From Fidelibacterota bacterium (lineage in GTDB: Bacteria; Fidelibacterota; SORT01), in NCBI GenBank assembly GCA_022571215.1, contig JACZYG010000009.1, forward strand, positions 18,663-82,662: DNA of 64,000 nucleotides, written 5' to 3'. Below are positions 1 through 64,000 of the stretch, one piece after another. How positions within the stretch are numbered: position 1 is the stretch's first letter; each line of letters begins with the position of its first letter. Position numbers and translations under genes: made by a program. The notes below the pieces were generated by a model. The model saw only the letters and a program-made list of their open reading frames with translations, did no database searches and had not been told where the DNA came from.

Positions 1-674
1 AGAGGTATGATCTCTATCACCCGTCTATCCATTAGCCCCCTTAATTTTTCTGACGGCATCATTTCATCTAATGCATCGTAAAGCGGGGTAAGATAAGGGC
101 CGATTTTCTCTCTGAGGTCGCCCGGCAGAAAACCCAACTTTTCGCCAGCCTCTACCGCGGGTCTTGTGAGAATTATCCTGTTTACTTCTTTGTTCTTTAG
201 CGCCGAGACCGCCAAGGCAACCGCCAAATAGGTTTTTCCTGTTCCGGCGGGACCGATGACAATAACTATATCATTCTTTAACGCAGATTGATATAACCGC
301 AGCTGCCCTTCCGAACGAGGTTTCACATAACCGCTTTTAGTGAAGACAATTACCTGATCAAGATCAACGTCATCATCATTGAATGCTCCGGCTTCGTTGT
401 AAGTGATTATCGATTTGACATCCTCCTCGTATAATCCGCCCTTCTTATTCAATTCAATGAGCATCTGAGTCACTACCTTTTTGATATCCTCTATCTCTTT
501 TTCTTCGCCCTTTATCTTAAGCACATCTCCCCGGACAGTTATATTCGATTTAAAATGTTTCTCGATAACTTTTATATTTTTGTCCTCTGAACCGAGGAAT
601 AAGAGCGGGTCTGCCCCTTTAAGTTTAATCTTTGCTTCTTTTATCAAATAATATTCTCCATTCTGTAATAGCAT
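1..674 (-). CDS. phoH: PhoH-like ATPase (partial; C-terminus lies beyond the window start)
   Basis: Reverse-strand translation gives MLLQNGEYYLIKEAK...VIGPAGTGKTYLAVALAV...LGFLPGDLREKIGPYLTPLYDAL, which carries a Walker A motif and PhoH-family conserved blocks. The ATG revcomp is at 672-674. It is not in the ORF track because it has no stop in the window. Confidence 0.8.
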   Translation of the reverse strand, partial: MLLQNGEYYLIKEAKIKLKGADPLLFLGSEDKNIKVIEKHFKSNITVRGDVLKIKGEEKEIEDIKKVVTQMLIELNKKGGLYEEDVKSIITYNEAGAFNDDDVDLDQVIVFTKSGYVKPRSEGQLRLYQSALKNDIVIVIGPAGTGKTYLAVALAVSALKNKEVNRIILTRPAVEAGEKLGFLPGDLREKIGPYLTPLYDALDEMMPSEKLRGLMDRRVIEIIP

Positions 675-817
675 ATCAAAATATCAAAAACGAGCGAGAT
701 ATACAAGCACGATTGAATCATTGAGATTATAGGTTATCGTAAATTTATTTTGTCAGAACAGCGAACTATTCTATTGAAAAGTCGGTAATTGAAATGCTTT
801 TACATATCAGCGGGTAT

Positions 818-1816
818 TTAGTCTTTCTTCGCTTCTTTTTTCGGAATGATTAATATGGTATGTATAAGAAGAAGGTCGGGACTCTCGAGAATTGATTTAT
901 TCGCTTGATATATTCTCGTCCATTCAAATGGATTGGAATATATCTCCGCGGCTATTTTAGAAAGATTGTCGCCTTTACTCACCCAATACTCGTTAATTGC
1001 CGGTTCTCTCGGGATTACGAACAGTTGATCGATCTCAATAACATCCGGATCGGATATCTGGTCTCTGTTAGCCGAATAAATCTTCAACCATTGAAACGGA
1101 TCGTTGTAAATCTTTTCCTTGGCAGATATATCCCAAAGATTATCGCCTCTGACTACCTGATATGAATCCGCTTTTCGTCTTAACGTCACACTGCGGGGAG
1201 TTTTTCCGTCTGTTATCCCTGCGTACGGTTGAAGCTCTTGCTCATCAGACATCTCGGCTGCCGTTTCATCCATGCTGTCCGAATCTCCCGAAACAAATGC
1301 CTCAGTGTCCTGAGACGGTCCGGCCATCACATTTCTGTAGTTCGATAACATATTTGCAATATCATCAAGCTTCTGACGATTCTGCTCAAAGACAGAATAA
1401 TCGTTTTCGTTCAAATCTTCTAACCTTGATTCGATACCTTCAAGATATTCTACGGAACCTAAAAGCTCCTCCACTGAAAGATCAGCCAATCCTCCTGCAT
1501 CATTTTCAAGATCGGTGAGTCTTTTCACATAGTTTTGAAACTCTTCATCAGAAGCGCTCAAAAGACCGAATATTTCTTTTCGCTCTTTCTCTATTATCCC
1601 TTCTACTCTTGTCAGTTGTTTTTCAAGAGATTCTATTTCCTTATCAATCTTAGAAAGCTCGTCGCCGGCGGACTTCTCTCTCTCTTTCCAGCGTGTAATC
1701 TCGGCTTTGTACTCTTCAGGCGACATCTTAGACGCGTCCTGAGCATATACGGTTGAGAATGAAACAATCGTTCCAATCCCTATTATACCGGCAACAATTA
1801 CTGATTTTATAGTCAT
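818..1816 (-). CDS. Secreted LysM-domain protein with a coiled-coil region
   Basis: N-terminal signal peptide; central E/K-rich coiled coil; two C-terminal LysM-like repeats (YQVVRGDNLWDISAK..., YWVSKGDNLSKIAAEIY...). Confidence 0.7.
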   Translation of the reverse strand: MTIKSVIVAGIIGIGTIVSFSTVYAQDASKMSPEEYKAEITRWKEREKSAGDELSKIDKEIESLEKQLTRVEGIIEKERKEIFGLLSASDEEFQNYVKRLTDLENDAGGLADLSVEELLGSVEYLEGIESRLEDLNENDYSVFEQNRQKLDDIANMLSNYRNVMAGPSQDTEAFVSGDSDSMDETAAEMSDEQELQPYAGITDGKTPRSVTLRRKADSYQVVRGDNLWDISAKEKIYNDPFQWLKIYSANRDQISDPDVIEIDQLFVIPREPAINEYWVSKGDNLSKIAAEIYSNPFEWTRIYQANKSILESPDLLLIHTILIIPKKEAKKD

Positions 1817-1840
1817 TATATATTATCCTCTGATTTCGTT

Positions 1841-2191
1841 TTACCTGCCATCTCCGTTATCTTCACTCTTTGTGTCAATACCGTTTATATCAGCTTCCGT
1901 CTCGTTTTCAATTGGATTTTCGATATCTTTTAGCCTTTTTATCAAAATATCTTTATCCGTAAGAAGCTGATTCAATTCTTTCTTTTTTGCCGTTAGATTT
2001 TCACTAAGCGTTTTTTGGTCGGCTTTTCGTTTCTCTACTTTCTCTTCAGCAGATAAAGCTGCCGTTTTTGTCTCCTCTAACTCCTTAAGCTGCTCCATTG
2101 TCAATTCAGCGCCACCGCCGCACGCAACCGCAAACAACATTGCAGTCAGTGTCAACGCTAACAACCTCCTTGTTCGAACGAAGCTTTTCAT
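1841..2191 (-). CDS. Coiled-coil lipoprotein, hypothetical
   Basis: ORF 1841..2242. The likely true start is the internal Met (MKSFVRTRRLLALTLTAMLFAVAC), which gives a lipoprotein signal with a lipobox Cys. The remainder is E/K-rich coiled coil. Confidence 0.45.
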   Translation of the reverse strand: MKSFVRTRRLLALTLTAMLFAVACGGGAELTMEQLKELEETKTAALSAEEKVEKRKADQKTLSENLTAKKKELNQLLTDKDILIKRLKDIENPIENETEADINGIDTKSEDNGDGR

Positions 2192-2334
2192 TCTATGTAT
2201 ATTTTTCACTATTACCTTCGATTTTATGTCATTTATCATCATTTGCCCGTTTTAATTTATATCGTCATATACTTGAAAAACAGGTGGTTAACTGATACTG
2301 TTTTTCATGGCACATGAGATTATACTAACTTCTC

Positions 2335-4113
2335 TTATTTAGGTTCCAGCCTTATCCCCAATTCTTTTAATTGGGCTTCAGAAACCTCTGAAGGTGTTTT
2401 TTCCATCAATGCCGAAGCGCTCGCGGTCTTTGGAAAAGCTATTACGTCGCGGATAGAATCAAGTCGTAACATTGTTGCAACAATCCTGTCAAGCCCGAGA
2501 GCTATCCCACCGTGAGGGGGGGCGCCATAGGATAACGCTCTCAATAAAAATCCGAATTTCTGTTCTGCTTCATCAGCGCCTATCCCGAGCGCCTTGAAAA
2601 CTTTTGATTGAACTTCCTTCGAGTGGATTCGTATGCTCCCTCCACCCAGCTCACTCCCGTTGAATACCAAATCATATGCCCTTGCATATACTTTTGACGG
2701 GTCTGAATCCAAAAAATCCAGATCTTCTTTCTTTGGTGAAGTGAACGGATGATGCATTGCGCTATACCTTTTAGTCTCTTCATCCCACTCGAACATTGGA
2801 AAATCTGTTACCCATAGCGGAGAAAACACATCTTTGTCAATAAGGTTCAGTCGTTTGCCGATCTCTAACCGGATTGCTCCTAAACCTTTTAACGCAACGG
2901 GAGCCATATCTGCGGCAAAGAATATGACATCTCCATCCTTTGCGCTAACATTATCAAGCAGCTCAGATTGCAAATTTTCATCGAAGTGACGACTTACTCC
3001 GCCTGCAAGTTTTCCATCCTCGACTTTCGCCCATGACAGACCTCTTAACCCATAAATTTTGGAGTATTCGACAAGTTCATCAATGACCTTTCTGCTAAAA
3101 GTCCCGTTAGCTTCGGCTACAACCGCTCCGACCATTCCTCCGTTGTTCACAGCATCGTTGAACACTTTAAAATCGGTCTTGTTTGCGATTTCAGTGACGT
3201 CGCTGATTTCCACTCCGAACCGAAGATCGGGTTTGTCTGAACCGAAACGGCGCAAGGCATCGTCATAGGGCATCGTTGGAAATGGCGATGGAAGTTCATA
3301 ATCGATGACTTCCTTAAACAGTGTCCTCATCAACTCTTCAGCCATCTGCTTGACATGAGATTCATCAACGAATGACATTTCGATATCGATTTGTGTATGC
3401 TCCGGCTGCCTGTCGGCTCTAAGGTCTTCATCCCTAAACGCCTTGACAATCTGAAAGTATTTATCAAAGCCTGATACCATCAACAGCTGTTTATAAATTT
3501 GCGGAGACTGAGGCAATGCATAGAATTTTCCCTTGCTTAACCTGCTCGGTACCAAAAAATCTCGAGCGCCCTCAGGAGTGGATTTCGTGAGAACAGGAGT
3601 TTCAATTTCTATAAAACCCTTATCAGACATGAATTTTCGTACCGATTGATAAAACCGGTGGCGTGTAACGATGGCATTTTGCATCTTTTTACGGCGGAGG
3701 TCAAGGTATCTATACTCGAGCCGAAGATCTTCCGATGCCTCAACATTTTCTCTTATTTCAAACGGAGGAGTTTCAGATTCGTTAAGCAATTCTATGTTTT
3801 TCGCGTTGACCTCGATCTCACCGCTGTCAAGATTCGGGTTGACGCTTCCTTCAGGCCGCTCACCGACTCTGCCGCTGATCTTAAGAACGTCTTCGGCTGA
3901 AAGTTTCTCCGCAACGGCAAAGCCGTCATCCGCCATTTGAGGATGGAAAACGATCTGCGTCACGCCATACCTGTCTCTCAGATCAACGAAAATCAGACCG
4001 CCATGGTCCCGACGCTTAGCTACCCAACCCATAAGAGTAACTTCACTTCCGGAATCACTTTTACGCAACTCCCCTAAAAAGTGCGTGCGTAATCCTTTAT
4101 AATGTTCTTTCAC
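2335..4113 (-). CDS. aspS: Aspartyl-tRNA synthetase
   Basis: 592 aa with an N-terminal anticodon-binding OB fold (MGWVAKRRDHGGLIFVDLRDRYG) and class II aaRS motifs (FRDEDLRADRQPEHTQIDIEMSF; GGIALGLDRIV). Confidence 0.95.
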   Translation of the reverse strand: MKEHYKGLRTHFLGELRKSDSGSEVTLMGWVAKRRDHGGLIFVDLRDRYGVTQIVFHPQMADDGFAVAEKLSAEDVLKISGRVGERPEGSVNPNLDSGEIEVNAKNIELLNESETPPFEIRENVEASEDLRLEYRYLDLRRKKMQNAIVTRHRFYQSVRKFMSDKGFIEIETPVLTKSTPEGARDFLVPSRLSKGKFYALPQSPQIYKQLLMVSGFDKYFQIVKAFRDEDLRADRQPEHTQIDIEMSFVDESHVKQMAEELMRTLFKEVIDYELPSPFPTMPYDDALRRFGSDKPDLRFGVEISDVTEIANKTDFKVFNDAVNNGGMVGAVVAEANGTFSRKVIDELVEYSKIYGLRGLSWAKVEDGKLAGGVSRHFDENLQSELLDNVSAKDGDVIFFAADMAPVALKGLGAIRLEIGKRLNLIDKDVFSPLWVTDFPMFEWDEETKRYSAMHHPFTSPKKEDLDFLDSDPSKVYARAYDLVFNGSELGGGSIRIHSKEVQSKVFKALGIGADEAEQKFGFLLRALSYGAPPHGGIALGLDRIVATMLRLDSIRDVIAFPKTASASALMEKTPSEVSEAQLKELGIRLEPK

Positions 4114-4196
4114 TTAATCTTAATGACCAATTTTCATATAGTTGTTTAATATACAGAATTGAGCTGAGATATTCTACTTGATAGAAATACCGACTT

Positions 4197-4601
4197 TTAT
4201 TTCCTATTCGCTATCCTTAACCTGTTCTTTGCTCTTCTTACCGCTGCTACTGCTCTGTCCCGGTTCAGATTCTCCGGATGGTCGCTTAGCATTTTTTGAG
4301 CTCTTTCAAGCGCTGCCTGAGCTCTTTCTAAATCAATATCCTCCGGCAGCTCGGCAGTCTCAACTAATAAGAGAATTCGTTCCCGCTGAATTTCGCAATA
4401 ACCATCGCTTATCGCTAATAATTGCTGACGATCACCGCTCTCGATCTTGACTTCCCCCGGTTTCAGAGCGATAATAGCCGGAATGTGTCTCGCTAATATC
4501 CCGAAACTACCGTCTAACCCCGGCGCCCGGACATGACGCACATCATTAAAAGTTCTTGACGATGTTGGAGTTACTACTTCTACATTGAAGTTTTCAGCCA
4601 A
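4197..4601 (-). CDS. atpC: F1 ATP synthase epsilon subunit
   Basis: 134 aa; VEVVTPTSSRTFNDVRHVRAPGLDGSFGILARH is typical of epsilon; it is the last gene of the atp operon. Confidence 0.9.
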   Translation of the reverse strand: MAENFNVEVVTPTSSRTFNDVRHVRAPGLDGSFGILARHIPAIIALKPGEVKIESGDRQQLLAISDGYCEIQRERILLLVETAELPEDIDLERAQAALERAQKMLSDHPENLNRDRAVAAVRRAKNRLRIANRK

Positions 4602-4603
4602 TT

Positions 4604-6022
<1,419 letters not shown>

Positions 6023-6036
6023 TCATTATATAAAAA

Positions 6037-6951
6037 TCAATCTTTGAGAGCCTCCGCTCCACCTACAATATCAAGCAGGTCCCTCGTTATTGACGATTGT
6101 CTCGCTTTATTGTAAAACAACTGAAGTTCATCTATCATTTCATTGGCGGATTCGGTTGCGTTTTCCATAGCGGTCATCCTCGCGCCCTGTTCTGATGCCA
6201 TCGATTCAAGAAGTATCCGCCACATTTGAACAACTAAATACTTGGGGACTATGGCATTCACTACCTCCTCAACAGAGGGTTCGAAGAGCATATCGCCGAA
6301 TATTTCGGCACTTACTTCTTCTTTTTCTATTTCTTTCTCACTCTCTACTCCGGGCATAAAATCGTCTCGTGGATCGCCGCTTTTCAGCGGTAAAAATCGT
6401 TCAGCGATCAAATCCTGCTTCACTGCCGATTTGAATTCATGATATACAACATCAACCCTGTCAAGATCATGGGAGAGGTATTGAGTTTTTATCGTATCAG
6501 TTATATCAACCGCATGCTCAAATCGGAGCTTTTTGGAAAAATCGGTATATTCGGCGAGCAAATCGTAATCTCTCCTCTTGAAAAAGTCTCTCGCTTTCCT
6601 TCCTACAGCTATAACGCTCGTGTTATCCTTGCCGTACGAGTCGATGATACCGACAGCTCTATTCAAAATATTTGTATTGAATGAACCGCATAAACCTCTG
6701 TCCGAAGTAACCACAACCACGCAATATTTAGACGGTTCCCGAACGGCTAAAAGAGGATTTATATCAGTCTCAATTTTCGGCATACAATTGTTCAGGAGGT
6801 CTTTTATCTTGAACGCATATGGTCTCGCTTGAATTATTGCCTCCTGCGCGCGACGCAGCTTTACGGTTGCCACCATCTTCATGGCACGGGTAACCTGCTC
6901 GATCCCCCTAACCGACGACATCCTCGACTTTATTTCTTTTAGAGTTGCCAC
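6037..6951 (-). CDS. atpG: F1 ATP synthase gamma subunit
   Basis: 304 aa; N-terminal MATLKEIKSRMSSVRGIEQVTRAMKMVA and C-terminal ITRDLLDIVGGAEAL are the gamma signature. Confidence 0.93.
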   Translation of the reverse strand: MATLKEIKSRMSSVRGIEQVTRAMKMVATVKLRRAQEAIIQARPYAFKIKDLLNNCMPKIETDINPLLAVREPSKYCVVVVTSDRGLCGSFNTNILNRAVGIIDSYGKDNTSVIAVGRKARDFFKRRDYDLLAEYTDFSKKLRFEHAVDITDTIKTQYLSHDLDRVDVVYHEFKSAVKQDLIAERFLPLKSGDPRDDFMPGVESEKEIEKEEVSAEIFGDMLFEPSVEEVVNAIVPKYLVVQMWRILLESMASEQGARMTAMENATESANEMIDELQLFYNKARQSSITRDLLDIVGGAEALKD

Positions 6952-8468
6952 TAAGCCTCTTTCAACTTGAATGATTCAACGAAACTCTGAACAGCCTTTT
7001 TCAACTCCTCATTCAAATCATCGGACAAAACCTTTTCGGAGTCTATTGTTCTAAGTATTTTCGAATGTTCCTGCTCCATATAGTCATCGAACTCTACCGC
7101 GAATTGAACGATCTTCTCGGTTGGAATTTCATCTAAATGACCGTTTGTTCCTGCGTATATCAATGCAATTTGATTACCGAACTTCATCGGTTTAAATTGA
7201 TTCTGCTTCAGGATTTCGACTAACCGCTCCCCCCTCGTTAGCTGCGCAAGGGTAGCTTTGTCGAGGTCGGAACCGAACTTTGCGAATCCCGCTATTTCCC
7301 TGTATTGGGCAAGATCTATCTTTAGAGATCCCGCTACCTGTTTCATCGCTTTTATCTGGGCGTTCGAACCTACTCGCGATACCGAGATACCCACGTTGAT
7401 AGCCGGCCTTATACCCGAATGGAAAAGATCGGTTTCCAAAAATATTTGACCGTCCGTAATGGAAATCACGTTGGTAGGTATATAAGCTGAAACGTCGCTT
7501 AGCTGCGTCTCTATTATCGGAAGAGCCGTAAGGGAGCCGCCGCCGAGCTTATCGCTCAACTTTGCAGCTCTTTCAAGGAGTCTTGAGTGAAGATAGAATA
7601 CGTCTCCGGGATATGCTTCTCGACCCGGGGGACGTCTCAATAACAAAGAGACCTGTCTGTATGCCCATGCGTGCTTGGAGAGATCATCATATACTACAAG
7701 AGCGTGTTCTCCCTTATCTCTGAAATACTCTCCTATAGCCGCCCCCGCATACGGAGCGATGAACTGCATAGGCGCGGGATCGTTCGCATTTGCCGCGACT
7801 ACTACGGTATAATCCATGGCGCCGCGGTCTTCAAGCGTTTGGATAACTGTTGCAACCGTAGATGCCTTCTGTCCGATAGCGACATATATGCACTTCACGT
7901 CCCCGCCCTTTTGATTGATGATAGTATCGATCGCAATGGCGGTCTTCCCGGTTTGTCTGTCGCCGATGATCAACTCTCTTTGACCTCTGCCTATCGGGAT
8001 CATCGAGTCTATAGCCTTTATCCCTGTCGCCAAGGGTTCAGTGACCGGTTGACGGTCAATTACGCCGAGAGCTTTCTTTTCTATAGTGTAAGTTTCAGCG
8101 GCGTTTATCTTTCCCTTGCCGTCAAGCGGATGACCGATCGGATTTACTACCCTTCCTAACATCTCTTCCCCAACGCCTATCTCTACGATCCTTCCGGTTC
8201 TCTTAGCCGTATCGCCTTCTTTAATTCCCCTATCGTCGCCGAAGAGGATAATACCAACGTTATCCCTCTCAAGATTGAGCGCCATACCGAAAACACCGCC
8301 CGGAAACTCTATAAGTTCCGATGCCATTGCTTTTTCAAGCCCTACCACTCTGGCAATACCGTCCCCCACCATTATCACTTCGCCAACTTCTTCAACATCA
8401 ATTGTTACCTTGAAACCTTCTATTTGCTTTTTGAGCAGAGAAGTTATTTCGTCGGTTTTTATAGCCAT
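6951..8468 (-). CDS. atpA: F1 ATP synthase alpha subunit
   Basis: 505 aa; [18 protein letters not shown] Walker A; alpha-specific blocks. Confidence 0.97.
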
Positions 8469-8488
8469 TATTACTCCTAAATTATCAC

Positions 8489-9025
8489 TCAGCTCAAAAG
8501 AGTCTGCCGCAATCGCGTGAGACTTCCTCGAACAGAACCGTCAATGACGGTGTTCCCAATCCTTAACTTTATCCCGCCGATGATAGACGGGTCCACTGTG
8601 GATTCAATTATAACATCCTTATCAAAAGACTTCTCCAATGCTTTTTTCACATTGGCGGTCAACTCTTCTGATAATTTTTCATGCGTAACTGCAGTCACGA
8701 ACAGTTGATTTTTCGACTCCATAGCCTTCAGATTATAGCTGTCGGATATATCGGAAATCAAATCTTGTCTTTTATTTTCAATCAATGTTTTCATAAATTT
8801 TGACAAAAGATCGGTAAAATCATCTCCGAAAACAGCGCCAAGAGCTTTTATCTTCTGCGGAATCTCTATCTTAAAAGAAAACAGGAATGACCTGAACTCG
8901 GGAATCACTTTATAAGATTCTTTTAAAAGCTTCAAGCCATTTCCGGTTTTGTCCACTTCATTTTTCTCTTTCGCAAGCCCGAACAATACCGAAGAATATT
9001 TTCTTGCCGCGGTCAGATCTTTCAA
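8489..9025 (-). CDS. atpH: F1 ATP synthase delta (OSCP) subunit
   Basis: 178 aa; position between atpF and atpA; OSCP-like helical N-terminus. Confidence 0.85.
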
Positions 9026-9522
9026 TCTTTCTTATCCATGCTCTGCATCGTTTCTTCTATAAGGCTGATATGATCATCAGCATTCAGATTCCGTTTCAGC
9101 ATTTTCTCCGCCGCTGAAATGGAAATGTCCACGACCAACTGTTTTATCTGATTAATCGCGTCTGCCCGCTCAGAATCAATCTCTTTCTTGGCTTTCTCCA
9201 CTAATGACGCAGATTTTTTTCCGGCTTCCTCCAAGATATCCGCCTTTACTTTTTCTGCGGATTCTTTTCCTGCGGCGACTATCTGGCGAACTTCCTCTCT
9301 CGCCTCGGCAAGTTTCTTGTTATATTCCTTCATCGCGTCTTCAGATTTCCTTTGAGTCTCTTCCGCCTTTTTAACGGCATCATTTATCATCGTTTCTCTG
9401 CGATCAAGATTTTCTATAAGCGGTCCCCAAAGAAATTTCTTCATTAAGAGCAGAAGAAGCAAAAATGTGATGGCAGACCAAAAAACGAGTCCTGTACTTA
9501 CATCTAATAGTGTAAATTCCAT
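9022..9522 (-). CDS. atpF: Fo ATP synthase subunit b
   Basis: 166 aa; single N-terminal TM helix followed by a long charged helix; ATGA overlap with atpH. Confidence 0.85.
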   Translation of the reverse strand: MEFTLLDVSTGLVFWSAITFLLLLLLMKKFLWGPLIENLDRRETMINDAVKKAEETQRKSEDAMKEYNKKLAEAREEVRQIVAAGKESAEKVKADILEEAGKKSASLVEKAKKEIDSERADAINQIKQLVVDISISAAEKMLKRNLNADDHISLIEETMQSMDKKD

Positions 9523-9533
9523 TTCCGGTTCGC

Positions 9534-9770
9534 TTATTCTCCTGTGAGAACTATGAGTAGTACGGTTACTATGATTGAAAAGAACGCAACGCCTTCGATA
9601 AGAGCGGCGGCTACGATCATAGCGCCTCTGATATCTGCGGCTGCTTCAGGCTGTCTTCCGATGCTCTCCATCGCACTGCTGCCGATCTTTCCAATTCCGA
9701 GGGCGGTTCCTATTGTGATCAATCCTGCGCCGATACCCGCTGCTAACCACGCTAACGCCTGTGATTCCAT
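9534..9770 (-). CDS. atpE: Fo ATP synthase subunit c (H+-type)
   Basis: 78 aa two-helix hairpin, GRQPE loop, carboxylate in IEGVAFF. No Q/S/T/Y Na+-coordination pattern. Confidence 0.9.
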   Translation of the reverse strand: MESQALAWLAAGIGAGLITIGTALGIGKIGSSAMESIGRQPEAAADIRGAMIVAAALIEGVAFFSIIVTVLLIVLTGE

Positions 9771-9803
9771 ATTATTTTCTCCTTGATTTATATTTTTTAA
9801 TTT

Positions 9804-10607
9804 TCAATGTTCCGGATGTAAACTCATTCCGACAAATATTGCCGAAAGATATGTAAACACGTATGTCTGAATCAAAACTATCAATATTTCAAGCACGCTC
9901 ATTGCCAAATTAGTTACTATGGTGAATGGAGCCAACAGCCAACTCTGCAAAATATAAATCAAGCCGAACAGAGTCAGTATGACTATATGCCCGGCTATCA
10001 TGTTCGCGAATAACCGGATGGCAAGCGCAAACGATTTTGTAAATAAGCCGAGAACTTCAGCCAAAACAATTATCGGCAGTATGAATCCCGGTACATCGGG
10101 TGGCACAAAAGATTTTAAGAATCCGCCGAATCCGTTTTTTCTTATGCCCCCAAAAATGATAGTCAGAAATGTCATGCCCGCAAGCATTCCCGTCACGCTC
10201 AAACTACCGGTTGGGTTAGCAAGAAATGGAATCATTCCGATAGCGTTATTCATAAGTACGAAGAAGAAGAAGGTGCAAAACAGAGGCATGAATCCCTTCC
10301 AGTCTTCCCGTAAATTCGGTTTTACTATATCATCACGAATGAATTGTACAATTGCTTCAAGTGCCTGCGCCAATCTCCCCCGGGGAACCAATCTAAGATT
10401 ATTTCTCACACTAAACGTAATCCCCAAAAGAATCGCCGAGGATATCCACATAAATATAGTAAGTTTGGTTATAGACAGGTCAAATCCGTATAGATTCAGC
10501 TCTATCCAAACTTGATCGCTTACTTCGTGAAAGATTTCCCCAATAACGTGAATCGGCTCAATGTCTTCTAAACTGTGGACCTTTTTTGATCCTTCAGATA
10601 ACAACAT
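9804..10607 (-). CDS. atpB: Fo ATP synthase subunit a
   Basis: 267 aa polytopic; conserved Arg-containing helix (LALAIRLFANMIAGH). Confidence 0.9.
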   Translation of the reverse strand: MLLSEGSKKVHSLEDIEPIHVIGEIFHEVSDQVWIELNLYGFDLSITKLTIFMWISSAILLGITFSVRNNLRLVPRGRLAQALEAIVQFIRDDIVKPNLREDWKGFMPLFCTFFFFVLMNNAIGMIPFLANPTGSLSVTGMLAGMTFLTIIFGGIRKNGFGGFLKSFVPPDVPGFILPIIVLAEVLGLFTKSFALAIRLFANMIAGHIVILTLFGLIYILQSWLLAPFTIVTNLAMSVLEILIVLIQTYVFTYLSAIFVGMSLHPEH

Positions 10608-10991
10608 CTATGTCTTCTTAATGTTCCTATTTTCAATCTTCATCATATACAGAACCTCAAAGATAAATAGGAAAAAATAAATTGCAACCAGAATTATCAA
10701 AAAATATCGAATATTTATATTTGCGTACTGATTTAAAATCAAATAAACGCCTAAAAAGATAGCGACTTTGCTTCCGAGACTGAATGAAACACCTTTTAAC
10801 ACCTGAGTATTGTCTCCCTGAGCTCCCCATTTTTTAAAAAAATGACTCGCCTCCATCATACTGAATGCCGTCAGCGCCGCGAATAGGAGAGTTTGTCCGT
10901 CCACTTCGATGAAATTAGAAAAAACGATGTAGATCAATAAAGCTGCAAAAACCGTTATGATCGATCCTAACAGATGAAAATTATTTTTCAA
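10608..10991 (-). CDS. atpI: AtpI-like small membrane protein (ATP synthase protein I)
   Basis: 127 aa, about 4 TM helices, immediately upstream of and abutting atpB. Confidence 0.45.
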   Translation of the reverse strand: MKNNFHLLGSIITVFAALLIYIVFSNFIEVDGQTLLFAALTAFSMMEASHFFKKWGAQGDNTQVLKGVSFSLGSKVAIFLGVYLILNQYANINIRYFLIILVAIYFFLFIFEVLYMMKIENRNIKKT

Positions 10992-11017
10992 GTGACGTCT
11001 CAGCCTTTATCGGGTTA

Positions 11018-11230
11018 TTATTTTTGACGATAAAGTTTTCTCATGAAATATACAAATGAAATAGAGGCAAAGAGTATACCGATGAGCAAAAATAGAGGCA
11101 AGGTTGAAAACTTCTTGTCTAACCAATAACCTCCGAGCATATAAAATGCGAACGAAACTGCCACTTGTAAACCGAATGAGTAATTCTGATTGTTGAACCT
11201 TGTTTCTTTTTTATCACCAGGTTTTGACAT
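11018..11230 (-). CDS. AtpZ/ATPase_gene1-family two-TM protein
   Basis: 70 aa with two TM helices. Its position at the head of the atp operon is typical of the putative F0F1-ATPase accessory subunit family. Confidence 0.5.
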   Translation of the reverse strand: MSKPGDKKETRFNNQNYSFGLQVAVSFAFYMLGGYWLDKKFSTLPLFLLIGILFASISFVYFMRKLYRQK

Positions 11231-11235
11231 ACCGG

Positions 11236-11649
11236 TCAGCTCGGATTGACATCGAGCTCATCTTCTGTTTTTTCGCTATCATCTTTCAATTCTTCATCTG
11301 CATTCTTGTCGAGCATGACGCATCTTCCTTCGAATATGGCGCCCTCTTCAATTTTAAGTCGAGCGGTTTTCAGATCACCCTTCAAACGCGAGTGCGCGCC
11401 GAGCACCGTGCTATCTATAACATCCAAATTTCCCTCGATAATTCCTCCGAGTTTAGCTGAATGTGCCTTAACATTTCCCTTGATTACTCCTGACCTGCCT
11501 ACTCTGATAGTCCGTTGGGTGGTAACATCTCCGGTGACAGTACCGTTAATGAGGATACTGTTTTCTCCAACTATATCCCCTTCGATGACTGTGCCTTCGC
11601 CAACCAAAGTTTCTATTCGGTCGATTGTCTTAGCGTTAAATCCCTTCAT
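11236..11649 (-). CDS. Bactofilin (polymer-forming cytoskeletal protein)
   Basis: 137 aa with a beta-helical repeat core (IEGDIVGENSILINGTVTGDVTT...VIKGNVKAHSAKLGGIIEGNLDV) and an acidic tail. Confidence 0.8.
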   Translation of the reverse strand: MKGFNAKTIDRIETLVGEGTVIEGDIVGENSILINGTVTGDVTTQRTIRVGRSGVIKGNVKAHSAKLGGIIEGNLDVIDSTVLGAHSRLKGDLKTARLKIEEGAIFEGRCVMLDKNADEELKDDSEKTEDELDVNPS

Positions 11650-11664
11650 ACTGTTTTTATTTCC

Positions 11665-12507
11665 TCAGTCAATAGAAATATCTTTCTCTCGATAGATTGG
11701 TATCAGTTCTCGAGGATCAATGGGCACGCCTTTCTTCCATATCTCAAAATGTAAATGCGGGCCTCTGCTTATTCCGGTATCTCCTCCGAGCGCAATCGGG
11801 TCACCTCTGTGAACCCTGTCGTGAACCTTCACAAGATTCCGTGAATTATGCCCATAAACACTAAAGTAGTCATTGCCGTGATAAAGTAATATCCTGTTAC
11901 CCGAACGGTAGGTCCAATTGGAGAAGACCACTACTCCTTCTGCCGCGGCGACAACCACATCACCTACTCGCGTGGCGATATCAATTCCTACGTGCTGGTC
12001 TTCCTTAAAAATTGTGGACCTGGCGAAACCGGCGGTCACTACTCCCTCAATTGGCGGTGTAGTCGGCACATTTTCAATAAAATTGACATTATCAAATCTT
12101 GGCATATCAGCAGGATCAATTTCCCTCAGCGGCAATGACATCAACGAATCTAGCTTGTGATTTGAAGTGTCCGCTCCGGATTCAATGAATCCCAACGGAG
12201 ATTCGAGATTCAGACTGAGTCCAAGATATTTTCTGATAGCTATATCTCTCTGTTTTATCCTCGCATAATCATCTAATAATCGCAACACCTTAAAACGGTC
12301 ACGTGTCAACTCCATATTTTTCCCCACCAGATCGTTGTACCTTAAAGCTCTTGGAAGTATCAAAGCGGTCGAAGCGGCGATAGCAATCACTAACAACAGG
12401 CTCAGTATGATAATTGTCCTTAAAAAATTCCTGTTGAGCCGGAAGGTTTTCGGATTTTCCGTTTCATCCGGAATTAGAACTATTGTATAGTATTTATTTT
12501 TTTTCAT
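11665..12507 (-). CDS. M23-family metallopeptidase (LytM-like)
   Basis: 280 aa with an N-terminal TM anchor. It carries the HVGIDIA...YGHN...HLHFE motifs of M23 peptidases. Confidence 0.85.
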   Translation of the reverse strand: MKKNKYYTIVLIPDETENPKTFRLNRNFLRTIIILSLLLVIAIAASTALILPRALRYNDLVGKNMELTRDRFKVLRLLDDYARIKQRDIAIRKYLGLSLNLESPLGFIESGADTSNHKLDSLMSLPLREIDPADMPRFDNVNFIENVPTTPPIEGVVTAGFARSTIFKEDQHVGIDIATRVGDVVVAAAEGVVVFSNWTYRSGNRILLYHGNDYFSVYGHNSRNLVKVHDRVHRGDPIALGGDTGISRGPHLHFEIWKKGVPIDPRELIPIYREKDISID

Positions 12508-12529
12508 CAGGTTACTATACTTAGCGCTG

Positions 12530-13396
12530 TCAGCTGTCGAGTTGTCCTATAAGGGTGATCAGCCTTTCAAGGTCTTCATTCGAATAATATTCCACAACGA
12601 CCTCTCCGCCTGAGCCTTTTACTCTTATTCTAACCTTCGTCCCGAATTTCATCATAAGTTCACTTTCTATTGCTTTCAATTGGGGAGACTTCGCGGATGT
12701 AGCTTTCAAACGCATTGTTTTTGGAGTTTCTTTCAGGCCTCCCTTAATGATCTCTTCAACCTGTCGCACGCTGAGTCCGTCTTTGATTATCTTTCGATAC
12801 AACGCAAGCATTTTAGCGCTCTCTTTAATAGGGAGCAGCGCTCTTGCATGTCCTTGAGACAGTTCTCCCTTCCTGATAGACTCTCTGATTTCATCCGGCA
12901 ACCCGAGCAGGCGAAGGAAGTTTGCGATGGTCGAACGGTCTTTCCCGACTTTGTCCGCTATCTCTCCGTGCGTCAGTCCGTGATCTTCCACCAATTCCTG
13001 GAATGCCTGCGCTACATCCACGGGGTTCAGGTCTTCTCTCTGTATATTTTCTATTAGAGCGAGTTGAAGCAGGCTTCCATCGTTCTCGACCGACATCACA
13101 TATGCGGGAATCGTTCTCATGTTTATCAGCTTGACTGCCCGTAGCCTACGTTCTCCGGCTATCAACTCGAATTTGCCGTCTTTCCGCCTTACCGTAATAG
13201 GCTGCACAATACCGTTTTCATTTATTGACGCGGCAAGCTCTTCCAATGCTACAGGATCAAAATCATGGCGTGGCTGCCGGGGATTTGTTGAGATACTATC
13301 AACTAATAACTCCGCGACTTCCGCTTTTTCCCCCGACGGCTCATCAAATTCAGGAATGAGCGCCCTGATTCCCCTTCCAAGTGATTTAGCCGGCAT
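12530..13396 (-). CDS. parB: Chromosome partitioning protein ParB
   Basis: The ORF runs to 13417, but the likely start is the internal Met ([15 protein letters not shown]). ParB box GERRLRA and an HTH are present. Confidence 0.9.
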
Positions 13397-14165
13397 GTTC
13401 CAACATCTCCCGAACAAGATTCATATAATTTCCCGCGCCCGTTGAAACTGCATCGTATAGGATTATAGGTTTGCCGTAACTCGGCGCTTCTCCCAATTTT
13501 ACATTTCTGTTTATAACAGTCTCAAAGACTTTTTCCTTAAAATAATCCCTGATCTCTTCCGCCACCTGCCGACTCAGGTTCAAACGGCTATCGAACATCG
13601 TTATCAGAAAACCTTCAACTTCTAATGTTTTGTTCAGGTTCTTCTGAACTAATCGTATGGTATTCAGCAGCTGACTTAAACCCTCTAAAGCAAAATATTC
13701 ACATTGAACGGGCACGAGAACGGTATCAGCGGCGGTCAGACTGTTAAGCGTCAAAAGACCTAAAGAAGGTGGGCAGTCTATGAAAATGTACTCGTAACTT
13801 CCGTTCACGCTGCTGAGCGCCGTTTTGAGTATAGTCTCACGGGCAAGCGCGGGAACGAGTTCGATTTCCGCTCCAACCAATCTTGTTGATGAAGGAAGTA
13901 TATCGAGAAAGGGAAGATCGGATTTCCTTATCACGCTTTCTGCGTCCACACTGTTTATCATAACATCGTAAACCGATTTGTCACTATTTTCAAGTTCTAT
14001 TCCCAATCCGCTCGTAGCGTTTGCCTGCGGATCCATGTCAATTATAAGCGTCGGTATTTCCGTGACAGCCATGCACGCGGCAAGGTTCACGGCGGTAGTG
14101 GTCTTACCCACACCTCCTTTTTGATTCGCTATGACTATAACTTTCGTCAATTCTTTATTACCCAA
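13386..14165 (-). CDS. parA: Chromosome partitioning ATPase ParA/Soj
   Basis: 259 aa; deviant Walker [16 protein letters not shown]. Confidence 0.92.
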
Positions 14166-14279
14166 TATTCAATTAACATCTGATTTTTAAATGTAGCAGG
14201 AGACCGACCGAAATGCAAGTATGGTTTGTGCCGGAATCAGTAAAAGTATTTTATTGATTTCGTGTCAGTTGGAACCACC

Positions 14280-14460
14280 GCCGATTGAGGGACTAACGAA
14301 AATCCGGACTCGCAATGACAACTTCTCTCCCCTTGAGGGGAGTGTCCGTCAGTTGACGGACGAGGGGTGTGATCATTCCGTAAGGAGAAATCATAAATTA
14401 ATATCCGAATCACACCCTCCGTCACTTTGTGACACCTCCCTCAAGGGAGGAGGTTTTTTA
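14280..14460 (+). ncRNA. Candidate structured small RNA (unclassified)
   Basis: The region sits in a divergent promoter gap between parA and a dehydrogenase gene. It contains five perfect or near-perfect hairpins (ctcccc-ttga-ggggag; gtccgtc-agtt-gacggac; gagggtgtgat...atcacaccctc; gtcac-ttt-gtgac; cctccc-tcaa-gggagg) and ends in a stem plus T-run. There is no credible ORF. Confidence 0.2.
14435..14459 (+). terminator. Intrinsic terminator (GC hairpin plus U-run)
   Basis: cctccctcaagggagg followed by aggtttttta. Confidence 0.45.
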
Positions 14461-14526
14461 TCCCCACCCTTAATAAAGCAGATAATAAGTTGATTCCGGT
14501 TTTCTCTCTACATAGATTGAACCGCC

Positions 14527-15522
14527 TTGAATTCTAAACCGATTAAAATCGCTATCCGCATGACAAATAATCGAAAGATGTTCGACAGGATAGTCGAATG
14601 GGTGGGCGCCGAGTTGGATTCACCCGATAGCGTCAAGTTCATCTTCTGTTCTTCAAATGAGGAGTTTGCCTCCGCCGGGAGTGACGTAGCGGTCGCTTCG
14701 TCCTATAAATTCACACCGGAGATCTTTTCCGGTCTGACCGGATTGAAATGGCTTCACTTCGGCGCGACAGGGGTTGACGGAATACTCTTTCCCGAATTAA
14801 TTGAGAGTGACGTTACACTGACCAAGGCGGTCGGTTTTCATTCTAAAGTCACCGCGGAACACGCCATCGCCATGATGTTGTATTTCGAGCGGAAATTCGC
14901 CGAGTCAATAAAATTCAAAGAGACCAGGAAATGGAGCCAAAGGGAAATAGCATTACGAAATGGTACGCTAAGTGGAAAATCACTTGGAATTTTAGGATTC
15001 GGAGCCGTCGGTCAAGCGTTATCAGAGATGGCGGATGTTTTCGGGATGAACGTAAGCGTCGCAACCCGCAGCTCAAAATCAAGCGATCTGCTCCCTCATG
15101 TCAATCGGATATATCCGTCATCGGGGCTAAATGAACTGATAGCCCAATCGGATTACTTCGCCGTCTGCGTTCCTCTCACGAAAGAGACAAAAGGAGTGAT
15201 AAACCGGGAGCGGCTTTCTTTTATGAAAGAATCCGCAATAATCATCAACGTGGCGCGGGGAGCGATTGTAGATGAACCGGCTCTCTATCAAGCGCTCTCT
15301 CAAAAAAAGATAGCCGGAGCAGGACTTGACGTTTTCGCCACGGAACCTCTTCCTGAGGATAACCCGCTGTTCGAACTCGACAACGTCTTTCTCTCTCCGC
15401 ATGTTGCGGGAAACTTCGGTGATTATACGCATCTCGCCGCGACCGATTTCGGTGTGAATCTGCAGCGTTACCTATCAGGCAAAGAACTCAGAAACGTAGT
15501 TGATAAATCGCTGGGATACTGA
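14527..15522 (+). CDS. D-isomer-specific 2-hydroxyacid dehydrogenase family, NAD-binding (PGDH/GlyR-like)
   Basis: 331 aa; GxGxxG Rossmann GILGFGAVGQALSEMADVFGMNV; catalytic R/E/H pattern (NVARGAIVDE, SPHVAG). Confidence 0.8.
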   Translation: MNSKPIKIAIRMTNNRKMFDRIVEWVGAELDSPDSVKFIFCSSNEEFASAGSDVAVASSYKFTPEIFSGLTGLKWLHFGATGVDGILFPELIESDVTLTKAVGFHSKVTAEHAIAMMLYFERKFAESIKFKETRKWSQREIALRNGTLSGKSLGILGFGAVGQALSEMADVFGMNVSVATRSSKSSDLLPHVNRIYPSSGLNELIAQSDYFAVCVPLTKETKGVINRERLSFMKESAIIINVARGAIVDEPALYQALSQKKIAGAGLDVFATEPLPEDNPLFELDNVFLSPHVAGNFGDYTHLAATDFGVNLQRYLSGKELRNVVDKSLGY

Positions 15523-15578
15523 ACTGGAATTAATTAACCTTCTTTTGGAAATATTATACTAATTTTTGAAAATATTAT

Positions 15579-15607
15579 TTGACATAAGATGATAAAATAG
15601 ATAAATT
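15579..15607 (+). promoter_or_regulatory. Candidate sigma70-type promoter for secDF
   Basis: TTGACA-17 nt-TAAATT, 38 nt upstream of the secD start. Confidence 0.3.
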
Positions 15608-15644
15608 CGTTGCTTGCTTGAACATTAGAATTTAAGAGGATTTA

Positions 15645-17555
15645 TTGGGAAAAAATTTAACGCCAAGATTTGTGCTGATAGGAGCTGTGATATTCCTTAC
15701 AGCCTATTTATTGACACCGACAATAGAATATTATTTCTTTCCACCCGATGACGAAGCAGCCAGTGACGCGCTTCAGGAAAAAGCATTAAAACTCGGCCTT
15801 GATCTTCAGGGTGGTATGCATGTTGTAATGGAGGTGAATATACCGAAACTCGTAGAGAACTTAGCGAGTAACAAAACACTTCTTTATGATGCGCTTGCCG
15901 CCGCCGAGACAAGAGCTGAAAATGATGACATCGAATTCCTTGATGCGCTGCTGCTCGAAGCGAATGAACGGAATATCAAACTCGCCCGGCATTTCATTGA
16001 ATATGGAATTGAAAATTCGGAGATAATTGACGCCTTAGAAGATGAAGCAAGTGACGCTGTCAATCGCGCTCTCGAGGTTATTCGAAATAGGGTTGACCAA
16101 TTTGGAGTTTCCGAACCTACGATTCTCAAGCAGGGTTCGAATCGAATAATTGTCGAACTTGCCGGCGTGCAGGATCCCGAACGAGCGCGTAACTTGATAA
16201 GACAAACGGCTCTGTTGGAATTTAGCCTGCTTAAAGAACCTGATGTTGTCCAGGCCGTTATTAACCGCATCGATAACGTTCTCAAAAGTATCAGGACCGG
16301 TATAGCCTTAGACAGTCTTGTTACACTCTCCGGCTCTACGGCAGATACAACTGACACTACTCGGACAGCGGTTGCCGAAAGTAAGGATAAATCCATCAGT
16401 GTTGATGAAATATTCGGCGTAACAACACCAGAATCATTCTCCGATAAATCAGAAGGTTCTGTAATCGTGGATGAGCAGATTTTTGAAGATCGTCCCTTTT
16501 CTGCCCTGCTAAGGAACATAGATGGTGATATAGGTGTTCCGTTAGAGAACGTAAAGGCTGTTCGCAGAATTCTTGAATTAGAGGAAGTTCAAGCTGCGCT
16601 TCCGGCGGATATGAAGATAATCTGGTCAAGCAATCAGAAAGATTTCGGCGGAAGGGGACTCCCGTCTGAAAAATTTAATGTCCTGTATGCTGTCAACAGA
16701 GAACCGGGTTTGACGGGAGAAGTTGTTACTTCCGCTTCGGCTAATTTCGGCGGAGGCGCAAGTTCCGCTTCAGGACAACCGGTGGTCTACCTCAATATGA
16801 ACAGTGAGGGCGCCAGAACTTGGTCACGTCTTACCGGAGCAAACATAAATAAAAGAATTGCCATTATTCTTGACAATAGAGTCCACTCCGCGCCGGTAAT
16901 TAGAAGTAAAATTCCATCCGGAAATACTGTCATTGAAGGAATGAATTCCATAAATGAAGCAAAAGACCTTTCCATTATCTTGAGAGCAGGCGCGCTTCCC
17001 GCTCCAATGGAAATTATTGAGGAACGTACTATCGGTCCGACACTTGGTCATGATTCGATTAAAATGGGCACGGACGCCGCGCTTCTTGGATTGGTACTCG
17101 TAATGATATTTATGCTTCTATACTATAGGATGTCCGGGCTTCTTGCGAATTTTGCGCTGCTTCTTAATCTCGCTTTTGTTCTCGCAATCATGACAACGCT
17201 TAGAGCGACGCTGACACTGCCGGGTATTGCGGGACTTATTCTGACTATCGGAATGTCAGTTGACGCGAACGTGCTGATATTTGAGAGGATAAAAGAAGAG
17301 CTCAGAAAGGGCAAAACGGTTCGTTCTGCGATAGATGCAGGTTATTCAAAGGCATTAACAACAATTATCGACGCAAACGTGACCACCATACTCGCTGCTC
17401 TCGTGCTCTTCCAATTCGGAACCGGGCCCATCAAGGGATTTGCCGTTACGCTGTTTTGGGGCATCCTTGCAAGTATGTTGACCGCTATTTTCATCACAAG
17501 GACAATTTTTGCATACGTAACCGACCGCTTCAAGGTCACTAAATTAAGTATATAA
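15645..17555 (+). CDS. secD: Protein translocase subunit SecD
   Basis: 636 aa with a large periplasmic domain and six C-terminal TM helices; conserved GVSEPTI...IIVELAG block. Confidence 0.93.
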   Translation: MGKNLTPRFVLIGAVIFLTAYLLTPTIEYYFFPPDDEAASDALQEKALKLGLDLQGGMHVVMEVNIPKLVENLASNKTLLYDALAAAETRAENDDIEFLDALLLEANERNIKLARHFIEYGIENSEIIDALEDEASDAVNRALEVIRNRVDQFGVSEPTILKQGSNRIIVELAGVQDPERARNLIRQTALLEFSLLKEPDVVQAVINRIDNVLKSIRTGIALDSLVTLSGSTADTTDTTRTAVAESKDKSISVDEIFGVTTPESFSDKSEGSVIVDEQIFEDRPFSALLRNIDGDIGVPLENVKAVRRILELEEVQAALPADMKIIWSSNQKDFGGRGLPSEKFNVLYAVNREPGLTGEVVTSASANFGGGASSASGQPVVYLNMNSEGARTWSRLTGANINKRIAIILDNRVHSAPVIRSKIPSGNTVIEGMNSINEAKDLSIILRAGALPAPMEIIEERTIGPTLGHDSIKMGTDAALLGLVLVMIFMLLYYRMSGLLANFALLLNLAFVLAIMTTLRATLTLPGIAGLILTIGMSVDANVLIFERIKEELRKGKTVRSAIDAGYSKALTTIIDANVTTILAALVLFQFGTGPIKGFAVTLFWGILASMLTAIFITRTIFAYVTDRFKVTKLSI

Positions 17556-17556
17556 A

Positions 17557-18483
17557 ATGAACTTATTTGTAGACACAAACATAGATTTCATAGGTAAGCG
17601 TAAAATCGGCATTGTGCTTTCTCTTCTTCTCATCCTCGTCGGTTTAATCTCGATGGTCGCTCACGGAGGACCCCGGCTTGGAATCGACTTTTTAGGCGGA
17701 ACATTAGTTCAGGTCAAATTCGAAGAGTCTGTTTCCAGCACGGATGTCCGTTTAGCTATTTCCACAGCAGGTTATGGTGGCGCAGTGATACAGCAGTTCG
17801 GCGATGATAAAGAAATCCTTATTAGGATACTTGAAGCAAAAGGTGACACGGAAGCAGCCACTCTCATCTCCCAAGCGCTGACTGATTATTTTACGGATAA
17901 CCCGTATGAAATTCGCAGGGTTGAAAAAGTGGGACCAAAAATTGGCGAAGAGCTAAGAACCAAAGCTGTTTTGGCAATTTTCGGCGCTATGCTCGGCATC
18001 GTTATTTATATTACCTTCAGGTTCGAATTCAAATTCGCTATCGGCGCTCTTATCGCCCTTGCGCATGATGTCTTAATAACTCTCGGTATTTTTAGTTTAT
18101 TGGATATCGAGATAACACTTGCTGTCATTGCCGCTTTTCTTACAATAGTGGGGTATTCATTGAACGATACTATCGTTATCTATGACCGTATAAGGGAGAA
18201 TATCAAAGCGATGCGCGGTGAATCCTATGAAAAAATAATTAACACGAGCATTAATAATTCCCTTGCCAGAACCGTTGTAACCTCGATGACTACTTTTATG
18301 GTAGTATTTATTTTATATATTATGGGGGGACAAGTAATATCAGGATTTTCATTCGCTATGATGCTTGGAGTAATTGTGGGAACTTATTCGTCTATCTTTA
18401 TTGCAAGCCCGATTCTGATCGAATGGCATGAGCGCGCGGCAGCAAAGAAATCATCCGAGTTCGTTACAAGCTCAACGAGGTAA
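17557..18483 (+). CDS. secF: Protein translocase subunit SecF
   Basis: 308 aa, adjacent to secD; SecF conserved LGIDFLGGT and a C-terminal 6-TM domain. Confidence 0.93.
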   Translation: MNLFVDTNIDFIGKRKIGIVLSLLLILVGLISMVAHGGPRLGIDFLGGTLVQVKFEESVSSTDVRLAISTAGYGGAVIQQFGDDKEILIRILEAKGDTEAATLISQALTDYFTDNPYEIRRVEKVGPKIGEELRTKAVLAIFGAMLGIVIYITFRFEFKFAIGALIALAHDVLITLGIFSLLDIEITLAVIAAFLTIVGYSLNDTIVIYDRIRENIKAMRGESYEKIINTSINNSLARTVVTSMTTFMVVFILYIMGGQVISGFSFAMMLGVIVGTYSSIFIASPILIEWHERAAAKKSSEFVTSSTR

Positions 18484-18486
18484 AAT

Positions 18487-18825
18487 ATGAAATTAAATCA
18501 AATAGATAAAGACGGTGTGACCGTCATCGAGTTAAAAGGGAAATTGATGGGTGGACCGGACGCTGTTGAACTGCATGAAACTCTTCATGGTCTTGTCGAA
18601 AAAGATGTCAAGAATTTCGTGCTTGATTTAAAAGATGTTGATTGGATAAACAGTTCCGGATTAGGTATTTTGATCAGTGGTCTGACGACAGTCCGAAATA
18701 GCGGGGGTGATCTATGCTTGGCTCAAGCGGGAGATAAAATAAAAAATATTCTCACTATAACCAAATTATCCTCTGTTTTTAATTCATTTGACCTCTTAGA
18801 TGATGCAGTCGCCAGCTTTAAATAA
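18487..18825 (+). CDS. STAS-domain anti-sigma-factor antagonist
   Basis: 112 aa; SpoIIAA-like fold motifs (VLDLKDVDWINSSGLGIL). Confidence 0.8.
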   Translation: MKLNQIDKDGVTVIELKGKLMGGPDAVELHETLHGLVEKDVKNFVLDLKDVDWINSSGLGILISGLTTVRNSGGDLCLAQAGDKIKNILTITKLSSVFNSFDLLDDAVASFK

Positions 18826-18888
18826 CTTTCTATTTCCTAAAACAACCCACCGAGAGAGTTTAATCGATATACTATCACTTTTCCCATT

Positions 18889-20154
18889 ATGCCCGTAACG
18901 ATTATAGTCGGCGGGCAATGGGGCGATGAAGGGAAGGGAAAGATTGTTGATATCCTTTCCGCCGAAGCCGACGCCGTAGCCCGTTATCAGGGTGGAGCGA
19001 ATGCGGGTCATACAATTCTCATCGAAGATAAACAGTATGTGCTGCACCTTATTCCTTCAGGAATTCTCAGAGATAACACTTCCTGCTACATCGGAAACGG
19101 TGTCGTTGTAGACCCTGATGCGTTTTTAAGCGAGGTTGAATTTCTCAATTCAGAAGGGATTGATGTTGAAGGCCGGTTATTTATAAGCAACAATGCTCAT
19201 CTTGTTACTCCATTACATATCTTATCTGACAAAACGTCTGAATCAGGAAGTAATAAAATCGGCACTACTTTAAGGGGTATCGGTCCTGCTTATACTGATA
19301 AGGTCTCCCGCGTTGGTATTCGGGCGGTGGAATTGCTGAATCAGGACGTTTTTAAATCAAAGCTTCTTAACAACTACGAGTTGTTAGGCAGACATTTTAC
19401 CGGCGGCAACGGCGATCTACCGCCATTCAATGACATTTTTGATTCCTATTGGGCTTCAGCCTCAAAACTAATTCCTTATCTTTCAGACGTTACCGCTCAA
19501 CTTCAGGAGCTGATCCTGAGAGGAGACAATTTACTCTTAGAGGGGGCGCAGGGAACATATTTAGACGTGGATCATGGTACTTATCCATACGTCACCTCTT
19601 CTAACCCTTCTGCGGGAAGCGCTTGCTCCGGCGTAGGAATAGGTCCGACAAAAATTGACAGAGTTATTACAGTATTTAAAGCATATACAACAAGAGTAGG
19701 ATTAGGACCCTTTCCAACCGAGCTCGAAGATGAGATAGGCGATCTAATCAGAGAAACCGGGTTCGAATTCGGAGCCACGACGGGAAGAGAACGCAGATGC
19801 GGCTGGTTTGACATCCCTTTCGCCGTTCGGGCTATCGGCATAAACGGTACGAGCGATATCGCTTTGACTAAACTTGATGTCTTAGACGGACTTGAAGAGA
19901 TCATGTTGTGCGTGGGCTACAAATTAAACGGAGAAAAAATAGATTATTTCCCAAGAAGTATAGAAGAGATGGAATCTGTAGTTCCAATTTATGAATCTGT
20001 TCCCGGTTGGAAAACGGAATTAAAGCGTTTTTCTTCTTACTCCGAATTACCGGATAAAACGAAAAATTATATCTCGATTCTTGAAGACTACCTTAAAACA
20101 CCCATCAAAATGATCTCCGTGGATCCTCGAAGAGAAAAAATTATCTTAAGATAA
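18889..20154 (+). CDS. purA: Adenylosuccinate synthetase
   Basis: 421 aa; GGQWGDEGKGKIVD P-loop, GIGPAY, TTGRERRCGWFD. Confidence 0.95.
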   Translation: MPVTIIVGGQWGDEGKGKIVDILSAEADAVARYQGGANAGHTILIEDKQYVLHLIPSGILRDNTSCYIGNGVVVDPDAFLSEVEFLNSEGIDVEGRLFISNNAHLVTPLHILSDKTSESGSNKIGTTLRGIGPAYTDKVSRVGIRAVELLNQDVFKSKLLNNYELLGRHFTGGNGDLPPFNDIFDSYWASASKLIPYLSDVTAQLQELILRGDNLLLEGAQGTYLDVDHGTYPYVTSSNPSAGSACSGVGIGPTKIDRVITVFKAYTTRVGLGPFPTELEDEIGDLIRETGFEFGATTGRERRCGWFDIPFAVRAIGINGTSDIALTKLDVLDGLEEIMLCVGYKLNGEKIDYFPRSIEEMESVVPIYESVPGWKTELKRFSSYSELPDKTKNYISILEDYLKTPIKMISVDPRREKIILR

Positions 20155-20215
20155 ACATAAAAATCTTACTAATGAAACAACCGTGATTTCGAGATTTAAC
20201 TGATTTAAATCCTAT

Positions 20216-21622
20216 TTACTTGTTCATGCCCAATGTTTCAAGATGATGATACAGATTACTCAACGTAACTCCCAATTCATCGGCTAATTTATTCTTATCC
20301 CAGTTATTATTGGCGAGTCGTTCAGTCAGAAATTCCTTTTTGAAAACCCGTACCGCTTCCTTTAGAGTTAATTTTTCATAATCGTTCGCTATGTTTCTCG
20401 GTCTATCCATCACATGATGCATCATTTCGATAAGTTTACGAACCTCCGAAACAATTTCGCCGGATAGTAACGGTCTTTCCGCAATTGCTTCTGTTTCAGC
20501 ATGTTTTATTTCAATAGTGTTATTATTCAATCTTGAATTTACTTCGTGATATAATTGAGCGAATCTCCACGAGCCGCCAAGCTCCTTCTTGGTTCTGCCG
20601 AAATACTCCGACCTTAAGCCAAAGTCATCATCCAACATACTCTTAGATGCTTCGATCTTTCCGATTTTGAGTAGGAACTTTGCATACTCTTCAAGAGAAG
20701 TAGCTGTTTCCTGTTCATCGGATAAAGTCTTTGACAGAGCGAGCGTCTCCGAATAAAGTTTCTCAGCTTCTTCATCACCACCGATCAACGAATAGCATTG
20801 AGCTAAATTTCTCAAACTTTTTATTGTTAAAACAGGGTCTGTTCTATCTTTCAAACAATCTTCGAAATATGTAATTGATGGAGTTATCCGGTTCGATTTG
20901 AGGTTAAGTTCACCCAGTTTGAAAAACAAATTGATTAGGGGCAATTTCCCTTTTGTTTTTTGAGCAAAGCGCAACGCCTCTCTGTATGAATTTAAAGCTG
21001 ATTCTATATCACCCATATCCGAATACGAATTACCGATTGTGGTATGAATTTCAGCATATTTTTCGTGCTCTTCACCCTTCTTGTATATTGTCGCAGCCAT
21101 ATTGAGCAAACTAATCGCTCCTTCATAATCTCCTTTTCCGAAATTTAAAAGAGCCTTTGAGTTAAGTATGTCTGCCTTTTGAGAAGGAATTTCCACGCTG
21201 CTGGTCGCCGCGTCAATTGATTCTTCCGCCTTAGAATATTGCTGCAACGCTATACGGTAATTCGCGATATCTGTATGAATTTTCGTTTTCACTTCACTCG
21301 ATTTAGCAAGACCCCTCGCGGTCATGAGAAATTCGCCCGCAAGACTTGGTCCCTCTACTCCTAATACTATATTCGCAAGCGCTCGATAAATCTCCGCCTT
21401 CTGGTCTTCGTCGGTAGAAGTTTCAAGCGCCTCATAAAAATCTTCAAGACCACCGTTTTTTGTAATGATTTTACATTCTCTTGCTACATTGAGAAGGATA
21501 TTTAATTCATAATCGGTAAGAACTTCTATATATGAGATTATTTTGTTTATGCCGTTATTTGTGGTGGTCAAATTAACCTCTTTTTGCCCTTTCGTCCGGA
21601 TGACAGAGTCATTTTCTATCAT
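20216..21622 (-). CDS. TPR-repeat protein with a C-terminal Fis-type (HTH_8) DNA-binding domain
   Basis: 468 aa; multiple TPR-like helical repeats; the C-terminus LKEAVRVFKKEFLTERLANNNWDKNKLADELGVTLSNLYHHLETLG resembles NtrC/Fis HTH. No AAA+ domain. Confidence 0.6.
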   Translation of the reverse strand: MIENDSVIRTKGQKEVNLTTTNNGINKIISYIEVLTDYELNILLNVARECKIITKNGGLEDFYEALETSTDEDQKAEIYRALANIVLGVEGPSLAGEFLMTARGLAKSSEVKTKIHTDIANYRIALQQYSKAEESIDAATSSVEIPSQKADILNSKALLNFGKGDYEGAISLLNMAATIYKKGEEHEKYAEIHTTIGNSYSDMGDIESALNSYREALRFAQKTKGKLPLINLFFKLGELNLKSNRITPSITYFEDCLKDRTDPVLTIKSLRNLAQCYSLIGGDEEAEKLYSETLALSKTLSDEQETATSLEEYAKFLLKIGKIEASKSMLDDDFGLRSEYFGRTKKELGGSWRFAQLYHEVNSRLNNNTIEIKHAETEAIAERPLLSGEIVSEVRKLIEMMHHVMDRPRNIANDYEKLTLKEAVRVFKKEFLTERLANNNWDKNKLADELGVTLSNLYHHLETLGMNK

Positions 21623-21837
21623 TTTAAATTATTGTTGAGATATTTTAACAAAAATCAAATCTCTTTGCAACCTTTATTTTTACTGTATTAAATAAGAATT
21701 CTGTTTGATTTCAAAAACTTTCTTTCACTCAATCAAATTTCCCTAATATCGTTATAATAGGTAATATTATTTCAGTTATGCGGTGCCAAGTCATCATTAC
21801 GGGCGAGGAATAATTCAAGTTCTCATATTCAAAAAAC

Positions 21838-21867
21838 TTGACTATTTGAGTCTCTGATTGGTATTAT
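21838..21867 (+). promoter_or_regulatory. Candidate sigma70-type promoter for the biotin-carboxylase operon
   Basis: TTGACT-18 nt-TATTAT, about 30 nt upstream of the 21899 start. Confidence 0.3.
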
Positions 21868-21898
21868 TTTCGATACCTTAAACTGAATATTTAAACCG

Positions 21899-23401
21899 AT
21901 GAAAATAAATAAGATACTTATAGCGAATCGCGGCGAAATAGCTCTCAGAATCCTTAGGACATGTAAAGAAATGAACATAAGGTCTACTGTCGTGTATTCC
22001 GACATTGACAGAACCTCATTGCATGTTTTATACGCGGAAGAGGCTTACTCGATCGGCGCTCCTCTTTCTTCAGAAAGTTATTTGCGGATAGATAAAATAA
22101 TTGATGTTGCCAAAACCGCGTCGGTTGATGCGATTCATCCGGGTTATGGGTTTCTTTCTGAAAACGCCGAATTCGCCGAAGCAGTTGCGAATAATAATAT
22201 GCTCTTCATCGGACCCTCTCCGGAAACTATCAAAACTTTAGGCGACAAGACCAAAGCAAAATCGTTAGCTTCAAGTTGCGGCGTGAATTCTGTTCCCGGC
22301 GCATCCGAGCCGATTGATTCTTTACAATCCGCGTTAGAGACCGCGGAAGAAATAGGTTTTCCGGTACTGCTCAAAGCCGCCTCGGGAGGAGGCGGTAAAG
22401 GTATGAGAATCGTTAACGATTCTTCTGCTATGGAAGAAATGCTCAGGATCGCCTCTTCAGAAGCGGAAAGCTCTTTTGGCGATTCTCGGATATTCATTGA
22501 AAAATATATTTCTTGTCCGCACCATATTGAGTTCCAAATTTTAGCCGATACTCACGGCAATACCGTTCATCTTGGTGATAGGGAATGCTCCGTTCAACGA
22601 CGTTATCAAAAGATTATGGAAGAATCCCCTTCACCTTTCATCACTGATGAAGTACGCTCTAAAATGGGAGCGCATGCTGTTGAAATCATGAAAGCGGCAA
22701 AATACACCGGTGCCGGAACGGTTGAATTTTTGGTGAATAGCGATATGGACTATTACTTTCTGGAGGTGAATACCCGACTCCAGGTGGAACATACAGTTAC
22801 AGAAATGAGAACCGGTATCGATCTCGTTAAAGAGCAAATCCGCATTGCTGAGGGAAACGAACTTTCATTCACGCAAGAGGAAATTATGTTCACCGGTCAT
22901 GCTATAGAATGCCGGATAACCTCGGAGGACACATCAAATGATTTTCTCCCTACAACGGGTAGAATCAGAAGCCTTTGTGAACCGGGGGGACCGGGAATAA
23001 GAATTGACAGCGGCGTTCGACAAGGATCAGAAATGTCTCCATATTATGACCCGTTGATGTCAAAATTAATTGTATGGGGCAGGAACAGGTCGGAATCAAT
23101 CGCCCGTTGCGATCGCGCTCTTTCAGAATATGTCATTTCGGGATTGCCTACTTCTATTCCGTTTTGTAAAAAAGTTTTGAAGCATAACAGTTTTCTTGAA
23201 GGGAATTACGACACAACTCTCTCGGATTCTTTGATGAAAAACGTTGCTCCCGCCGATCATGATCCTGAGCGAACCGCAGCCGCAATAGGGGCTGCCGCAT
23301 ACAAAGTAGACTCAAAACCAAAGAACTTCTCTAATGGAAATTCAACGAATGACAATGCTTCAGCGTGGAAAAGAAGCGGTCGGGAATCATCACTCCGTTG
23401 A
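21899..23401 (+). CDS. accC: Biotin carboxylase (ATP-grasp; AccC/PycA-type subunit)
   Basis: 500 aa; ATP-grasp and BC motifs (EMNIRSTVVYSD, GGGGKGMRIV, EVNTRLQVEHTVTE). Confidence 0.9.
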   Translation: MKINKILIANRGEIALRILRTCKEMNIRSTVVYSDIDRTSLHVLYAEEAYSIGAPLSSESYLRIDKIIDVAKTASVDAIHPGYGFLSENAEFAEAVANNNMLFIGPSPETIKTLGDKTKAKSLASSCGVNSVPGASEPIDSLQSALETAEEIGFPVLLKAASGGGGKGMRIVNDSSAMEEMLRIASSEAESSFGDSRIFIEKYISCPHHIEFQILADTHGNTVHLGDRECSVQRRYQKIMEESPSPFITDEVRSKMGAHAVEIMKAAKYTGAGTVEFLVNSDMDYYFLEVNTRLQVEHTVTEMRTGIDLVKEQIRIAEGNELSFTQEEIMFTGHAIECRITSEDTSNDFLPTTGRIRSLCEPGGPGIRIDSGVRQGSEMSPYYDPLMSKLIVWGRNRSESIARCDRALSEYVISGLPTSIPFCKKVLKHNSFLEGNYDTTLSDSLMKNVAPADHDPERTAAAIGAAAYKVDSKPKNFSNGNSTNDNASAWKRSGRESSLR

Positions 23402-23901
23402 AATACTTTTGCAAAATAAATGAGCATGAATTCCAGCTGTCGGTCAACCATGAAACCGATGAGATTCGCGTCCACGGTACAAAAGAGACAGCTGATATTG
23501 ACCTGGTTAAAATTGATGGAGGATTATATCACTTATTATTAGAAAATAAATCCTATCTTATATCGGTCAGTAATACAAATATGTATTTTAGAGCGTCCAT
23601 TGGCGGAGAAGAATACAATGTTGAGATCGAAGACAATATCAACAGACTTAAATCGAAGTATGGAGAAAAAGCGGAAGATGTTAATAATCTCGGAAAAGTT
23701 CATTCTCCCATGCCGGGACTTGTAGTTCATATTTATGTTTCAGTTGGTGATGAAGTACAGTTGAACACTCCTCTTTTAGCCCTTGAGGCGATGAAAATGG
23801 AAAATGAAATTATATCCCCTGCCAATGGTAAAATTACAGATATCAGCGTGACTACCGGTCAAAATATTTCTGCGGAAACCTTACTTATGACGATAGAATA
23901 A
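23365..23901 (+). CDS. Biotin carboxyl carrier protein (biotinyl domain)
   Basis: 178 aa; C-terminal biotinyl domain with EAMKMENEI (AMKM biotinylation site). The start may be the TTG at 23398, which overlaps the accC stop. Confidence 0.8.
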
Positions 23902-23903
23902 AA

Positions 23904-25463
23904 ATGCCTAAACGAACTGACAATAAGAAAGCGTTCTACAAAGCTGAAAAAGATTCTCAAGACTACGATTCCAATCTTGGAGACCCCGGCAGCCCTCCCT
24001 TCACCAGAGGAATCTATGAGGAGATGTACCGTAAACGCCATTGGACAATGCGTCAATACGCCGGATATGCGTCCGCGGAAGAATCGAATCGCCGCTATAA
24101 ATATCTCCTTGAACAGGGTAATACAGGTCTATCGGTGGCATTCGATCTGCCGACCCAAATAGGATATGATTCTGATAACTCGAAAGCTGTAGGAGAGGTC
24201 GGAAGAGTCGGCGTGGCGATTGACAGCATTCTCGACATGGATGTTTTATTTAAGGGCATTGACCTTGAAAAAGTTTCAACATCCATGACTATCAACGCAA
24301 CTGCTCCGATTATTCTCGCGCTTTATGCTGCCGTTGCGGAATCAAGAGGTTCCGACAGCTCCCTTTTATCAGGCACTATTCAGAACGATATATTAAAAGA
24401 ATATATAGCGAGAGGAACTTACATCTATCCGCCTGCGGAAAGCCTAAGGCTTATCACCGATTTGTTTGCTTATTGCTCACAGAATATGCCTAATTGGAAC
24501 AGCATATCTATTTCGGGTTACCATATCAGAGAAGCCGGTTCAACCGCAATACAGGAACTTGCTTTCACTTTCGCAAATGCCATCGCTTACTCGGACGCTG
24601 CGATAAATGCGGGGCTTGAATTTGACTCGTTTGCTCCCCGTATCTCTTTCTTTTTCAATTGCCACAACGATTTTTTTGAAGAAGTGGCAAAGTTCAGGGC
24701 GTCACGCCGCATCTGGTATCGAATTGCGAAAGAACGGTTCAAATCAAAGAACCCTAAAAGTATGGCGCTGCGGTTCCATACTCAGACAGCCGGTTCAACT
24801 CTCACCGCTCAGCAACCGTACGTGAATATCGCCCGGACAACATTGCAAGCTCTATCTGCCGTGCTTGGCGGCACTCAGTCGCTGCATACAAATTCTTTCG
24901 ATGAGGCTCTTGCTCTTCCGACTGAGGCGTCTGTCAGAATAGCGCTGCGTTCCCAGCAGGTTATAGCGTATGAGAGTGGAGTGGATAAAGTCGCCGATCC
25001 TTTAGGCGGCTCGTGGTACATAGAGCGATTGACCGATGAGATAGAAACAGGCGTTTTCGAATACCTTGAGATAATCGATGGGATGGGAGGAGCGTTGAAT
25101 GCGATAGAAAAAGGCTATATTCAAGATGAGATAGCGGCCAGCGCGTATAAGTATCAACAAGCCATTGAAGACGGCTCCCAGATTATCGTAGGCGTCAATT
25201 CTTTTCAATCGGACGATTCCGTGAAACCTCAGACGTTGGAGATAGATCCGAAAATTGCTGAAATTCAAGCCGAGAAATTAACAACTTTGAAAAAAGAACG
25301 AAATTCGTCAGCCGTGGAAAGATCACTCTCCGAACTCTCCCGGGTAGCCGAAGGGACCGAGAATACGATGCCGATAATTTTTGATTGTGTAAAATTGAAA
25401 GCCACTTTAGGTGAGATTTCTGATGCGCTTAGGAAAGTATTCGGTGAATACAGACCACGCTAA
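23904..25463 (+). CDS. Methylmalonyl-CoA mutase family, large subunit N-terminal catalytic domain only (no B12 domain)
   Basis: 519 aa; [57 protein letters not shown] is the acyl-CoA mutase TIM-barrel signature. It ends near the linker (VFGEYRPR) without the C-terminal Rossmann B12 domain. Confidence 0.85.
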
Positions 25464-25466
25464 ATC

Positions 25467-26219
25467 ATGCCATCAACTTTAACACTCGGAACTCCGCTGA
25501 TTCATTTTGACACTGTTGATTCAACCAACAGAGCCGCGCTCAGAGCGGCATCTGAAGATGCCGCCGAAGGGACTCTATTTGTTGCGGACGCGCAAACCGC
25601 CGGTAGAGGAAGGCACTCAAGGGAATGGTACTCTCCCCCCGGACTTGGTTTATATTTTTCTGTACTGTTGCATCCTAAGATTAGCGCCTTGGAAGCAAAT
25701 AATTTAGTGCTGCAATCTGCCGTAGCCGTGTGCGACGCTATAGAGGAATTATATGACTATGCAGTGGGTATCAAATGGCCTAACGACATTTACTCCGGGA
25801 ATAGAAAACTCGGCGGTATTCTGCTTGAAACAACAATTACGGGTGATACCATCGAAAACGCCGTTATCGGCATAGGGCTGAATATGAGGCATTCGATTGA
25901 AGACTTTCCAGTTGAATTACGCTCTGAAGCCACCTCTCTTAAAGAAGTGACCGGCAAAGATATTACCGATACACTTTTAATCGAACGGATACTGTCTATT
26001 TACGGAGACTATTACTATAAGAGAGAGGAATGCGGTATTGACAAGTGGATTAAGAGATGTATTCATATGAAAAAACAGATTAAAATTAATCATAACGGTA
26101 TGGTTTTACAAGGCAGTTTCAGCGAAGTTTCACCTGATCTTTCGTTCACGCTCAAGGACGAGTTCGGACATGAGAATAAGATAGAATACGGAGAAATTTC
26201 TCTGGATATGGAGGTTTAA
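25467..26219 (+). CDS. birA: Biotin-protein ligase BirA (catalytic domain; no N-terminal HTH)
   Basis: 250 aa; GRGRHSREWYSPPGLGLYFS biotin-binding loop. Confidence 0.85.
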   Translation: MPSTLTLGTPLIHFDTVDSTNRAALRAASEDAAEGTLFVADAQTAGRGRHSREWYSPPGLGLYFSVLLHPKISALEANNLVLQSAVAVCDAIEELYDYAVGIKWPNDIYSGNRKLGGILLETTITGDTIENAVIGIGLNMRHSIEDFPVELRSEATSLKEVTGKDITDTLLIERILSIYGDYYYKREECGIDKWIKRCIHMKKQIKINHNGMVLQGSFSEVSPDLSFTLKDEFGHENKIEYGEISLDMEV

Positions 26220-26223
26220 ACAG

Positions 26224-26994
26224 ATGATTCTTGCTATGGATATCGGCAATACCGACACTACATTGGGGCTTTTCTCCAATGAAAAACTAATATATGACTG
26301 GCGCACCACAAGCGGACTTTCCCGTACATCTGATGAATATGGGGTCTTGATAAATTCGTTCATTTCTCAGGCGAAAACCACAGCTGATGACCTTTCGGGA
26401 GTGATTATATCTTCGGTCGTCCCTTCATTGACGGCTGTCATTGCTCACATGTCGGAAAAATATTTGCACCAAACCGCGCTGATCGTTTCGAGCAAATTAG
26501 ATCTAGGAATCCCGATTCTAATTGATGACCCCGAACAGTTGGGAGCCGACCGCATCTGTAATGCTGTTGCCGGAATAAGAGATTATGATACTCCGCTGGT
26601 GGTTGTAGATTTCGGCACTGCCACTACGTTTGACGTTATTTCATCAAAGGGAGAGTACCTTGGAGGGATAATTGCTCCCGGTGTTGAAACCTCCGCAAAT
26701 GATCTCTTCCGCAGAGCGGCGAAACTTCCTAAAATCGATTTTCTTTTTCCTGAAAACATAATAGGTAAAAACAGTACCCATTCAATGCAGTCAGGAATCA
26801 TGAACGGCGCGGTCGCCGTAGTTGATTTTATGATTTCCGCTATTGAAAAGGAGATGGGAGAAAAAATGAACAGCGTCTCTACAGGCGGATTTGCGCATCT
26901 GATAACTCCGAAATGCGCCAGCGTCAATGAAATAAACCCTCATCTTACGTTAGAGGGTTTGAACTATATATACGATATCGTCAGCAATAAATGA
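26224..26994 (+). CDS. coaX: Type III pantothenate kinase
   Basis: 256 aa; MILAMDIGNTDT ASKHA N-terminus, Baf/CoaX family. The birA-coaX linkage is well known. Confidence 0.9.
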   Translation: MILAMDIGNTDTTLGLFSNEKLIYDWRTTSGLSRTSDEYGVLINSFISQAKTTADDLSGVIISSVVPSLTAVIAHMSEKYLHQTALIVSSKLDLGIPILIDDPEQLGADRICNAVAGIRDYDTPLVVVDFGTATTFDVISSKGEYLGGIIAPGVETSANDLFRRAAKLPKIDFLFPENIIGKNSTHSMQSGIMNGAVAVVDFMISAIEKEMGEKMNSVSTGGFAHLITPKCASVNEINPHLTLEGLNYIYDIVSNK

Positions 26995-27009
26995 GAGGGA
27001 GAAGATAAT

Positions 27010-27825
27010 TTGAAGATAGCATTGGTGCAGCAATCTGCCGGTGATGATTTAGATGACAATCTTAAAAAGGGTCTAACCGCAATGGATGAAGCAGCTTCAA
27101 ACGGAGCCGAACTCGTAGCATACGCCGAACTTGCTTTTGAACCGTTTTATCCTCGACGACATTCCGATGGCAACCATCTAACGCTTGCTCAAACCATTCC
27201 GGGTAAATTCACCGATAAATTCTGTGAGAAGGCGAAAGAACTCGGAGTTGTCGTCGTGTTGAACCTTTTTGAGAAAGATGGAAACTCAACTTATGATTCC
27301 TCGCCTGTGATTGACAGTGACGGCGCCATACTCGGAGTTACCCGCATGATGCATATTACCGATTATGCGAATTTTCATGAACAGGATTATTATACGCCCT
27401 CTTCAGATATTCCTCCGGTATATGATACGTCTGTCGGGAAAATAGGAGTGGCGATCTGTTATGACAGGCATTATCCGGAGGTCATGCGTTCTCTCAGGCT
27501 TCAGGGAGCCGAACTCGTAGTCATCCCGCAGGCGGGCACTGTAGGAGAATGGCCCGACGGATTGTACCAGGCAGAGGTTCAAGTCGCTTCTTTTCAAAAC
27601 GGATATTATGCCGCGCTCGTCAATAGACTCGGAATTGAGGGGAATCTGCATTTTGCGGGAGAATCATTCGTTACCGCGCCGGATGGAAAAGTTATCTCCT
27701 CAGCGCCTTCAGGTGAAGAGGCGATAATTTATGCTGACTTGGATTTTTCCCGATTAAGCGAAAGTCACGCATCCCGTTATTTTCTTAAAGACAGGCGACC
27801 GGGAAGTTACTCTTCTATAAGTTGA
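27010..27825 (+). CDS. Carbon-nitrogen hydrolase family protein (nitrilase/amidase superfamily)
   Basis: 271 aa; TTG start; E-K-C catalytic triad context (YAELAFEPFYP; IGVAICYDRHYPE). Confidence 0.85.
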   Translation: MKIALVQQSAGDDLDDNLKKGLTAMDEAASNGAELVAYAELAFEPFYPRRHSDGNHLTLAQTIPGKFTDKFCEKAKELGVVVVLNLFEKDGNSTYDSSPVIDSDGAILGVTRMMHITDYANFHEQDYYTPSSDIPPVYDTSVGKIGVAICYDRHYPEVMRSLRLQGAELVVIPQAGTVGEWPDGLYQAEVQVASFQNGYYAALVNRLGIEGNLHFAGESFVTAPDGKVISSAPSGEEAIIYADLDFSRLSESHASRYFLKDRRPGSYSSIS

Positions 27826-27833
27826 TTGATAAA

Positions 27834-28283
27834 TTAATTTAAAGTTGTATCAACTTCATTTTCACTGCCATCAGTATCAATGATTCTAAATCGCTTTGAT
27901 TTCAATATCTTGCCGTCTGCGGAAACAACGTCCACTCTCCATGCCCCTGTCCAATCTTCTTGAATAACTTTTGTTGACCAGGTTCTCCATCTATACCCCC
28001 GGACATTAAGCTGAACATCCGCTCTACGGATCTCGCCATGGTACCAGACATGACTGACGGTGGTGGAATCACCCATCCCGCGTATTTCCGTATAGCAAAA
28101 TAGTGTTCCGACGCTGTCCGGAAAAGTATCTGATTCGCCCACAGGTCGTCGTTCTTCCACAGCGGTACTGACAACGATTCTTTCTACTTTTAAAACAGTC
28201 TGTGCTCCAATTTCACTCATATTGGATAATATCAGCAAAGTTGTCAGGCATGAATACTTCATGATATTTAATTTTGTGACCAT
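27834..28283 (-). CDS. Secreted hypothetical protein (possibly DUF2914-like)
   Basis: 149 aa; signal peptide; small beta-rich domain with VWYHGE and a W-rich motif. The domain assignment is from memory only. Confidence 0.4.
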   Translation of the reverse strand: MVTKLNIMKYSCLTTLLILSNMSEIGAQTVLKVERIVVSTAVEERRPVGESDTFPDSVGTLFCYTEIRGMGDSTTVSHVWYHGEIRRADVQLNVRGYRWRTWSTKVIQEDWTGAWRVDVVSADGKILKSKRFRIIDTDGSENEVDTTLN

Positions 28284-28305
28284 CTCTCGAATATAATTTA
28301 TAAAG

Positions 28306-29013
28306 TTAATTCAAATTTGCAATAGTCTTAAACTCTGCGCTGCTCGGAAGCGTATCGAACACCCAATCGGCGCCCGCCGATTTAAGCATGCTTTTTTCTT
28401 TGTCTCCGTCGCGGCGAGCGATTCCGACTGCTCTATAATTGTTAACGAGCGCGCATCGAATATCGTGGATGGTATCTCCTACTACAAATACGTTTTCGTT
28501 CTGAAACTCTACGTTCCAGTCTTTCTCCGCGCGACCGACAGCGATTGGAGGAAGCTTGTCCCTATCCGGATCATCACTCGCAAATGCTCCTACGGGGAAA
28601 AACCGTTCAAGACCGAAAGGAGTCAACTTAATCATCGCTGAACGTTTCATATTACCTGTTACCAATCCGAGATAAATGTTTTTCTCCTCCGAGAGTTCCT
28701 TCAAAAGATTTCCAACCTCATCATATATTTTCTTATCTGCGGCGGCTTTATACCTTTCCTCAAGTCGCTCATAATAAATCGGAAAGAATTTGTCAATAGC
28801 GTCATTTAATTCAATTCCTTCTATCCCGGCTCTTTGAAGCATATCTTTTAATATTAGAGGATCGGTAAAGCCCGCTACATGCTGAACCTCGAGCGGTATC
28901 TTTTTGCCCGTCAATTCAGTTACAATCTCAACGAAAAGTCTGCGGGCAGTTATTCCGGGGGAAATCAGTGTTCCGTCAATATCAAAGAGAAAAAGAGCTT
29001 TATTGCTATTCAA
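28306..29013 (-). CDS. HAD-superfamily hydrolase
   Basis: 235 aa; motif I FLFDIDGTL; motif III/IV GDTIHD. Confidence 0.8.
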   Translation of the reverse strand: MNSNKALFLFDIDGTLISPGITARRLFVEIVTELTGKKIPLEVQHVAGFTDPLILKDMLQRAGIEGIELNDAIDKFFPIYYERLEERYKAAADKKIYDEVGNLLKELSEEKNIYLGLVTGNMKRSAMIKLTPFGLERFFPVGAFASDDPDRDKLPPIAVGRAEKDWNVEFQNENVFVVGDTIHDIRCALVNNYRAVGIARRDGDKEKSMLKSAGADWVFDTLPSSAEFKTIANLN

Positions 29014-29050
29014 TTCGTAAAATTTTCTAAGATGCGAGTGTTATTCCTGC

Positions 29051-29461
29051 TCAGACCTTATGACCGCATACACCGCAAAAACCAGCTTTTCTAAACAACG
29101 CTGAACCGCATTCTTGACAATAACCTTCCTGTTCGGCTTCGGGCACATTATATTCCGGTTGCAATACGGGTCGTTTTTTTTCTCCGTTTAACGATTCAAG
29201 ATGCTTCATCTTCTCCATCGCCTTTTCCCTATAACTTGTTGTGAGTTCATCGAAGTCCGATTCACTTATCTTTCCCATATGAAAATCAAGTTCTATATCT
29301 TTGATTTCCCGAAAGAGCGCTCTTTTTTCTCTTTGCAATTCACTCACCGCAATTTCTTTATCATCGCGTCCGATATTAAATAATTGCTTCTTATTCAATA
29401 TCGGTTGAAGCAGCAATCCCCCGACTAAGAGAACTATTACCCCCATTATTAGTTCAATCAA
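29051..29461 (-). CDS. Membrane-anchored coiled-coil protein with a C-terminal zinc ribbon
   Basis: 136 aa; N-terminal TM, charged coiled coil, C-terminal CQECGSALFRKAGFCGVCGHK (CxxC...CxxC). Confidence 0.5.
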   Translation of the reverse strand: MIELIMGVIVLLVGGLLLQPILNKKQLFNIGRDDKEIAVSELQREKRALFREIKDIELDFHMGKISESDFDELTTSYREKAMEKMKHLESLNGEKKRPVLQPEYNVPEAEQEGYCQECGSALFRKAGFCGVCGHKV

Positions 29462-29472
29462 TTCTTATTCCG

Positions 29473-29946
29473 TCAAAAAGTATCAAGTTCATCATCAAGT
29501 TCTCGGGAATATTTATTGCTCTCTTTTTCTGTGATAGGAGATTTTTGCATCTCAGCGGTCAGTGTGTTGTCTTTCCAACGTTTTAAAACAACCAATATCA
29601 CAATTCCAAATCCCAATACCGCGAATATTGGAACTAACCATGCGGATAGATAAAATCCTTCCGCCTTAGGAGCAGCCAATACCCTTTCACCATAGGTTTC
29701 TATGAAACTCAATACTATCGCGTCAGAGTCCATCCCCTTCTTGATCAGTTCGTCCACTTCGTTCCGCATCTTTTCTGCCGTGCCACAGGAGCATGAATAC
29801 AAAACTAAGTTTGGACAGGTCCCACACTGACAAGTCAACTTACTTGTTATATCCTTCAATGAGGGTTTTGTTTGACTAATCACAACTGTTGAGAGGTTAA
29901 GCCCGATGATCAAACTTAATATCGTTATTTTTATCATTCTTTTCAT
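29473..29946 (-). CDS. CcmH/NrfF-like cytochrome c biogenesis protein
   Basis: The ORF runs to 30042, but the likely start is the internal Met (MKRMIKITILSL signal peptide). It has a Cys motif segment LTCQCGTCPNLVLYSCSCGTAEKMRNEVDELIKKGMSDDAIVLSFIETYGERVLAAPK and a C-terminal TM, the same architecture as CcmH. Confidence 0.6.
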   Translation of the reverse strand: MKRMIKITILSLIIGLNLSTVVISQTKPSLKDITSKLTCQCGTCPNLVLYSCSCGTAEKMRNEVDELIKKGMDSDAIVLSFIETYGERVLAAPKAEGFYLSAWLVPIFAVLGFGIVILVVLKRWKDNTLTAEMQKSPITEKESNKYSRELDDELDTF

Positions 29947-29995
29947 TTGTTTCCTTTCACCGATAAAATAACTATCCTGAACTCCTTTTACAATC

Positions 29996-30916
29996 TCAAT
30001 TCTGACGAAGTGAGTTCCCGCATTTCGGGCAGAAGTAAGCATCCTTCTCTACCTTCCCGCCACAATTATTACAAAAATTCGGTCTCCTGTCGGACCTGTA
30101 AACTATTTTCTCAGACGGTTCGTTTGCGTTCTTATGAGCCGCATGTGTCTTTCTCTTGGCTCCGGCTCGCTGCACTTTGCTGCGTTTTTTAGCGCTTTTC
30201 CCAAAATAGGAATAAACCATTAAACCGACCAGGAAAATCAGGACTCCTGTGGAAATAATCGTATATACATCTGTGCTTTTTTCTGATTTTTCAAGTTTTT
30301 CTAACGAGCTTTCCAAACTTGATTTAAAATAACTGACGCTCACGTTTTTCGTTTCGCCCGCTGCCAAGCTGCCGGCAGATACTTGAGAATGCGTTATCCC
30401 CTTTTCGTCCTTATATTCTTGAAAGCTTATTGGAGTGGTTTGAAAGTCAAATGCTCCTATCGGCTGTTGAACCTCATACGAAAAATTACTAACCTGGTAA
30501 TATGTTTTATAAGAGTAGCTGAACACTTTATCGTTCACTCCGGGTGTGAATGGATTGAAATAATACTCTAAGTGAAAATTACGTTCTTTCAGCACAAATG
30601 ACACGTAGGTCCCCTTATCATCAACCTTAATTTCAAAAGGATCGTGAATATGCGCTCCCGTCAGTGTCACAGAAGCTACATGAGGATCTACGGTTCCCGG
30701 CAGAATATTAAAACGTATCTCTGCGGGCAGTTGCACGTCACCGGATACGCTCCCCCTATACATAACAAGGACCTGACTGTTATCATACTCGGGCCAGAGC
30801 GATATTGCTAATTTGGAAATGGAGATTTTTTTCTCTTGAGGGAACGAAACGTTTGCAGATAGCAAAACCATTAAAAACATGATCGGTCGAATTATAATCA
30901 TCTGTCTGAACACCAA
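29996..30916 (-). CDS. Membrane protein: extracytoplasmic beta-rich domain, one TM, cytoplasmic C-terminal zinc ribbon
   Basis: 306 aa; signal/anchor, beta-rich ectodomain, TM (VYTIISTGVLIFLVGLMVYSYF), a basic stretch, then CNNCGGKVEKDAYFCPKCG. Confidence 0.5.
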   Translation of the reverse strand: MVFRQMIIIRPIMFLMVLLSANVSFPQEKKISISKLAISLWPEYDNSQVLVMYRGSVSGDVQLPAEIRFNILPGTVDPHVASVTLTGAHIHDPFEIKVDDKGTYVSFVLKERNFHLEYYFNPFTPGVNDKVFSYSYKTYYQVSNFSYEVQQPIGAFDFQTTPISFQEYKDEKGITHSQVSAGSLAAGETKNVSVSYFKSSLESSLEKLEKSEKSTDVYTIISTGVLIFLVGLMVYSYFGKSAKKRSKVQRAGAKRKTHAAHKNANEPSEKIVYRSDRRPNFCNNCGGKVEKDAYFCPKCGNSLRQN

Positions 30917-30947
30917 TATATACTATTGAAAATTTTCTTTATCACTC

Positions 30948-32225
30948 CTAATTCATCTCCATAACTTGATCCTTTTTCTCCCTCGCTCGAAGTCTCTTAA
31001 GAACAGCTTCCCTGAGACTGCTCTCAGAATCTAACATAAACTGACCCGAGGTAACGACTTGTTCGCCACCCTTCAACCCGCTAATGACCTCATAATAACC
31101 CCCCTCCCCTTGAGCACCAAGAGTAATTTCCCTTGGTTCGTATTTACCCTTTCCGACCTTAACAAATACTATTTCTCTCTCCCCTGAATGAATAACGCTT
31201 TCCCTTGGCACTACTACGGTTTTTTCCCGCTTAGCAGTTTTGATTAAAATATTGGCGTACATTCCCGGTTTAAGTTTCTCGTCGTAGTTATCGAATTCAA
31301 GCCTGACCTTTATCGTCCTTGTCTTTGAATCAAGAAATGGGTAAACATACGCTACGCTTCCCTTGAATACTTTTCCGGGTATGTAAGAGAGCGTCATCTC
31401 CGCTTCCAACCCATCCTCGAGCCAGGGCAATTCGTACTCGTAGATGTCGGCATAAACCCAAACTTTCATGAGGTCCGCAATAGCATAGAGATTCATACCT
31501 TCGGTTACATTCATTCCTTCGGTTGCCATCTTTTCTACAACTATTCCGTTGAATGGAGAGTAAATGGTCATCACCTTATTCACTTTGCCTGTTCGTTCAA
31601 GTTCCGCTATCTGCTCAGGAGTTACATCCCAGTTTGACAGACGTTCTCTTGTGGAACGCAGTAACGCCGCTGCGCCTGTGTTATTTGATTTCTTGTTAGC
31701 TAGAGCGGTCAAATATTCCTCTTGTGTCGATACCAATTCAGGACTGTATATATCAAGAAGCGGTTGACCTTTGTATACTTTTTGACCCGTATAATCGATA
31801 TATAATGATTCAATCCACCCCTTGACCTTAGTGTGAATATGAGTAAAACGAGTTTCGTCATAGTCAACCAATCCTAAAGTCCGTATTTCCTTGCCTAAGC
31901 TTCTGATTTCCACCGGAGTCGTGAGTATCCCCATATTCTGTACAACCGTAGGATCGATGACAATTACAGATTCATTGTCTCCCGTTCCATCTTCGTAAAC
32001 CGGTACGAGGTCCATTCCCATGGGAGATTTTCCCGGTTTATCACTGATATAGTTCGGATCCATTGGAGCGACCCAGTATTTAATTTTTCGCTCCTGTTCC
32101 TCATTTTGTGCGGTTACCGAATCAGCGCTTTCATGCGCGCCGTTCTGCATGTATAATCTGCTGAGACCATATCCTCCCAATAAAACAACCAAACCAATTA
32201 TCGTATATATCGTTTTCTTTGTCAT
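30948..32225 (-). CDS. Efflux membrane-fusion protein, CusB/CzcB-like (HlyD family)
   Basis: 425 aa; the N-terminal YWVAPMDPNYISDKPGKSPMGMDLVPV is a degenerate CusB metal-binding head; MFP beta-barrel and lipoyl-like core. Confidence 0.85.
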   Translation of the reverse strand: MTKKTIYTIIGLVVLLGGYGLSRLYMQNGAHESADSVTAQNEEQERKIKYWVAPMDPNYISDKPGKSPMGMDLVPVYEDGTGDNESVIVIDPTVVQNMGILTTPVEIRSLGKEIRTLGLVDYDETRFTHIHTKVKGWIESLYIDYTGQKVYKGQPLLDIYSPELVSTQEEYLTALANKKSNNTGAAALLRSTRERLSNWDVTPEQIAELERTGKVNKVMTIYSPFNGIVVEKMATEGMNVTEGMNLYAIADLMKVWVYADIYEYELPWLEDGLEAEMTLSYIPGKVFKGSVAYVYPFLDSKTRTIKVRLEFDNYDEKLKPGMYANILIKTAKREKTVVVPRESVIHSGEREIVFVKVGKGKYEPREITLGAQGEGGYYEVISGLKGGEQVVTSGQFMLDSESSLREAVLKRLRAREKKDQVMEMN

Positions 32226-32247
32226 TTTTCTACCTCTAAATCTTTCG

Positions 32248-32604
32248 TTATGCTTCTTTTTTAACCAATTTCATACCGCAGACCGGACAATCGCCGGGTC
32301 TTGCCTCTAACACATCTGGATGCATGGGACAATAGAACTTGCCGTCGCCATCATCTGTGTGCTCTCCCGCCTCCACAAATATCAAATCCATATTACACAA
32401 AGGGCAAAGTCCCGCTACACTTTCTCTAACGTCTTCATGCATCGGACAGCTGTAGTATCCTTCAGCCATTTCAGCAGCGTGAATATGTTTTTCACTTTCC
32501 TCTGTCAATCTGTTCTCATCAGTTACCGGTTGAAAGAACATTCCTATCGCCAATACCGTGCTAATTATCACTAATACTATTATTATCAATATTTTTCTTT
32601 CCAC
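32248..32604 (-). CDS. Periplasmic heavy-metal-binding domain protein (two HMBD/YHS-like repeats)
   Basis: 118 aa; TM/signal; YSCPMHEDVRESVAGLCPLCNMDL and YCPMHPDVLEARPGDCPVCGMKL. Confidence 0.65.
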   Translation of the reverse strand: MERKILIIIVLVIISTVLAIGMFFQPVTDENRLTEESEKHIHAAEMAEGYYSCPMHEDVRESVAGLCPLCNMDLIFVEAGEHTDDGDGKFYCPMHPDVLEARPGDCPVCGMKLVKKEA

Positions 32605-32616
32605 GATGTTTTCCTC

Positions 32617-33903
32617 TTAATTGAGCTTCATGCCCACTGTCGCTTCTAATCTTGCAATTGATTTTTCGTAATCCGATAAAATTCTAAAATAATTTATCTG
32701 ATGCTCGAACAGCGTAACCTGATTGTTCAATAAGGTAATGAAGTCAACCTTATCAACCTGATAACCGGAGAGCGCGGAGTTTAAACTCTGTCTCGCTTGC
32801 GGTAACAATCTCTCTGTATATAACACTATCAGCTCGTTACCCTTATAGATGTCGGAGTAATTTATCTCAATATCTCTCCTGACATTATTCAACGCGTTCT
32901 TATAGGATTCCTCGAAGATACGGACAGAAGCCTCAGATTCCTCGACCTTGCTCGATTGCCTGTTACCCGGTTTTATCGGCAGACTGAACCCGACGTTCAC
33001 CGATAAAAAATCCGCTCCGCCCATAGCCCCTCCGGTAAGCTCATCCCTTTGAGTGTAGGCGACTCCCACGGCTAAGTCAGGCAAGACAAGCTTACGGGAA
33101 TACTTCGCCATTTTCTTCTTACTCTTGATACGATGCTTGATCGCCCTTAATAGCGGTCTTGATTCTTCCACTAATTCCATCAGTTCGCTTTCCGATAAAA
33201 TATTTTCAGTTTTAGACAGCGTGCCGGGAATTATCAGTGGAGTTTGAGGATCTCTGTTCATCAGCGTATTTATTCGCGCAACTATCTTCTTCCTATCAAA
33301 ATCCAAATTTATTAACTTCTCTTCGAACTTTGATAAGGAAACTTGAGCCTTCAACACATCTTGTTGAATTCCTCTGCCCACTGAATATCTCGTTTCAGCT
33401 ATTTCAACAAAGCTTTTCAGAAGTCCAATATTTTCCTTATTGATCCTTATTGATTGATCCGTAAAATACAGGTTGAAGTAATCCTCCGAAACGCTGCGAA
33501 CCAACATTCCCTCCAGCTCTAACTTGTCTTCTTTCGCTGCCATCAGCTCGTATGAAGCGGCATCAGCTTTTACTCCAAGTTTTCCCGGAAAAGGTATTTT
33601 CTGCATGAGCGACAGCTGCTTCCCTGTCATCGGTTCCTGATCGAACACCCGTGACTCTATTGGAACGTTTATTATTCCGAACCTTAAAATAGGATCCATC
33701 CATGATCCTGCCTGTTTAAGTCTTTCATCCGCTCTTTTTACCTTCCAGTTAAATACATTGAGACCCGGATTGTACTTAATAACGGCTTCTATCGCTTCAT
33801 CAAGAGAGAGAGTTTCGGTGGAATCATTTGGCGCTCCGTTAACAGCTGCCGCCAACGTAAATCCCAATATCGTAGTTGTTATTATTCTTGTTGTTCGTTT
33901 CAA
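32617..33903 (-). CDS. TolC-family outer-membrane efflux protein (CusC/CzcC-like)
   Basis: 428 aa; signal peptide; two OEP repeats; leads the MFP operon. Confidence 0.85.
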   Translation of the reverse strand: MKRTTRIITTTILGFTLAAAVNGAPNDSTETLSLDEAIEAVIKYNPGLNVFNWKVKRADERLKQAGSWMDPILRFGIINVPIESRVFDQEPMTGKQLSLMQKIPFPGKLGVKADAASYELMAAKEDKLELEGMLVRSVSEDYFNLYFTDQSIRINKENIGLLKSFVEIAETRYSVGRGIQQDVLKAQVSLSKFEEKLINLDFDRKKIVARINTLMNRDPQTPLIIPGTLSKTENILSESELMELVEESRPLLRAIKHRIKSKKKMAKYSRKLVLPDLAVGVAYTQRDELTGGAMGGADFLSVNVGFSLPIKPGNRQSSKVEESEASVRIFEESYKNALNNVRRDIEINYSDIYKGNELIVLYTERLLPQARQSLNSALSGYQVDKVDFITLLNNQVTLFEHQINYFRILSDYEKSIARLEATVGMKLN

Positions 33904-34000
33904 TTATTAACTCCATTCATTATTAATTCCGTGATAAATAAGCCGAGGACGCTATGATACCGAAAAATTGGAATCAGGCTATTTGACGCGCGAATTTTTT

Positions 34001-34456
34001 TCAGGACAAAGAGACTGAATCAAGAAGATATATGGCTGTTTCTTTATATTTCAAATCTGTTGAAGAATAATAAAAAAAGGAGCCATATTGAGACGGTAGC
34101 GCTGATGTAAACATATGATATAAAGTATTTGAACTTAGATCCTTAGAAGCCGATGACCTTTTAAGCTGAGTCTTAACCGCAGGAAGCTCGACAACTATAT
34201 TAGCCGAAACTGGACAGACTCGGCTTAAACTCATTGAAACATCTATCAAATCGCTGTGGCAACAGCTCTTAGCTTCTTTTTGCGCGTGATTGTGCATCTT
34301 GCACATGTCACCGCATATCCCCGCAGAAAAAGCTGAACTGAACTGTATTAAAACGAGGAGAACAACAAGGATTATTCCCGTACTCACCCGCGTTATATTA
34401 TCTTTTTTTTGCATCATTTCCCCGCACGAATATACTGATTTTTTGAGGTCTTGCAA
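34001..34456 (-). CDS. Small Cys/His-rich membrane-anchored protein, hypothetical
   Basis: 151 aa; probable start at the internal MMQKK; hydrophobic anchor, then CGDMCKMHNHAQKEAKSCCH. Confidence 0.35.
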   Translation of the reverse strand: MQDLKKSVYSCGEMMQKKDNITRVSTGIILVVLLVLIQFSSAFSAGICGDMCKMHNHAQKEAKSCCHSDLIDVSMSLSRVCPVSANIVVELPAVKTQLKRSSASKDLSSNTLYHMFTSALPSQYGSFFYYSSTDLKYKETAIYLLDSVSLS

Positions 34457-34558
34457 GCTTTTTCAGCGAAACGGTGTGATAGAGCCGGCTGAAAAGACCT
34501 TCATAAATCGTAACATTTTATTTCAGTTAGCGCGTATATTTGTCTGACAGTTTTAGAT

Positions 34559-34996
34559 ATGAAATTAAATATTTTAAATGCGACTCAAGACGATATTCCC
34601 GCTATAACTAAACTGCTAAAGAAAGCAAACCTTCCTCCCGATGACCTTGAAAGGTGGATAGATAATTTTTTCGTTTTGACCATTGAAGGAAAAATAGAAG
34701 GTTGTATAGGACTCGAACATTGGGAAAATACAGGTCTTCTCAGATCGTTTGCGGTGTCAGAGGATTACCGTTCAAAGGGGCATGGGCTTAAACTCTATGC
34801 TGAATTAATAGCTGCTGCAAAAGAGTTGAATTTGAATTCTATGCTGCTACTTGCTAAGGGAGCATCGGGTTTCTTCGAGAAGAACGGCTTTAAGTTCATA
34901 GATAGAAACGAAGCTCCGGAAAGTGTTAAGAACTCTATTCAATTTAAACTTGATGAATGCAGAAAATACGACGTCATGAAACTGGATATTAACTGA
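34559..34996 (+). CDS. GNAT-family N-acetyltransferase
   Basis: 145 aa; acetyl-CoA-binding motif (RSFAVSEDYRSKGHGLKLYAELI). Confidence 0.8.
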   Translation: MKLNILNATQDDIPAITKLLKKANLPPDDLERWIDNFFVLTIEGKIEGCIGLEHWENTGLLRSFAVSEDYRSKGHGLKLYAELIAAAKELNLNSMLLLAKGASGFFEKNGFKFIDRNEAPESVKNSIQFKLDECRKYDVMKLDIN

Positions 34997-35024
34997 TGCC
35001 CTGTATATGTGGCGGTCAGGGCTT

Positions 35025-35145
35025 GCTCTGAAGCCTGTATAACTGAAACCCTCTCTTACTCTTCAAAGTAATACATAAAATCCGTCAATGCGTTCAGCTC
35101 TTTCTTGGGCAGCCAGTCAAATTTCGGCATTATACTGTTCGGCTC
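35025..35145. repeat. Direct repeat, left copy (121 bp; remnant of the 3' end of the cytochrome b/c gene)
   Basis: About 93% identical to 36610..36730. On the minus strand it encodes EPNSIMPKFDWLPKKELNALTDFMYYFEE*, identical to the C-terminus of the 36641..38281 gene, with one synonymous difference. Confidence 0.85.
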
Positions 35146-35339
35146 TCAGAAGCGGATATTTATAAAAAAAATAAGCGATTTCGTTATCGACTGCGTTTTC
35201 TGTTAAGGCTATTTCACTAAATATCAAAAAATGATTACTTAAGAGTATCATTAATATTTTTAAAAGTGTTCGGTGAACATGAGATATAGGTTTATATTAT
35301 TTAAGAACTGGCTGAATCCTGAAATTAGGAGAATAAAAC

Positions 35340-36494
35340 ATGTATAGAGTATTTGTGCTTGGTGCTGGATTTTCACATCAGGCGGGATTGCCCCTTGGTA
35401 ACGAATTATTTGTTCGCATAATCCAAGAATCGAAAAAAGGTGTGCTATATGAAAACATACTTAAAGCAGACATAGAAGATTATATTGACTACATAAAGGC
35501 TACTTCTGGCAAACAAATTATAGAAAGTGAAATTGACTTAGAAAAATTCGCCTCATTTTTAGATATCCAACATCTACTATATCTAAGGGGATCAGATACT
35601 TGGTCATCTGAAGGCAATCGTTCTCAAATTGTAATTAGGAATCTCATAGGTTTAATACTAAACAATAAGATAGAAAATATGAATGATTCTGAAATGAGTT
35701 TATACAATAAATTTGCCTCAAAGCTCGATACGAAAGATTTTGTTATTACATTTAATTACGATACAATTTTAGAAAAGGCATTGGAGGCAATAAATAAGCC
35801 TTACAGACTTTTTCCTCAACGGTTTAGTGCCATTCATTCAACATGGGGTGAAGTTGACACAACCCATGAAGAAGTAGTGATATTGAAATTACACGGCTCA
35901 ATTGATTGGTTTGACATTACAGCATTCAATCGAGAAATAAGTCACATTCATTCAGAAAAAAATTATCAGAAACCTCATCATATAATATTTAGCAATCTGG
36001 ATAAATTTTACCCTGATAAAATAATTGATGAACCATATTTTCAAGATTCAAAATTACAGAATATATATAAGATAAAGAATTTGGATAGATATTACTCAAC
36101 GGCAACATTGGTTGAAGAGGTCCCATTAATTGTTTCACCTTCTTATGTTAAAATATCGTATTTAAATCCGCTTGAAGAATTATGGGGTGCGTTTCATGGA
36201 AGTGGAATGTTAAATTCTGGAATCGCTATAATAGGTTTTTCTATTCCTGAACATGATGAGTATATTAAGCAACCATTGTACTCTATGATCACCGATTTCC
36301 TAAACTCAGATACAAAGAAGATTTTTAGTCGGTTCGGAATAAAAAAATTGCCATTGAAATTTGTCGATTATAGAAAAGAAGAAAAAGATCAGAAAGAATA
36401 TCAAAAGATATTCCAATTTATAGACTGGGAAAAGACCGATCCGTTTTATGGTGGCTTCAATGATGAAGCAATTGATTATTTATTTGATAAATAA
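35340..36494 (+). CDS. Standalone SIR2_2-family protein (ThsA-like NADase fold); putative anti-phage defense effector
   Basis: 384 aa; VFVLGAGFSHQAGLPLGNEL (Rossmann GAGxS), ITFNYDTILEKAL (TNYD), ILKLHGSIDW (LHGS catalytic His), IAIIGFSIPEHDEYI (GxS..D). Strong RBS aggagaataaaacATG. The gene is about 32% GC in a ~45% GC context. Confidence 0.75.
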   Translation: MYRVFVLGAGFSHQAGLPLGNELFVRIIQESKKGVLYENILKADIEDYIDYIKATSGKQIIESEIDLEKFASFLDIQHLLYLRGSDTWSSEGNRSQIVIRNLIGLILNNKIENMNDSEMSLYNKFASKLDTKDFVITFNYDTILEKALEAINKPYRLFPQRFSAIHSTWGEVDTTHEEVVILKLHGSIDWFDITAFNREISHIHSEKNYQKPHHIIFSNLDKFYPDKIIDEPYFQDSKLQNIYKIKNLDRYYSTATLVEEVPLIVSPSYVKISYLNPLEELWGAFHGSGMLNSGIAIIGFSIPEHDEYIKQPLYSMITDFLNSDTKKIFSRFGIKKLPLKFVDYRKEEKDQKEYQKIFQFIDWEKTDPFYGGFNDEAIDYLFDK

Positions 36495-36609
36495 TAAAAT
36501 AAGAGGTCATCACATTTTAGAGGATGGGTCAGGATTAATTGATGCTCATGGCGAAGATGTCAATATAATTGATCTTCCTGACATTAAATTGTTAAGCGAG
36601 AGATTTAAA

Positions 36610-36730
36610 GCTCTGAAGCCTGTATGACTGAAACTCTGTATTACTCTTCAAAGTAATACATAAAATCCGTCAATGCGTTTAGCTCTTTCTTGGGCAGCCA
36701 GTCAAATTTCGGCATTATACTGTTCGGCTC
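36610..36730. repeat. Direct repeat, right copy (121 bp; functional 3' end of the cytochrome b/c gene plus 31 bp downstream)
   Basis: See the left copy; this copy is contiguous with the intact gene. Confidence 0.85.
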
Positions 36731-38281
36731 GTACTTTTGTGGATCCAAAAAGTGGTCATAGATGTAATCCCTGTCATGCTTAAGCGTGACTCCCGCAAGA
36801 TTCGGGCCGAACCCCGGTTCAGGATCGTCTATCTTATGACAAGCCCCGCATTTGTATGAAGAGAATAAATTCGCTGAATAAAGTATATCTTCCGTCACGG
36901 TCAATAGTTTATCCCTTTGTGGAGTGCTAAGCCGAAAATAGAATGATTTCAAATCTATAATTTGATCGAGCTTTAAACTTGCCTGCTCGACATTTCTTTC
37001 AGGCTGCGCAAGCGAGGGATTGGAAAAATGTTCTTTTAACCAAATAATGCTCTTTTCTCCGCTCGTCTGTAGAAGATCATTTGCTCCCTCACCGTGATTG
37101 CCGCCTATGTTGTGACAATTCATACATGATTCGTTTTGATATAGGTATCTTCCGGACAGCTCTGCGGGTTGTAGTCTGGATGGTTCTTCTTCCTCTGCCG
37201 TCTCAACGACAGCGGTCAATTTTCCTGAACTGTCGTCTGCCGCGCCCATAACGGTAAGACCGCCAACCGTCATCAAACCTATTGCCATTAAGGTTAGTGC
37301 TAATTTTCTGTCTTTAAGTTTTCTGGATCGGTTTCTATCATAAAATGGTAAGAGCAGCAATGCCAAAACTCCTATTGTGGGTATTATTATTGTTCCAATC
37401 AGTTCGAGATTTCCCGGGAATAACTTTTGAAGTTGATACATTGAAAGAAAATACCATTCCGGTTTTGGAACATAAGATGTATCGGTCGGGTCTGCCAATT
37501 TTTCAAGCGGCGCGCCGAACAACATGGCAAAACCGGAAAGTATCAGAAAAATCAGCAAGATGGCTACTCCGTCTTTGAAGAGCTGATCAGGCCAGAAGCG
37601 GGAATCGAACTTGACTTCCTCATCCGGAGATTTGAATGGTGGAGTGATTCCTTGTCTCTTCTGTAAAAACACATGTATAGCTACCGCTCCAATCGTAATA
37701 AGAGGGAGGACGATAACGTGCAGCGAATAAAAATGAGTGAGAGTCACGGAGCCGATGACATCTCCACCCTGCAGTATTTTTTGGATTATATCACCCAGGA
37801 ACGGAGCGGTTCCGGCAATATTGAGCGTTACGACGGTCGCCCAATATGCTTTTTGATCCCATGGAAGCAGATAACCCGTAAGCCCGAATGCCAAAACGAG
37901 ATTAAACAATATTACTCCGAAAACCCAGGTCAACTCACGGGGATATTTGTACGCGGAATATATAAATGTTCTCAGCAAGTGTATCACCGTAAAAACCACA
38001 AAAAAACTTGAACCCCAATGGTGCAGTCCCCGAATGAAACTCCCTAAAAACAGTTCATTCTGAACGTAACTAACGCTCAAATGCGCTGCTTCGGGTGTCG
38101 GCGCATAGAACATGGAAAGGAAAATACCGGTCGCAGCCTGTAATACGAAAAGAAAGAGAGAGATGCTTCCGAACACATGTGTCCAGCCTACGCCTTCGGG
38201 CAGAGGCTCGTCAAGAAGCTCTTTGAATCCCTCCCTGAGGTGAAGTCTTTCATCAAGCCAATTTATGACGGAATTGAACAC
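36641..38281 (-). CDS. Cytochrome b (bc-complex type) fused to a C-terminal diheme cytochrome c domain
   Basis: 546 aa; N-terminal cytochrome b/b6 helices with His ligands (RGLHHWGSSFFVV, THFYSLHVIVLP), a subunit-IV-like region, then two CxxCH motifs (CMNCH, CGACH). Confidence 0.85.
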   Translation of the reverse strand: MFNSVINWLDERLHLREGFKELLDEPLPEGVGWTHVFGSISLFLFVLQAATGIFLSMFYAPTPEAAHLSVSYVQNELFLGSFIRGLHHWGSSFFVVFTVIHLLRTFIYSAYKYPRELTWVFGVILFNLVLAFGLTGYLLPWDQKAYWATVVTLNIAGTAPFLGDIIQKILQGGDVIGSVTLTHFYSLHVIVLPLITIGAVAIHVFLQKRQGITPPFKSPDEEVKFDSRFWPDQLFKDGVAILLIFLILSGFAMLFGAPLEKLADPTDTSYVPKPEWYFLSMYQLQKLFPGNLELIGTIIIPTIGVLALLLLPFYDRNRSRKLKDRKLALTLMAIGLMTVGGLTVMGAADDSSGKLTAVVETAEEEEPSRLQPAELSGRYLYQNESCMNCHNIGGNHGEGANDLLQTSGEKSIIWLKEHFSNPSLAQPERNVEQASLKLDQIIDLKSFYFRLSTPQRDKLLTVTEDILYSANLFSSYKCGACHKIDDPEPGFGPNLAGVTLKHDRDYIYDHFLDPQKYEPNSIMPKFDWLPKKELNALTDFMYYFEE

Positions 38282-38782
38282 CTATGCGACACCCGAGCTT
38301 CTGTCTACGGGTTCGCCTATAAGTAATTTTCCCGCTTCAAATTTAATTTCATGCCTTTTCAAAGGTTTTGGCGGCGGACCGCCAATTACATTTCCTTCTT
38401 TGTCATAAAGGCCGCCATGACAGGGGCATGCAAAACTTTCTCTCTCTTCGTCGAACGAAACGGTACATCCGAGATGCGTGCAGATAGGTGATAGCGCTAT
38501 AAGCTCTCCCTTTGACCTGTAAACCCACGCGGTAGATGAGACTGTTCTCTTATTCCACCCATCTTTTATCTCTTTATTATAATTAACTCCCAAAGGATTT
38601 TCGTTATTGAAATCTTCTACCGCTCCGATCTCTATCCACATGTTTTTGGATTTAATAAAGGCAGGTGAGACAAAGAATGAAACAAGCGGTATGCCCGCCA
38701 TAAAAGTAATAAGACCATAGATACCGGCGGTTACCTTTTTAAGGAACCCTCTTCTTGAAAAATCGCTTTTAACTTTATTCAT
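38282..38782 (-). CDS. Rieske [2Fe-2S] iron-sulfur protein
   Basis: 166 aa; twin-arginine-like N-terminus (SRRGFLK); CTHLGC...CPCHG boxes. Confidence 0.9.
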   Translation of the reverse strand: MNKVKSDFSRRGFLKKVTAGIYGLITFMAGIPLVSFFVSPAFIKSKNMWIEIGAVEDFNNENPLGVNYNKEIKDGWNKRTVSSTAWVYRSKGELIALSPICTHLGCTVSFDEERESFACPCHGGLYDKEGNVIGGPPPKPLKRHEIKFEAGKLLIGEPVDRSSGVA

Positions 38783-38942
38783 CGTCTAACGTCTCATTCT
38801 TTCTATCCATAAAAACTTTCGCGCTTAATAGTAACGTGATGATTTAACACATTCGATCAGTAATAAATGTAATATGGTTTACAAGATACGAATTTATTGC
38901 CTTGTATAACAAATAACCCGGGCGCTTTCAAATGTTACTTAG

Positions 38943-40034
38943 TTAAAATCCGAGGTAGATCTGCGCCCCTACAAAAGTTTCGCCATCAAATCCGGGGAAA
39001 TCTCCCTGTTCCTCAGTCCAAACGGCAAAATCTGCTTTTAAGATTCCAAGATTAAGCCCGGCGCCATACGTCGGGTATCCTTGATTAAAGCCGCCGCGAA
39101 GTTTCAGGATAGGTAAGTTTACTTCTATTCCGATATGCATTTTGTTAAAAAATGCCGTTTCGTCAGAATTGAAAAAATCAACAATATTCGCTTCCGCGGA
39201 GAGCCGTCTAAACAGTTCATATTTGACTCCCAGCTTCAGATTAGTCGAGATATCATCATTTCCGTCATCTATGTTTCCAACCAGATCGACGAAAACAAGA
39301 CCGACTTCAAGTTTCTCATTTAGCCTGTATAATGCGCCAAGATCAAAGCCGAATCCGCTGTTGCCACTTTTCAAGCTGTCCTGAAGTTCCGTGATTAGAT
39401 CACCGCTACTGGATAAATCACTAAATCCCAGCTTTTGGTCTGGCGCTTCTCTTCTCGTAATAAATTTCAGGGCAGCGCCCATCTTGAGGCCCGGTCTTAT
39501 GAAATCCATTCTCTTGCCGTACCCGACCGAGATTACATTATCAAATATGCCCTTCATAAACACGTGCGGCTCATACACGCCTTTATCTATTTTGAACTCA
39601 AAATCCAAGATACCATAATAGGCTACACCGACATTTACAGCGCTGATCGCCCCGGCAAATGGAACACCTGCTTTCATCCATCTGTTGTCTATGGAATTAA
39701 GATCTGTATAAATGGAATCAACTCTTGCCGGACTCAAATCACCGAAAGATGCGAGGGAATCGGAATTATCCGAGATAAAATCCTTCAAATCCAGGATATT
39801 ATTGTTAAATAATAATTGAATGCTTATCGGGCTAACGTGGATCTTGCCCCTTGACAGCAGAGCGGGATTACTGATGAACGCCGTTGCTCCTTGTGACGAC
39901 ATAATCCCTACGCCGCCCATGGCTCTGTTACGCATCGTGTCATAGAACACTCCTCTTTTGGCGCCGGCGAACGCGCTTGAAGAAAGCATCGCTGTCAAGA
40001 TTGTAAAAATTAGAAGTTTATACGTTTTTTGCAT
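38943..40034 (-). CDS. Outer-membrane beta-barrel protein (PorV/FadL/TraF-like), hypothetical
   Basis: 363 aa; signal peptide; N-proximal ARxxAMGGVGI motif; alternating amphipathic beta strands; C-terminal aromatic residue (LGF). Confidence 0.5.
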   Translation of the reverse strand: MQKTYKLLIFTILTAMLSSSAFAGAKRGVFYDTMRNRAMGGVGIMSSQGATAFISNPALLSRGKIHVSPISIQLLFNNNILDLKDFISDNSDSLASFGDLSPARVDSIYTDLNSIDNRWMKAGVPFAGAISAVNVGVAYYGILDFEFKIDKGVYEPHVFMKGIFDNVISVGYGKRMDFIRPGLKMGAALKFITRREAPDQKLGFSDLSSSGDLITELQDSLKSGNSGFGFDLGALYRLNEKLEVGLVFVDLVGNIDDGNDDISTNLKLGVKYELFRRLSAEANIVDFFNSDETAFFNKMHIGIEVNLPILKLRGGFNQGYPTYGAGLNLGILKADFAVWTEEQGDFPGFDGETFVGAQIYLGF

Positions 40035-40059
40035 CTTTATCTCCGATAAAAATTAAAAT

Positions 40060-41034
40060 TTATGGACAGGGTTGTGGAGTTCCGGCGCCAGACCAATCCC
40101 ATCCGGGCGTTCCGCCGGTAACAATAGCATCTTCATCGATCAATCCATCTCCATCGTCGTCAATTTGGTTTATACATTCGTCATCGACAACTCCGTCACC
40201 GTCATTGTCCCCCTCTCCTTCATTACCGGGAACCAAAGTATTAACATAATACCACTCCAACGAACCTGTAATATCATCCATGAGGTTATCAATAATCGTC
40301 GTATCAATGTCTGTGTCTCCGAGCAGCTCTGAAAATATATCACCGGCATTATCAATAATATCCGTAACACTTGATATGAGAGCATTCAGATCTTCCGCTC
40401 CAAGTGAGTCAACGAATGAAGAATCAAATTCAAATCCTCCGCTTCCTGTACTGAACATACTCAGGTCAAAATCTTTATCATCAATTCTTTCATCACCGTT
40501 TGTGTCGGCAATTCGTAAAATCCCCTTAACGGTATTGGCAATAAATAAATCCAGGGTAATATCATCTTTTTCAATACTGCCTGTTGTAACTATCGTGCTG
40601 TCAAATATCGGATTCAGGTCGTTGAAGATCGTAATATTCGTGACATACAGATTATCTTGATCCGGCTTTTCTCTGCCAAAAAATGGAAGCTCAATATTCG
40701 CTCCCGGGTTCGTTCCCGAAGGCTGGTCAAATTTTTGTAATTCGTTCAGTATTGTAATTATGCTCTCGCCGGAAGAAAGCAAGGTAGCTTTTGCATGATT
40801 ATACAGTAAATCGCTGTTGAGCGAATCTTCTAATAATCCGAGCGCAAAAAGACTTTCCGCAGCTTCAAAATTTCCATCCAACATGAATTCAAGTCCATCC
40901 TCAAGTAGATCCTCACTCTCTTCAGGGGTGGCGGACCAACTGAAAATGTTACACCCTGCAAAGACAAACGCCGTTATTAGCAAGCCGACGAACGCAAACC
41001 TAGCCTTAAATTTCATTTTATTAACTCCTGACAC
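40060..41034 (-). CDS. Lipoprotein with C-terminal Asp-rich Ca2+-binding-like (DxDxDG) repeats
   Basis: 324 aa; lipobox FAGC; C-terminal DNDGDGVVDDECINQIDDDGDGLIDED resembles thrombospondin-type-3/EF-like repeats. Confidence 0.5.
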   Translation of the reverse strand: MSGVNKMKFKARFAFVGLLITAFVFAGCNIFSWSATPEESEDLLEDGLEFMLDGNFEAAESLFALGLLEDSLNSDLLYNHAKATLLSSGESIITILNELQKFDQPSGTNPGANIELPFFGREKPDQDNLYVTNITIFNDLNPIFDSTIVTTGSIEKDDITLDLFIANTVKGILRIADTNGDERIDDKDFDLSMFSTGSGGFEFDSSFVDSLGAEDLNALISSVTDIIDNAGDIFSELLGDTDIDTTIIDNLMDDITGSLEWYYVNTLVPGNEGEGDNDGDGVVDDECINQIDDDGDGLIDEDAIVTGGTPGWDWSGAGTPQPCP

Positions 41035-41055
41035 TGATTTATTTTTATTTTCTAT

Positions 41056-41967
41056 TTAAATAACCGGTATTCCGGGTGGATCAAATGAGAAGTTCAATCC
41101 AATATTAATTGACGAATACTCTCCTTTTGAAAATTCCGCATTGATGCCGAGTAGCGGGAAGACAGTGAATCTGAAACCACCCATAAATCTGACTCCGTTT
41201 TCGCCTTCAAGCTTTACTATAATATCGTTTCCTAATCCGCCAACTTTATATGTAAGGTCCATTTTAGAGCTTTCAAATTGAGTTCCTACGTATACGGTCA
41301 GCATCGGTACGCTCTTACTTAAACGAAGATTGAACGCTGTGTGTGTCGATTCTATCAGATTCTCTACACTGAAAGTCTGATACATAAATCCCACCGAAAG
41401 TTGTGGAAGAAGCGGTATCGGCGCCGGGAAATATTGGTCAAGACTGTGGGAAAGACCGAAGCCCAACAAATCAATCTTTGGAATATCATCGTTAGTTTCA
41501 AATGAGGGCAGGTAACGCAGATTCAGCTCCGTCCCCATCGGCAATCCGACAGAGAAATGAAGCACGCCAAACGGCACTCCTCCAATATCGAGACCGGCTG
41601 GATATGCATCTATACTATTGGTCGGACCGAAGACGGTACTTGCGTCAAGACTATCTGTTCTCGTAGAAAGTAAGTATGGCGCCTTATATGTAAGCGCTTC
41701 ATCGGGAATAGGTATAAACATGACACTTACACCGACGTCAAAGCCGGGAATTCCATGAATTTTTGCCGTATGATAAAGTCCCGTATTTACAGCTGTCCCA
41801 AGGGCTGTCGCAAACGGTTGCATGTAGTTTTCCACGTTATCCCCTACAATCTGTTCGATATACTCCTGCAATACCGACTGGGCGCTATCTACCTGACCAA
41901 AGCTTGTGTTTGTAAAAATAAGTGAAACCAATATCACAACTGATAAAAAGCCGTATACATTTCTCAT
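41056..41967 (-). CDS. Secreted/outer-membrane-associated hypothetical protein
   Basis: 303 aa; signal peptide; beta-rich with Gly/aromatic periodicity; no recognisable catalytic motif. Confidence 0.4.
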   Translation of the reverse strand: MRNVYGFLSVVILVSLIFTNTSFGQVDSAQSVLQEYIEQIVGDNVENYMQPFATALGTAVNTGLYHTAKIHGIPGFDVGVSVMFIPIPDEALTYKAPYLLSTRTDSLDASTVFGPTNSIDAYPAGLDIGGVPFGVLHFSVGLPMGTELNLRYLPSFETNDDIPKIDLLGFGLSHSLDQYFPAPIPLLPQLSVGFMYQTFSVENLIESTHTAFNLRLSKSVPMLTVYVGTQFESSKMDLTYKVGGLGNDIIVKLEGENGVRFMGGFRFTVFPLLGINAEFSKGEYSSINIGLNFSFDPPGIPVI

Positions 41968-42208
41968 ATTTTATGACTCCTCTCGATGATTTTTTTACCT
42001 TGCATGGTTTTGCAAAGTAATCATTCTCCATAAAAATTGTCAAGCTTTTTAACTCGCAAGATTTCACTATGTTCCATATATTATCGGTATATTTTTCTAA
42101 TTCTAAAGCATGTTATCTATTATATTATTTTGTGCCGAAAATTAATTTTTTTAACAGTGGATTACATTTACGATTATTAAATGAATAGCTTACAGGAATA
42201 AAGAACAG

Positions 42209-43306
42209 ATGGGATTTTCCTGTGGTATAGTAGGTCTTCCAAACGTCGGTAAATCAACAATATACCGCGCGCTGACCTCCGCGGACGTGACTATTGAACC
42301 ATACGCATTTTCAACCATAACTCCTAATATAGGCGTAGTTGATGTCCCCGATGTCCGCCTTGAGCATATTGCCCTGTCAATCAAACCCGACACCGTAATA
42401 AAAACGACTCTGAATTTTGTGGATGTCGCGGGATTAGTTGAAGGCGCATCATTGGGAGAAGGAATGGGCAATCAATTTTTAAGTCATATTAGAGATGTAG
42501 ATGCAATAGCTCATGTTATCAGATGCTTTCAGGATAAAAACATCCCGCACATTACGCCCGAGTTGAATCCCCTTAAAGATATAGAAGTAATTGAACTTGA
42601 GCTAATCTTAAAGGATCTGGATACAATAGATAAAAGAATCAATAAGATCCAAAAAGCCTCTAAATCAGGAAATAAAGATGCATTGCGGGATTTGGATATT
42701 CTTGAGAGAATCAGAATTGAACTTAATGAAGGAACCCCCGTTTCGAGCCTCACCCTTGAGGAACCGGAACGTGCTCTTGTAGATCAGCTTTATCTGCTTT
42801 CAGCGAAACCTCAATTTTTTGTGGCGAATATCGGAGAGGAACAACTCAAAGCGGAAAGCGACCCGTTACTCGAACAGGTATCTGAAGCTGCGATAGCACG
42901 TGGGATTCCATATATCTCGCTTTGCAGCAAGTTGGAATCAGAGATTTTAGACCTTCCCGCGGAAGAACGACAACAATTTTCTGAGGAGATGGGCATAGCC
43001 GAATCCGGCTTGGAAAATTTAGTCAGCGTCGGATATGAGCTGTTGGAATTGATAACATTTTTTACGACTCAATCCAATGAAGTCAAGGCATGGACGGTGA
43101 CCGATGGTACTTCTGCGGCCGAATCGGCAGGAAAAATTCATTCTGATATTCAATCAGGATTTATAAAAGCCGATATTATCAAATATGAAGACCTAATTGA
43201 CTTCCAATCCGAATCCGCGGTACGAGAGAAAGGGTTGGTCATGACGGTCGGGAAAGAGCATCTTATTGAAGACGGAGATATTATCCACTTTAAATTCAGG
43301 TCATGA
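42209..43306 (+). CDS. ychF: Redox-regulated ribosome-binding ATPase YchF (Obg family)
   Basis: 365 aa; GIVGLPNVGKST G1, DVAGLV G3, NxxE G4 (NIGE), C-terminal TGS domain. Confidence 0.93.
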   Translation: MGFSCGIVGLPNVGKSTIYRALTSADVTIEPYAFSTITPNIGVVDVPDVRLEHIALSIKPDTVIKTTLNFVDVAGLVEGASLGEGMGNQFLSHIRDVDAIAHVIRCFQDKNIPHITPELNPLKDIEVIELELILKDLDTIDKRINKIQKASKSGNKDALRDLDILERIRIELNEGTPVSSLTLEEPERALVDQLYLLSAKPQFFVANIGEEQLKAESDPLLEQVSEAAIARGIPYISLCSKLESEILDLPAEERQQFSEEMGIAESGLENLVSVGYELLELITFFTTQSNEVKAWTVTDGTSAAESAGKIHSDIQSGFIKADIIKYEDLIDFQSESAVREKGLVMTVGKEHLIEDGDIIHFKFRS

Positions 43307-43326
43307 AAAATAACTGCAGTATGAAT

Positions 43327-44397
43327 TTATTTCTTACGGCTGCTGATAAGTTTATTTAGTTTCTTTAAAGACCGTTTTGCCGGATTGAATTTGGGGTTAA
43401 GCGCAAGACATTCTTTATATTTCGCTTTAGCGTTACCGTAATTACCCGCCTTTTCATGAACCATTCCGAGTCTCCAGTATGCAGCAAAATAAGTAGGAGA
43501 TAATTTTACTGCGGGGCTTGCGAGGTAACGGTTATAAACATCAATGCCCGCTTGCAAACTGTCCCCTTCTGATAAGTAAGTCAATCCGAGTTGATAAAAC
43601 ACTTTTAAAGAATCTCCCGGAGACATCTGAAGTATAATTCTCAGCTGTTTTCTTGACGACATTATGTTGATGTTTTTTAGAATGTGCATCTTCGTCCAGC
43701 GATTAGCAATGTTCATACTATCCAGGTTTATGGCTTTTTCAATTTCCTTTTCTGCGAGTTCAAACTCCCCCAAGGAGAGGAAATAATGCGCTTTCATATC
43801 CGCGCCTCTATAGGGGTCCAATTTCTCAATATGTTCCAATTCTTCTTTGGCTTTTTCCACGGAACCACCTGCTAATCTGGGTGTACTCGAGTAAAAGCTA
43901 AACAGATCCTCATGTGTTTTTATATAATCAGGAAGTAATTCGGCTGCCCGTTTAAAATGCTCCCGGATATTGCCAACAATAAAAGCGGCTCTGAATTTTG
44001 AAGAGTTTCTTGCCTTCAGTCCGAATGCCCTGCCTAACCAGTGATGCGCCATACCGGAATTTTCGTTCTTCTTAACCGCCTTCTTTCCCCACTTGATTGC
44101 CTTATTCCAATCGTTGTCGCTTATCCAATACATACAAATTAGCCTATATCCTTCACTTCTTTCCGGATATTTTTCTATAAGCAAATCGCCGTACTTTTTA
44201 ACACTATCAATCTCCCCTATGTAAAAGAGTCTGCTGGCATTTTCAACAATTTGATCATATTCATCTTTAGGCGGATCCGTTTTCCCCTGTGGAATATTGA
44301 ATATGAAAAGAAGAGCGAATATAATTATCAAAGACTTAGATCCTCCTGAGAGTAATTTATATGCGTTAAATCTAAAAACCTTTAATTTTTTTGTCAT
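43327..44397 (-). CDS. TPR-repeat protein, secreted or membrane-anchored
   Basis: 356 aa; N-terminal hydrophobic segment; multiple TPR-like repeats. Confidence 0.6.
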   Translation of the reverse strand: MTKKLKVFRFNAYKLLSGGSKSLIIIFALLFIFNIPQGKTDPPKDEYDQIVENASRLFYIGEIDSVKKYGDLLIEKYPERSEGYRLICMYWISDNDWNKAIKWGKKAVKKNENSGMAHHWLGRAFGLKARNSSKFRAAFIVGNIREHFKRAAELLPDYIKTHEDLFSFYSSTPRLAGGSVEKAKEELEHIEKLDPYRGADMKAHYFLSLGEFELAEKEIEKAINLDSMNIANRWTKMHILKNINIMSSRKQLRIILQMSPGDSLKVFYQLGLTYLSEGDSLQAGIDVYNRYLASPAVKLSPTYFAAYWRLGMVHEKAGNYGNAKAKYKECLALNPKFNPAKRSLKKLNKLISSRKK

Positions 44398-44872
44398 TCC
44401 CGTCCTCTATACCTTTTATCGGCGGGATATATTGCAACTCAAATAATTTTGTCTCTCCTCTGTTTGAATGGTATACTTCCTTCAGCGATTCCGGATTGAC
44501 TTTTCTAAGAATTTCAAGCGTTGGACCGGTATTTTTTCTCATATCGGTAATAGGGTAGTCTAAATCGTCACTTACTATATGAGTCACTTTTTTATAATTG
44601 AGATAACCTAATATCTTATCCGCATTTTCTATAAACGGAAATTGAACGGTTTTTCGTGTCGAGTATAGATAAAATTCCTGCCCGATTCTCGTTGCGATAA
44701 CGGCATCGGCGCCGAGATTTTTCCCAGCCCAGCTCGCCACTTCAAAATAACCTTTCCATTGTGGTAACAGCGGCTTTGACAGCTCCGCGTCTAATGACCT
44801 CAAACTCCACAGGTTCAATATTGCGATCAGTATCATTATTCCATACGAATATTTCGTTCCGTTTTTCAACAA
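44372..44872 (-). CDS. Hypothetical exported protein
   Basis: 166 aa; N-terminal hydrophobic helix; no recognised motif; 26-nt overlap with the downstream TPR gene. Confidence 0.4.
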   Translation of the reverse strand: MLKNGTKYSYGIMILIAILNLWSLRSLDAELSKPLLPQWKGYFEVASWAGKNLGADAVIATRIGQEFYLYSTRKTVQFPFIENADKILGYLNYKKVTHIVSDDLDYPITDMRKNTGPTLEILRKVNPESLKEVYHSNRGETKLFELQYIPPIKGIEDGNDKKIKGF

Positions 44873-44937
44873 ATATGCTTCATCATTAACGAGTTCGTAA
44901 TATTAAATCCAAAACTATTAGTTTGGAATAACGATTC

Positions 44938-45957
44938 ATGCAGGATATATTTTTCCCTCTAAGATATGATAATTATACCGAAATGGAAAGAGTCAGAATA
45001 GGCGTTATAGGAGTTGGGCATCTTGGATCCGCCCATCTGAAAAACCTCATCACTATTGATGAAGTTGAGCTCATTGGCTTGTACGACATTGATCATGAGC
45101 GAGCGGACGAGGTGGCTTCATTGCAAGGAACCGTTTCATTTGATTCCCAAGAAGAATTATTGAACAGTGTTGATGCCGTATCGATTGTAACACCAACCAG
45201 CAGCCATTTTGAAGTTGCCATGGAAGCTCTGAACAGAGGCAAAAGCATATTTGTTGAAAAACCGATCTGCGATAATGTCGAAGATGCTCGAACATTGGTC
45301 AAAGCCGCTGAAGGTAAAAACTGTATGGTTCAAGTCGGTCACATTGAGCGATTTAGCGGAACTTACCGTGCTTTCGATCATTCAGAATTAGATCCTATGT
45401 TTATTGAGTGCCACCGACTCATGGAATTTCAGCCGAGAAATGTTGACGTCGCTGTCGTGCTTGACCTGATGATTCATGATATAGATCTTGTTCTGCATAT
45501 GACCGGATCAAAACCGGTAACCATCGATGCGAACGGAGTTTCCGTTATAACAGATAACGTTGACATAGCCAATGCGAGGTTGACCTTCGCGAACGGGTGC
45601 GTAGCTAACTTAACAGCGAGCCGCATAAGTCAGAAGGGTATGCGGAAGATGAGAATCTTTGAGAAGAACTCATACATAACTCTTGATTTCTTAAAAAACG
45701 AAACTCGCATCTTTAAGATCAGCTCTGCCGATTCTCCCGGAAACGGTTTGAAAGTATCCCAAATCCAATTAAACGATGAAGTGAAGAACATTTATCTTAA
45801 TTCGCCGAAAGTGGTGGATGATAATCCTCTTCTTACCGAACTAAATGCATTTGTACACTCTGTTCAGACAGGAGAGAAACCGCCCGTAACGGGTGAAGAC
45901 GGTTTGGCGGCTTTGGAAGTAGCCTTAAAAATCATTTCTGTCATTAACAAGGAATAG
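44938..45957 (+). CDS. Gfo/Idh/MocA-family NAD(P)-dependent oxidoreductase
   Basis: 339 aa; RIGVIGVGHLGSAHL Rossmann N-terminus; EKP motif (FVEKPI). Confidence 0.85.
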   Translation: MQDIFFPLRYDNYTEMERVRIGVIGVGHLGSAHLKNLITIDEVELIGLYDIDHERADEVASLQGTVSFDSQEELLNSVDAVSIVTPTSSHFEVAMEALNRGKSIFVEKPICDNVEDARTLVKAAEGKNCMVQVGHIERFSGTYRAFDHSELDPMFIECHRLMEFQPRNVDVAVVLDLMIHDIDLVLHMTGSKPVTIDANGVSVITDNVDIANARLTFANGCVANLTASRISQKGMRKMRIFEKNSYITLDFLKNETRIFKISSADSPGNGLKVSQIQLNDEVKNIYLNSPKVVDDNPLLTELNAFVHSVQTGEKPPVTGEDGLAALEVALKIISVINKE

Positions 45958-45994
45958 CCTCTGAAACAGATTGGTATCTTTTTGCGAGTAATTA

Positions 45995-47143
45995 ATGAAT
46001 TCTAATTCCATTCTAATAATAGCGGGCGAGCTTTCGGGCGATGTTCAAGGCGGTAAACTCGTTGCGGCTATTAAAAAAATGTCTCCTGATGTCAGTATAA
46101 CCGGCATTGGAGGTGATAACATGAAAGACGCTGGTATGGAGCTGCTTCGCCACATTCGCGAAATGTCATTTCTCGGATTTTCTGAAGTAATTAAGCATCT
46201 ACCGCTAATTCGTCAGATAATGAACGAACTGACAGAATGGATAGAAACTAACCGTCCGGAGACCGTTGTATTAATAGACTACCCCGGATTCAACCTTCGG
46301 TTAGCAAAAAAGGCAAAAAAATTGGGTTGTAGAGTCGTTTATTACATCAGCCCTCAAATTTGGGCATGGGGCGCCGGAAGAATAAAAAAAATATCCCGGC
46401 TTGTTGACCATATGATAGTTGTTTTTCCATTTGAAGAGAAGATTTACAGATCGGCCGGAATCAAAGTTGATTTTGTAGGTCATCCTATTCTTGAGGGATT
46501 AAAGAGCAAATTATCCCGTGATGAGTTTTTTGAAAAACATGGTCTTAAATCAGACAAATCCCTTGTCGGTTTATTACCCGGAAGCAGGATACAGGAAGTT
46601 GAGAAACTTTACCTTCCAATGATAGAAGCAGCTGAACTGATGAAGAAAGAGCTCCCGGCTCTGCAAACTGTTACCGGAGTTTCACCTACTTTGAATGAAA
46701 AGATGTATTCAATTATTGAAACCGGTAAGGATTTGGAACACTCTAAAGCTGTTTACGATGTTATGCAGCATTCAGATTTGCTCTTCGTGGCTTCGGGCAC
46801 TGCCACGTTAGAGTCTGCCTGTTTAGGTACACCGATGATTATCGTGTATAAGGTCTCTCCCGTTTCCTGGTTTTTAGGTAAGATGCTCGTAAAATTAAAG
46901 AATATCGGACTTGTTAATATCGTTGCAGGCGAGCAGATCGTGCCGGAAATTTTGCAATCGGAAGTCACGGCGACACGCTTGGCTTCCGAAGGACTTTCAC
47001 TGCTCGGGGATAAAACTCTTATGGAGGATACACGGAAAAGACTTGTGATGGTCAAAGAATCGCTCGGCAAAACGGGAGCCTCTCAAAGAGCTGCGGAACT
47101 TATTGTCAACAGAACTTCATCTAAGGATGATAACAAGGATTAA
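45995..47143 (+). CDS. lpxB: Lipid-A-disaccharide synthase
   Basis: 382 aa; ILIIAGELSGDVQGGKL and GT-B fold LpxB blocks. Confidence 0.9.
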   Translation: MNSNSILIIAGELSGDVQGGKLVAAIKKMSPDVSITGIGGDNMKDAGMELLRHIREMSFLGFSEVIKHLPLIRQIMNELTEWIETNRPETVVLIDYPGFNLRLAKKAKKLGCRVVYYISPQIWAWGAGRIKKISRLVDHMIVVFPFEEKIYRSAGIKVDFVGHPILEGLKSKLSRDEFFEKHGLKSDKSLVGLLPGSRIQEVEKLYLPMIEAAELMKKELPALQTVTGVSPTLNEKMYSIIETGKDLEHSKAVYDVMQHSDLLFVASGTATLESACLGTPMIIVYKVSPVSWFLGKMLVKLKNIGLVNIVAGEQIVPEILQSEVTATRLASEGLSLLGDKTLMEDTRKRLVMVKESLGKTGASQRAAELIVNRTSSKDDNKD

Positions 47144-47154
47144 ACCTCTGCTTC

Positions 47155-48180
47155 ATGAGAAAATTTCTTTTACCACTGTTATACCCACTCTCGCTTCTTT
47201 ATAGAACGCTTATAGCGCTGCGAAATCTGTTTTTCGATTTAGGGGTATTTAGCCGAAACAGAGTTGACGCGATAGTTATCAGTGTAGGCAATTTATCAGT
47301 CGGCGGTACGGGGAAAACTCCTCTCGTTTTGTATCTGATAGACATGTTATCAGCATTCGAAAAAAATATCGCCGTTATCACTCGCGGTTACGGTAGAAGT
47401 TCGAGTTCACCTAAATTGTATCTGCCGTCCGAGAAGATAAACCATTGGCTTGAATCGGGTGATGAACCGTTTTTACTGAAAAACAGAGTTGAAAACTTGG
47501 TCATTTCTATTGACTCCAAAAAATTTCGAGGCGCTGCCGAAGCCGTCAAAAAGGGGAAATCAGAACTAATTATACTTGATGACGGTTTTCAGCATCGCTC
47601 TCTGATAAGAGATTTGGATATAGTTATCGTTGATGACAGCAAGAAATTAGAAGAACGACTTTTGATTCCCGCGGGACGGTTGAGAGAACCGCTCAAATCG
47701 CTTAAAAGAGCTGACATAGTAGTCTTCATGGGTAGTGAAGAAGATTCTCACGGAATCAAGGGATATCTTAAAGATGAAACTGTTTTGTGCGGAGCCGTTA
47801 AAGAACCTGAACTGTTGATCAGGGCAGATTCAAATGAAGCGGTAAGTTTTTCTGAATTGAAAGACAAAAAGATCACCGCTTTTTGCGGCATCGGAAATCC
47901 TGAAGGTTTCCGTTCGACGCTGAATTCCTTTGACCCTGATTTGTTGGAGTTACTCAAATTTCCTGACCACCATATATATACGCAGACGGACTTCACTGAG
48001 ATAAAGAATAAATTCCTATCCTCTAACTCTGATTTTCTTATCACTACCGAAAAAGACGCTTTTAAACTGCCACCGAACTTTTTGTCGGAAATTGACGTCT
48101 ATATCCTTAGGATAGCTTTTAAACTCGGATGGGGTAAGCCTGAATTTGATAAAAAGATTAATGAGATTTTTCGATCATAA
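47155..48180 (+). CDS. lpxK: Tetraacyldisaccharide 4'-kinase
   Basis: 341 aa; P-loop VGNLSVGGTGKTP. Confidence 0.88.
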   Translation: MRKFLLPLLYPLSLLYRTLIALRNLFFDLGVFSRNRVDAIVISVGNLSVGGTGKTPLVLYLIDMLSAFEKNIAVITRGYGRSSSSPKLYLPSEKINHWLESGDEPFLLKNRVENLVISIDSKKFRGAAEAVKKGKSELIILDDGFQHRSLIRDLDIVIVDDSKKLEERLLIPAGRLREPLKSLKRADIVVFMGSEEDSHGIKGYLKDETVLCGAVKEPELLIRADSNEAVSFSELKDKKITAFCGIGNPEGFRSTLNSFDPDLLELLKFPDHHIYTQTDFTEIKNKFLSSNSDFLITTEKDAFKLPPNFLSEIDVYILRIAFKLGWGKPEFDKKINEIFRS

Positions 48181-48316
48181 TGATTTGTGCCTTAGATGAC
48201 ATTGCATATTGATAAAGTGTTGTATATATTGACTGAAATTGGAACTGATGATGGAGAAATGCAGTTCAAAATACAGAAGGACAGAGTCATCGGGATCAGT
48301 TTTTAAAGGAGCTTTA

Positions 48317-49909
48317 ATGAAGAGACGTATAAAAGTATTAGTGATAACCGCTCTCACGCTTGTAGTCGGGTTTGCAAGTTTTAATATCGGTCAGTCTGCG
48401 CCGGACCTTTATTCCAAATTAGAAGTTTTTAATAATATGATCCAGATAATGAATCGATACTATGTGGACAAAGTCGATTGGGATAAGGTAATGACCGGAG
48501 CATATCGGGGTATGATGGCGGAACTCGACCCACATTCGGTTTATATTGATAAAGAACGGTTTAAAAAGAGTGAAGAAAGTTTCTCGGGGAAATTTCAGGG
48601 AATCGGAATTGAGTTTGACATACTTGACGGATATATCACGGTTATCGCGCCGATAGTAGGTTCACCCTCCGAAAAACTTGGTTTGACGACAGGAGATAAG
48701 ATTATTTCCATCGACAATGAGTCAGCCAAGAACATCACTTACAAGGAAGTTTTTAGCCGACTTCGAGGTCCGAAAGGCTCGAGAGTAGACGTTACCATCA
48801 GGCGGAATGGAGTCAAAGACGATTTTGACCTTACAATCATCAGAGATGAAATTCCGATTTACTCGGTTCTCTCATCATTTATGATTAATGATGAAACCGG
48901 TTATATCCTGCTTAACCGATTCTCAAGAACAACGAGTGATGAAATAGAAGAGGCGATGCAATCTCTTGAAGCAGAGGGAATGAAAAATCTTATTTTGGAC
49001 CTCCGCTCGAATGCGGGAGGTTATTTGGAAGAAGCGGTTGATGTCCTTGATAAATTTATTGAAGGCGGTGAGGTTCTCGTTTACACGAAAGGCAGAGTAT
49101 CAAGCGCAAATGAGGAGTATTATTCCACGTCCAAAGCCACTCACGATCGGCATCCCTTGATCGTCTTAGTGAATAGGGGTTCCGCAAGCGCCTCTGAAAT
49201 AGTGGCAGGCGCAATTCAGGACCTTGATAGAGGCTTAGTGGTCGGCGAGACAACTTTTGGAAAGGGGTTGGTTCAAAGACAATGGAAAATGAAAGACGAT
49301 TCTGCTATCAGGGTAACAATAGCAAGATACTACACTCCAAGCGGACGACTGATACAAAGACCTTATGATAATGGGACTGAACAATATTATAAGGATATCA
49401 GGGACGACGCTCAAAACCACGTAGACCCGGAAAAAGACGATCGCCCTACTTTCCCCACCAAATCAGGCAGGACAGTCAGAGGAGGCGGTGGAATAACCCC
49501 TGATCTGATTGTGTCGCTCAACATCGAATTGGAACAGGCAACTATCAAACTCCTGAGCGAACCTGACCGTTTCGTATTCACGTATGCGTCTAAGTATGCT
49601 TCCGAAAACAAACAATTGTCCTCTGATGAAAATAAGTTTATTGAAAGCTTTGATCTGTCCGATGAGATGCTGCTTGCGTTCGTCTCATTAGTTGAGGAAT
49701 CAGAGTTTGAACTTGATAAAGATGCCTTAGAGAAAGATAAGGAATACGTCAAGAATCTGATTAAAGCTGAAATCGCAGCCGCGTTTTTTGGAAGAAACGG
49801 TCGTTTTAAAGTGAAAATACAAAAGGATAATCAAGTACAAAAAGCGCTTGAACTTCTGCCTAAAGCAAAAGATCTTGCCGACGCTGTTTTAGAACTTAAA
49901 GAAAACTGA
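48317..49909 (+). CDS. C-terminal processing peptidase (S41, CtpA-like)
   Basis: The ORF starts at 48239, but the RBS aaggag plus MKRRIKVLVITALTLVV signal suggests a start at 48317. PDZ domain; S41 catalytic region (LDLRSNAGGYL; GETTFGKG). Confidence 0.88.
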   Translation: MKRRIKVLVITALTLVVGFASFNIGQSAPDLYSKLEVFNNMIQIMNRYYVDKVDWDKVMTGAYRGMMAELDPHSVYIDKERFKKSEESFSGKFQGIGIEFDILDGYITVIAPIVGSPSEKLGLTTGDKIISIDNESAKNITYKEVFSRLRGPKGSRVDVTIRRNGVKDDFDLTIIRDEIPIYSVLSSFMINDETGYILLNRFSRTTSDEIEEAMQSLEAEGMKNLILDLRSNAGGYLEEAVDVLDKFIEGGEVLVYTKGRVSSANEEYYSTSKATHDRHPLIVLVNRGSASASEIVAGAIQDLDRGLVVGETTFGKGLVQRQWKMKDDSAIRVTIARYYTPSGRLIQRPYDNGTEQYYKDIRDDAQNHVDPEKDDRPTFPTKSGRTVRGGGGITPDLIVSLNIELEQATIKLLSEPDRFVFTYASKYASENKQLSSDENKFIESFDLSDEMLLAFVSLVEESEFELDKDALEKDKEYVKNLIKAEIAAAFFGRNGRFKVKIQKDNQVQKALELLPKAKDLADAVLELKEN

Positions 49910-50054
49910 TCTGTGTCGTATATAATTATTGACAATTGTTAATATTATAATTATTCTACGATGTCTTCAGAGGAATATATCCTCTGTTTATGTAAGGCAG
50001 GTAAATATTTTTTAATAAATAGTTATAATTCAACAATTTGGAGGCAAATAATAG

Positions 50055-50705
50055 ATGGTTGACAAATTTTTCGCAGGCGGTCCCTTCATGTATCCTATTC
50101 TTGTTTTACTTATTGTAGGAATAGCTTTTGTTGTCGAGCGATTCATAACTCTTTCTCGTGCGTCAATTGACACTCGTAAATTCATGCAAGACATCAAATC
50201 CGCATTAAACCAAAAAGGTTATGAAGGCGCAATGGAAGTATCTTCCAATACCAGAGGTCCTGTAGCTTCGATATTCTATGCGGGTCTCATGCGCGCCCAT
50301 AAAGGCGTAGAAGCAGTTGAAAAAGCCATAGGCAGCGCCGGAACAATTGAGATGGCTTTTCTTGAACGCAACCTAATTTGGCTTGGAACTATCTCAACTA
50401 TCGCTCCTTTATTAGGATTTACCGGAACGGTATCAGGTATGGTCGGCGCTTTCGAAGATATCGCGGCAGCGGATGATATATCACCTTCGATTGTTGCCGG
50501 TGGAATTTCCGAAGCTTTGTTAACAACTCTTTTCGGTCTCATAGTAGCTATGCTTATTCAAACAATGCATAACTATTTCATAGCGAAAGTTGACAGCCTT
50601 ATTATTAACATGGAAGAAAGCTCTGTGGAATTAATAGATTCGCTCGTTGATCTTAGTGATGGAAGACTAAATACATCAGGTTCTTCCGATAACGCTTCTG
50701 AATAA
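50055..50705 (+). CDS. exbB: MotA/TolQ/ExbB proton-channel protein
   Basis: 216 aa; three TM helices; conserved GFTGTVSGMVGAF. Confidence 0.85.
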   Translation: MVDKFFAGGPFMYPILVLLIVGIAFVVERFITLSRASIDTRKFMQDIKSALNQKGYEGAMEVSSNTRGPVASIFYAGLMRAHKGVEAVEKAIGSAGTIEMAFLERNLIWLGTISTIAPLLGFTGTVSGMVGAFEDIAAADDISPSIVAGGISEALLTTLFGLIVAMLIQTMHNYFIAKVDSLIINMEESSVELIDSLVDLSDGRLNTSGSSDNASE

Positions 50706-50723
50706 CCGACAGGTACCGATGAT

Positions 50724-51125
50724 ATGCTTTTAGAAAAAAGGAGAAAGCACCCGAATGAAATCCCTACCAGCTCTTTAGCCGATATTGCTTTTTTGCTGTT
50801 AGTATTTTTCCTTGTTACAACAACCATTGACATGGATAAAGGATTATCGCTTGTTCTTCCTGCGCCGGGTGAAGAAAAAGAAATTCCCAAAGAAAACATC
50901 TCTAACCTGCTGATAAATGCCGCAGGTAAGATTATGTTGGACGAAGAGCCGATTAACATGGCTGATATACGTAATACTGTCAAAAGAAAAATGAACAAAA
51001 ATCCTAACCTGATCTTCTCCATCAAAACAGACAGGAAAACAGACTATCAGGTTTTTGTATCAGTGCTTGATCAGCTAAAAATGGCTAACGCTACTCGGAT
51101 TTCCATAGCTGAACCGGAATTTTAA
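50724..51125 (+). CDS. exbD: ExbD/TolR biopolymer transport protein
   Basis: 133 aa; N-terminal TM (IAFLLLVFFLVTT) with a conserved Asp context. Confidence 0.85.
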   Translation: MLLEKRRKHPNEIPTSSLADIAFLLLVFFLVTTTIDMDKGLSLVLPAPGEEKEIPKENISNLLINAAGKIMLDEEPINMADIRNTVKRKMNKNPNLIFSIKTDRKTDYQVFVSVLDQLKMANATRISIAEPEF

Positions 51126-51127
51126 TT

Positions 51128-51538
51128 ATGAGATTTCAGAAAAAACAGAAGAGCATGGAAGGTATACCGACAGCATCTATGCCGGATATCGTATTTATGC
51201 TTCTTATTTTCTTCATGGTGACCACAGTACTGAAGAAATTTGACGGACTTCCGCTTGACTTACCGCATGCCCGCAAAATTGAGAAACTTAATACGAAAAG
51301 ACACGTTTCTTATATATGGGTTTCCAAGGGTGGTATGATCAGCGTTGACGATAAAATTGTACCGGTACGAGGAGTTAGAACCGTAATTTATGAACGGTTT
51401 GTTAATGATCCGCGACTTATCGTATCTATGAAGATAGATCAGAAAGCGAATTTCGGGATTGTGAGTGATATCCATCAGGAACTCAGGGAAGCCGGAGCCT
51501 TAAGAGTAAATTATTCCTCCAAACACGGTTCGAGCTAA
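51128..51538 (+). CDS. exbD: ExbD/TolR biopolymer transport protein (second copy)
   Basis: 136 aa; paralogous to the preceding gene (IVFMLLIFFMVTT). Confidence 0.85.
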   Translation: MRFQKKQKSMEGIPTASMPDIVFMLLIFFMVTTVLKKFDGLPLDLPHARKIEKLNTKRHVSYIWVSKGGMISVDDKIVPVRGVRTVIYERFVNDPRLIVSMKIDQKANFGIVSDIHQELREAGALRVNYSSKHGSS

Positions 51539-52176
51539 TGGATTATAAAAAAGTCGAAGTTAGTTTGAAAACTCAATACCGAAGATTGATTGAAATCGGC
51601 TTTATGGCTTCTTTTTTACTTCTAATCACTCTTGGACTGGCATATCCGAGATTTCGTGAAAAGCGACTTAAACCTTCTCCTCCAAAGGTTGAAATTAATA
51701 TCGAGAAGGTTGATATAACACAGCAATTTGAAGCTCCTCCTCCTCCCGCGCGTCCATCAATACCGGTCGAATCGGAGAGCGATGATCTTCTTGACGATGT
51801 TACCATTGACCCTACCACCATCGATATGTTTTCTGAGATCGAGCCTCCCCCTCCTCCCGATCAGATGATCGAATTTATCCCGTATGATGAGGATCCTGTT
51901 CCAGTGGGTGGATATGAGGGTATCAAAAAACGCGCAAGATATCCGGAAATAGCGCGTGAAGCGGGAATCGAGGGAATGGTCATAGTCAGAGCATTTATCG
52001 ATGAAAAAGGGATAGTACGGGAAATGAAGATTCAGAAGGGTATCCCAAATACCGGTTTGGATGAAGCAGCGATGGAGGCTATCGGTAAAACAAGATTTAA
52101 ACCGGCAAAACAACGGGATAAACCCGTCGGTGTCTGGATTTCGATTCCGATTACATTTAAATTGACGGTAGATTAA
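51538..52176 (+). CDS. tonB: Energy transducer TonB
   Basis: 212 aa; N-terminal TM, Pro-rich spacer (PPPPARPSIP, PPPPPD), C-terminal TonB domain. Confidence 0.8.
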   Translation: MDYKKVEVSLKTQYRRLIEIGFMASFLLLITLGLAYPRFREKRLKPSPPKVEINIEKVDITQQFEAPPPPARPSIPVESESDDLLDDVTIDPTTIDMFSEIEPPPPPDQMIEFIPYDEDPVPVGGYEGIKKRARYPEIAREAGIEGMVIVRAFIDEKGIVREMKIQKGIPNTGLDEAAMEAIGKTRFKPAKQRDKPVGVWISIPITFKLTVD

Positions 52177-52187
52177 ATTTTAATGAT

Positions 52188-52217
52188 AGGAGTCACCGCA
52201 AAGTGGCTCCTATTTCT
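52188..52217 (+). terminator. Intrinsic terminator after tonB
   Basis: aggagtcac-cgcaaa-gtggctcct hairpin followed by atttctt. Confidence 0.4.
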
Positions 52218-52353
52218 TATATCAACAATTCTTTTAAAAGCTTTTATAAATGCAGCATAAAATTAGACGCATAAGTAAAAGTATGTTGAGTTTCAGCAAA
52301 TTTAAGCTTTACCTTCATACTGCTAATTATGCTAATGATATCGGAGAATATAA

Positions 52354-53274
52354 TTGAGTTTACTTGTCGTTGGTTCTGTTGCATTTGATTCCATAGAAAC
52401 ACCTAAAGGCAAACGGGAAAAGATAATTGGCGGTTCGGCTAACTATGCATGCCTTGCGGCATCATATTTCACCTACTCTCGAATGGTGGGAGTCGTCGGT
52501 AATGACTATCCCGAAGATATAGTTCATATTATGAACAGTAAAGGCATAGATACTTCCGGTCTAAAATTTGAGGAGGGTGAGACGTTCAGCTGGGGAGGAG
52601 TATACTCGGAGGATTTCTCCGAAAGAACCACTACTTTTACCAAATTGAATGTATTCAAATCGTTTTCGCCTGAACTACTGGAATCACACGCGAAATCTAA
52701 CTACACTCTGCTCGGGAACATTCATCCTGAGATTCAGATGAAAGTTTTCGATCAACTTGAAAATCCCAAACTTGTTGCCTGTGACACCATGAATCTTTGG
52801 ATAAACACTACGCTGCCTCAACTAAAGGAAATATTAGAGAAGATAGATATTCTTCTGGTAAACGATGAAGAAGCGGCAATGCTTTCTGGAAATTCCAATC
52901 TATCAAATTCGGCATTAAAGATTCTCGAAATGGGCCCAAAATTTGTCGTCATCAAAAAGGGAGTGCATGGCGCAATAATTTTCGGAGAGGAAATTGAGTT
53001 TCATGTTCCTGCCTTCCCGGTAGATGAAGTTGTTGATCCTACCGGCGCCGGTGACACATTTGCGGGAGGATTTATGTCATACATCGCAATGGAGGACTCT
53101 ATATCGGTGGAACATCTAAAGCGGGCAATGGTTGCGGGAACTATCCTCGCCTCATTCTGCGTGGAAGATTTTGGTGTCGAACGCCTTTTGAACATCTCCG
53201 CCGAAGATATAAACAATCGGCTTTTAAATTTCAGCAAATTAACCCTGTATGATGATACCCCCTTATTGAAGTAA
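52354..53274 (+). CDS. PfkB-family carbohydrate/nucleoside kinase
   Basis: 306 aa; ribokinase-fold motifs (GGSANYA; DPTGAGDTFAGGF anion hole). Confidence 0.8.
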   Translation: MSLLVVGSVAFDSIETPKGKREKIIGGSANYACLAASYFTYSRMVGVVGNDYPEDIVHIMNSKGIDTSGLKFEEGETFSWGGVYSEDFSERTTTFTKLNVFKSFSPELLESHAKSNYTLLGNIHPEIQMKVFDQLENPKLVACDTMNLWINTTLPQLKEILEKIDILLVNDEEAAMLSGNSNLSNSALKILEMGPKFVVIKKGVHGAIIFGEEIEFHVPAFPVDEVVDPTGAGDTFAGGFMSYIAMEDSISVEHLKRAMVAGTILASFCVEDFGVERLLNISAEDINNRLLNFSKLTLYDDTPLLK

Positions 53275-53314
53275 CCTCGACTATTTTGACACTTCGCTTC
53301 TTTACGAATCCGGT

Positions 53315-54355
53315 ATGAATATGAATCGTCCACCAACGATTGAATGGAAAGACGAAAAAGTATTCATGATAGACCAAACGCTGCTTCCGGGCGAATTAAA
53401 AATTCTTGAAATTGCCGATCACCGATTAATTGCCGAAGCAATACAGTCTCTTACAATCAGGGGAGCTCCGGCAATTGGAATCGCCGGAGCCTACGGATTG
53501 GTTCTTGCCGCGAATCAGTACGGCGGAAATGACATTGATGAATTCACCGCTCAAATTCAAGACGCCGCAAAATTATTGGTTTCCACCCGTCCGACCGCTG
53601 TGAATTTGGGTTGGGCAATAGCTAAACTTTTGAACAAGGTCAAAGAAAAGAACGATATTAACGAGATTCGTTCGCTTTTGTTGGCTGAAGCCAACTCGAT
53701 TCTTGAAGAAGATTATATTTCATGTAGAAAAATGGGTCGGTACGGCGCAAGCTTGCTACCTGAATCAGCAACCGGGTTAACCCATTGCAACGCGGGCGGT
53801 CTTGCAACGGGGAATTACGGCACCGCGCTCGGAGTGATATTTTCAGCAGTTGAATCAGGAAAAAATATCAAAATGTATGTTGATGAAACCCGTCCTCTGC
53901 TACAGGGCGCTCGGCTTACAACATGGGAATTACAGCAGGCGGACATAGATACAATCCTGATTACCGATAATATGGCCGGCCATGTCATGGCAAACGGCAA
54001 TATTGACTTTGTTATCGTAGGCGCTGACCGTATTGCGGATAACGGCGATGTGGCCAATAAGATCGGTACTTACTCTATTGCCGTATTGGCTGATTACCAC
54101 AAAATACCTTTCTATGTCGCTGCGCCCGTCTCTACCATAGATTTTGATACCAAAACAGGTGATGATATCCCTATTGAAGAGAGAGATCCTTTGGAAGTCA
54201 CGCATGGATTCGGGATACCGACAGCGCCCGATGGAACAAAAGTTTATTCACCCGCTTTTGACGTTACACCGAACTCTCTTGTCACGTCGATAATTACGGA
54301 TAGAGGCATATTTACCGCACCCTACAAAAGTCTAAGAGATAAAATCCTTGACTAA
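53315..54355 (+). CDS. mtnA: eIF-2B alpha/beta/delta-family isomerase (MtnA-like S-methyl-5-thioribose-1-phosphate isomerase, or ribose-1,5-bisphosphate isomerase)
   Basis: 346 aa; TIRGAPAIGIAGAYGL, GADRIADNGDVANKIGT family signature. Confidence 0.8.
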   Translation: MNMNRPPTIEWKDEKVFMIDQTLLPGELKILEIADHRLIAEAIQSLTIRGAPAIGIAGAYGLVLAANQYGGNDIDEFTAQIQDAAKLLVSTRPTAVNLGWAIAKLLNKVKEKNDINEIRSLLLAEANSILEEDYISCRKMGRYGASLLPESATGLTHCNAGGLATGNYGTALGVIFSAVESGKNIKMYVDETRPLLQGARLTTWELQQADIDTILITDNMAGHVMANGNIDFVIVGADRIADNGDVANKIGTYSIAVLADYHKIPFYVAAPVSTIDFDTKTGDDIPIEERDPLEVTHGFGIPTAPDGTKVYSPAFDVTPNSLVTSIITDRGIFTAPYKSLRDKILD

Positions 54356-54410
54356 AAATAATTTTTAAGTTAAAATTTCAAATGAATATTATTAACACCG
54401 GGAATAAAAC

Positions 54411-55469
54411 ATGAAATCAAAAATTACACTTATCTTCTTCATCAGTATTCTATCTTTAGGTTCCTATTGGATAGCCTGCGATAGTACTGAGATGATGTCC
54501 GCAAAAGTTTACATGCAAGAAAATAATCTTGAAAAAGCTGAAGAACAGGCGCTCTTAGCCGTTGAAAATGAGCCGTTGAATCCCTTTCCTTCATATTGGA
54601 TCGGTTTAAACGTATACGCCAATCAAAAGAGATGGGAAGAATTGACAAAAATGTTTGATCTTTCTCTTTCCATTTCAGACAAGTTTACCAATGAAATAGC
54701 AAATGAACTTGAGCGTCATTGGGTGGACGAATTTAATAGGGGCGCGAATACGTTTAACGTTGTGCTAAATCAAGAATCTTCCAATCCTGATTCTACGCTT
54801 GAGATCGCCCTGGCTTCCTTCTCGAACGCTGTAATATTGATTCCTGATAGAGCGCAAACATACGCCAGTATCGCTTCTATATATCTTCACAATAAAAATC
54901 TTGACAAAGCGAAGGAATACCTGATAAAATCAACGGAATTTGATCCTTCTGATACAAAGACGTTATTGAATTTATCCATAGTATATTCTAAAGAAGAAAA
55001 CTTTGAGGATGCAAACAAAAGGCTTAAAGATATACTCGAAATTGAACCGGGGAATCTAAGCGCTCTCCAGATGCTGGCGCAAAATTTGGACGCCACCGGA
55101 AATACCGAAGAAGCAGAGGTCGTGTATCTGAAAGCTCTTGATGCTGATCCGGATAATGCAAATTTGGTGTATAACTTGGGAGTTATCTATCTCAGGGCTG
55201 ATGAGTATGAGAAAGCCGAAAAGATGTTCATCAGAAGTCTTGCCCTAAATCCTGATGATTGTGATGCCATCTCGAATGTATCGGTTATTTACTCCAAAAT
55301 GGATGGTAAATTAGAGGATGCTGCGGAATACCTTTTGAAAGCCACTGATTGCGACCCCACAGAATTTCTTTACTGGAGACAGCTTGTGGGTATATACATG
55401 AAGATGGGTAAACCCGATAAAGCGCAAGGTGCTTTGAACAAAGCAAAAAAGTTAGGATATAAACCTTAA
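54411..55469 (+). CDS. TPR-repeat lipoprotein
   Basis: 352 aa; lipobox (WIAC); about 7 TPR repeats. Confidence 0.6.
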   Translation: MKSKITLIFFISILSLGSYWIACDSTEMMSAKVYMQENNLEKAEEQALLAVENEPLNPFPSYWIGLNVYANQKRWEELTKMFDLSLSISDKFTNEIANELERHWVDEFNRGANTFNVVLNQESSNPDSTLEIALASFSNAVILIPDRAQTYASIASIYLHNKNLDKAKEYLIKSTEFDPSDTKTLLNLSIVYSKEENFEDANKRLKDILEIEPGNLSALQMLAQNLDATGNTEEAEVVYLKALDADPDNANLVYNLGVIYLRADEYEKAEKMFIRSLALNPDDCDAISNVSVIYSKMDGKLEDAAEYLLKATDCDPTEFLYWRQLVGIYMKMGKPDKAQGALNKAKKLGYKP

Positions 55470-55536
55470 TATAATTATTACTCTTTAATAGCAATATGAA
55501 AATGCCTTTCACTCAAGTGAGGGGCATTTTCGTTTC

Positions 55537-56433
55537 TCACCCGCCTACCTTTTTCCTCATAATTAAGAAATCAGCTAGCGCTTTCGCTAAATTCGACGAA
55601 GAACTCATCTGGTAATAATCTATATTATTCTGTAAACATCCATATTTGTATTCGTCCAAGAACTCCTGCATCTTTTGTTTATAATCGCTTTTAATATGCC
55701 ATGGATCCGCATTCAGACTTTCTCCTGTTTCCATATCTTTGAACAGGGCTTCACGGGGGAAATCAAAGCTTATCTCGGCAGGATCGAGTATTTGAAAGAC
55801 GATTACTTCATGATCTTTATATCTGAAGTGTTTTAAACTGTTCAACACTCGTTCCGGATCATCCATCAAATCGGAAAGGATTATAATCAATCCACGCCGA
55901 TGAATCCTTTCAGCGAGTTCATGAAAATTCGTAGCTAGATCCGTCTTCCCACCCGATTTAACGTCATCGAGCCGTTCGAGCAATAATTTTAAATGTGTCG
56001 AGCGGGAGCTTGGCGGAAGATATGAACGGATCTTTTCATCCACTATGCATAGACCAACGGCATCCCTCTGCTTTAGCATCAGGTACGCAAGTGAAGCTGC
56101 TATATACGAGGCAAATTCGAGCTTGCTTACTCCACCTGACGAATAGTTCATCGAAGCGCTGGAATCAAGCAATATATACGCTTTCAGGTTAGTTTCTTCT
56201 TCAAACTGCTTGATATAGACTCGGTCTGTTTTACCGAATAATTTCCAATCAATATGCTTCGGTTCATCACCGGGCATATATTGCCTGTGCTCTGAAAACT
56301 CTACGCTGAATCCATGATATGGACTCCGATGCAGTCCCGTAATAAACCCCTCGACTATCATCCGAGCTCTGATGTACATATTTTTAACAGTGGCAAGCGC
56401 TACCGGATCTAAGTATTTCAATCGGTCGGACAT
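55537..56433 (-). CDS. DUF58 (vWA-like) protein, MoxR partner
   Basis: 298 aa; GxHRSPYHGFSVEFSEHRQYMPGD motif characteristic of DUF58. Confidence 0.8.
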   Translation of the reverse strand: MSDRLKYLDPVALATVKNMYIRARMIVEGFITGLHRSPYHGFSVEFSEHRQYMPGDEPKHIDWKLFGKTDRVYIKQFEEETNLKAYILLDSSASMNYSSGGVSKLEFASYIAASLAYLMLKQRDAVGLCIVDEKIRSYLPPSSRSTHLKLLLERLDDVKSGGKTDLATNFHELAERIHRRGLIIILSDLMDDPERVLNSLKHFRYKDHEVIVFQILDPAEISFDFPREALFKDMETGESLNADPWHIKSDYKQKMQEFLDEYKYGCLQNNIDYYQMSSSSNLAKALADFLIMRKKVGG

Positions 56434-56445
56434 TTCTTGCTATTA

Positions 56446-57447
56446 TTAAAGAGTTTGTTCTTCGATAAGCTCGTCAATCAGGGAGTCTACCGTCACTCCT
56501 TCTGCCTCAGCCGTAAAACTCATGACAATCCGATGCCTCAAAATGGGTTTTGCGATCGCGTTTACATCTTCTATGGCAGGAGTAGTTCTGCTGTCGAGCA
56601 AAGCCTTCACCTTTGCACCAAGAATCATATACTGAGAGGCGCGGGGACCCGCGCCCCATTCGACCATCTTACTTACCTTCGCATGCGCTCCGTTCATATT
56701 CGGCCTGGTCATAGAAACGAGATTTACCGCATGCTCAATGACGTTATCAGCGACAGGCACCCTCAGAACAAGAGATTGAAATGTCTTTATCTGTTCCTTT
56801 GTCATCACAATCTCTGGCTTTCGTCTAACGGAACCGGTTGTTGCTTTTACTATATCTATTTCCTCTTCTTTTGAGGGATATTCTATTCTTAGATTGAACA
56901 TGAATCGGTCTAACTGTGCCTCGGGAAGCGGGTAGGTACCTTCCTGCTCTATCGGGTTTTGCGTCGCGAGGACAAAGAACGGCTCGTCAAGCGGCATAGA
57001 CTTTCCTGCCGCTGTCACCTGATGCTCTTGCATTGCTTCAAGGAGCGCTGCTTGTGTCTTGGGAGGTGTTCTGTTTATCTCATCGGCAAGCAGAATATTG
57101 GCAAAAACAGGTCCTTTTACAAAATGAAATTCCCTTTTGCCGGTATCAATATTTTGTTCAAGCAGTTCCGTACCCGTTATATCAGATGGCATGAGGTCAG
57201 GGGTGAACTGTATCCTGCTGAATGAAAGGTCCAATACCTCCGAAATAGTCTTTATCAAAAGTGTCTTTGCGAGTCCGGGTACGCCGACAAGAAGGCAATG
57301 TCCCTTCGATAATAACGATAAGAGTACACCTGTAATTATATCAGTTTGACCGATAATGACCTTTCCTACCTCTTCAAGAATGTTCTTATACGAATCTTGA
57401 AGCTGTTCGGCTAATTCCACATCGGATATTTTATCTTTAGTTGTCAA
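56446..57447 (-). CDS. MoxR-family AAA+ ATPase
   Basis: 333 aa; GHCLLVGVPGLAKTLL Walker A; LADEINRTPPKTQAALLEAMQE. Confidence 0.9.
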   Translation of the reverse strand: MTTKDKISDVELAEQLQDSYKNILEEVGKVIIGQTDIITGVLLSLLSKGHCLLVGVPGLAKTLLIKTISEVLDLSFSRIQFTPDLMPSDITGTELLEQNIDTGKREFHFVKGPVFANILLADEINRTPPKTQAALLEAMQEHQVTAAGKSMPLDEPFFVLATQNPIEQEGTYPLPEAQLDRFMFNLRIEYPSKEEEIDIVKATTGSVRRKPEIVMTKEQIKTFQSLVLRVPVADNVIEHAVNLVSMTRPNMNGAHAKVSKMVEWGAGPRASQYMILGAKVKALLDSRTTPAIEDVNAIAKPILRHRIVMSFTAEAEGVTVDSLIDELIEEQTL

Positions 57448-57645
57448 TTAAATTCCTCATTTTCGTGATCGTGTCTTTCTAAAGAGAAAGAAAGTTAACG
57501 GCACATCGTAGTAATGTCAACCGCTATGTTATTAAGAAAAGCTTTAGGGAAACAGTATGATTTTAAGTGAGAGCTTACTGTATTGAACACCGACTTTAAG
57601 ACTATCCATACGCTTTTTGACAGCTTAGAATTGCTTAAATTGGTT

Positions 57646-58140
57646 CTAAGCGAACCAGTTTTTTCCTTTTGGACCTAACTTTTCAGCGCCGATATACTGC
57701 CTTACCACATTTGCCACAACGTCTTGAAGCTCCGATATCATTTTTTCTCTACCAACTTCAACATCATGCTTATATAACGCTAATTCAATCGCCACTTTCA
57801 GTTCTGTAACTTCAAAAGGTTTAACTATATAGCCGTATGGATTTGTTTTCTTAACTTTTTCAATAGTATCATCATCGGTCCGTCCCGTCAAATAGATCAC
57901 CGGAACATCAAATTTGGTTAGAATTTCCTTTGTAGTCTGAATGCCGTCCATATCACCCAATAATTCAATATCCATTAGAATAATATCAGGTAAATTTTTC
58001 CTAACTGATGCGACTGCGTCCGTGCCATTTGTAACTGTCCCTGCCACTTTATAACTCAGTTGCTGTAACGCTAAGGACAATGTCTCGGATATGGCTTCAT
58101 CGTCTTCAACTATTAGTACTGACGTTGTCTCTGATTCCAT
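57646..58140 (-). CDS. Response regulator (CheY-like receiver, no output domain)
   Basis: 164 aa; DD...D phospho-acceptor context (VLIVEDDEAI...IILMDIELLG), conserved T and K. Confidence 0.8.
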   Translation of the reverse strand: MESETTSVLIVEDDEAISETLSLALQQLSYKVAGTVTNGTDAVASVRKNLPDIILMDIELLGDMDGIQTTKEILTKFDVPVIYLTGRTDDDTIEKVKKTNPYGYIVKPFEVTELKVAIELALYKHDVEVGREKMISELQDVVANVVRQYIGAEKLGPKGKNWFA

Positions 58141-58271
58141 TTTGACCTCAAAATTCCTTACGTTTCTTTCTTGCTGATTCCATCTAAAATTTCACTTTTC
58201 ATGCCCAATGACTACCTGAATATTATTATCGCTCCTTTTTCAAATTTCACTACTCATTCCTCTATAGAATT

Positions 58272-59420
58272 TTATTTTCTTCGATTTAACACTATCATTA
58301 CACCGAACAGGATCAACGACACTATTCCGGTGTAACCGAAGACTTGAACCAACCCGATACTCTCGACCAACGGTTGCGTGACGATAGGAGTCATAAATTG
58401 AGCCAAAAATATAAAAGTGGTGAGCCCGCTTATAGCCCTCCCTCTTATGTCGGGAGAAATTACGGAAGCAAGCCATACATTGAGAGTAGGCGGGAATAAG
58501 CCTAATGATACTCCTCCAAACAGCATGCTGAACAAAATGACCGAATAATTAGTAGACATTGCTACGATCAGGTGATTTATACCGATGGATAAAAATATCA
58601 GCGCAAACATCAACTGAAATGATAATAATGCCTTTATCTTGCTGTAATTAATTGAGATAATAATCGCTATCGGGGTTTGAAAAGCTAGAAACAGACCTAC
58701 CTGAGTGTTACTTAGCCCCAATTGACTCTTAAGTAAAAACGGGAGTTGGACCGGGAAGATAAAAATAAATAACATAGATACGAAACCAAGCGCATAAATG
58801 CCAAATATCGGCTTATATCTAACTTCAATTCCGATTTCACTATTTATTTCTAATTTTGGCGTAGCCGGAATTTTCGGTTCGGATATAAAGAATATTATTC
58901 CGGGAAGTATTAGTAGTCCGAATAGGTGGATCAGAAACGGGTATTTCCATCCGATATCCGCAAGAACACCTGATATTGACAGCGTGAACAATCCTCCAAT
59001 GGCAAGAAATGCGCCTTGATATCCCATATATTTTTCGAGCTCTTTTCCGTGAAAATAATCAATCAAGAGAGTAGTTATTCCGCTGATTGTTCCCGCAACA
59101 GCTAATCCCAATACGACCCTGCTCAGCAACAAAATGTATAATGAATCGATTATGAACCCGGATGTACCGGCTAAAACGTAAATTATCAATCCTAATATCA
59201 GAATGGGCTTCCTGCCCCATTTATCCAACAGATAGCCGAAAAAGAATGCGGTCAACGCGATGGCAAGTGACGGGATCGTCAGGACCAGTTTTACAAGAAA
59301 TTCCGAATTAGGCACATTTCGGAAATAAACACTCATATCAGGTATAGCGGTAGCTATCCCCACAGCCGAAATGACGGAGATGATACTTCCAAGGAGGAGA
59401 GTAAGGTTACGTAATTTCAT
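58272..59420 (-). CDS. MFS transporter
   Basis: 382 aa; about 12 TM helices; GYLLDKWGRKP (the MFS motif A between TM2 and TM3). Confidence 0.8.
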   Translation of the reverse strand: MKLRNLTLLLGSIISVISAVGIATAIPDMSVYFRNVPNSEFLVKLVLTIPSLAIALTAFFFGYLLDKWGRKPILILGLIIYVLAGTSGFIIDSLYILLLSRVVLGLAVAGTISGITTLLIDYFHGKELEKYMGYQGAFLAIGGLFTLSISGVLADIGWKYPFLIHLFGLLILPGIIFFISEPKIPATPKLEINSEIGIEVRYKPIFGIYALGFVSMLFIFIFPVQLPFLLKSQLGLSNTQVGLFLAFQTPIAIIISINYSKIKALLSFQLMFALIFLSIGINHLIVAMSTNYSVILFSMLFGGVSLGLFPPTLNVWLASVISPDIRGRAISGLTTFIFLAQFMTPIVTQPLVESIGLVQVFGYTGIVSLILFGVMIVLNRRK

Positions 59421-59492
59421 TATCTCCGATTTCGAGCTCTAATTCTAATGTTGTTTTACTACTCTCTTTGCTTTGAGAAAATCAGTTTTTAA

Positions 59493-60059
59493 CTATTTGA
59501 TACTCGTGATTCCGAGAAAAAGTGTGAGATTGTTTTTTAAATCCTGTATATCCTCTTGAATTATTTCCAATCCATATATTTCCGCGCATGATTTCGCTGC
59601 TATTACCGCAACCGAGTCAGGTAATTTCCCATCTGTTAACCGCCGGGCTGATTCAGCTGTGTCGTCTGCTTCCACAAGTGGTCTTGTCCAGAAATGCTCC
59701 GCTAAAAAATCCTTGCACTGTCTTAAAGCCTGTGGATGAGAGTGTATTTCGGTAATATTTCCCATAAGCGTTCCAGGTTTTACAAGGAGATTTTGACTTA
59801 TTGGAACGTAAAACATTTCCACAATTTCGCATTTATGTCCTGCAAGCGCATTTATACTCTCAATCACTACACCGCCTTTTGCGTTTTCCATGGCAAATAC
59901 GCCAAATTCGACACTCTTTTTTTCTACTGTGGCAAGAACCTCTTCTGACGAAATAAGGTACTCTAAGTCATATGGCTCAATGCCGTTATTGCTCGCAAAT
60001 ATATGTGCGGCTTCTTCTGAAAAACTTCCCTTTCCGCCCATCACTCCTATCAGAGACAA
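59493..60059 (-). CDS. Prephenate dehydratase domain protein (PDT only, no ACT domain)
   Basis: 188 aa; PDT-like blocks (GGKGSFSEEAA; TEIHSHPQALRQC). Confidence 0.6.
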   Translation of the reverse strand: MSLIGVMGGKGSFSEEAAHIFASNNGIEPYDLEYLISSEEVLATVEKKSVEFGVFAMENAKGGVVIESINALAGHKCEIVEMFYVPISQNLLVKPGTLMGNITEIHSHPQALRQCKDFLAEHFWTRPLVEADDTAESARRLTDGKLPDSVAVIAAKSCAEIYGLEIIQEDIQDLKNNLTLFLGITSIK

Positions 60060-60284
60060 TCTTATACTCCTATTTAAACTATTCGTTCTAAATTATTTCC
60101 TATCCAATTCTTCTCTAACCGCTTTTCCAAGCTGAAAGCAAATGTATAATGGCTTTATCACGGTATCAACCAGAATGTTTCTTGAAATCCAAATTTTTTT
60201 AAATTAATAATACGTTTAATTCCTAATAAAATGCTTATATTTTCATCCTGATTTTATGGATAGTGAACACAGAGAATATTATAA

Positions 60285-61316
60285 GTGAAAATAGCATTAT
60301 TAGGATTACCCCAATCAGGAAAGCGAACCTTGTTCTCTCTTCTTACCGGCAGAGAAACGATAACGGGACAAGTTACAGAACATATAGAAGGAATAGCCCC
60401 CGTTAGAGATCCGCGTGTCGATAAAATTTCGGAAATTGAAAAACCTGAAAAAATCACATACGCGGAAACAGAAATAAAACTCTGTCCTGATATTGATCCC
60501 GGTAGCGGAAGCAACCTCTGGATTGAGCCGGCCAAATTAAGTGACCTCCTTTGTATTCTTATTAGAGACTTTTCTTCGGAGGAAGTTTATCATCCCTCCG
60601 GCTCTGTAAATTCTGAAAGAGACAGAAATAATATAGAAACGGAATTACTGATCGCAGACCTCTCCTTGATTGAAAAACGTCTTGAGAAAATTGCTAAAGA
60701 CAGGAAAAAATTAAAACCGACTCATACTCAACTCCTGGAAGAGAATACTATCAGAAAATTTCAGACAAAGCTCGAAGATAACCTTTTTCTTAATTCCCTT
60801 GAACTGGACGAGGAAGAATATGCTTCGGTAAACAGCTTAAACTTTCTCACTTTAAAACCGGTTCTTTGGTGTCTGAATGTAGATGAAGATAAGGTCGCTG
60901 AGGTCAATGATGATAATATTTTCAGGGTTTCCGCGCTGATAGAAAAAGAGATTGCCGCCATCAGCGAACCGACAGAACGTTCCGCGTTTCTCAATGATCT
61001 GGGATTAAGCGAATCCGGTGTCAACCGCTTAAATTCCATTGCTTATGATCTGTTAGGACTAATGTCATTTTACACTATGGGTGAAGATGAAACCCGGGCA
61101 TGGACCATCAGGAAAAACACTTTGGCTCCGGTTGCGGGAGGAAAGATTCATACCGATATTGAAAGAGGGTTTATCCGTGTGGAGGTAATTAAGTTCGACG
61201 ATCTACTCAATGCCGGGAGCGAAAAAGCCGTGAAGGCTTCAGGAAAAGCTCTGCTGAAGGGTAAAGATTATATCATTGAAGACGGTGATATATGTAATTT
61301 CCGGTTTAATGTTTGA
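60285..61316 (+). CDS. Divergent YchF/Obg-like GTPase paralog with an altered P-loop and a C-terminal TGS-like domain
   Basis: 343 aa; KIALLGLPQSGKRTLF (P-loop Lys followed by Arg instead of Ser/Thr); C-terminal MSFYTMGEDETRAWTIRKNTLAPVAGGKIHTDIERGFIRVEVIKFDDL parallels the YchF TGS region (FFTTQSNEVKAWTVTDGTSAAESAGKIHSDIQSGFIKADIIKYEDL). Confidence 0.65.
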   Translation: MKIALLGLPQSGKRTLFSLLTGRETITGQVTEHIEGIAPVRDPRVDKISEIEKPEKITYAETEIKLCPDIDPGSGSNLWIEPAKLSDLLCILIRDFSSEEVYHPSGSVNSERDRNNIETELLIADLSLIEKRLEKIAKDRKKLKPTHTQLLEENTIRKFQTKLEDNLFLNSLELDEEEYASVNSLNFLTLKPVLWCLNVDEDKVAEVNDDNIFRVSALIEKEIAAISEPTERSAFLNDLGLSESGVNRLNSIAYDLLGLMSFYTMGEDETRAWTIRKNTLAPVAGGKIHTDIERGFIRVEVIKFDDLLNAGSEKAVKASGKALLKGKDYIIEDGDICNFRFNV

Positions 61317-61350
61317 ATCTGAAATTAGACAACGGTCAGCATAAATCAAT

Positions 61351-61374
61351 AACCCCTGGATTAATCCAGGGGTT
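61351..61374. terminator. Bidirectional terminator hairpin between convergent genes
   Basis: Perfect inverted repeat aacccctgga-ttaa-tccaggggtt; T-rich flank on the minus-strand side. Confidence 0.5.
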
Positions 61375-61403
61375 ACTGAGATTACCAATGTCTCATGAAG
61401 CTG

Positions 61404-63449
61404 TTACCAGATCTTTACTCTCTTTTCTACGGGTATAAACATTTTGTCACCCTCTTTCACGTCGAACGCCTCATAAAATTCAGGCATATTTTGCAATGCT
61501 CCGGTTACGCGATAATTTCCCGGAGAATGCGGATCTGTAAGAATCCTTTGTCGAAGCGCCTTTTCCCTCATATTGCGGCGCCATACCTGCGCCCAACCGA
61601 TAAAGAAGCGTTGATCACCTGTTAACCCGTCTATCAGAGGCGCTTCCTTCCCGTTCAACGAGTTTTTATAAGCTCTATACGCTACCGTTAATCCTGCCAT
61701 GTCGCCTATGTTTTCGCCGAGAGTCAGTTCGCCGTTCAGATAAACGGAATCAAGAGGAGAAAATGCGCTGAACTGGTCTATCATTACCTGCGCGCGTTCG
61801 TTAAATTTCTTTTCATCCTCTTCCGTCCACCACTCCTTCAGATTTCCATCGCCATCGGATTTTCTGCCTTGATCATCGTAACCATGACTAAGTTCATGAC
61901 CGATAACCGCTCCGATCCCACCGTAATTAACCGCGTCATCCGCCTGCATATTAAAGAACGGCGGTTGTAGAATGGCAGCTGGAAACACTACTTCATTCAT
62001 AGACGGATTGTAATATGCGTTTACGGTCTGTGGATTCATGAACCATTCGTTTCTGTCTATCGGACCTGGAAGTTTTGCCATTGCTTTGTCGTCCACAAAC
62101 TTATTATATCTTAAGTAATTACCAATCAGGTCGTCTTCTTTTATCTCAAGATCAGAATAATCTTTCCATACGTCGGGATATCCGATCTTAGAGCTGAACT
62201 TGGAGAGTTTTATAAGCGCTTGAGCCTTGGTTTCCTCTCCCATCCATTCCAAACCTTTCAGACGTTCTTCCATTGCAGCTTCGAGATTATGAACTAGCTC
62301 TACCATTCTTTCTTTAGCGGCAGGTGTAAAATGCTTTTGGACATATATTTTACCTACAGCCTCGCCAAGGATCAGATCAACCGCGCTTACTCCTCTTTTC
62401 CAGCGAGGAAGGTTCTCTTCAATGCCGTTCAATGTTTTGCTGTACATATCAAAATTTGCATCGACAAAATCGGCGTTCAGTTCGGCAGCGAACGCATCAT
62501 ACAGGTGCCAGGTGAAATACACTTTCCAATCGTCAACAGATACTTCTTTCCATTTTTTGTTAAATCCCTCAAGATAGGATGGCTGCCGGACGACAACTTC
62601 CTGTGTTTCCGCTACTCCGATCCCTGCATAAAATGCCTTCCAATCAAAATTTGGAGTCAATTCGTTCAACCCGGCAAGGTCATGCTTATTGTATGTCTTA
62701 TCCCTATCCCGGTTTTCAACTCTTGTCCAATGATGTTCGGCAAGTCCTGTCTCGATCTCCATCACACGCTCGGCTTTCGATTTTGCATCGTCTATTCCTG
62801 CTAAAGTAAATATATTCGCGATGTGCTCTTCGTATTTTTCGCGAATCGTATCAAACCTTTCTCCCTCCTTTAGATAGTAATCTCTGTCAGGAAGTCCAAG
62901 TCCGGATTGATTCGCGTAAAGAATGTATCGGGTTGTTTCCTTAGAATCTTGACTTACAGAAATACCTATCGGTGTCTTGACGCCTTTCTTTTGAATTTGC
63001 ACAAAAAGGTCAAGCAGATCATCGTAGCTTGACACACTTTGAATTTTTGATAATTCACCCGCAAGAGGCGTAATTCCTAATTCCTCGATTAAATCGGTAT
63101 TCATGTAGCTTCTATAGAATGCGCCTACTTTAAGCATCTCTTCACTTTGTTCCTCTTCTCCGGTGGATGCCGCATCAATTATAGATTTTAGACGTTCATC
63201 GCTCATATCGCGTAATTCAGTAAAAGAGCCATAATTTGATTTATCCGCGGGGATTTCGGTATTAGCGAGCCACGTTCCGTTGACATACTGATAGATATCG
63301 TCCTGTGGACGAACGGATGTGTCAAAATTTGACATCTCTATTCCCGATGATAGCGTTTTATCTTCCGTTTTTGTTTCCATGTTAGAGCTTCCGGCTGAAC
63401 AACCGGTCAGTAGAAGCGCGGAAAACAGTGATAGCGTGTAATTTTTCAT
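61404..63449 (-). CDS. M13-family zinc metalloendopeptidase (PepO/neprilysin-like) lipoprotein
   Basis: 681 aa; lipobox LLLTGC; HEXXH (VIGHELSHGYD); NAYY and ExxxD motifs. Confidence 0.9.
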   Translation of the reverse strand: MKNYTLSLFSALLLTGCSAGSSNMETKTEDKTLSSGIEMSNFDTSVRPQDDIYQYVNGTWLANTEIPADKSNYGSFTELRDMSDERLKSIIDAASTGEEEQSEEMLKVGAFYRSYMNTDLIEELGITPLAGELSKIQSVSSYDDLLDLFVQIQKKGVKTPIGISVSQDSKETTRYILYANQSGLGLPDRDYYLKEGERFDTIREKYEEHIANIFTLAGIDDAKSKAERVMEIETGLAEHHWTRVENRDRDKTYNKHDLAGLNELTPNFDWKAFYAGIGVAETQEVVVRQPSYLEGFNKKWKEVSVDDWKVYFTWHLYDAFAAELNADFVDANFDMYSKTLNGIEENLPRWKRGVSAVDLILGEAVGKIYVQKHFTPAAKERMVELVHNLEAAMEERLKGLEWMGEETKAQALIKLSKFSSKIGYPDVWKDYSDLEIKEDDLIGNYLRYNKFVDDKAMAKLPGPIDRNEWFMNPQTVNAYYNPSMNEVVFPAAILQPPFFNMQADDAVNYGGIGAVIGHELSHGYDDQGRKSDGDGNLKEWWTEEDEKKFNERAQVMIDQFSAFSPLDSVYLNGELTLGENIGDMAGLTVAYRAYKNSLNGKEAPLIDGLTGDQRFFIGWAQVWRRNMREKALRQRILTDPHSPGNYRVTGALQNMPEFYEAFDVKEGDKMFIPVEKRVKIW

Positions 63450-63630
63450 TACTTAATCTCCAATTATAATCTGTTTGCATCTATTCATTTCCTTTATATC
63501 TCTAAATCGGATAATCAAACGATGTTCAATTCCCGAAATCATAAAATTATCATCTTATCCCCTGAAAACGTAGAGAAGTATATAGCAGGTAAGAGGGTAA
63601 TGTCAATGATTTTACGTAGTTCAAAAAAAC

Positions 63631-63665
63631 ATGAATAAAAAAGCTCCCTAATATTTTAGGGAGCT
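63631..63665 (-). terminator. Intrinsic terminator downstream of the minus-strand outer-membrane gene
   Basis: agctcccta-atatttt-agggagct hairpin; on the minus strand it is followed by TTTTTTATT. Confidence 0.45.
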
Positions 63666-63721
63666 TTTAATTCCGTTAGCCTTACACTTGCAGGATTAAA
63701 ATCCTGTGTAATAGGTATTCG

Positions 63722-64000
63722 TTAGAAGAAATACCTCAGCCCAAACTGAACCTGCCATCGCGAAAATAAGCCTGGGTGATCAATATAAGTCTCCGCAGGT
63801 CCTGTAAAGTTGAGCTCAGGAACACCGTTGTTATCATATCCGGTAAATCTTATTGGTGAAGTTGCAGCAACGGTGGCTACTTTTCTTACACCCCAGTTTG
63901 AATTAAGGAGATTGGCTACATTTAGTATGTCAAGACTCAACTGTATTTTATGACTCGTCTCACCGACTGACAGCGCATAATCCTGGAGTATACGCAAATC
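63722..64000 (-). CDS. C-terminal end of an outer-membrane beta-barrel protein (TonB-dependent-receptor-like); partial, N-terminus lies beyond the window
   Basis: The translation ends ...FSRWQVQFGLRYFF*, with terminal aromatic residues typical of the last beta strand of TBDR/OMPs. The reading frame is open to the window edge. Confidence 0.5.
   Translation of the reverse strand, partial: DLRILQDYALSVGETSHKIQLSLDILNVANLLNSNWGVRKVATVAATSPIRFTGYDNNGVPELNFTGPAETYIDHPGLFSRWQVQFGLRYFF

Follow-up and report, generated by a model that had tools for sequence, protein, structure and literature searches.

How did a single gene come to lie between two copies of the 3′ end of its neighbour, with no recombinase beside it? 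The question arises at 35025-36730 of the 64-kb stretch of DNA analysed in this study (the window). The islet occupies the convergent junction between a GNAT (ArsN2-like) acetyltransferase gene on its left (34559-34996, plus strand) and a 546-aa cytochrome b/c fusion gene (36641-38281, minus strand), which is the target and is intact. The two genes are also convergent in all empty alleles. Directly left of the islet are the first 28 bp of a 59-bp spacer allele (34997-35024). This segment is present in the single-copy sites of two relatives, L093 and L098, and is missing from alleles with a 9-bp spacer.

Structure of the islet

The first-pass annotation had described two 121-bp direct repeats, at 35025-35145 and 36610-36730. 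The pair exists, and ungapped alignment corrected its identity from the reported value of about 93% to 116/121 (95.9%; BLAST E = 6e-53), with longest perfect blocks of 50 and 39 bp. BLAST found only these two copies in the window. The layout of the mismatches was as described earlier: four of the five fall in the 31 bp beyond the stop codon (offsets 17, 26, 29, and 31), and the fifth, at offset 71, is a synonymous CTG/CTA change. Both copies do encode, on the minus strand, the last 29 codons and the stop. Of the two, the right copy forms the actual, functional 3′ end of the cytochrome b/c gene, together with 31 bp downstream. The left copy comprises 31 bp of spacer and a displaced, non-functional version of the same codons, which reads EPNSIMPKFDWLPKKELNALTDFMYYFEE* and is preceded by an in-frame stop. 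The repeat unit has GCTC at both ends (offsets 1-4 and 118-121), a motif that occurs in the window at 0.0038 per position. The junction GCTCTCAGAAGC at 35142-35153 looks like the repeat start GCTCTGAAGC. A perfect inverted repeat with arms of 9 bp around a 6-bp spacer, TGTATTACT-CTTCAA-AGTAATACA, spans the stop codon at 36637-36660. It is disrupted in the left copy at offsets 29 and 31, and its folding energy was unexceptional compared to that of shuffles.

The inserted DNA between the repeats measures 1,464 bp (35146-36609, plus strand). Its GC content is about 0.31 (0.29-0.35), compared to about 0.43 outside (flanks 0.40-0.47). Because GC dips across the insert, we regard it as foreign. The sole real ORF between the repeats, 35340-36494 on the plus strand, encodes a SIR2_2-domain protein, and the earlier statement that no recombinase, excisionase, or transposase lies there was confirmed. 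The 105 bp to the left, spacer 'a' (35146-35250), are non-coding and, among the fetched sequences, were similar to contig L001 only. The 91 bp to the right (36519-36609) are most likely non-coding. In this right spacer, the first-pass annotation had placed a possible gene remnant of an original element, read from a start-less plus-strand frame ending in FKALKPV*. The frame exists, and it is listed as a 59-aa ORF (36448-36627) that starts with ATG and overlaps the end of the SIR2 gene. The remnant reading was dropped, since the 42-aa peptide matched only itself in a phmmer search of 1.84 billion representative proteins and had no match in Pfam.

Empty and filled alleles

The first-pass annotation predicted an empty site with one copy of the gene's 3′ end, and such a site was found in L098, a contig of a closely related MAG. 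On either side of the site, L098 and the window are collinear, and L098 carries the 121 bp once. The window equals L098 plus 1,585 bp, and its two alignments with L098 share exactly 121 bp. On the left side, 6.1 kb align at 99.0% identity, and the cytochrome b/c gene shows about 0.4% mismatches. L093 also has a single site, with an identical 59-bp spacer. The insert was missing from all 15 related loci examined (L098 precisely, L093 with the same spacer, and 13 others). As L098 lacks the islet precisely, with alignments that overlap by 121 bp, the islet is a genuine insertion, and it is strain-variable.

At this site, relatives have nothing but short spacer alleles, 9 to 366 bp in length, which is against the recurrent integration hotspot suggested earlier. 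The search for alternative cargo, which had been recommended as a check, found none in the 15 related loci. No autonomous element was found at the site in the 15 related or in 80 distant loci. A metagenome scan with the C-terminus of the gene gave one short useful contig only. The locus is mosaic among strains.

The filled allele was also found in L001, a separately assembled contig of 1,749 bp from another ENA assembly. At 99.8% identity, it aligns to 34933-36681 of the window; the left junction is included whole, and the right one as far as 72 nt into the repeat. L099, an empty-allele contig of the same sample, ends at the window coordinate where L001 begins. The two contigs appear to form an assembly-graph bubble, and both the filled and the empty allele seem to be present in one sample. 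Judged by accession numbers, a second MAG appears to have the SIR2 and cytochrome b/c genes on one 66-kb contig.

We then compared the two repeat copies with these single-copy sites. The left copy differs from the L098 site at 1/121 positions, and the right copy is identical to the L097 and L099 sites at 104/104 positions over offsets 18-121. Judged from these alignments, the copies differ at five positions by alleles that segregate in the population as single-copy sites. Since both copies match population alleles, neither can be assigned as element-borne, and no element-specific attP copy distinguishable from a host allele was found. The idea that an element brings a replacement 3′ end is not supported, as both copies match chromosomal alleles. 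A crossover at offsets 18-25 was favoured at first and was abandoned once L098 showed 'CCC/C71' to be a natural allele, which makes every crossover position equally parsimonious.

The SIR2-family cargo

The cargo gene (35340-36494, plus strand) is intact and encodes a 384-aa protein of the SIR2 family (Pfam SIR2_2, E = 2e-9). It has a GAGFS motif, and N139, D141, and H185 are invariant across 42 aligned family members. The AlphaFold2 model had a pLDDT of 91, and its best Foldseek matches were SIR2 of SIR2-HerA, followed by KomC, ThsA, and DSR2. The predicted fold is shared with defence SIR2 NADases (SIR2-HerA/Nezha, ThsA, DSR2, and the Kom and SPARSA SIR2 subunits), with Foldseek E down to 4e-10 and a TM-score up to 0.55 (8sub_B). 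The GxG motif and the Asn, Asp, and His residues of these enzymes are conserved in the islet protein too, and the predicted structure combines these residues with the SIR2 fold. However, the sequence identity to them is only about 14%.

No partner gene of the characterised systems, whether HerA, TIR, Argonaute, or another, adjoins the islet gene. PADLOC SIR2 matches were weak (best E = 8e-10), and NCBIfam gave no match for the protein. Membership of SIR2-HerA, Thoeris, DSR, or pAgo-SIR2 was therefore not supported. The dN/dS of the gene against its copy in L084, another Marinimicrobia genome, was 0.17, and 6/6 variants in the 90% cluster were full length. These results indicate that the gene is under purifying selection and functional. 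A homologue on a Thalassospira plasmid (42% identical) adjoins an Abi protein and a RES-Xre toxin-antitoxin pair. Probably, the islet gene by itself forms a defence of the abortive-infection type, which would act by depleting NAD+.

A second locus of the SIR2 module

The SIR2 module, consisting of 89 bp upstream, the ORF, and 24 bp downstream (35251-36518, plus strand), is 87% identical at the nucleotide level to L084 9909-11179. In L084 the module is at an unrelated locus with a different target. The homology between window and L084 stops abruptly at both module edges. We found no homology between the spacers that flank the module at the two loci, and the right spacer (36519-36609) showed no similarity to the corresponding L084 segment.

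On either side of the L084 module lies a weak, degenerate direct repeat (9753-9808 and 11511-11567). Its local alignment score of 39 was reached by 4/500 shuffles; the repeat rests mostly on one 17-mer and was sought only after the pattern in the window was known. The right copy begins with GCTCT where homology to a relative, L095, starts, and it spans the final codons of a gene in convergent orientation. Because L095 ends too early, the left limit of the L084 insertion is undefinable.

Search for a recombinase and a mobile-element origin

No recombinase was found in the islet or among the scanned ORFs of at least 140 aa in the 64-kb window. Pfam scans of 40 further window ORFs gave housekeeping genes only, and the region at 21.9-29.5 kb was judged from its synteny with annotated genes of L089. 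The first-pass annotation had read the locus as the footprint of a site-specific integrative element. This reading was not sustained, given the lack of a recombinase among these ORFs, the lack of a parental element in relatives, and the other target in L084. Of the features of an integrase island, the locus has direct repeats of a gene's 3′ end, an intact gene, and an empty attB, and it has no internal integrase.

A blastn search ('distant') of the islet against phage and plasmid collections gave no match, and neither did a search of the SIR2 protein in the phage collection and IMG/VR. A profile scan of IMG/VR found one relative of full length, at 36%, too few for a flanking-repeat pattern. 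An origin from a phage, plasmid, or virus was rejected on these null searches, the lone plasmid homologue being only 42% identical.

Several other identities were rejected. Compared to shuffled sequences, the 121-nt repeats showed no better folding (z = +1.1 and -0.8), and no GTTRRRY or RYYYAAC motif was seen by inspection at their ends, which argues against an integron cassette with attC. There was no Rfam match and the window has no tRNA or tmRNA genes, so an RNA or tRNA target was set aside. A transposon with target-site duplication was dismissed for want of a transposase in the islet and of terminal inverted repeats at the insert ends, and because the duplication is 121 bp long. IMEX elements integrate at dif by means of host XerC/D. 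They resemble the islet in having direct repeats on both sides and no recombinase of their own. However, their site is the 28-bp dif, whereas the repeat here is the 3′ end of a gene, and parAB at 12.5-14.2 kb of the window suggests a location near the origin, not the terminus. The dif identity was therefore rejected.

Discussion

In this study, we found that a Campbell-type insertion-duplication by a single crossover fits the locus best, with a probability of about 40%. Such events are known from laboratory insertion-duplication mutagenesis, in which circular DNA with a chromosomal fragment integrates through homologous recombination. They produce the same topology as the islet, that is, target fragment, heterologous DNA, and target fragment, with the gene intact on one side. 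Here, circular or circularised DNA that already bore a copy of the 121-bp segment would have undergone one reciprocal crossover with the chromosome. As the agent, we lean towards host homologous recombination over a dedicated integrase. Afterwards, homologous exchange in the flanks and repeats may have both spread the islet among co-occurring strains and removed it from them. Such exchange would explain why the copies carry different population alleles. A homology-driven event is preferred to an integrase-driven one because both copies match ordinary chromosomal alleles, and because neither a recombinase among the scanned window ORFs nor another element at the site was found. It is also preferred because the module uses a different target in L084, because the locus is mosaic among strains, and because the phage, plasmid, and IMG/VR collections gave no match.

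Several points count against the Campbell-type model. It needs an earlier step that linked the cassette to the 121-bp copy, and this step is unexplained. Compared to the laboratory procedure, the islet would be a natural event with a hypothetical circular donor and a homology of only 121 bp, which at 96% identity and with perfect blocks of 50 and 39 bp is a short RecA substrate. GCTC at both ends of the unit hints at a one-step event driven by microhomology instead. Moreover, a duplicated 3′ gene end is the classic footprint of an integrase, and one could be encoded beyond the window.

This footprint leads to an alternative that we consider rather unlikely, a decayed or non-autonomous site-specific element. 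An integrase island would have entered the 3′ end of the cytochrome b/c gene, and internal deletions would have left the SIR2 gene with attL and attR, usable in trans by a related integrase. Such remnants of ICEs or IMEs, which have lost integration and transfer genes and kept attL and attR, are described as cis-mobilizable elements (CIMEs) for streptococcal elements (PMC5704250). The islet resembles them in being a short segment that lacks integration and transfer genes, between repeats that include the 3′ end of an intact target and are candidate recombinase att sites. The sharp repeat boundaries, the precise empty site, and the foreign GC of the cargo also favour this reading, and the 9-bp inverted repeat with its 6-bp spacer resembles a recombinase core. 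However, the palindrome is coding sequence in all empty alleles and folds unexceptionally, and both 'att' copies are chromosomal population alleles, in contrast to CIMEs. No integrase is present among the ORFs scanned in 64 kb, 0/15 related loci have any element at the site, the supposed gene remnant has no homologue, and the L084 module sits at another target. Neither a parental ICE or IME nor a cognate integrase was found for the islet, which is 1.5 kb long with a single gene in a Marinimicrobia host. Islands inserted by tyrosine recombinases at the 3′ ends of tRNA or protein genes, as in 'additive' flexible genomic islands (PMC10872708), share with the islet the 3′-end direct repeats, the strain-variable content in an aquatic uncultured lineage, and the atypical cargo composition. 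They differ in having repeats of about 20 bp rather than 121 bp and arrays rather than a single insertion, and the islet has no integrase and the window no tRNA.

Somewhat less probable again is a duplication made by the insertion itself, in which one step placed the cassette, by copying or ligation, between points separated by 117-121 bp. Replication or repair could have switched template twice at GCTC microhomologies, or a long staggered break could have been filled in. The copies would at first have been identical, and a later gene-conversion tract from another allele would have produced the differences. The GCTC at both ends of the unit and the resemblance of the left junction to the repeat start are consistent with this route. 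Four of the five mismatches fall in one tract (offsets 26-71), which a single conversion with a known allele could explain. In L084, the flanking repeat and the GCTCT at the start of its right copy, over the last codons of the convergent gene, point in the same direction. However, that repeat is mostly one 17-mer found post hoc, and the spacers around the module are not homologous between the loci. Moreover, we know of no bacterial mechanism that makes target duplications of 58-121 bp. A broader version seems improbable to us: that the module is an undescribed, recombinase-less defence-gene cassette that enters the 3′ ends of convergent genes beside GCTCT and, by the insertion itself, duplicates a long stretch of the target whose length varies (121 bp in the window, about 57 bp and now decayed at L084).

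An assembly artefact, in which metagenome assembly joined strain variants chimerically at a short repeat, is very improbable. The site is a strain-variable branch point at which contigs L099, L100, and L001 break. However, the junctions occur both in the window's own long contig and in the independent L001, the second MAG appears to have both genes on one contig, and the longest perfect stretch between the copies is 50 bp. A local tandem duplication or generic dispersed repeat without insertion, which the first-pass annotation had named as the outcome that would overturn its view, has nothing in its favour beyond the existence of two copies, and the empty sites, each with one copy, refute it. 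Unrelated low-GC DNA of 1,464 bp lies between the copies, and the repeat occurs only twice in the window and once in every relative.

The comparison of alleles also carries a methodological caution, namely that flanking repeats may differ from each other without either being an att copy brought by an element. The case is small, a single locus. The host is an uncultured marine Marinimicrobia population, and the islet is a strain-variable accessory insertion in its core chromosome. The locus provides a natural example of how a single defence-type gene enters and leaves a core chromosome, here that of a deep-sea lineage that is abundant and uncultured, with filled, precise empty, and several spacer alleles all found within the same metagenome set. 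If no integrase was involved, and either homology or self-duplication drove the insertion, the case would be relevant to how defence genes travel between hotspots in the absence of recognisable mobile-element machinery.

Results

The window sequences at 35025-35145 (left copy) and 36610-36730 (right copy) are direct repeats of 121 nt that align without gaps at 116 of 121 positions (96%; BLAST E = 6e-53). BLAST found no third copy within the 64-kb window. Four mismatches, at offsets 17, 26, 29, and 31 of the repeat, all lie inside the 31 bp past the stop codon, and the fifth, at offset 71, is a synonymous CTG/CTA change. The first-pass annotation had described repeats bracketing the islet with one synonymous change in the coding part, which held, but its identity of about 93% was too low. 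The minus strand of either copy encodes EPNSIMPKFDWLPKKELNALTDFMYYFEE followed by a stop. The right copy is the true 3' end of a cytochrome b/cytochrome c fusion gene (36641-38281, minus strand, 546 aa), which comes after a Rieske gene. In the left copy, an in-frame stop precedes the gene-end codons, indicating that this copy is a displaced pseudo-end. An independently assembled contig of the filled allele (L001, 1,749 bp) matched 34933-36681 at 99.8%, covering the whole left junction; at the right junction it runs 72 nt into the repeat. Spanning the cytochrome b/c stop codon is a perfect inverted repeat with 9-bp arms and a 6-bp spacer (36637-36660). It might act as a terminator or at the RNA level, but its folding energy is unexceptional. 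In relative L088 the corresponding sequence is GTTTTA…TAAAAC, perhaps through compensatory change.

The host is a Marinimicrobia (Neomarinimicrobiota) bacterium, and we examined 15 related loci whose cytochrome b/c proteins were 82% to about 100% identical to that of the window. In L087, L088, L089-L094, L097, L098, and L002, the GNAT gene (34559-34996, plus strand, in the window) directly follows the cytochrome b/c gene, without the SIR2 gene and with one gene-end copy. The islet was also not seen in three contigs that stop near the site: L099, 73 bp past the stop codon within the GNAT 3' end (9-bp spacer), and L082 and L100, at or just past the stop codon. Judging from the alignments, L098 (GCA_022564305.1) is the decisive locus for insertion. 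It is collinear with the window to the left of the site (99.0% over 6.1 kb), and to the right the cytochrome b/c gene is mismatched at approximately 0.4% of positions. Because these two alignments overlap by exactly 121 bp, the window exceeds L098 here by 1,585 bp, the length of one repeat and the insert. In L093, which has the identical 59-bp spacer, the 121-bp site is single and uninterrupted. The empty site with a single gene 3' end, which the first-pass annotation had proposed to look for, was thus found, and its view of the islet as an insertion was confirmed. At the sequence level, these comparisons demonstrate a precise insertion with a 121-bp target duplication.

The islet appears to be a presence/absence polymorphism within one population. 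In sample SAMN16252666, the empty-allele contig L099 stops, in window coordinates, just where L001 starts, and L001 reaches 55 nt past its outermost variant positions on both sides. We infer that this meeting point is an assembly-graph bubble, with filled and empty alleles together in the sample.

Single sites were then compared with the two copies. The L098 site differs from the left copy at one position (offset 17) and from the right copy at four (offsets 26, 29, 31, and 71). Over offsets 18-121, the L097 and L099 sites have four differences from the left copy and none from the right. The coding 90 bp of L100 have none from the left copy and one from the right. These results indicate that both copies carry alleles circulating as ordinary single-copy sites. 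The mismatches therefore neither date the event nor reveal the crossover point, and on parsimony every crossover position within the 121 bp would be equal. For the same reason, they do not show an element-borne replacement 3' end, the key inference of the first-pass annotation, which was not upheld.

Identity profiles around the site show mosaic tracts. The GNAT and cytochrome b/c genes converge on a spacer that is hypervariable in close relatives, with lengths of 9, 13, 40, 59, and 366 bp (34997-35055 compared with L087, L088, L089-L094, L097-L099, and L002). The 59-bp spacer consists of the 9-bp spacer and an additional 50 bp with TAACTGA repeats at its borders, which is a miniature insertion or simply a small indel. 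Content left of the GNAT gene is strain-variable. Genes of a Cus-like metal-efflux set (a CusB-like protein, an HMBD protein, and an outer-membrane factor) are present in the window (30948-34456) and in L098. Their place is taken by an ArsR-type regulator in L089 (3117-3500), L090, and L092. L097 has an extra multicopper oxidase and two more ORFs at 8902-11782.

The 1,464-bp insert (35146-36609) has a GC content of 0.29-0.35 compared with 0.40-0.47 in the flanks. Its sole real ORF is a SIR2-family gene (35340-36494, plus strand, 384 aa; Pfam SIR2_2, E = 2e-9), with no partner gene adjoining it. The plus-strand frame previously read as a gene remnant had no Pfam match and no homologue but itself among 1.84 billion representative proteins, and that reading was dropped. 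PADLOC SIR2 models matched the 384-aa protein weakly. Forty-two aligned family members all share the GAGFS motif and residues N139, D141, and H185, and 6/6 variants in the 90% cluster are 384 aa long. The best Foldseek match in the PDB for its AlphaFold2 model (pLDDT 91, pTM 0.90) was 8sub_B (E = 6e-10, TM-score 0.55), which is the SIR2 component of SIR2-HerA, an anti-phage complex; KomC, ThsA, DSR2, and SPARSA came next. A 42% identical homologue on a Thalassospira xiamenensis plasmid (NZ_CP004389) adjoins an Abi-family gene and a RES-Xre toxin-antitoxin pair. There it lies within a series of small ORFs (4026-8339), each preceded by a conserved motif of ~25 nt, ATTCCAAATAAGGGAC, with at least 8 occurrences; by its layout, the series looks like a cassette-style defence array.

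A second SIR2 locus was found on L084, a 597-kb Marinimicrobia contig, where an 85% identical protein is encoded at an unrelated place downstream of an aromatic amino-acid operon. Homology (87% nt) covers exactly 35251-36518, comprising the ORF with its upstream region and 24 bp past its end, and stops abruptly at both edges; the outer spacers share no similarity. The two genes have a dN/dS of 0.17 and a dS of 0.48. The SIR2 gene together with its upstream region is thus a module that has inserted at two distinct variable sites.

No integrase, transposase, or resolvase was found among window ORFs of at least 140 aa by Pfam scans, with 21.9-29.5 kb judged by synteny with annotated genes of L089. 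The scans identified housekeeping functions alone (ATP synthase, ParAB, SecDF, PurA, LpxB/K, TonB system, and others). The window contains no tRNA or tmRNA genes and gave no Rfam match, attC-like folding of the repeats was not found, and phage, plasmid, and IMG/VR collections held nothing similar to the islet. The position of parAB (12530-14165) suggests that the window belongs to the core chromosome close to the origin. Genes with a YchF-type GTPase C-terminal domain occur twice, at 42209-43306 and 60285-61316, 17 kb apart. A 47-bp GC-rich palindromic sequence, …CACCTCCCTCAAGGGAGGAGG…, in an intergenic region (14408-14454) is 94% identical to a spacer at a different locus of Marinimicrobia MT.SAG.2 (L002 2663-2709) and probably represents an intergenic repeat dispersed through this lineage.

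Discussion

The topology would fit one reciprocal crossover in which a circular DNA carrying the same 121 bp recombined with the chromosome. We lean, at roughly 40%, to integration driven by homology, after which the islet would have spread and been lost by homologous exchange, because both copies are host alleles, the site has neither an integrase nor alternative cargo, and strains recombine freely at the locus. Among the ORFs scanned in the window and the related loci examined, we found no support for the site-specific element of the first-pass annotation, nor for a recurrent integration hotspot. A decayed integrase-borne element of the cis-mobilizable (CIME) type is plausible, since a duplicated gene 3' end is its classic footprint (definition in PMC5704250), though we consider it less likely.

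Somewhat more doubtful is a one-step event in which insertion itself made the duplication. The repeat unit has GCTC at its start and end, and on L084 the SIR2 module lies between the copies of a weak, degenerate direct repeat (9753-9808 and 11511-11567). The two copies share a 17-mer at 16/17 positions, and the right copy begins with GCTCT where homology to relative L095 starts and spans the end of a convergent gene. Its score was reached in 4 of 500 shuffles. This evidence is thin and was gathered after the window pattern had been seen.

Among known kinds, the islet comes closest to CIMEs, a class of small non-autonomous integrated element, and to additive flexible islands, which gene 3'-end repeats mark (PMC10872708). 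It cannot be assigned to either, since it lacks the integrase that defines them. The observation itself holds, as does its reading as an insertion, and we regard the islet as being of modest interest.

What the first reader, a model, noticed from the sequence alone, without database searches (positions are those of the whole stretch)
35340..36494. Standalone SIR2_2-family (ThsA-like) protein as single cargo of an AT-rich islet: candidate single-gene NAD+-depleting defense system
The 384-aa protein carries the full set of SIR2_2 motifs used by defense NADases (Thoeris ThsA, DSR, SIR2-HerA): GAGxS Rossmann start (VLGAGFS), TNYD (FNYDTILE), LHGS (KLHGSIDW) and the distal GxS..D block (IIGFSIPEHDEY). 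It has no SLOG, TIR, HerA, pAgo or STAND partner domain, and no partner gene inside the islet. Known SIR2 defense proteins are either much larger single proteins (DSR1/DSR2) or multi-gene systems; a roughly 380-aa SIR2-only effector with a ~130-aa uncharacterised C-terminal extension would be a minimal, potentially undescribed architecture. Its base composition (~32% GC versus ~45% in flanking genes), strong RBS and bracketing by direct repeats all mark it as horizontally acquired.
Basis: partly seen in the sequence, partly recalled or inferred. Interest (0 to 1): 0.85.

Follow-up and report, generated by a model that had tools for sequence, protein, structure and literature searches.

The report
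Solo SIR2 NADase-like gene islet
A single, recently acquired gene for a 384-residue SIR2-type NAD-processing enzyme sits alone between two core genes of a Marinimicrobia bacterium, is present in only some cells of the same natural populations, and most resembles the NAD-destroying effectors of anti-phage systems while lacking any of their known partners.

Summary
ORF 35340..36494 (+) encodes a 384-aa protein that passes Pfam SIR2_2, and every catalytic motif is invariant across the family. It has no cysteine, so it has no sirtuin Zn module. It is the lowest-GC gene in the window (31.5% against 42%) and is bracketed by a 121-nt direct repeat at 96% identity.

I found the empty site. In several metagenomes of the same species, GNAT and cytochrome b converge with a 9-nt spacer. 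The 1.63-kb insert lies between ACTGA pentamers, and both alleles coexist in three samples.

Across 153 non-redundant loci there is no conserved partner. Type IIG R-M enzymes (6 loci), a 580-aa unknown (5), giant STAND NTPases (3) and TIR proteins (3) recur only rarely. Family genes are on average 8.5 GC points below their flanks.

The best reading is a mobile, single-gene, defence-type NADase (about 0.5). Function is inferred, not shown. The SIR2_2/SIRim clade was already predicted to be immune, so I rate this a new variant of a known kind.

The parts
34997..36627 (.). The inserted segment (1,631 bp) that is absent from empty-site alleles of the same species
   Evidence: Contigs L089-L096 join window 34996 directly to 36628 at 99.4-100% identity. 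L003, L192, L193 and L194 carry the insert.
34992..34996 (.). ACTGA pentamer at the left junction. It contains the TGA stop codon of the GNAT gene. It is repeated at 35042-35046 and at 36628-36632, the right junction.
   Evidence: Junction alignments A3 and A5.
34997..35041 (.). 45-nt block between the first two ACTGA copies. Its last 17 nt (GCTCTGAAGCCTGTATA) repeat the right end of the insert. It may be a remnant of an earlier or tandem insertion.
   Evidence: The origin is unresolved.
35025..35145 (.). Left copy of the 121-nt direct repeat. It belongs to the insert and contains a diverged pseudo-copy of the last 30 codons of cytochrome b (35056-35145, minus sense).
   Evidence: 96% identical to the right copy. 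Empty alleles match the right copy at 100% and this copy at 96%. Three of the 4 mismatches to the native site over the 106 nt that the empty allele also has lie in the 9-nt spacer, and the fourth is synonymous; the repeat's fifth mismatch is in the 16-nt extension that the empty site lacks.
35146..35339 (+). AT-rich upstream region with RBS AGGAG at 35327-35331. DNA homology to the orthologous islet in L001 starts at 35251.
   Evidence: No sigma-70 consensus promoter was found.
35340..36494 (+). SIR2_2 family gene, 384 aa, with predicted catalytic residues N139 and H185
36448..36627 (+). 59-aa ORF overlapping the SIR2 3' end. The part after the SIR2 stop codon (36495-36627) looks like the C-terminal remnant of an unrelated gene. 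It is not conserved in the L001 orthologous islet.
   Evidence: no homologue in any fetched locus, and none in PHROGs.
36610..36730 (.). Right copy of the 121-nt repeat. From 36628 onward it is native sequence: a 9-nt spacer plus the true 3' end of cytochrome b (36641..38281, minus strand).

Best explanation
The gene encodes a stand-alone member of the SIR2_2 ('SIRim') branch of sirtuin-fold enzymes. It belongs to a compact family of single-domain proteins of about 380 aa that move horizontally as one-gene islets.

Its most likely role is that of a defence-type NADase. It would be kept inactive in uninfected cells, probably as a homo-oligomer, as is the case for the SIR2 dodecamer of SIR2-HerA and for the ThsA, Avs5 and FAM118B filaments. 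On infection it would be switched on and hydrolyse NAD+ through the N139/H185 site, arresting the cell (abortive infection). Because no sensor domain or conserved partner exists, sensing would have to reside in the family-specific conserved surfaces. Candidates are the helical small-subdomain block at residues 68-96, the segment of roughly 65 aa after the catalytic His, and the C-terminal beta-alpha units. Alternatively it could respond to a metabolic cue.

Shown: family membership, intact and selected active-site motifs, fold, absence of a Zn module, solo architecture, mobility, and presence/absence polymorphism.

Inferred: NADase activity, oligomeric control, the trigger, and the defence phenotype.

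For: Active site and selection: the catalytic N/H and the GAGFS and GxS..D motifs are invariant in 50 sequences. There are zero cysteines, so no Zn module, which is a feature of the SIR2_2 NADases (PMC12700824). dN/dS is 0.17, uniform along the protein.

Mobility: empty and occupied alleles occur at 99.4-100% flank identity, and they coexist in ERZ23499476, SRR24269684 and SRR24269690. The 85%-identical orthologue sits at an unrelated locus, with homology limited to promoter plus ORF. Across 96 loci the gene is 8.5 GC points below its flanks, against +2.3 for control genes, p = 5e-31. The family spans more than 10 phyla.

Solo architecture: no neighbour family occurs in more than 6 of 153 loci. 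Nearly all complete members are 368-410 aa.

Defence context: the recurrent neighbours are type IIG R-M enzymes, a STAND NTPase and TIR proteins, with single cases of Avs2, HamB and Mrr, plus integrases and transposases. The literature reports that the SIRim clade neighbourhood is 12-fold enriched in defence systems (10.1101/2024.09.18.613514).
Against: There is no experimental evidence for NADase activity or phage protection for any member of this family. The nearest characterised relative, the SIR2 of SIR2-HerA, is auto-inhibited or inactive without HerA (PMC11472057 and PMC13434337), so a partner-less version needs an activation route that is not known.

The window islet lies among housekeeping genes, not in a defence island. 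Many homologue neighbourhoods are housekeeping too. Enrichment of defence neighbours for this particular family was not quantified against a control. In a sister clade the gene is operonic with a giant STAND protein, so some members are not autonomous. Only 64 kb of the host genome was visible, so an unlinked partner cannot be excluded.
Confidence: 0.5

Rival explanations
1. The gene is an effector that needs an unlinked or lost partner. It would be the NADase module of a two-component system, with the sensor/activator (a STAND NTPase or a HerA-like ATPase) encoded elsewhere in the genome. Alternatively it is an orphan left after the partner was lost.
For: In three loci of the sister clade (L004, L007, L081) the gene lies 11-30 nt from a STAND NTPase of about 2,000 aa, in either gene order. 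Five loci have a same-strand upstream protein of 388-627 aa, the U580 family. The closest structural relative works only with HerA.
Against: There is no HerA, STAND or U580 relative anywhere in the 64-kb window. No partner family is found in more than 4% of 153 loci, and HerA-type models match at most 1 of the 114 immediate neighbours scanned. The gene travels alone: homology between the two Marinimicrobia islets covers only promoter plus ORF. Purifying selection (omega 0.17) and intact ORFs in all 7 alleles argue against a decaying orphan.
Confidence: 0.25
2. The gene is a mobile SIR2_2 enzyme with a role outside defence. It could be a toxin or addiction module, or an NAD-dependent modifier (ADP-ribosyltransferase or deacylase) of a protein, nucleic acid or metabolite. 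In that case it would be carried as an accessory gene for inter-element conflict or niche adaptation.
Against: The closest matches are consistently NAD-depleting immune effectors. There is no adjacent antitoxin-like gene conserved between orthologues, no macrodomain or lipoyl-carrier partner as in SirTM operons, and no Zn module for deacylation.
Confidence: 0.15
3. The gene is a housekeeping sirtuin paralogue, that is, a CobB-like regulatory deacetylase.
Against: The gene is absent from most conspecific contigs: all 8 contigs retrieved via the GNAT protein are empty-site alleles. It has the lowest GC in the window, and family-wide GC is depressed. No conserved operon exists. Pfam matches SIR2_2, not SIR2; there are no Cys residues and no Zn ribbon; NCBIfam finds no equivalog.
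Confidence: 0.03

Closest known systems
SIR2 subunit of the SIR2-HerA (GAO_19 / Nezha) anti-phage system
   Different: There is no HerA gene next to it, in the window or in 153 homologue loci. Sequence identity is only 15-20% and TM-score about 0.5. About 120 residues do not align. The family has its own conserved blocks (residues 68-96, P262-Y274 and the C-terminal beta-alpha units). Whether it forms a dodecamer is unknown.
Thoeris ThsA (SIR2-SLOG)
   Different: There is no SLOG or Macro ligand-binding domain and no ThsB/TIR gene in the islet, so a gcADPR-type activation route has no visible receptor.
DSR1/DSR2 (defence-associated sirtuins) and Avs5 (SIR2-STAND)
   Different: Those proteins carry sensor or NTPase regions of 500-800 aa fused to SIR2. 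Here the SIR2 domain is the whole protein. In a sister clade a STAND NTPase is a separate adjacent gene rather than a fusion.
Vertebrate FAM118A/B and Kongming KomC
   Different: FAM118B needs its paralogue FAM118A for activity. KomC works with KomA/KomB and a dITP signal. Neither type of partner is present here.

Membership tests
Pfam SIR2_2 (PF13289) / 'SIRim' branch of the sirtuin superfamily | Match to the family HMM above the curated threshold | tested here: met
   38.2 bits against a cut-off of 24.5, E 1.9e-9. Only profile positions 2-64 of 141 are matched. The precomputed PF13289 hit is present on nearly all homologues.
Pfam SIR2_2 (PF13289) / 'SIRim' branch of the sirtuin superfamily | Rossmann GAGxS motif, catalytic Asn (xNYD) and His (HGS) | tested here: met
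   G8-A-G-F-S12, N139-Y-D141 and H185-G-S187 are invariant in 50 sequences.
Pfam SIR2_2 (PF13289) / 'SIRim' branch of the sirtuin superfamily | Absence of the Cys4 Zn-binding module of canonical sirtuins | tested here: met
   The protein has no cysteine at all (translation). The criterion is from PMC12700824.
Pfam SIR2_2 (PF13289) / 'SIRim' branch of the sirtuin superfamily | Fold closer to the anti-phage SIR2 proteins than to canonical sirtuins | tested here: met
Pfam SIR2_2 (PF13289) / 'SIRim' branch of the sirtuin superfamily | NAD+ hydrolase activity | not testable with these tools
   This needs biochemistry.
SIR2-HerA (GAO_19 / Nezha) | Adjacent HerA-type ATPase gene in an operon with SIR2 | tested here: not met
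   The large ORFs of the window are housekeeping genes and the flanks are GNAT and cytochrome b. Among the 114 immediate neighbours scanned, no HerA/DUF87 family reaches 2 members. There is no such cluster in 153 loci.
SIR2-HerA (GAO_19 / Nezha) | SIR2 subunit homologous to GAO_19 SIR2 models | tested here: met
SIR2-HerA (GAO_19 / Nezha) | Ring-shaped SIR2 dodecamer or tetradecamer that docks onto a HerA hexamer | not testable with these tools
   Only a monomer could be modelled.
Thoeris type I/II (ThsA + ThsB) | SLOG or Macro domain fused to SIR2, with a TIR-domain ThsB gene nearby | tested here: not met
   There is no second domain and no TIR gene in the islet. TIR neighbours occur in 3 of 153 loci only.
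DSR1 / DSR2 | N-terminal SIR2 plus a large C-terminal sensor region (protein of about 1,000 aa) | tested here: not met
   The protein is 384 aa. Complete family members are 368-410 aa.
Avs5 / bNACHT-SIR2 (SIR2 fused to a STAND NTPase) | STAND/NACHT NTPase in the same polypeptide | tested here: not met
   There is no P-loop domain. A separate adjacent STAND gene occurs only in L004, L007 and L081.
SPARSA (short pAgo + SIR2-APAZ) | APAZ domain and an adjacent short pAgo gene | tested here: not met
   The Aga_SIR2 models match only the SIR2 part (residues 5-224). There is no pAgo neighbour.
Canonical sirtuin deacylases (Pfam SIR2 PF02146, CobB-like) | PF02146 match and a Zn-ribbon Cys4 module | tested here: not met
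   There is no PF02146 hit at E up to 1, no NCBIfam hit and no Cys residue.
Self-mobile integrative element (integrase-bearing island, transposon or integron cassette) | Own recombinase or transposase gene, or terminal inverted repeats / attC | tested here: not met
   The insert holds only the SIR2 ORF plus a 59-aa remnant ORF. No tRNA gene is present. The ends are direct repeats, not inverted ones. The short contigs show no circular signature. Direct repeats flanking the insert are present (121 nt, and the ACTGA pentamers).

The most novel reading that the evidence does not exclude
The family could be a minimal anti-phage immune system consisting of a SIR2 domain only. A single protein of about 380 aa would sense infection through its own family-specific surfaces or its oligomeric state and deplete NAD+, without any HerA, STAND, TIR, SLOG or pAgo partner. 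It would spread across more than 10 bacterial phyla as a one-gene islet, and it would be the free-standing form from which the STAND-linked and HerA-linked versions are elaborations.
Probability: 0.35. Interest if true: 0.65.

Novelty: new variant of a known kind. Interest (0 to 1): 0.5.

Why it matters
All characterised SIR2 immune effectors are controlled by a fused sensor or a partner protein. A partner-less SIR2 of about 380 aa that still protects would show the smallest self-sufficient NADase immune module. It would also pose a clean question: how is a bare SIR2 domain kept off and then switched on?

The natural populations found here are polymorphic for a 1.63-kb single-gene insertion at a defined site, and both alleles occur in the same samples. 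That offers a rare field system in which gene presence could be correlated with viral pressure in uncultured Marinimicrobia.

If the protein instead proves partner-dependent, the STAND-adjacent sister clade points to a 'split Avs5' arrangement worth testing.

Tried and rejected
(1) HerA, STAND or U580 partner elsewhere in the window. tblastn with all candidate partners found nothing. Ten large ORFs are housekeeping genes.

(2) A conserved neighbour across homologues. BLAST clustering of neighbours in 80 and then 153 loci, plus aggregated Pfam and PADLOC scans, gave only minor clusters.

(3) The apparent 'cluster 3' of upstream neighbours turned out to be split SIR2 pseudogenes and one tandem paralogue.

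(4) A link between the L001 405-aa neighbour and the U580 family. hhalign probability is 0.75%, so I rejected it. The HEPN reading of U580 rests only on an Rx4H motif and is unverified.

(5) A circular or extrachromosomal form of the islet. The short contigs are collinear with the chromosome and have no terminal overlap.

(6) A simple Campbell-type or attP x attB integration model. It does not explain the extra 45-nt block and the third ACTGA. Excision between the 121-nt repeats would not give the observed empty site. The insertion mechanism is left unresolved.

(7) Phage origin. There are only 3-4 full-length relatives among 2.9 million viral contigs, a weak PHROG hit (E 0.002), and no close BFVD fold match.

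(8) Exact-protein look-up of cytochrome b failed, probably because of a different start-codon call. The GNAT look-up succeeded instead.

(10) No sigma-70 promoter or convincing terminator was found around the gene.

Full report
OBSERVATION. AGGAG lies at 35327-35331, 8 nt before the ATG. Only 6 of 68 window ORFs have such a 5-mer Shine-Dalgarno match, so the RBS is strong but not unique. GC falls to 0.30-0.32 between 35200 and 36600, against 0.39-0.46 around it. The gene's 0.315 is the lowest of 68 ORFs, the window mean is 0.42, and 7.5 kb of flank on each side averages 0.417. A 121-nt direct repeat at 96% identity brackets the gene, at 35025-35145 and 36610-36730. The window contains no tRNA gene. 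The only numerical slip is the flank GC, which is about 42% rather than about 45%.

WHAT THE PROTEIN IS. Pfam matches SIR2_2 only (38.2 bits, cut-off 24.5), over residues 134-210. NCBIfam finds nothing. In PADLOC the best hits are the generic 'SIR2' models (PDLC04087, E 7.9e-10, plus nine more). These are the SIR2 component of GAO_19, which is the SIR2-HerA system (naming from PMC11514479). Aga_SIR2 scores 7e-9 over the SIR2 part only, and ThsA1 scores just 3.9e-5.

A 50-sequence alignment of full-length homologues shows G8-A-G-F-S12, N139-Y-D141, H185-G-S187 and G299/S301/D306 to be invariant. It also shows family-specific invariant positions: E68, D75, H78, G84, R156, K183, W190-F191, P262, P267-S268, K271, Y274, F360 and G372. 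The protein contains no cysteine, so it cannot have the Cys4 Zn module that canonical deacylating sirtuins need and that SIR2_2 proteins lack (PMC12700824).

The protein is thus a divergent SIR2_2 member. Its nearest known relative is the SIR2 subunit of SIR2-HerA, which is 360-408 aa and so the same size. The 'roughly 130-aa C-terminal extension' is the rest of this fold plus family-specific elaborations, not an appended domain. dN/dS against the 85%-identical orthologue is 0.166 overall and 0.14-0.20 in each third, so the whole length is under purifying selection.

THE ISLET AND ITS INSERTION SITE. An exact-protein look-up of the upstream GNAT acetyltransferase (34559..34996) returned eight contigs from other metagenomes. 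All of them join window position 34996 directly to 36628 at 99.4-100% identity. In this empty allele the GNAT stop codon (TGA, inside ACTGA) is followed by a 9-nt spacer and then the stop codon of the convergent cytochrome b-c fusion gene (36641..38281; Pfam).

The occupied allele is found in the window, in a second Marinimicrobia MAG (L192, GCA_022563175.1), and in short contigs L003, L193, L194, L195 and L196. L194 covers both junctions in a single contig. Empty and occupied contigs come from the same samples in three cases: ERZ23499476 (L090 and L193), SRR24269684 (L094 and L195) and SRR24269690 (L093 and L196). The population is therefore polymorphic for the insert. None of the short contigs has a circular signature.

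The insert spans 34997-36627 (1,631 bp) and is bounded by ACTGA at 34992-96 and 36628-32, with a third copy at 35042-46. The right copy of the 121-nt repeat is native from 36628 onward, because the empty alleles match it at 100%. The left copy belongs to the insert. It is a 96%-identical pseudo-copy of the spacer plus the last 30 codons of cytochrome b. Three of its four differences from the native site fall in the 9-nt spacer and one is synonymous, which is the pattern expected for an orthologous segment from a related lineage rather than for a fresh duplication.

The first 45 nt of the insert end in the same 17-mer as the insert's right end. The 133 nt after the SIR2 stop codon encode the tail of an otherwise unknown ORF (...FKALKPV*) that has no relative in any fetched locus. 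The insert contains no recombinase gene, and none was seen among the large ORFs of the window that were annotated. I could not fit a simple attP x attB or Campbell integration model to the extra 45-nt block. The history may involve tandem insertion with deletion, or import of an already rearranged allele by homologous recombination through the GNAT and cytochrome b flanks. It remains unresolved.

In a related genome (L001, a 597-kb contig; protein 85% identical) the gene lies at a different locus, after the shikimate operon. DNA homology to the window is confined to 35251-36518, which is about 90 nt of upstream sequence, the ORF and 24 nt beyond it. That site is another low-GC patch, and it also carries an unrelated 405-aa ORF. 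The transferable unit is therefore essentially the gene with its own upstream region.

THE FAMILY AND ITS NEIGHBOURS. The word-indexed search found 582 relatives, and the best 120 nearly all cover the full length. The exhaustive search of 1.84 billion representatives found 157 clusters at E 1e-30 or better. Almost all complete members are 368-410 aa, and only three are longer, at 533-593 aa. NCBI names members just 'SIR2 family protein'. The host of the window is a Candidatus Marinimicrobia/Neomarinimicrobiota MAG.

I fetched 80 loci from GTDB species genomes, which span Acidobacteriota, Ignavibacteriota, Planctomycetota, Chloroflexota, Proteobacteria, Nitrospirota, Spirochaetia and others. 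I also fetched 80 loci from metagenomes and 4 from viral contigs. After crude gene calling and removal of redundant loci, 153 remained.

Clustering of the three genes on either side gave only these recurrent neighbour families:
- Type IIG restriction-modification enzymes in 6 loci (MmeI/Eco57I; PADLOC REase_MTase_IIG, E down to 1e-274).
- An unannotated protein of 388-627 aa immediately upstream on the same strand in 5 loci ('U580'; no Pfam, PADLOC or PHROG hit; invariant Rx4H near the C-terminus).
- A STAND NTPase of about 2,000 aa, 11-30 nt away in either gene order, in 3 loci.
- TIR proteins in 3 loci.

Aggregated Pfam and PADLOC scans of 114 immediate neighbours show no HerA, pAgo or ThsB family with 2 or more members. 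They show single cases of Avs2, HamB and Mrr, and many plainly housekeeping genes such as enolase, RNR, PheRS and RuvB. Integrases and transposases lie near several members.

In a neighbour-joining tree the window protein sits in a 10-member clade that is mostly solo. The three STAND-linked genes form a separate sister group.

Family-wide, the gene is 8.5 GC points below its flanks on average. It is lower in 94% of 96 loci and lower by more than 5 points in 75%. Control genes three to four positions away are 2.3 points above their flanks (Mann-Whitney p = 5e-31). This is a family that is habitually horizontally acquired and is normally a single-gene unit. Phage carriage is rare: 3-4 full-length hits in 2.9 million viral contigs, a weak PHROG hit, and no close BFVD fold.

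HOW IT MOST LIKELY WORKS. The following are established:
- SIR2_2 fold.
- Intact catalytic signature that is under selection.
- No Zn module.
- Nearest relatives are NAD-depleting immune effectors.
- Solo architecture.
- Mobility and strain-level presence/absence.

From these I infer a defence-type NADase that causes abortive infection. All characterised relatives are regulated through higher-order assembly: the SIR2 dodecamer or tetradecamer on HerA, and the filaments of ThsA, Avs5 and FAM118B. Homo-oligomeric auto-inhibition with infection-triggered release is therefore the most economical mechanism. Sensing would be assigned to the family-specific conserved surfaces.

The main weakness is that the SIR2 of SIR2-HerA is inactive without HerA (PMC11472057, PMC13434337). 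A partner-less relative therefore needs an unknown switch. The STAND-adjacent sister clade shows that some close relatives do use a partner. I give the single-gene defence NADase reading about 0.5, a partner-dependent effector about 0.25, a non-defence mobile NAD-utilising enzyme or toxin about 0.15, and a housekeeping sirtuin about 0.03.

COMPARISON WITH WHAT IS KNOWN, AND NOVELTY. The protein is a member of Pfam SIR2_2/SIRim, with all testable criteria met. It is not a member of SIR2-HerA, Thoeris, DSR1/2, Avs5, SPARSA or Kongming as systems, because each defining partner or fused domain was tested and is absent.

Bonhomme et al. (10.1101/2024.09.18.613514) already argued that most bacterial SIRim proteins are immune, citing a 12-fold enrichment of defence neighbours. 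The general prediction is therefore not new. My full-text searches found no paper that describes or tests this specific solo family of about 380 aa.

I classify it as a new variant of a known kind, a SIR2 immune-type effector without any sensor or partner. Interest is moderate at 0.5. The architecture is interesting and experimentally tractable, and the natural insertion polymorphism is a useful handle. The function, however, is inferred, and uncharacterised SIR2_2 proteins are numerous.

Noticed in passing
L004:1934-9140, L007:8001-15212, L081:3819-11134: In three loci a family member lies 11-30 nt from a STAND NTPase of about 2,000 aa, in either gene order. The NTPase has an NPHP3_N/NACHT-like P-loop at about residues 285-430 and a weak PADLOC Avs1b hit. 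This is a candidate two-gene 'split Avs5-like' system. L007 additionally has a TIR_2 protein and a 627-aa unknown directly upstream.
   Followed up: partly
L007:5977-7857, L079:2436-4184, L115:4427-6076, L116 (gene directly upstream of the SIR2 gene), L143:1354-2517: An unannotated protein family of 388-627 aa lies directly upstream of the SIR2 gene on the same strand in 5 of 153 loci. It has no Pfam, PADLOC or PHROG hit. An invariant R..H pair (Rx4H, HEPN-like) sits near the C-terminus. The HEPN assignment is unverified.
   Followed up: partly
L001:8483-9700 (minus strand): The orthologous islet in a related genome carries an extra 405-aa AT-rich ORF, divergent from the SIR2 gene, with no hit in Pfam, PADLOC or PHROGs. 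It is unrelated to the U580 family (hhalign probability below 1%).
   Followed up: partly
L044:8648-9664; L114:10001-11137; L122:9989-11149: L044 has a second, shorter SIR2_2 paralogue (339 aa) in tandem just upstream of the family member. In L114 and L122 the family gene is split into two ORFs, which could be pseudogenes or sequencing frameshifts.
   Followed up: no
window 36641-38782 (minus strand): The gene next to the islet is a cytochrome b (N- and C-terminal domains) fused to a mono-haem cytochrome c domain, followed by a Rieske protein. In the empty allele it converges on the GNAT gene with only a 9-nt spacer. An 8-bp hairpin (GTATTACT-CTTCAA-AGTAATAC, 36638-36659) spans its stop codon.
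   Followed up: partly
window 34997-35041 and 36611-36627: The insert begins with a 45-nt block whose last 17 nt repeat the insert's right end. The heptamer TAACTGA/TGACTGA occurs three times, at 34990, 35040 and 36626. This suggests serial or tandem events at one site, but no recombinase is encoded in the insert and none was seen among the window ORFs annotated.
   Followed up: partly
window 10608-10991 (minus strand): A 127-aa ORF has the second-lowest GC in the window (0.341). It was not examined.
   Followed up: no
P0154, P0163, P0167: A few family members are longer (533-593 aa) with the SIR2 part at the N-terminus, so fusions to an extra C-terminal region are possible. Their domains were not analysed.
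   Followed up: no
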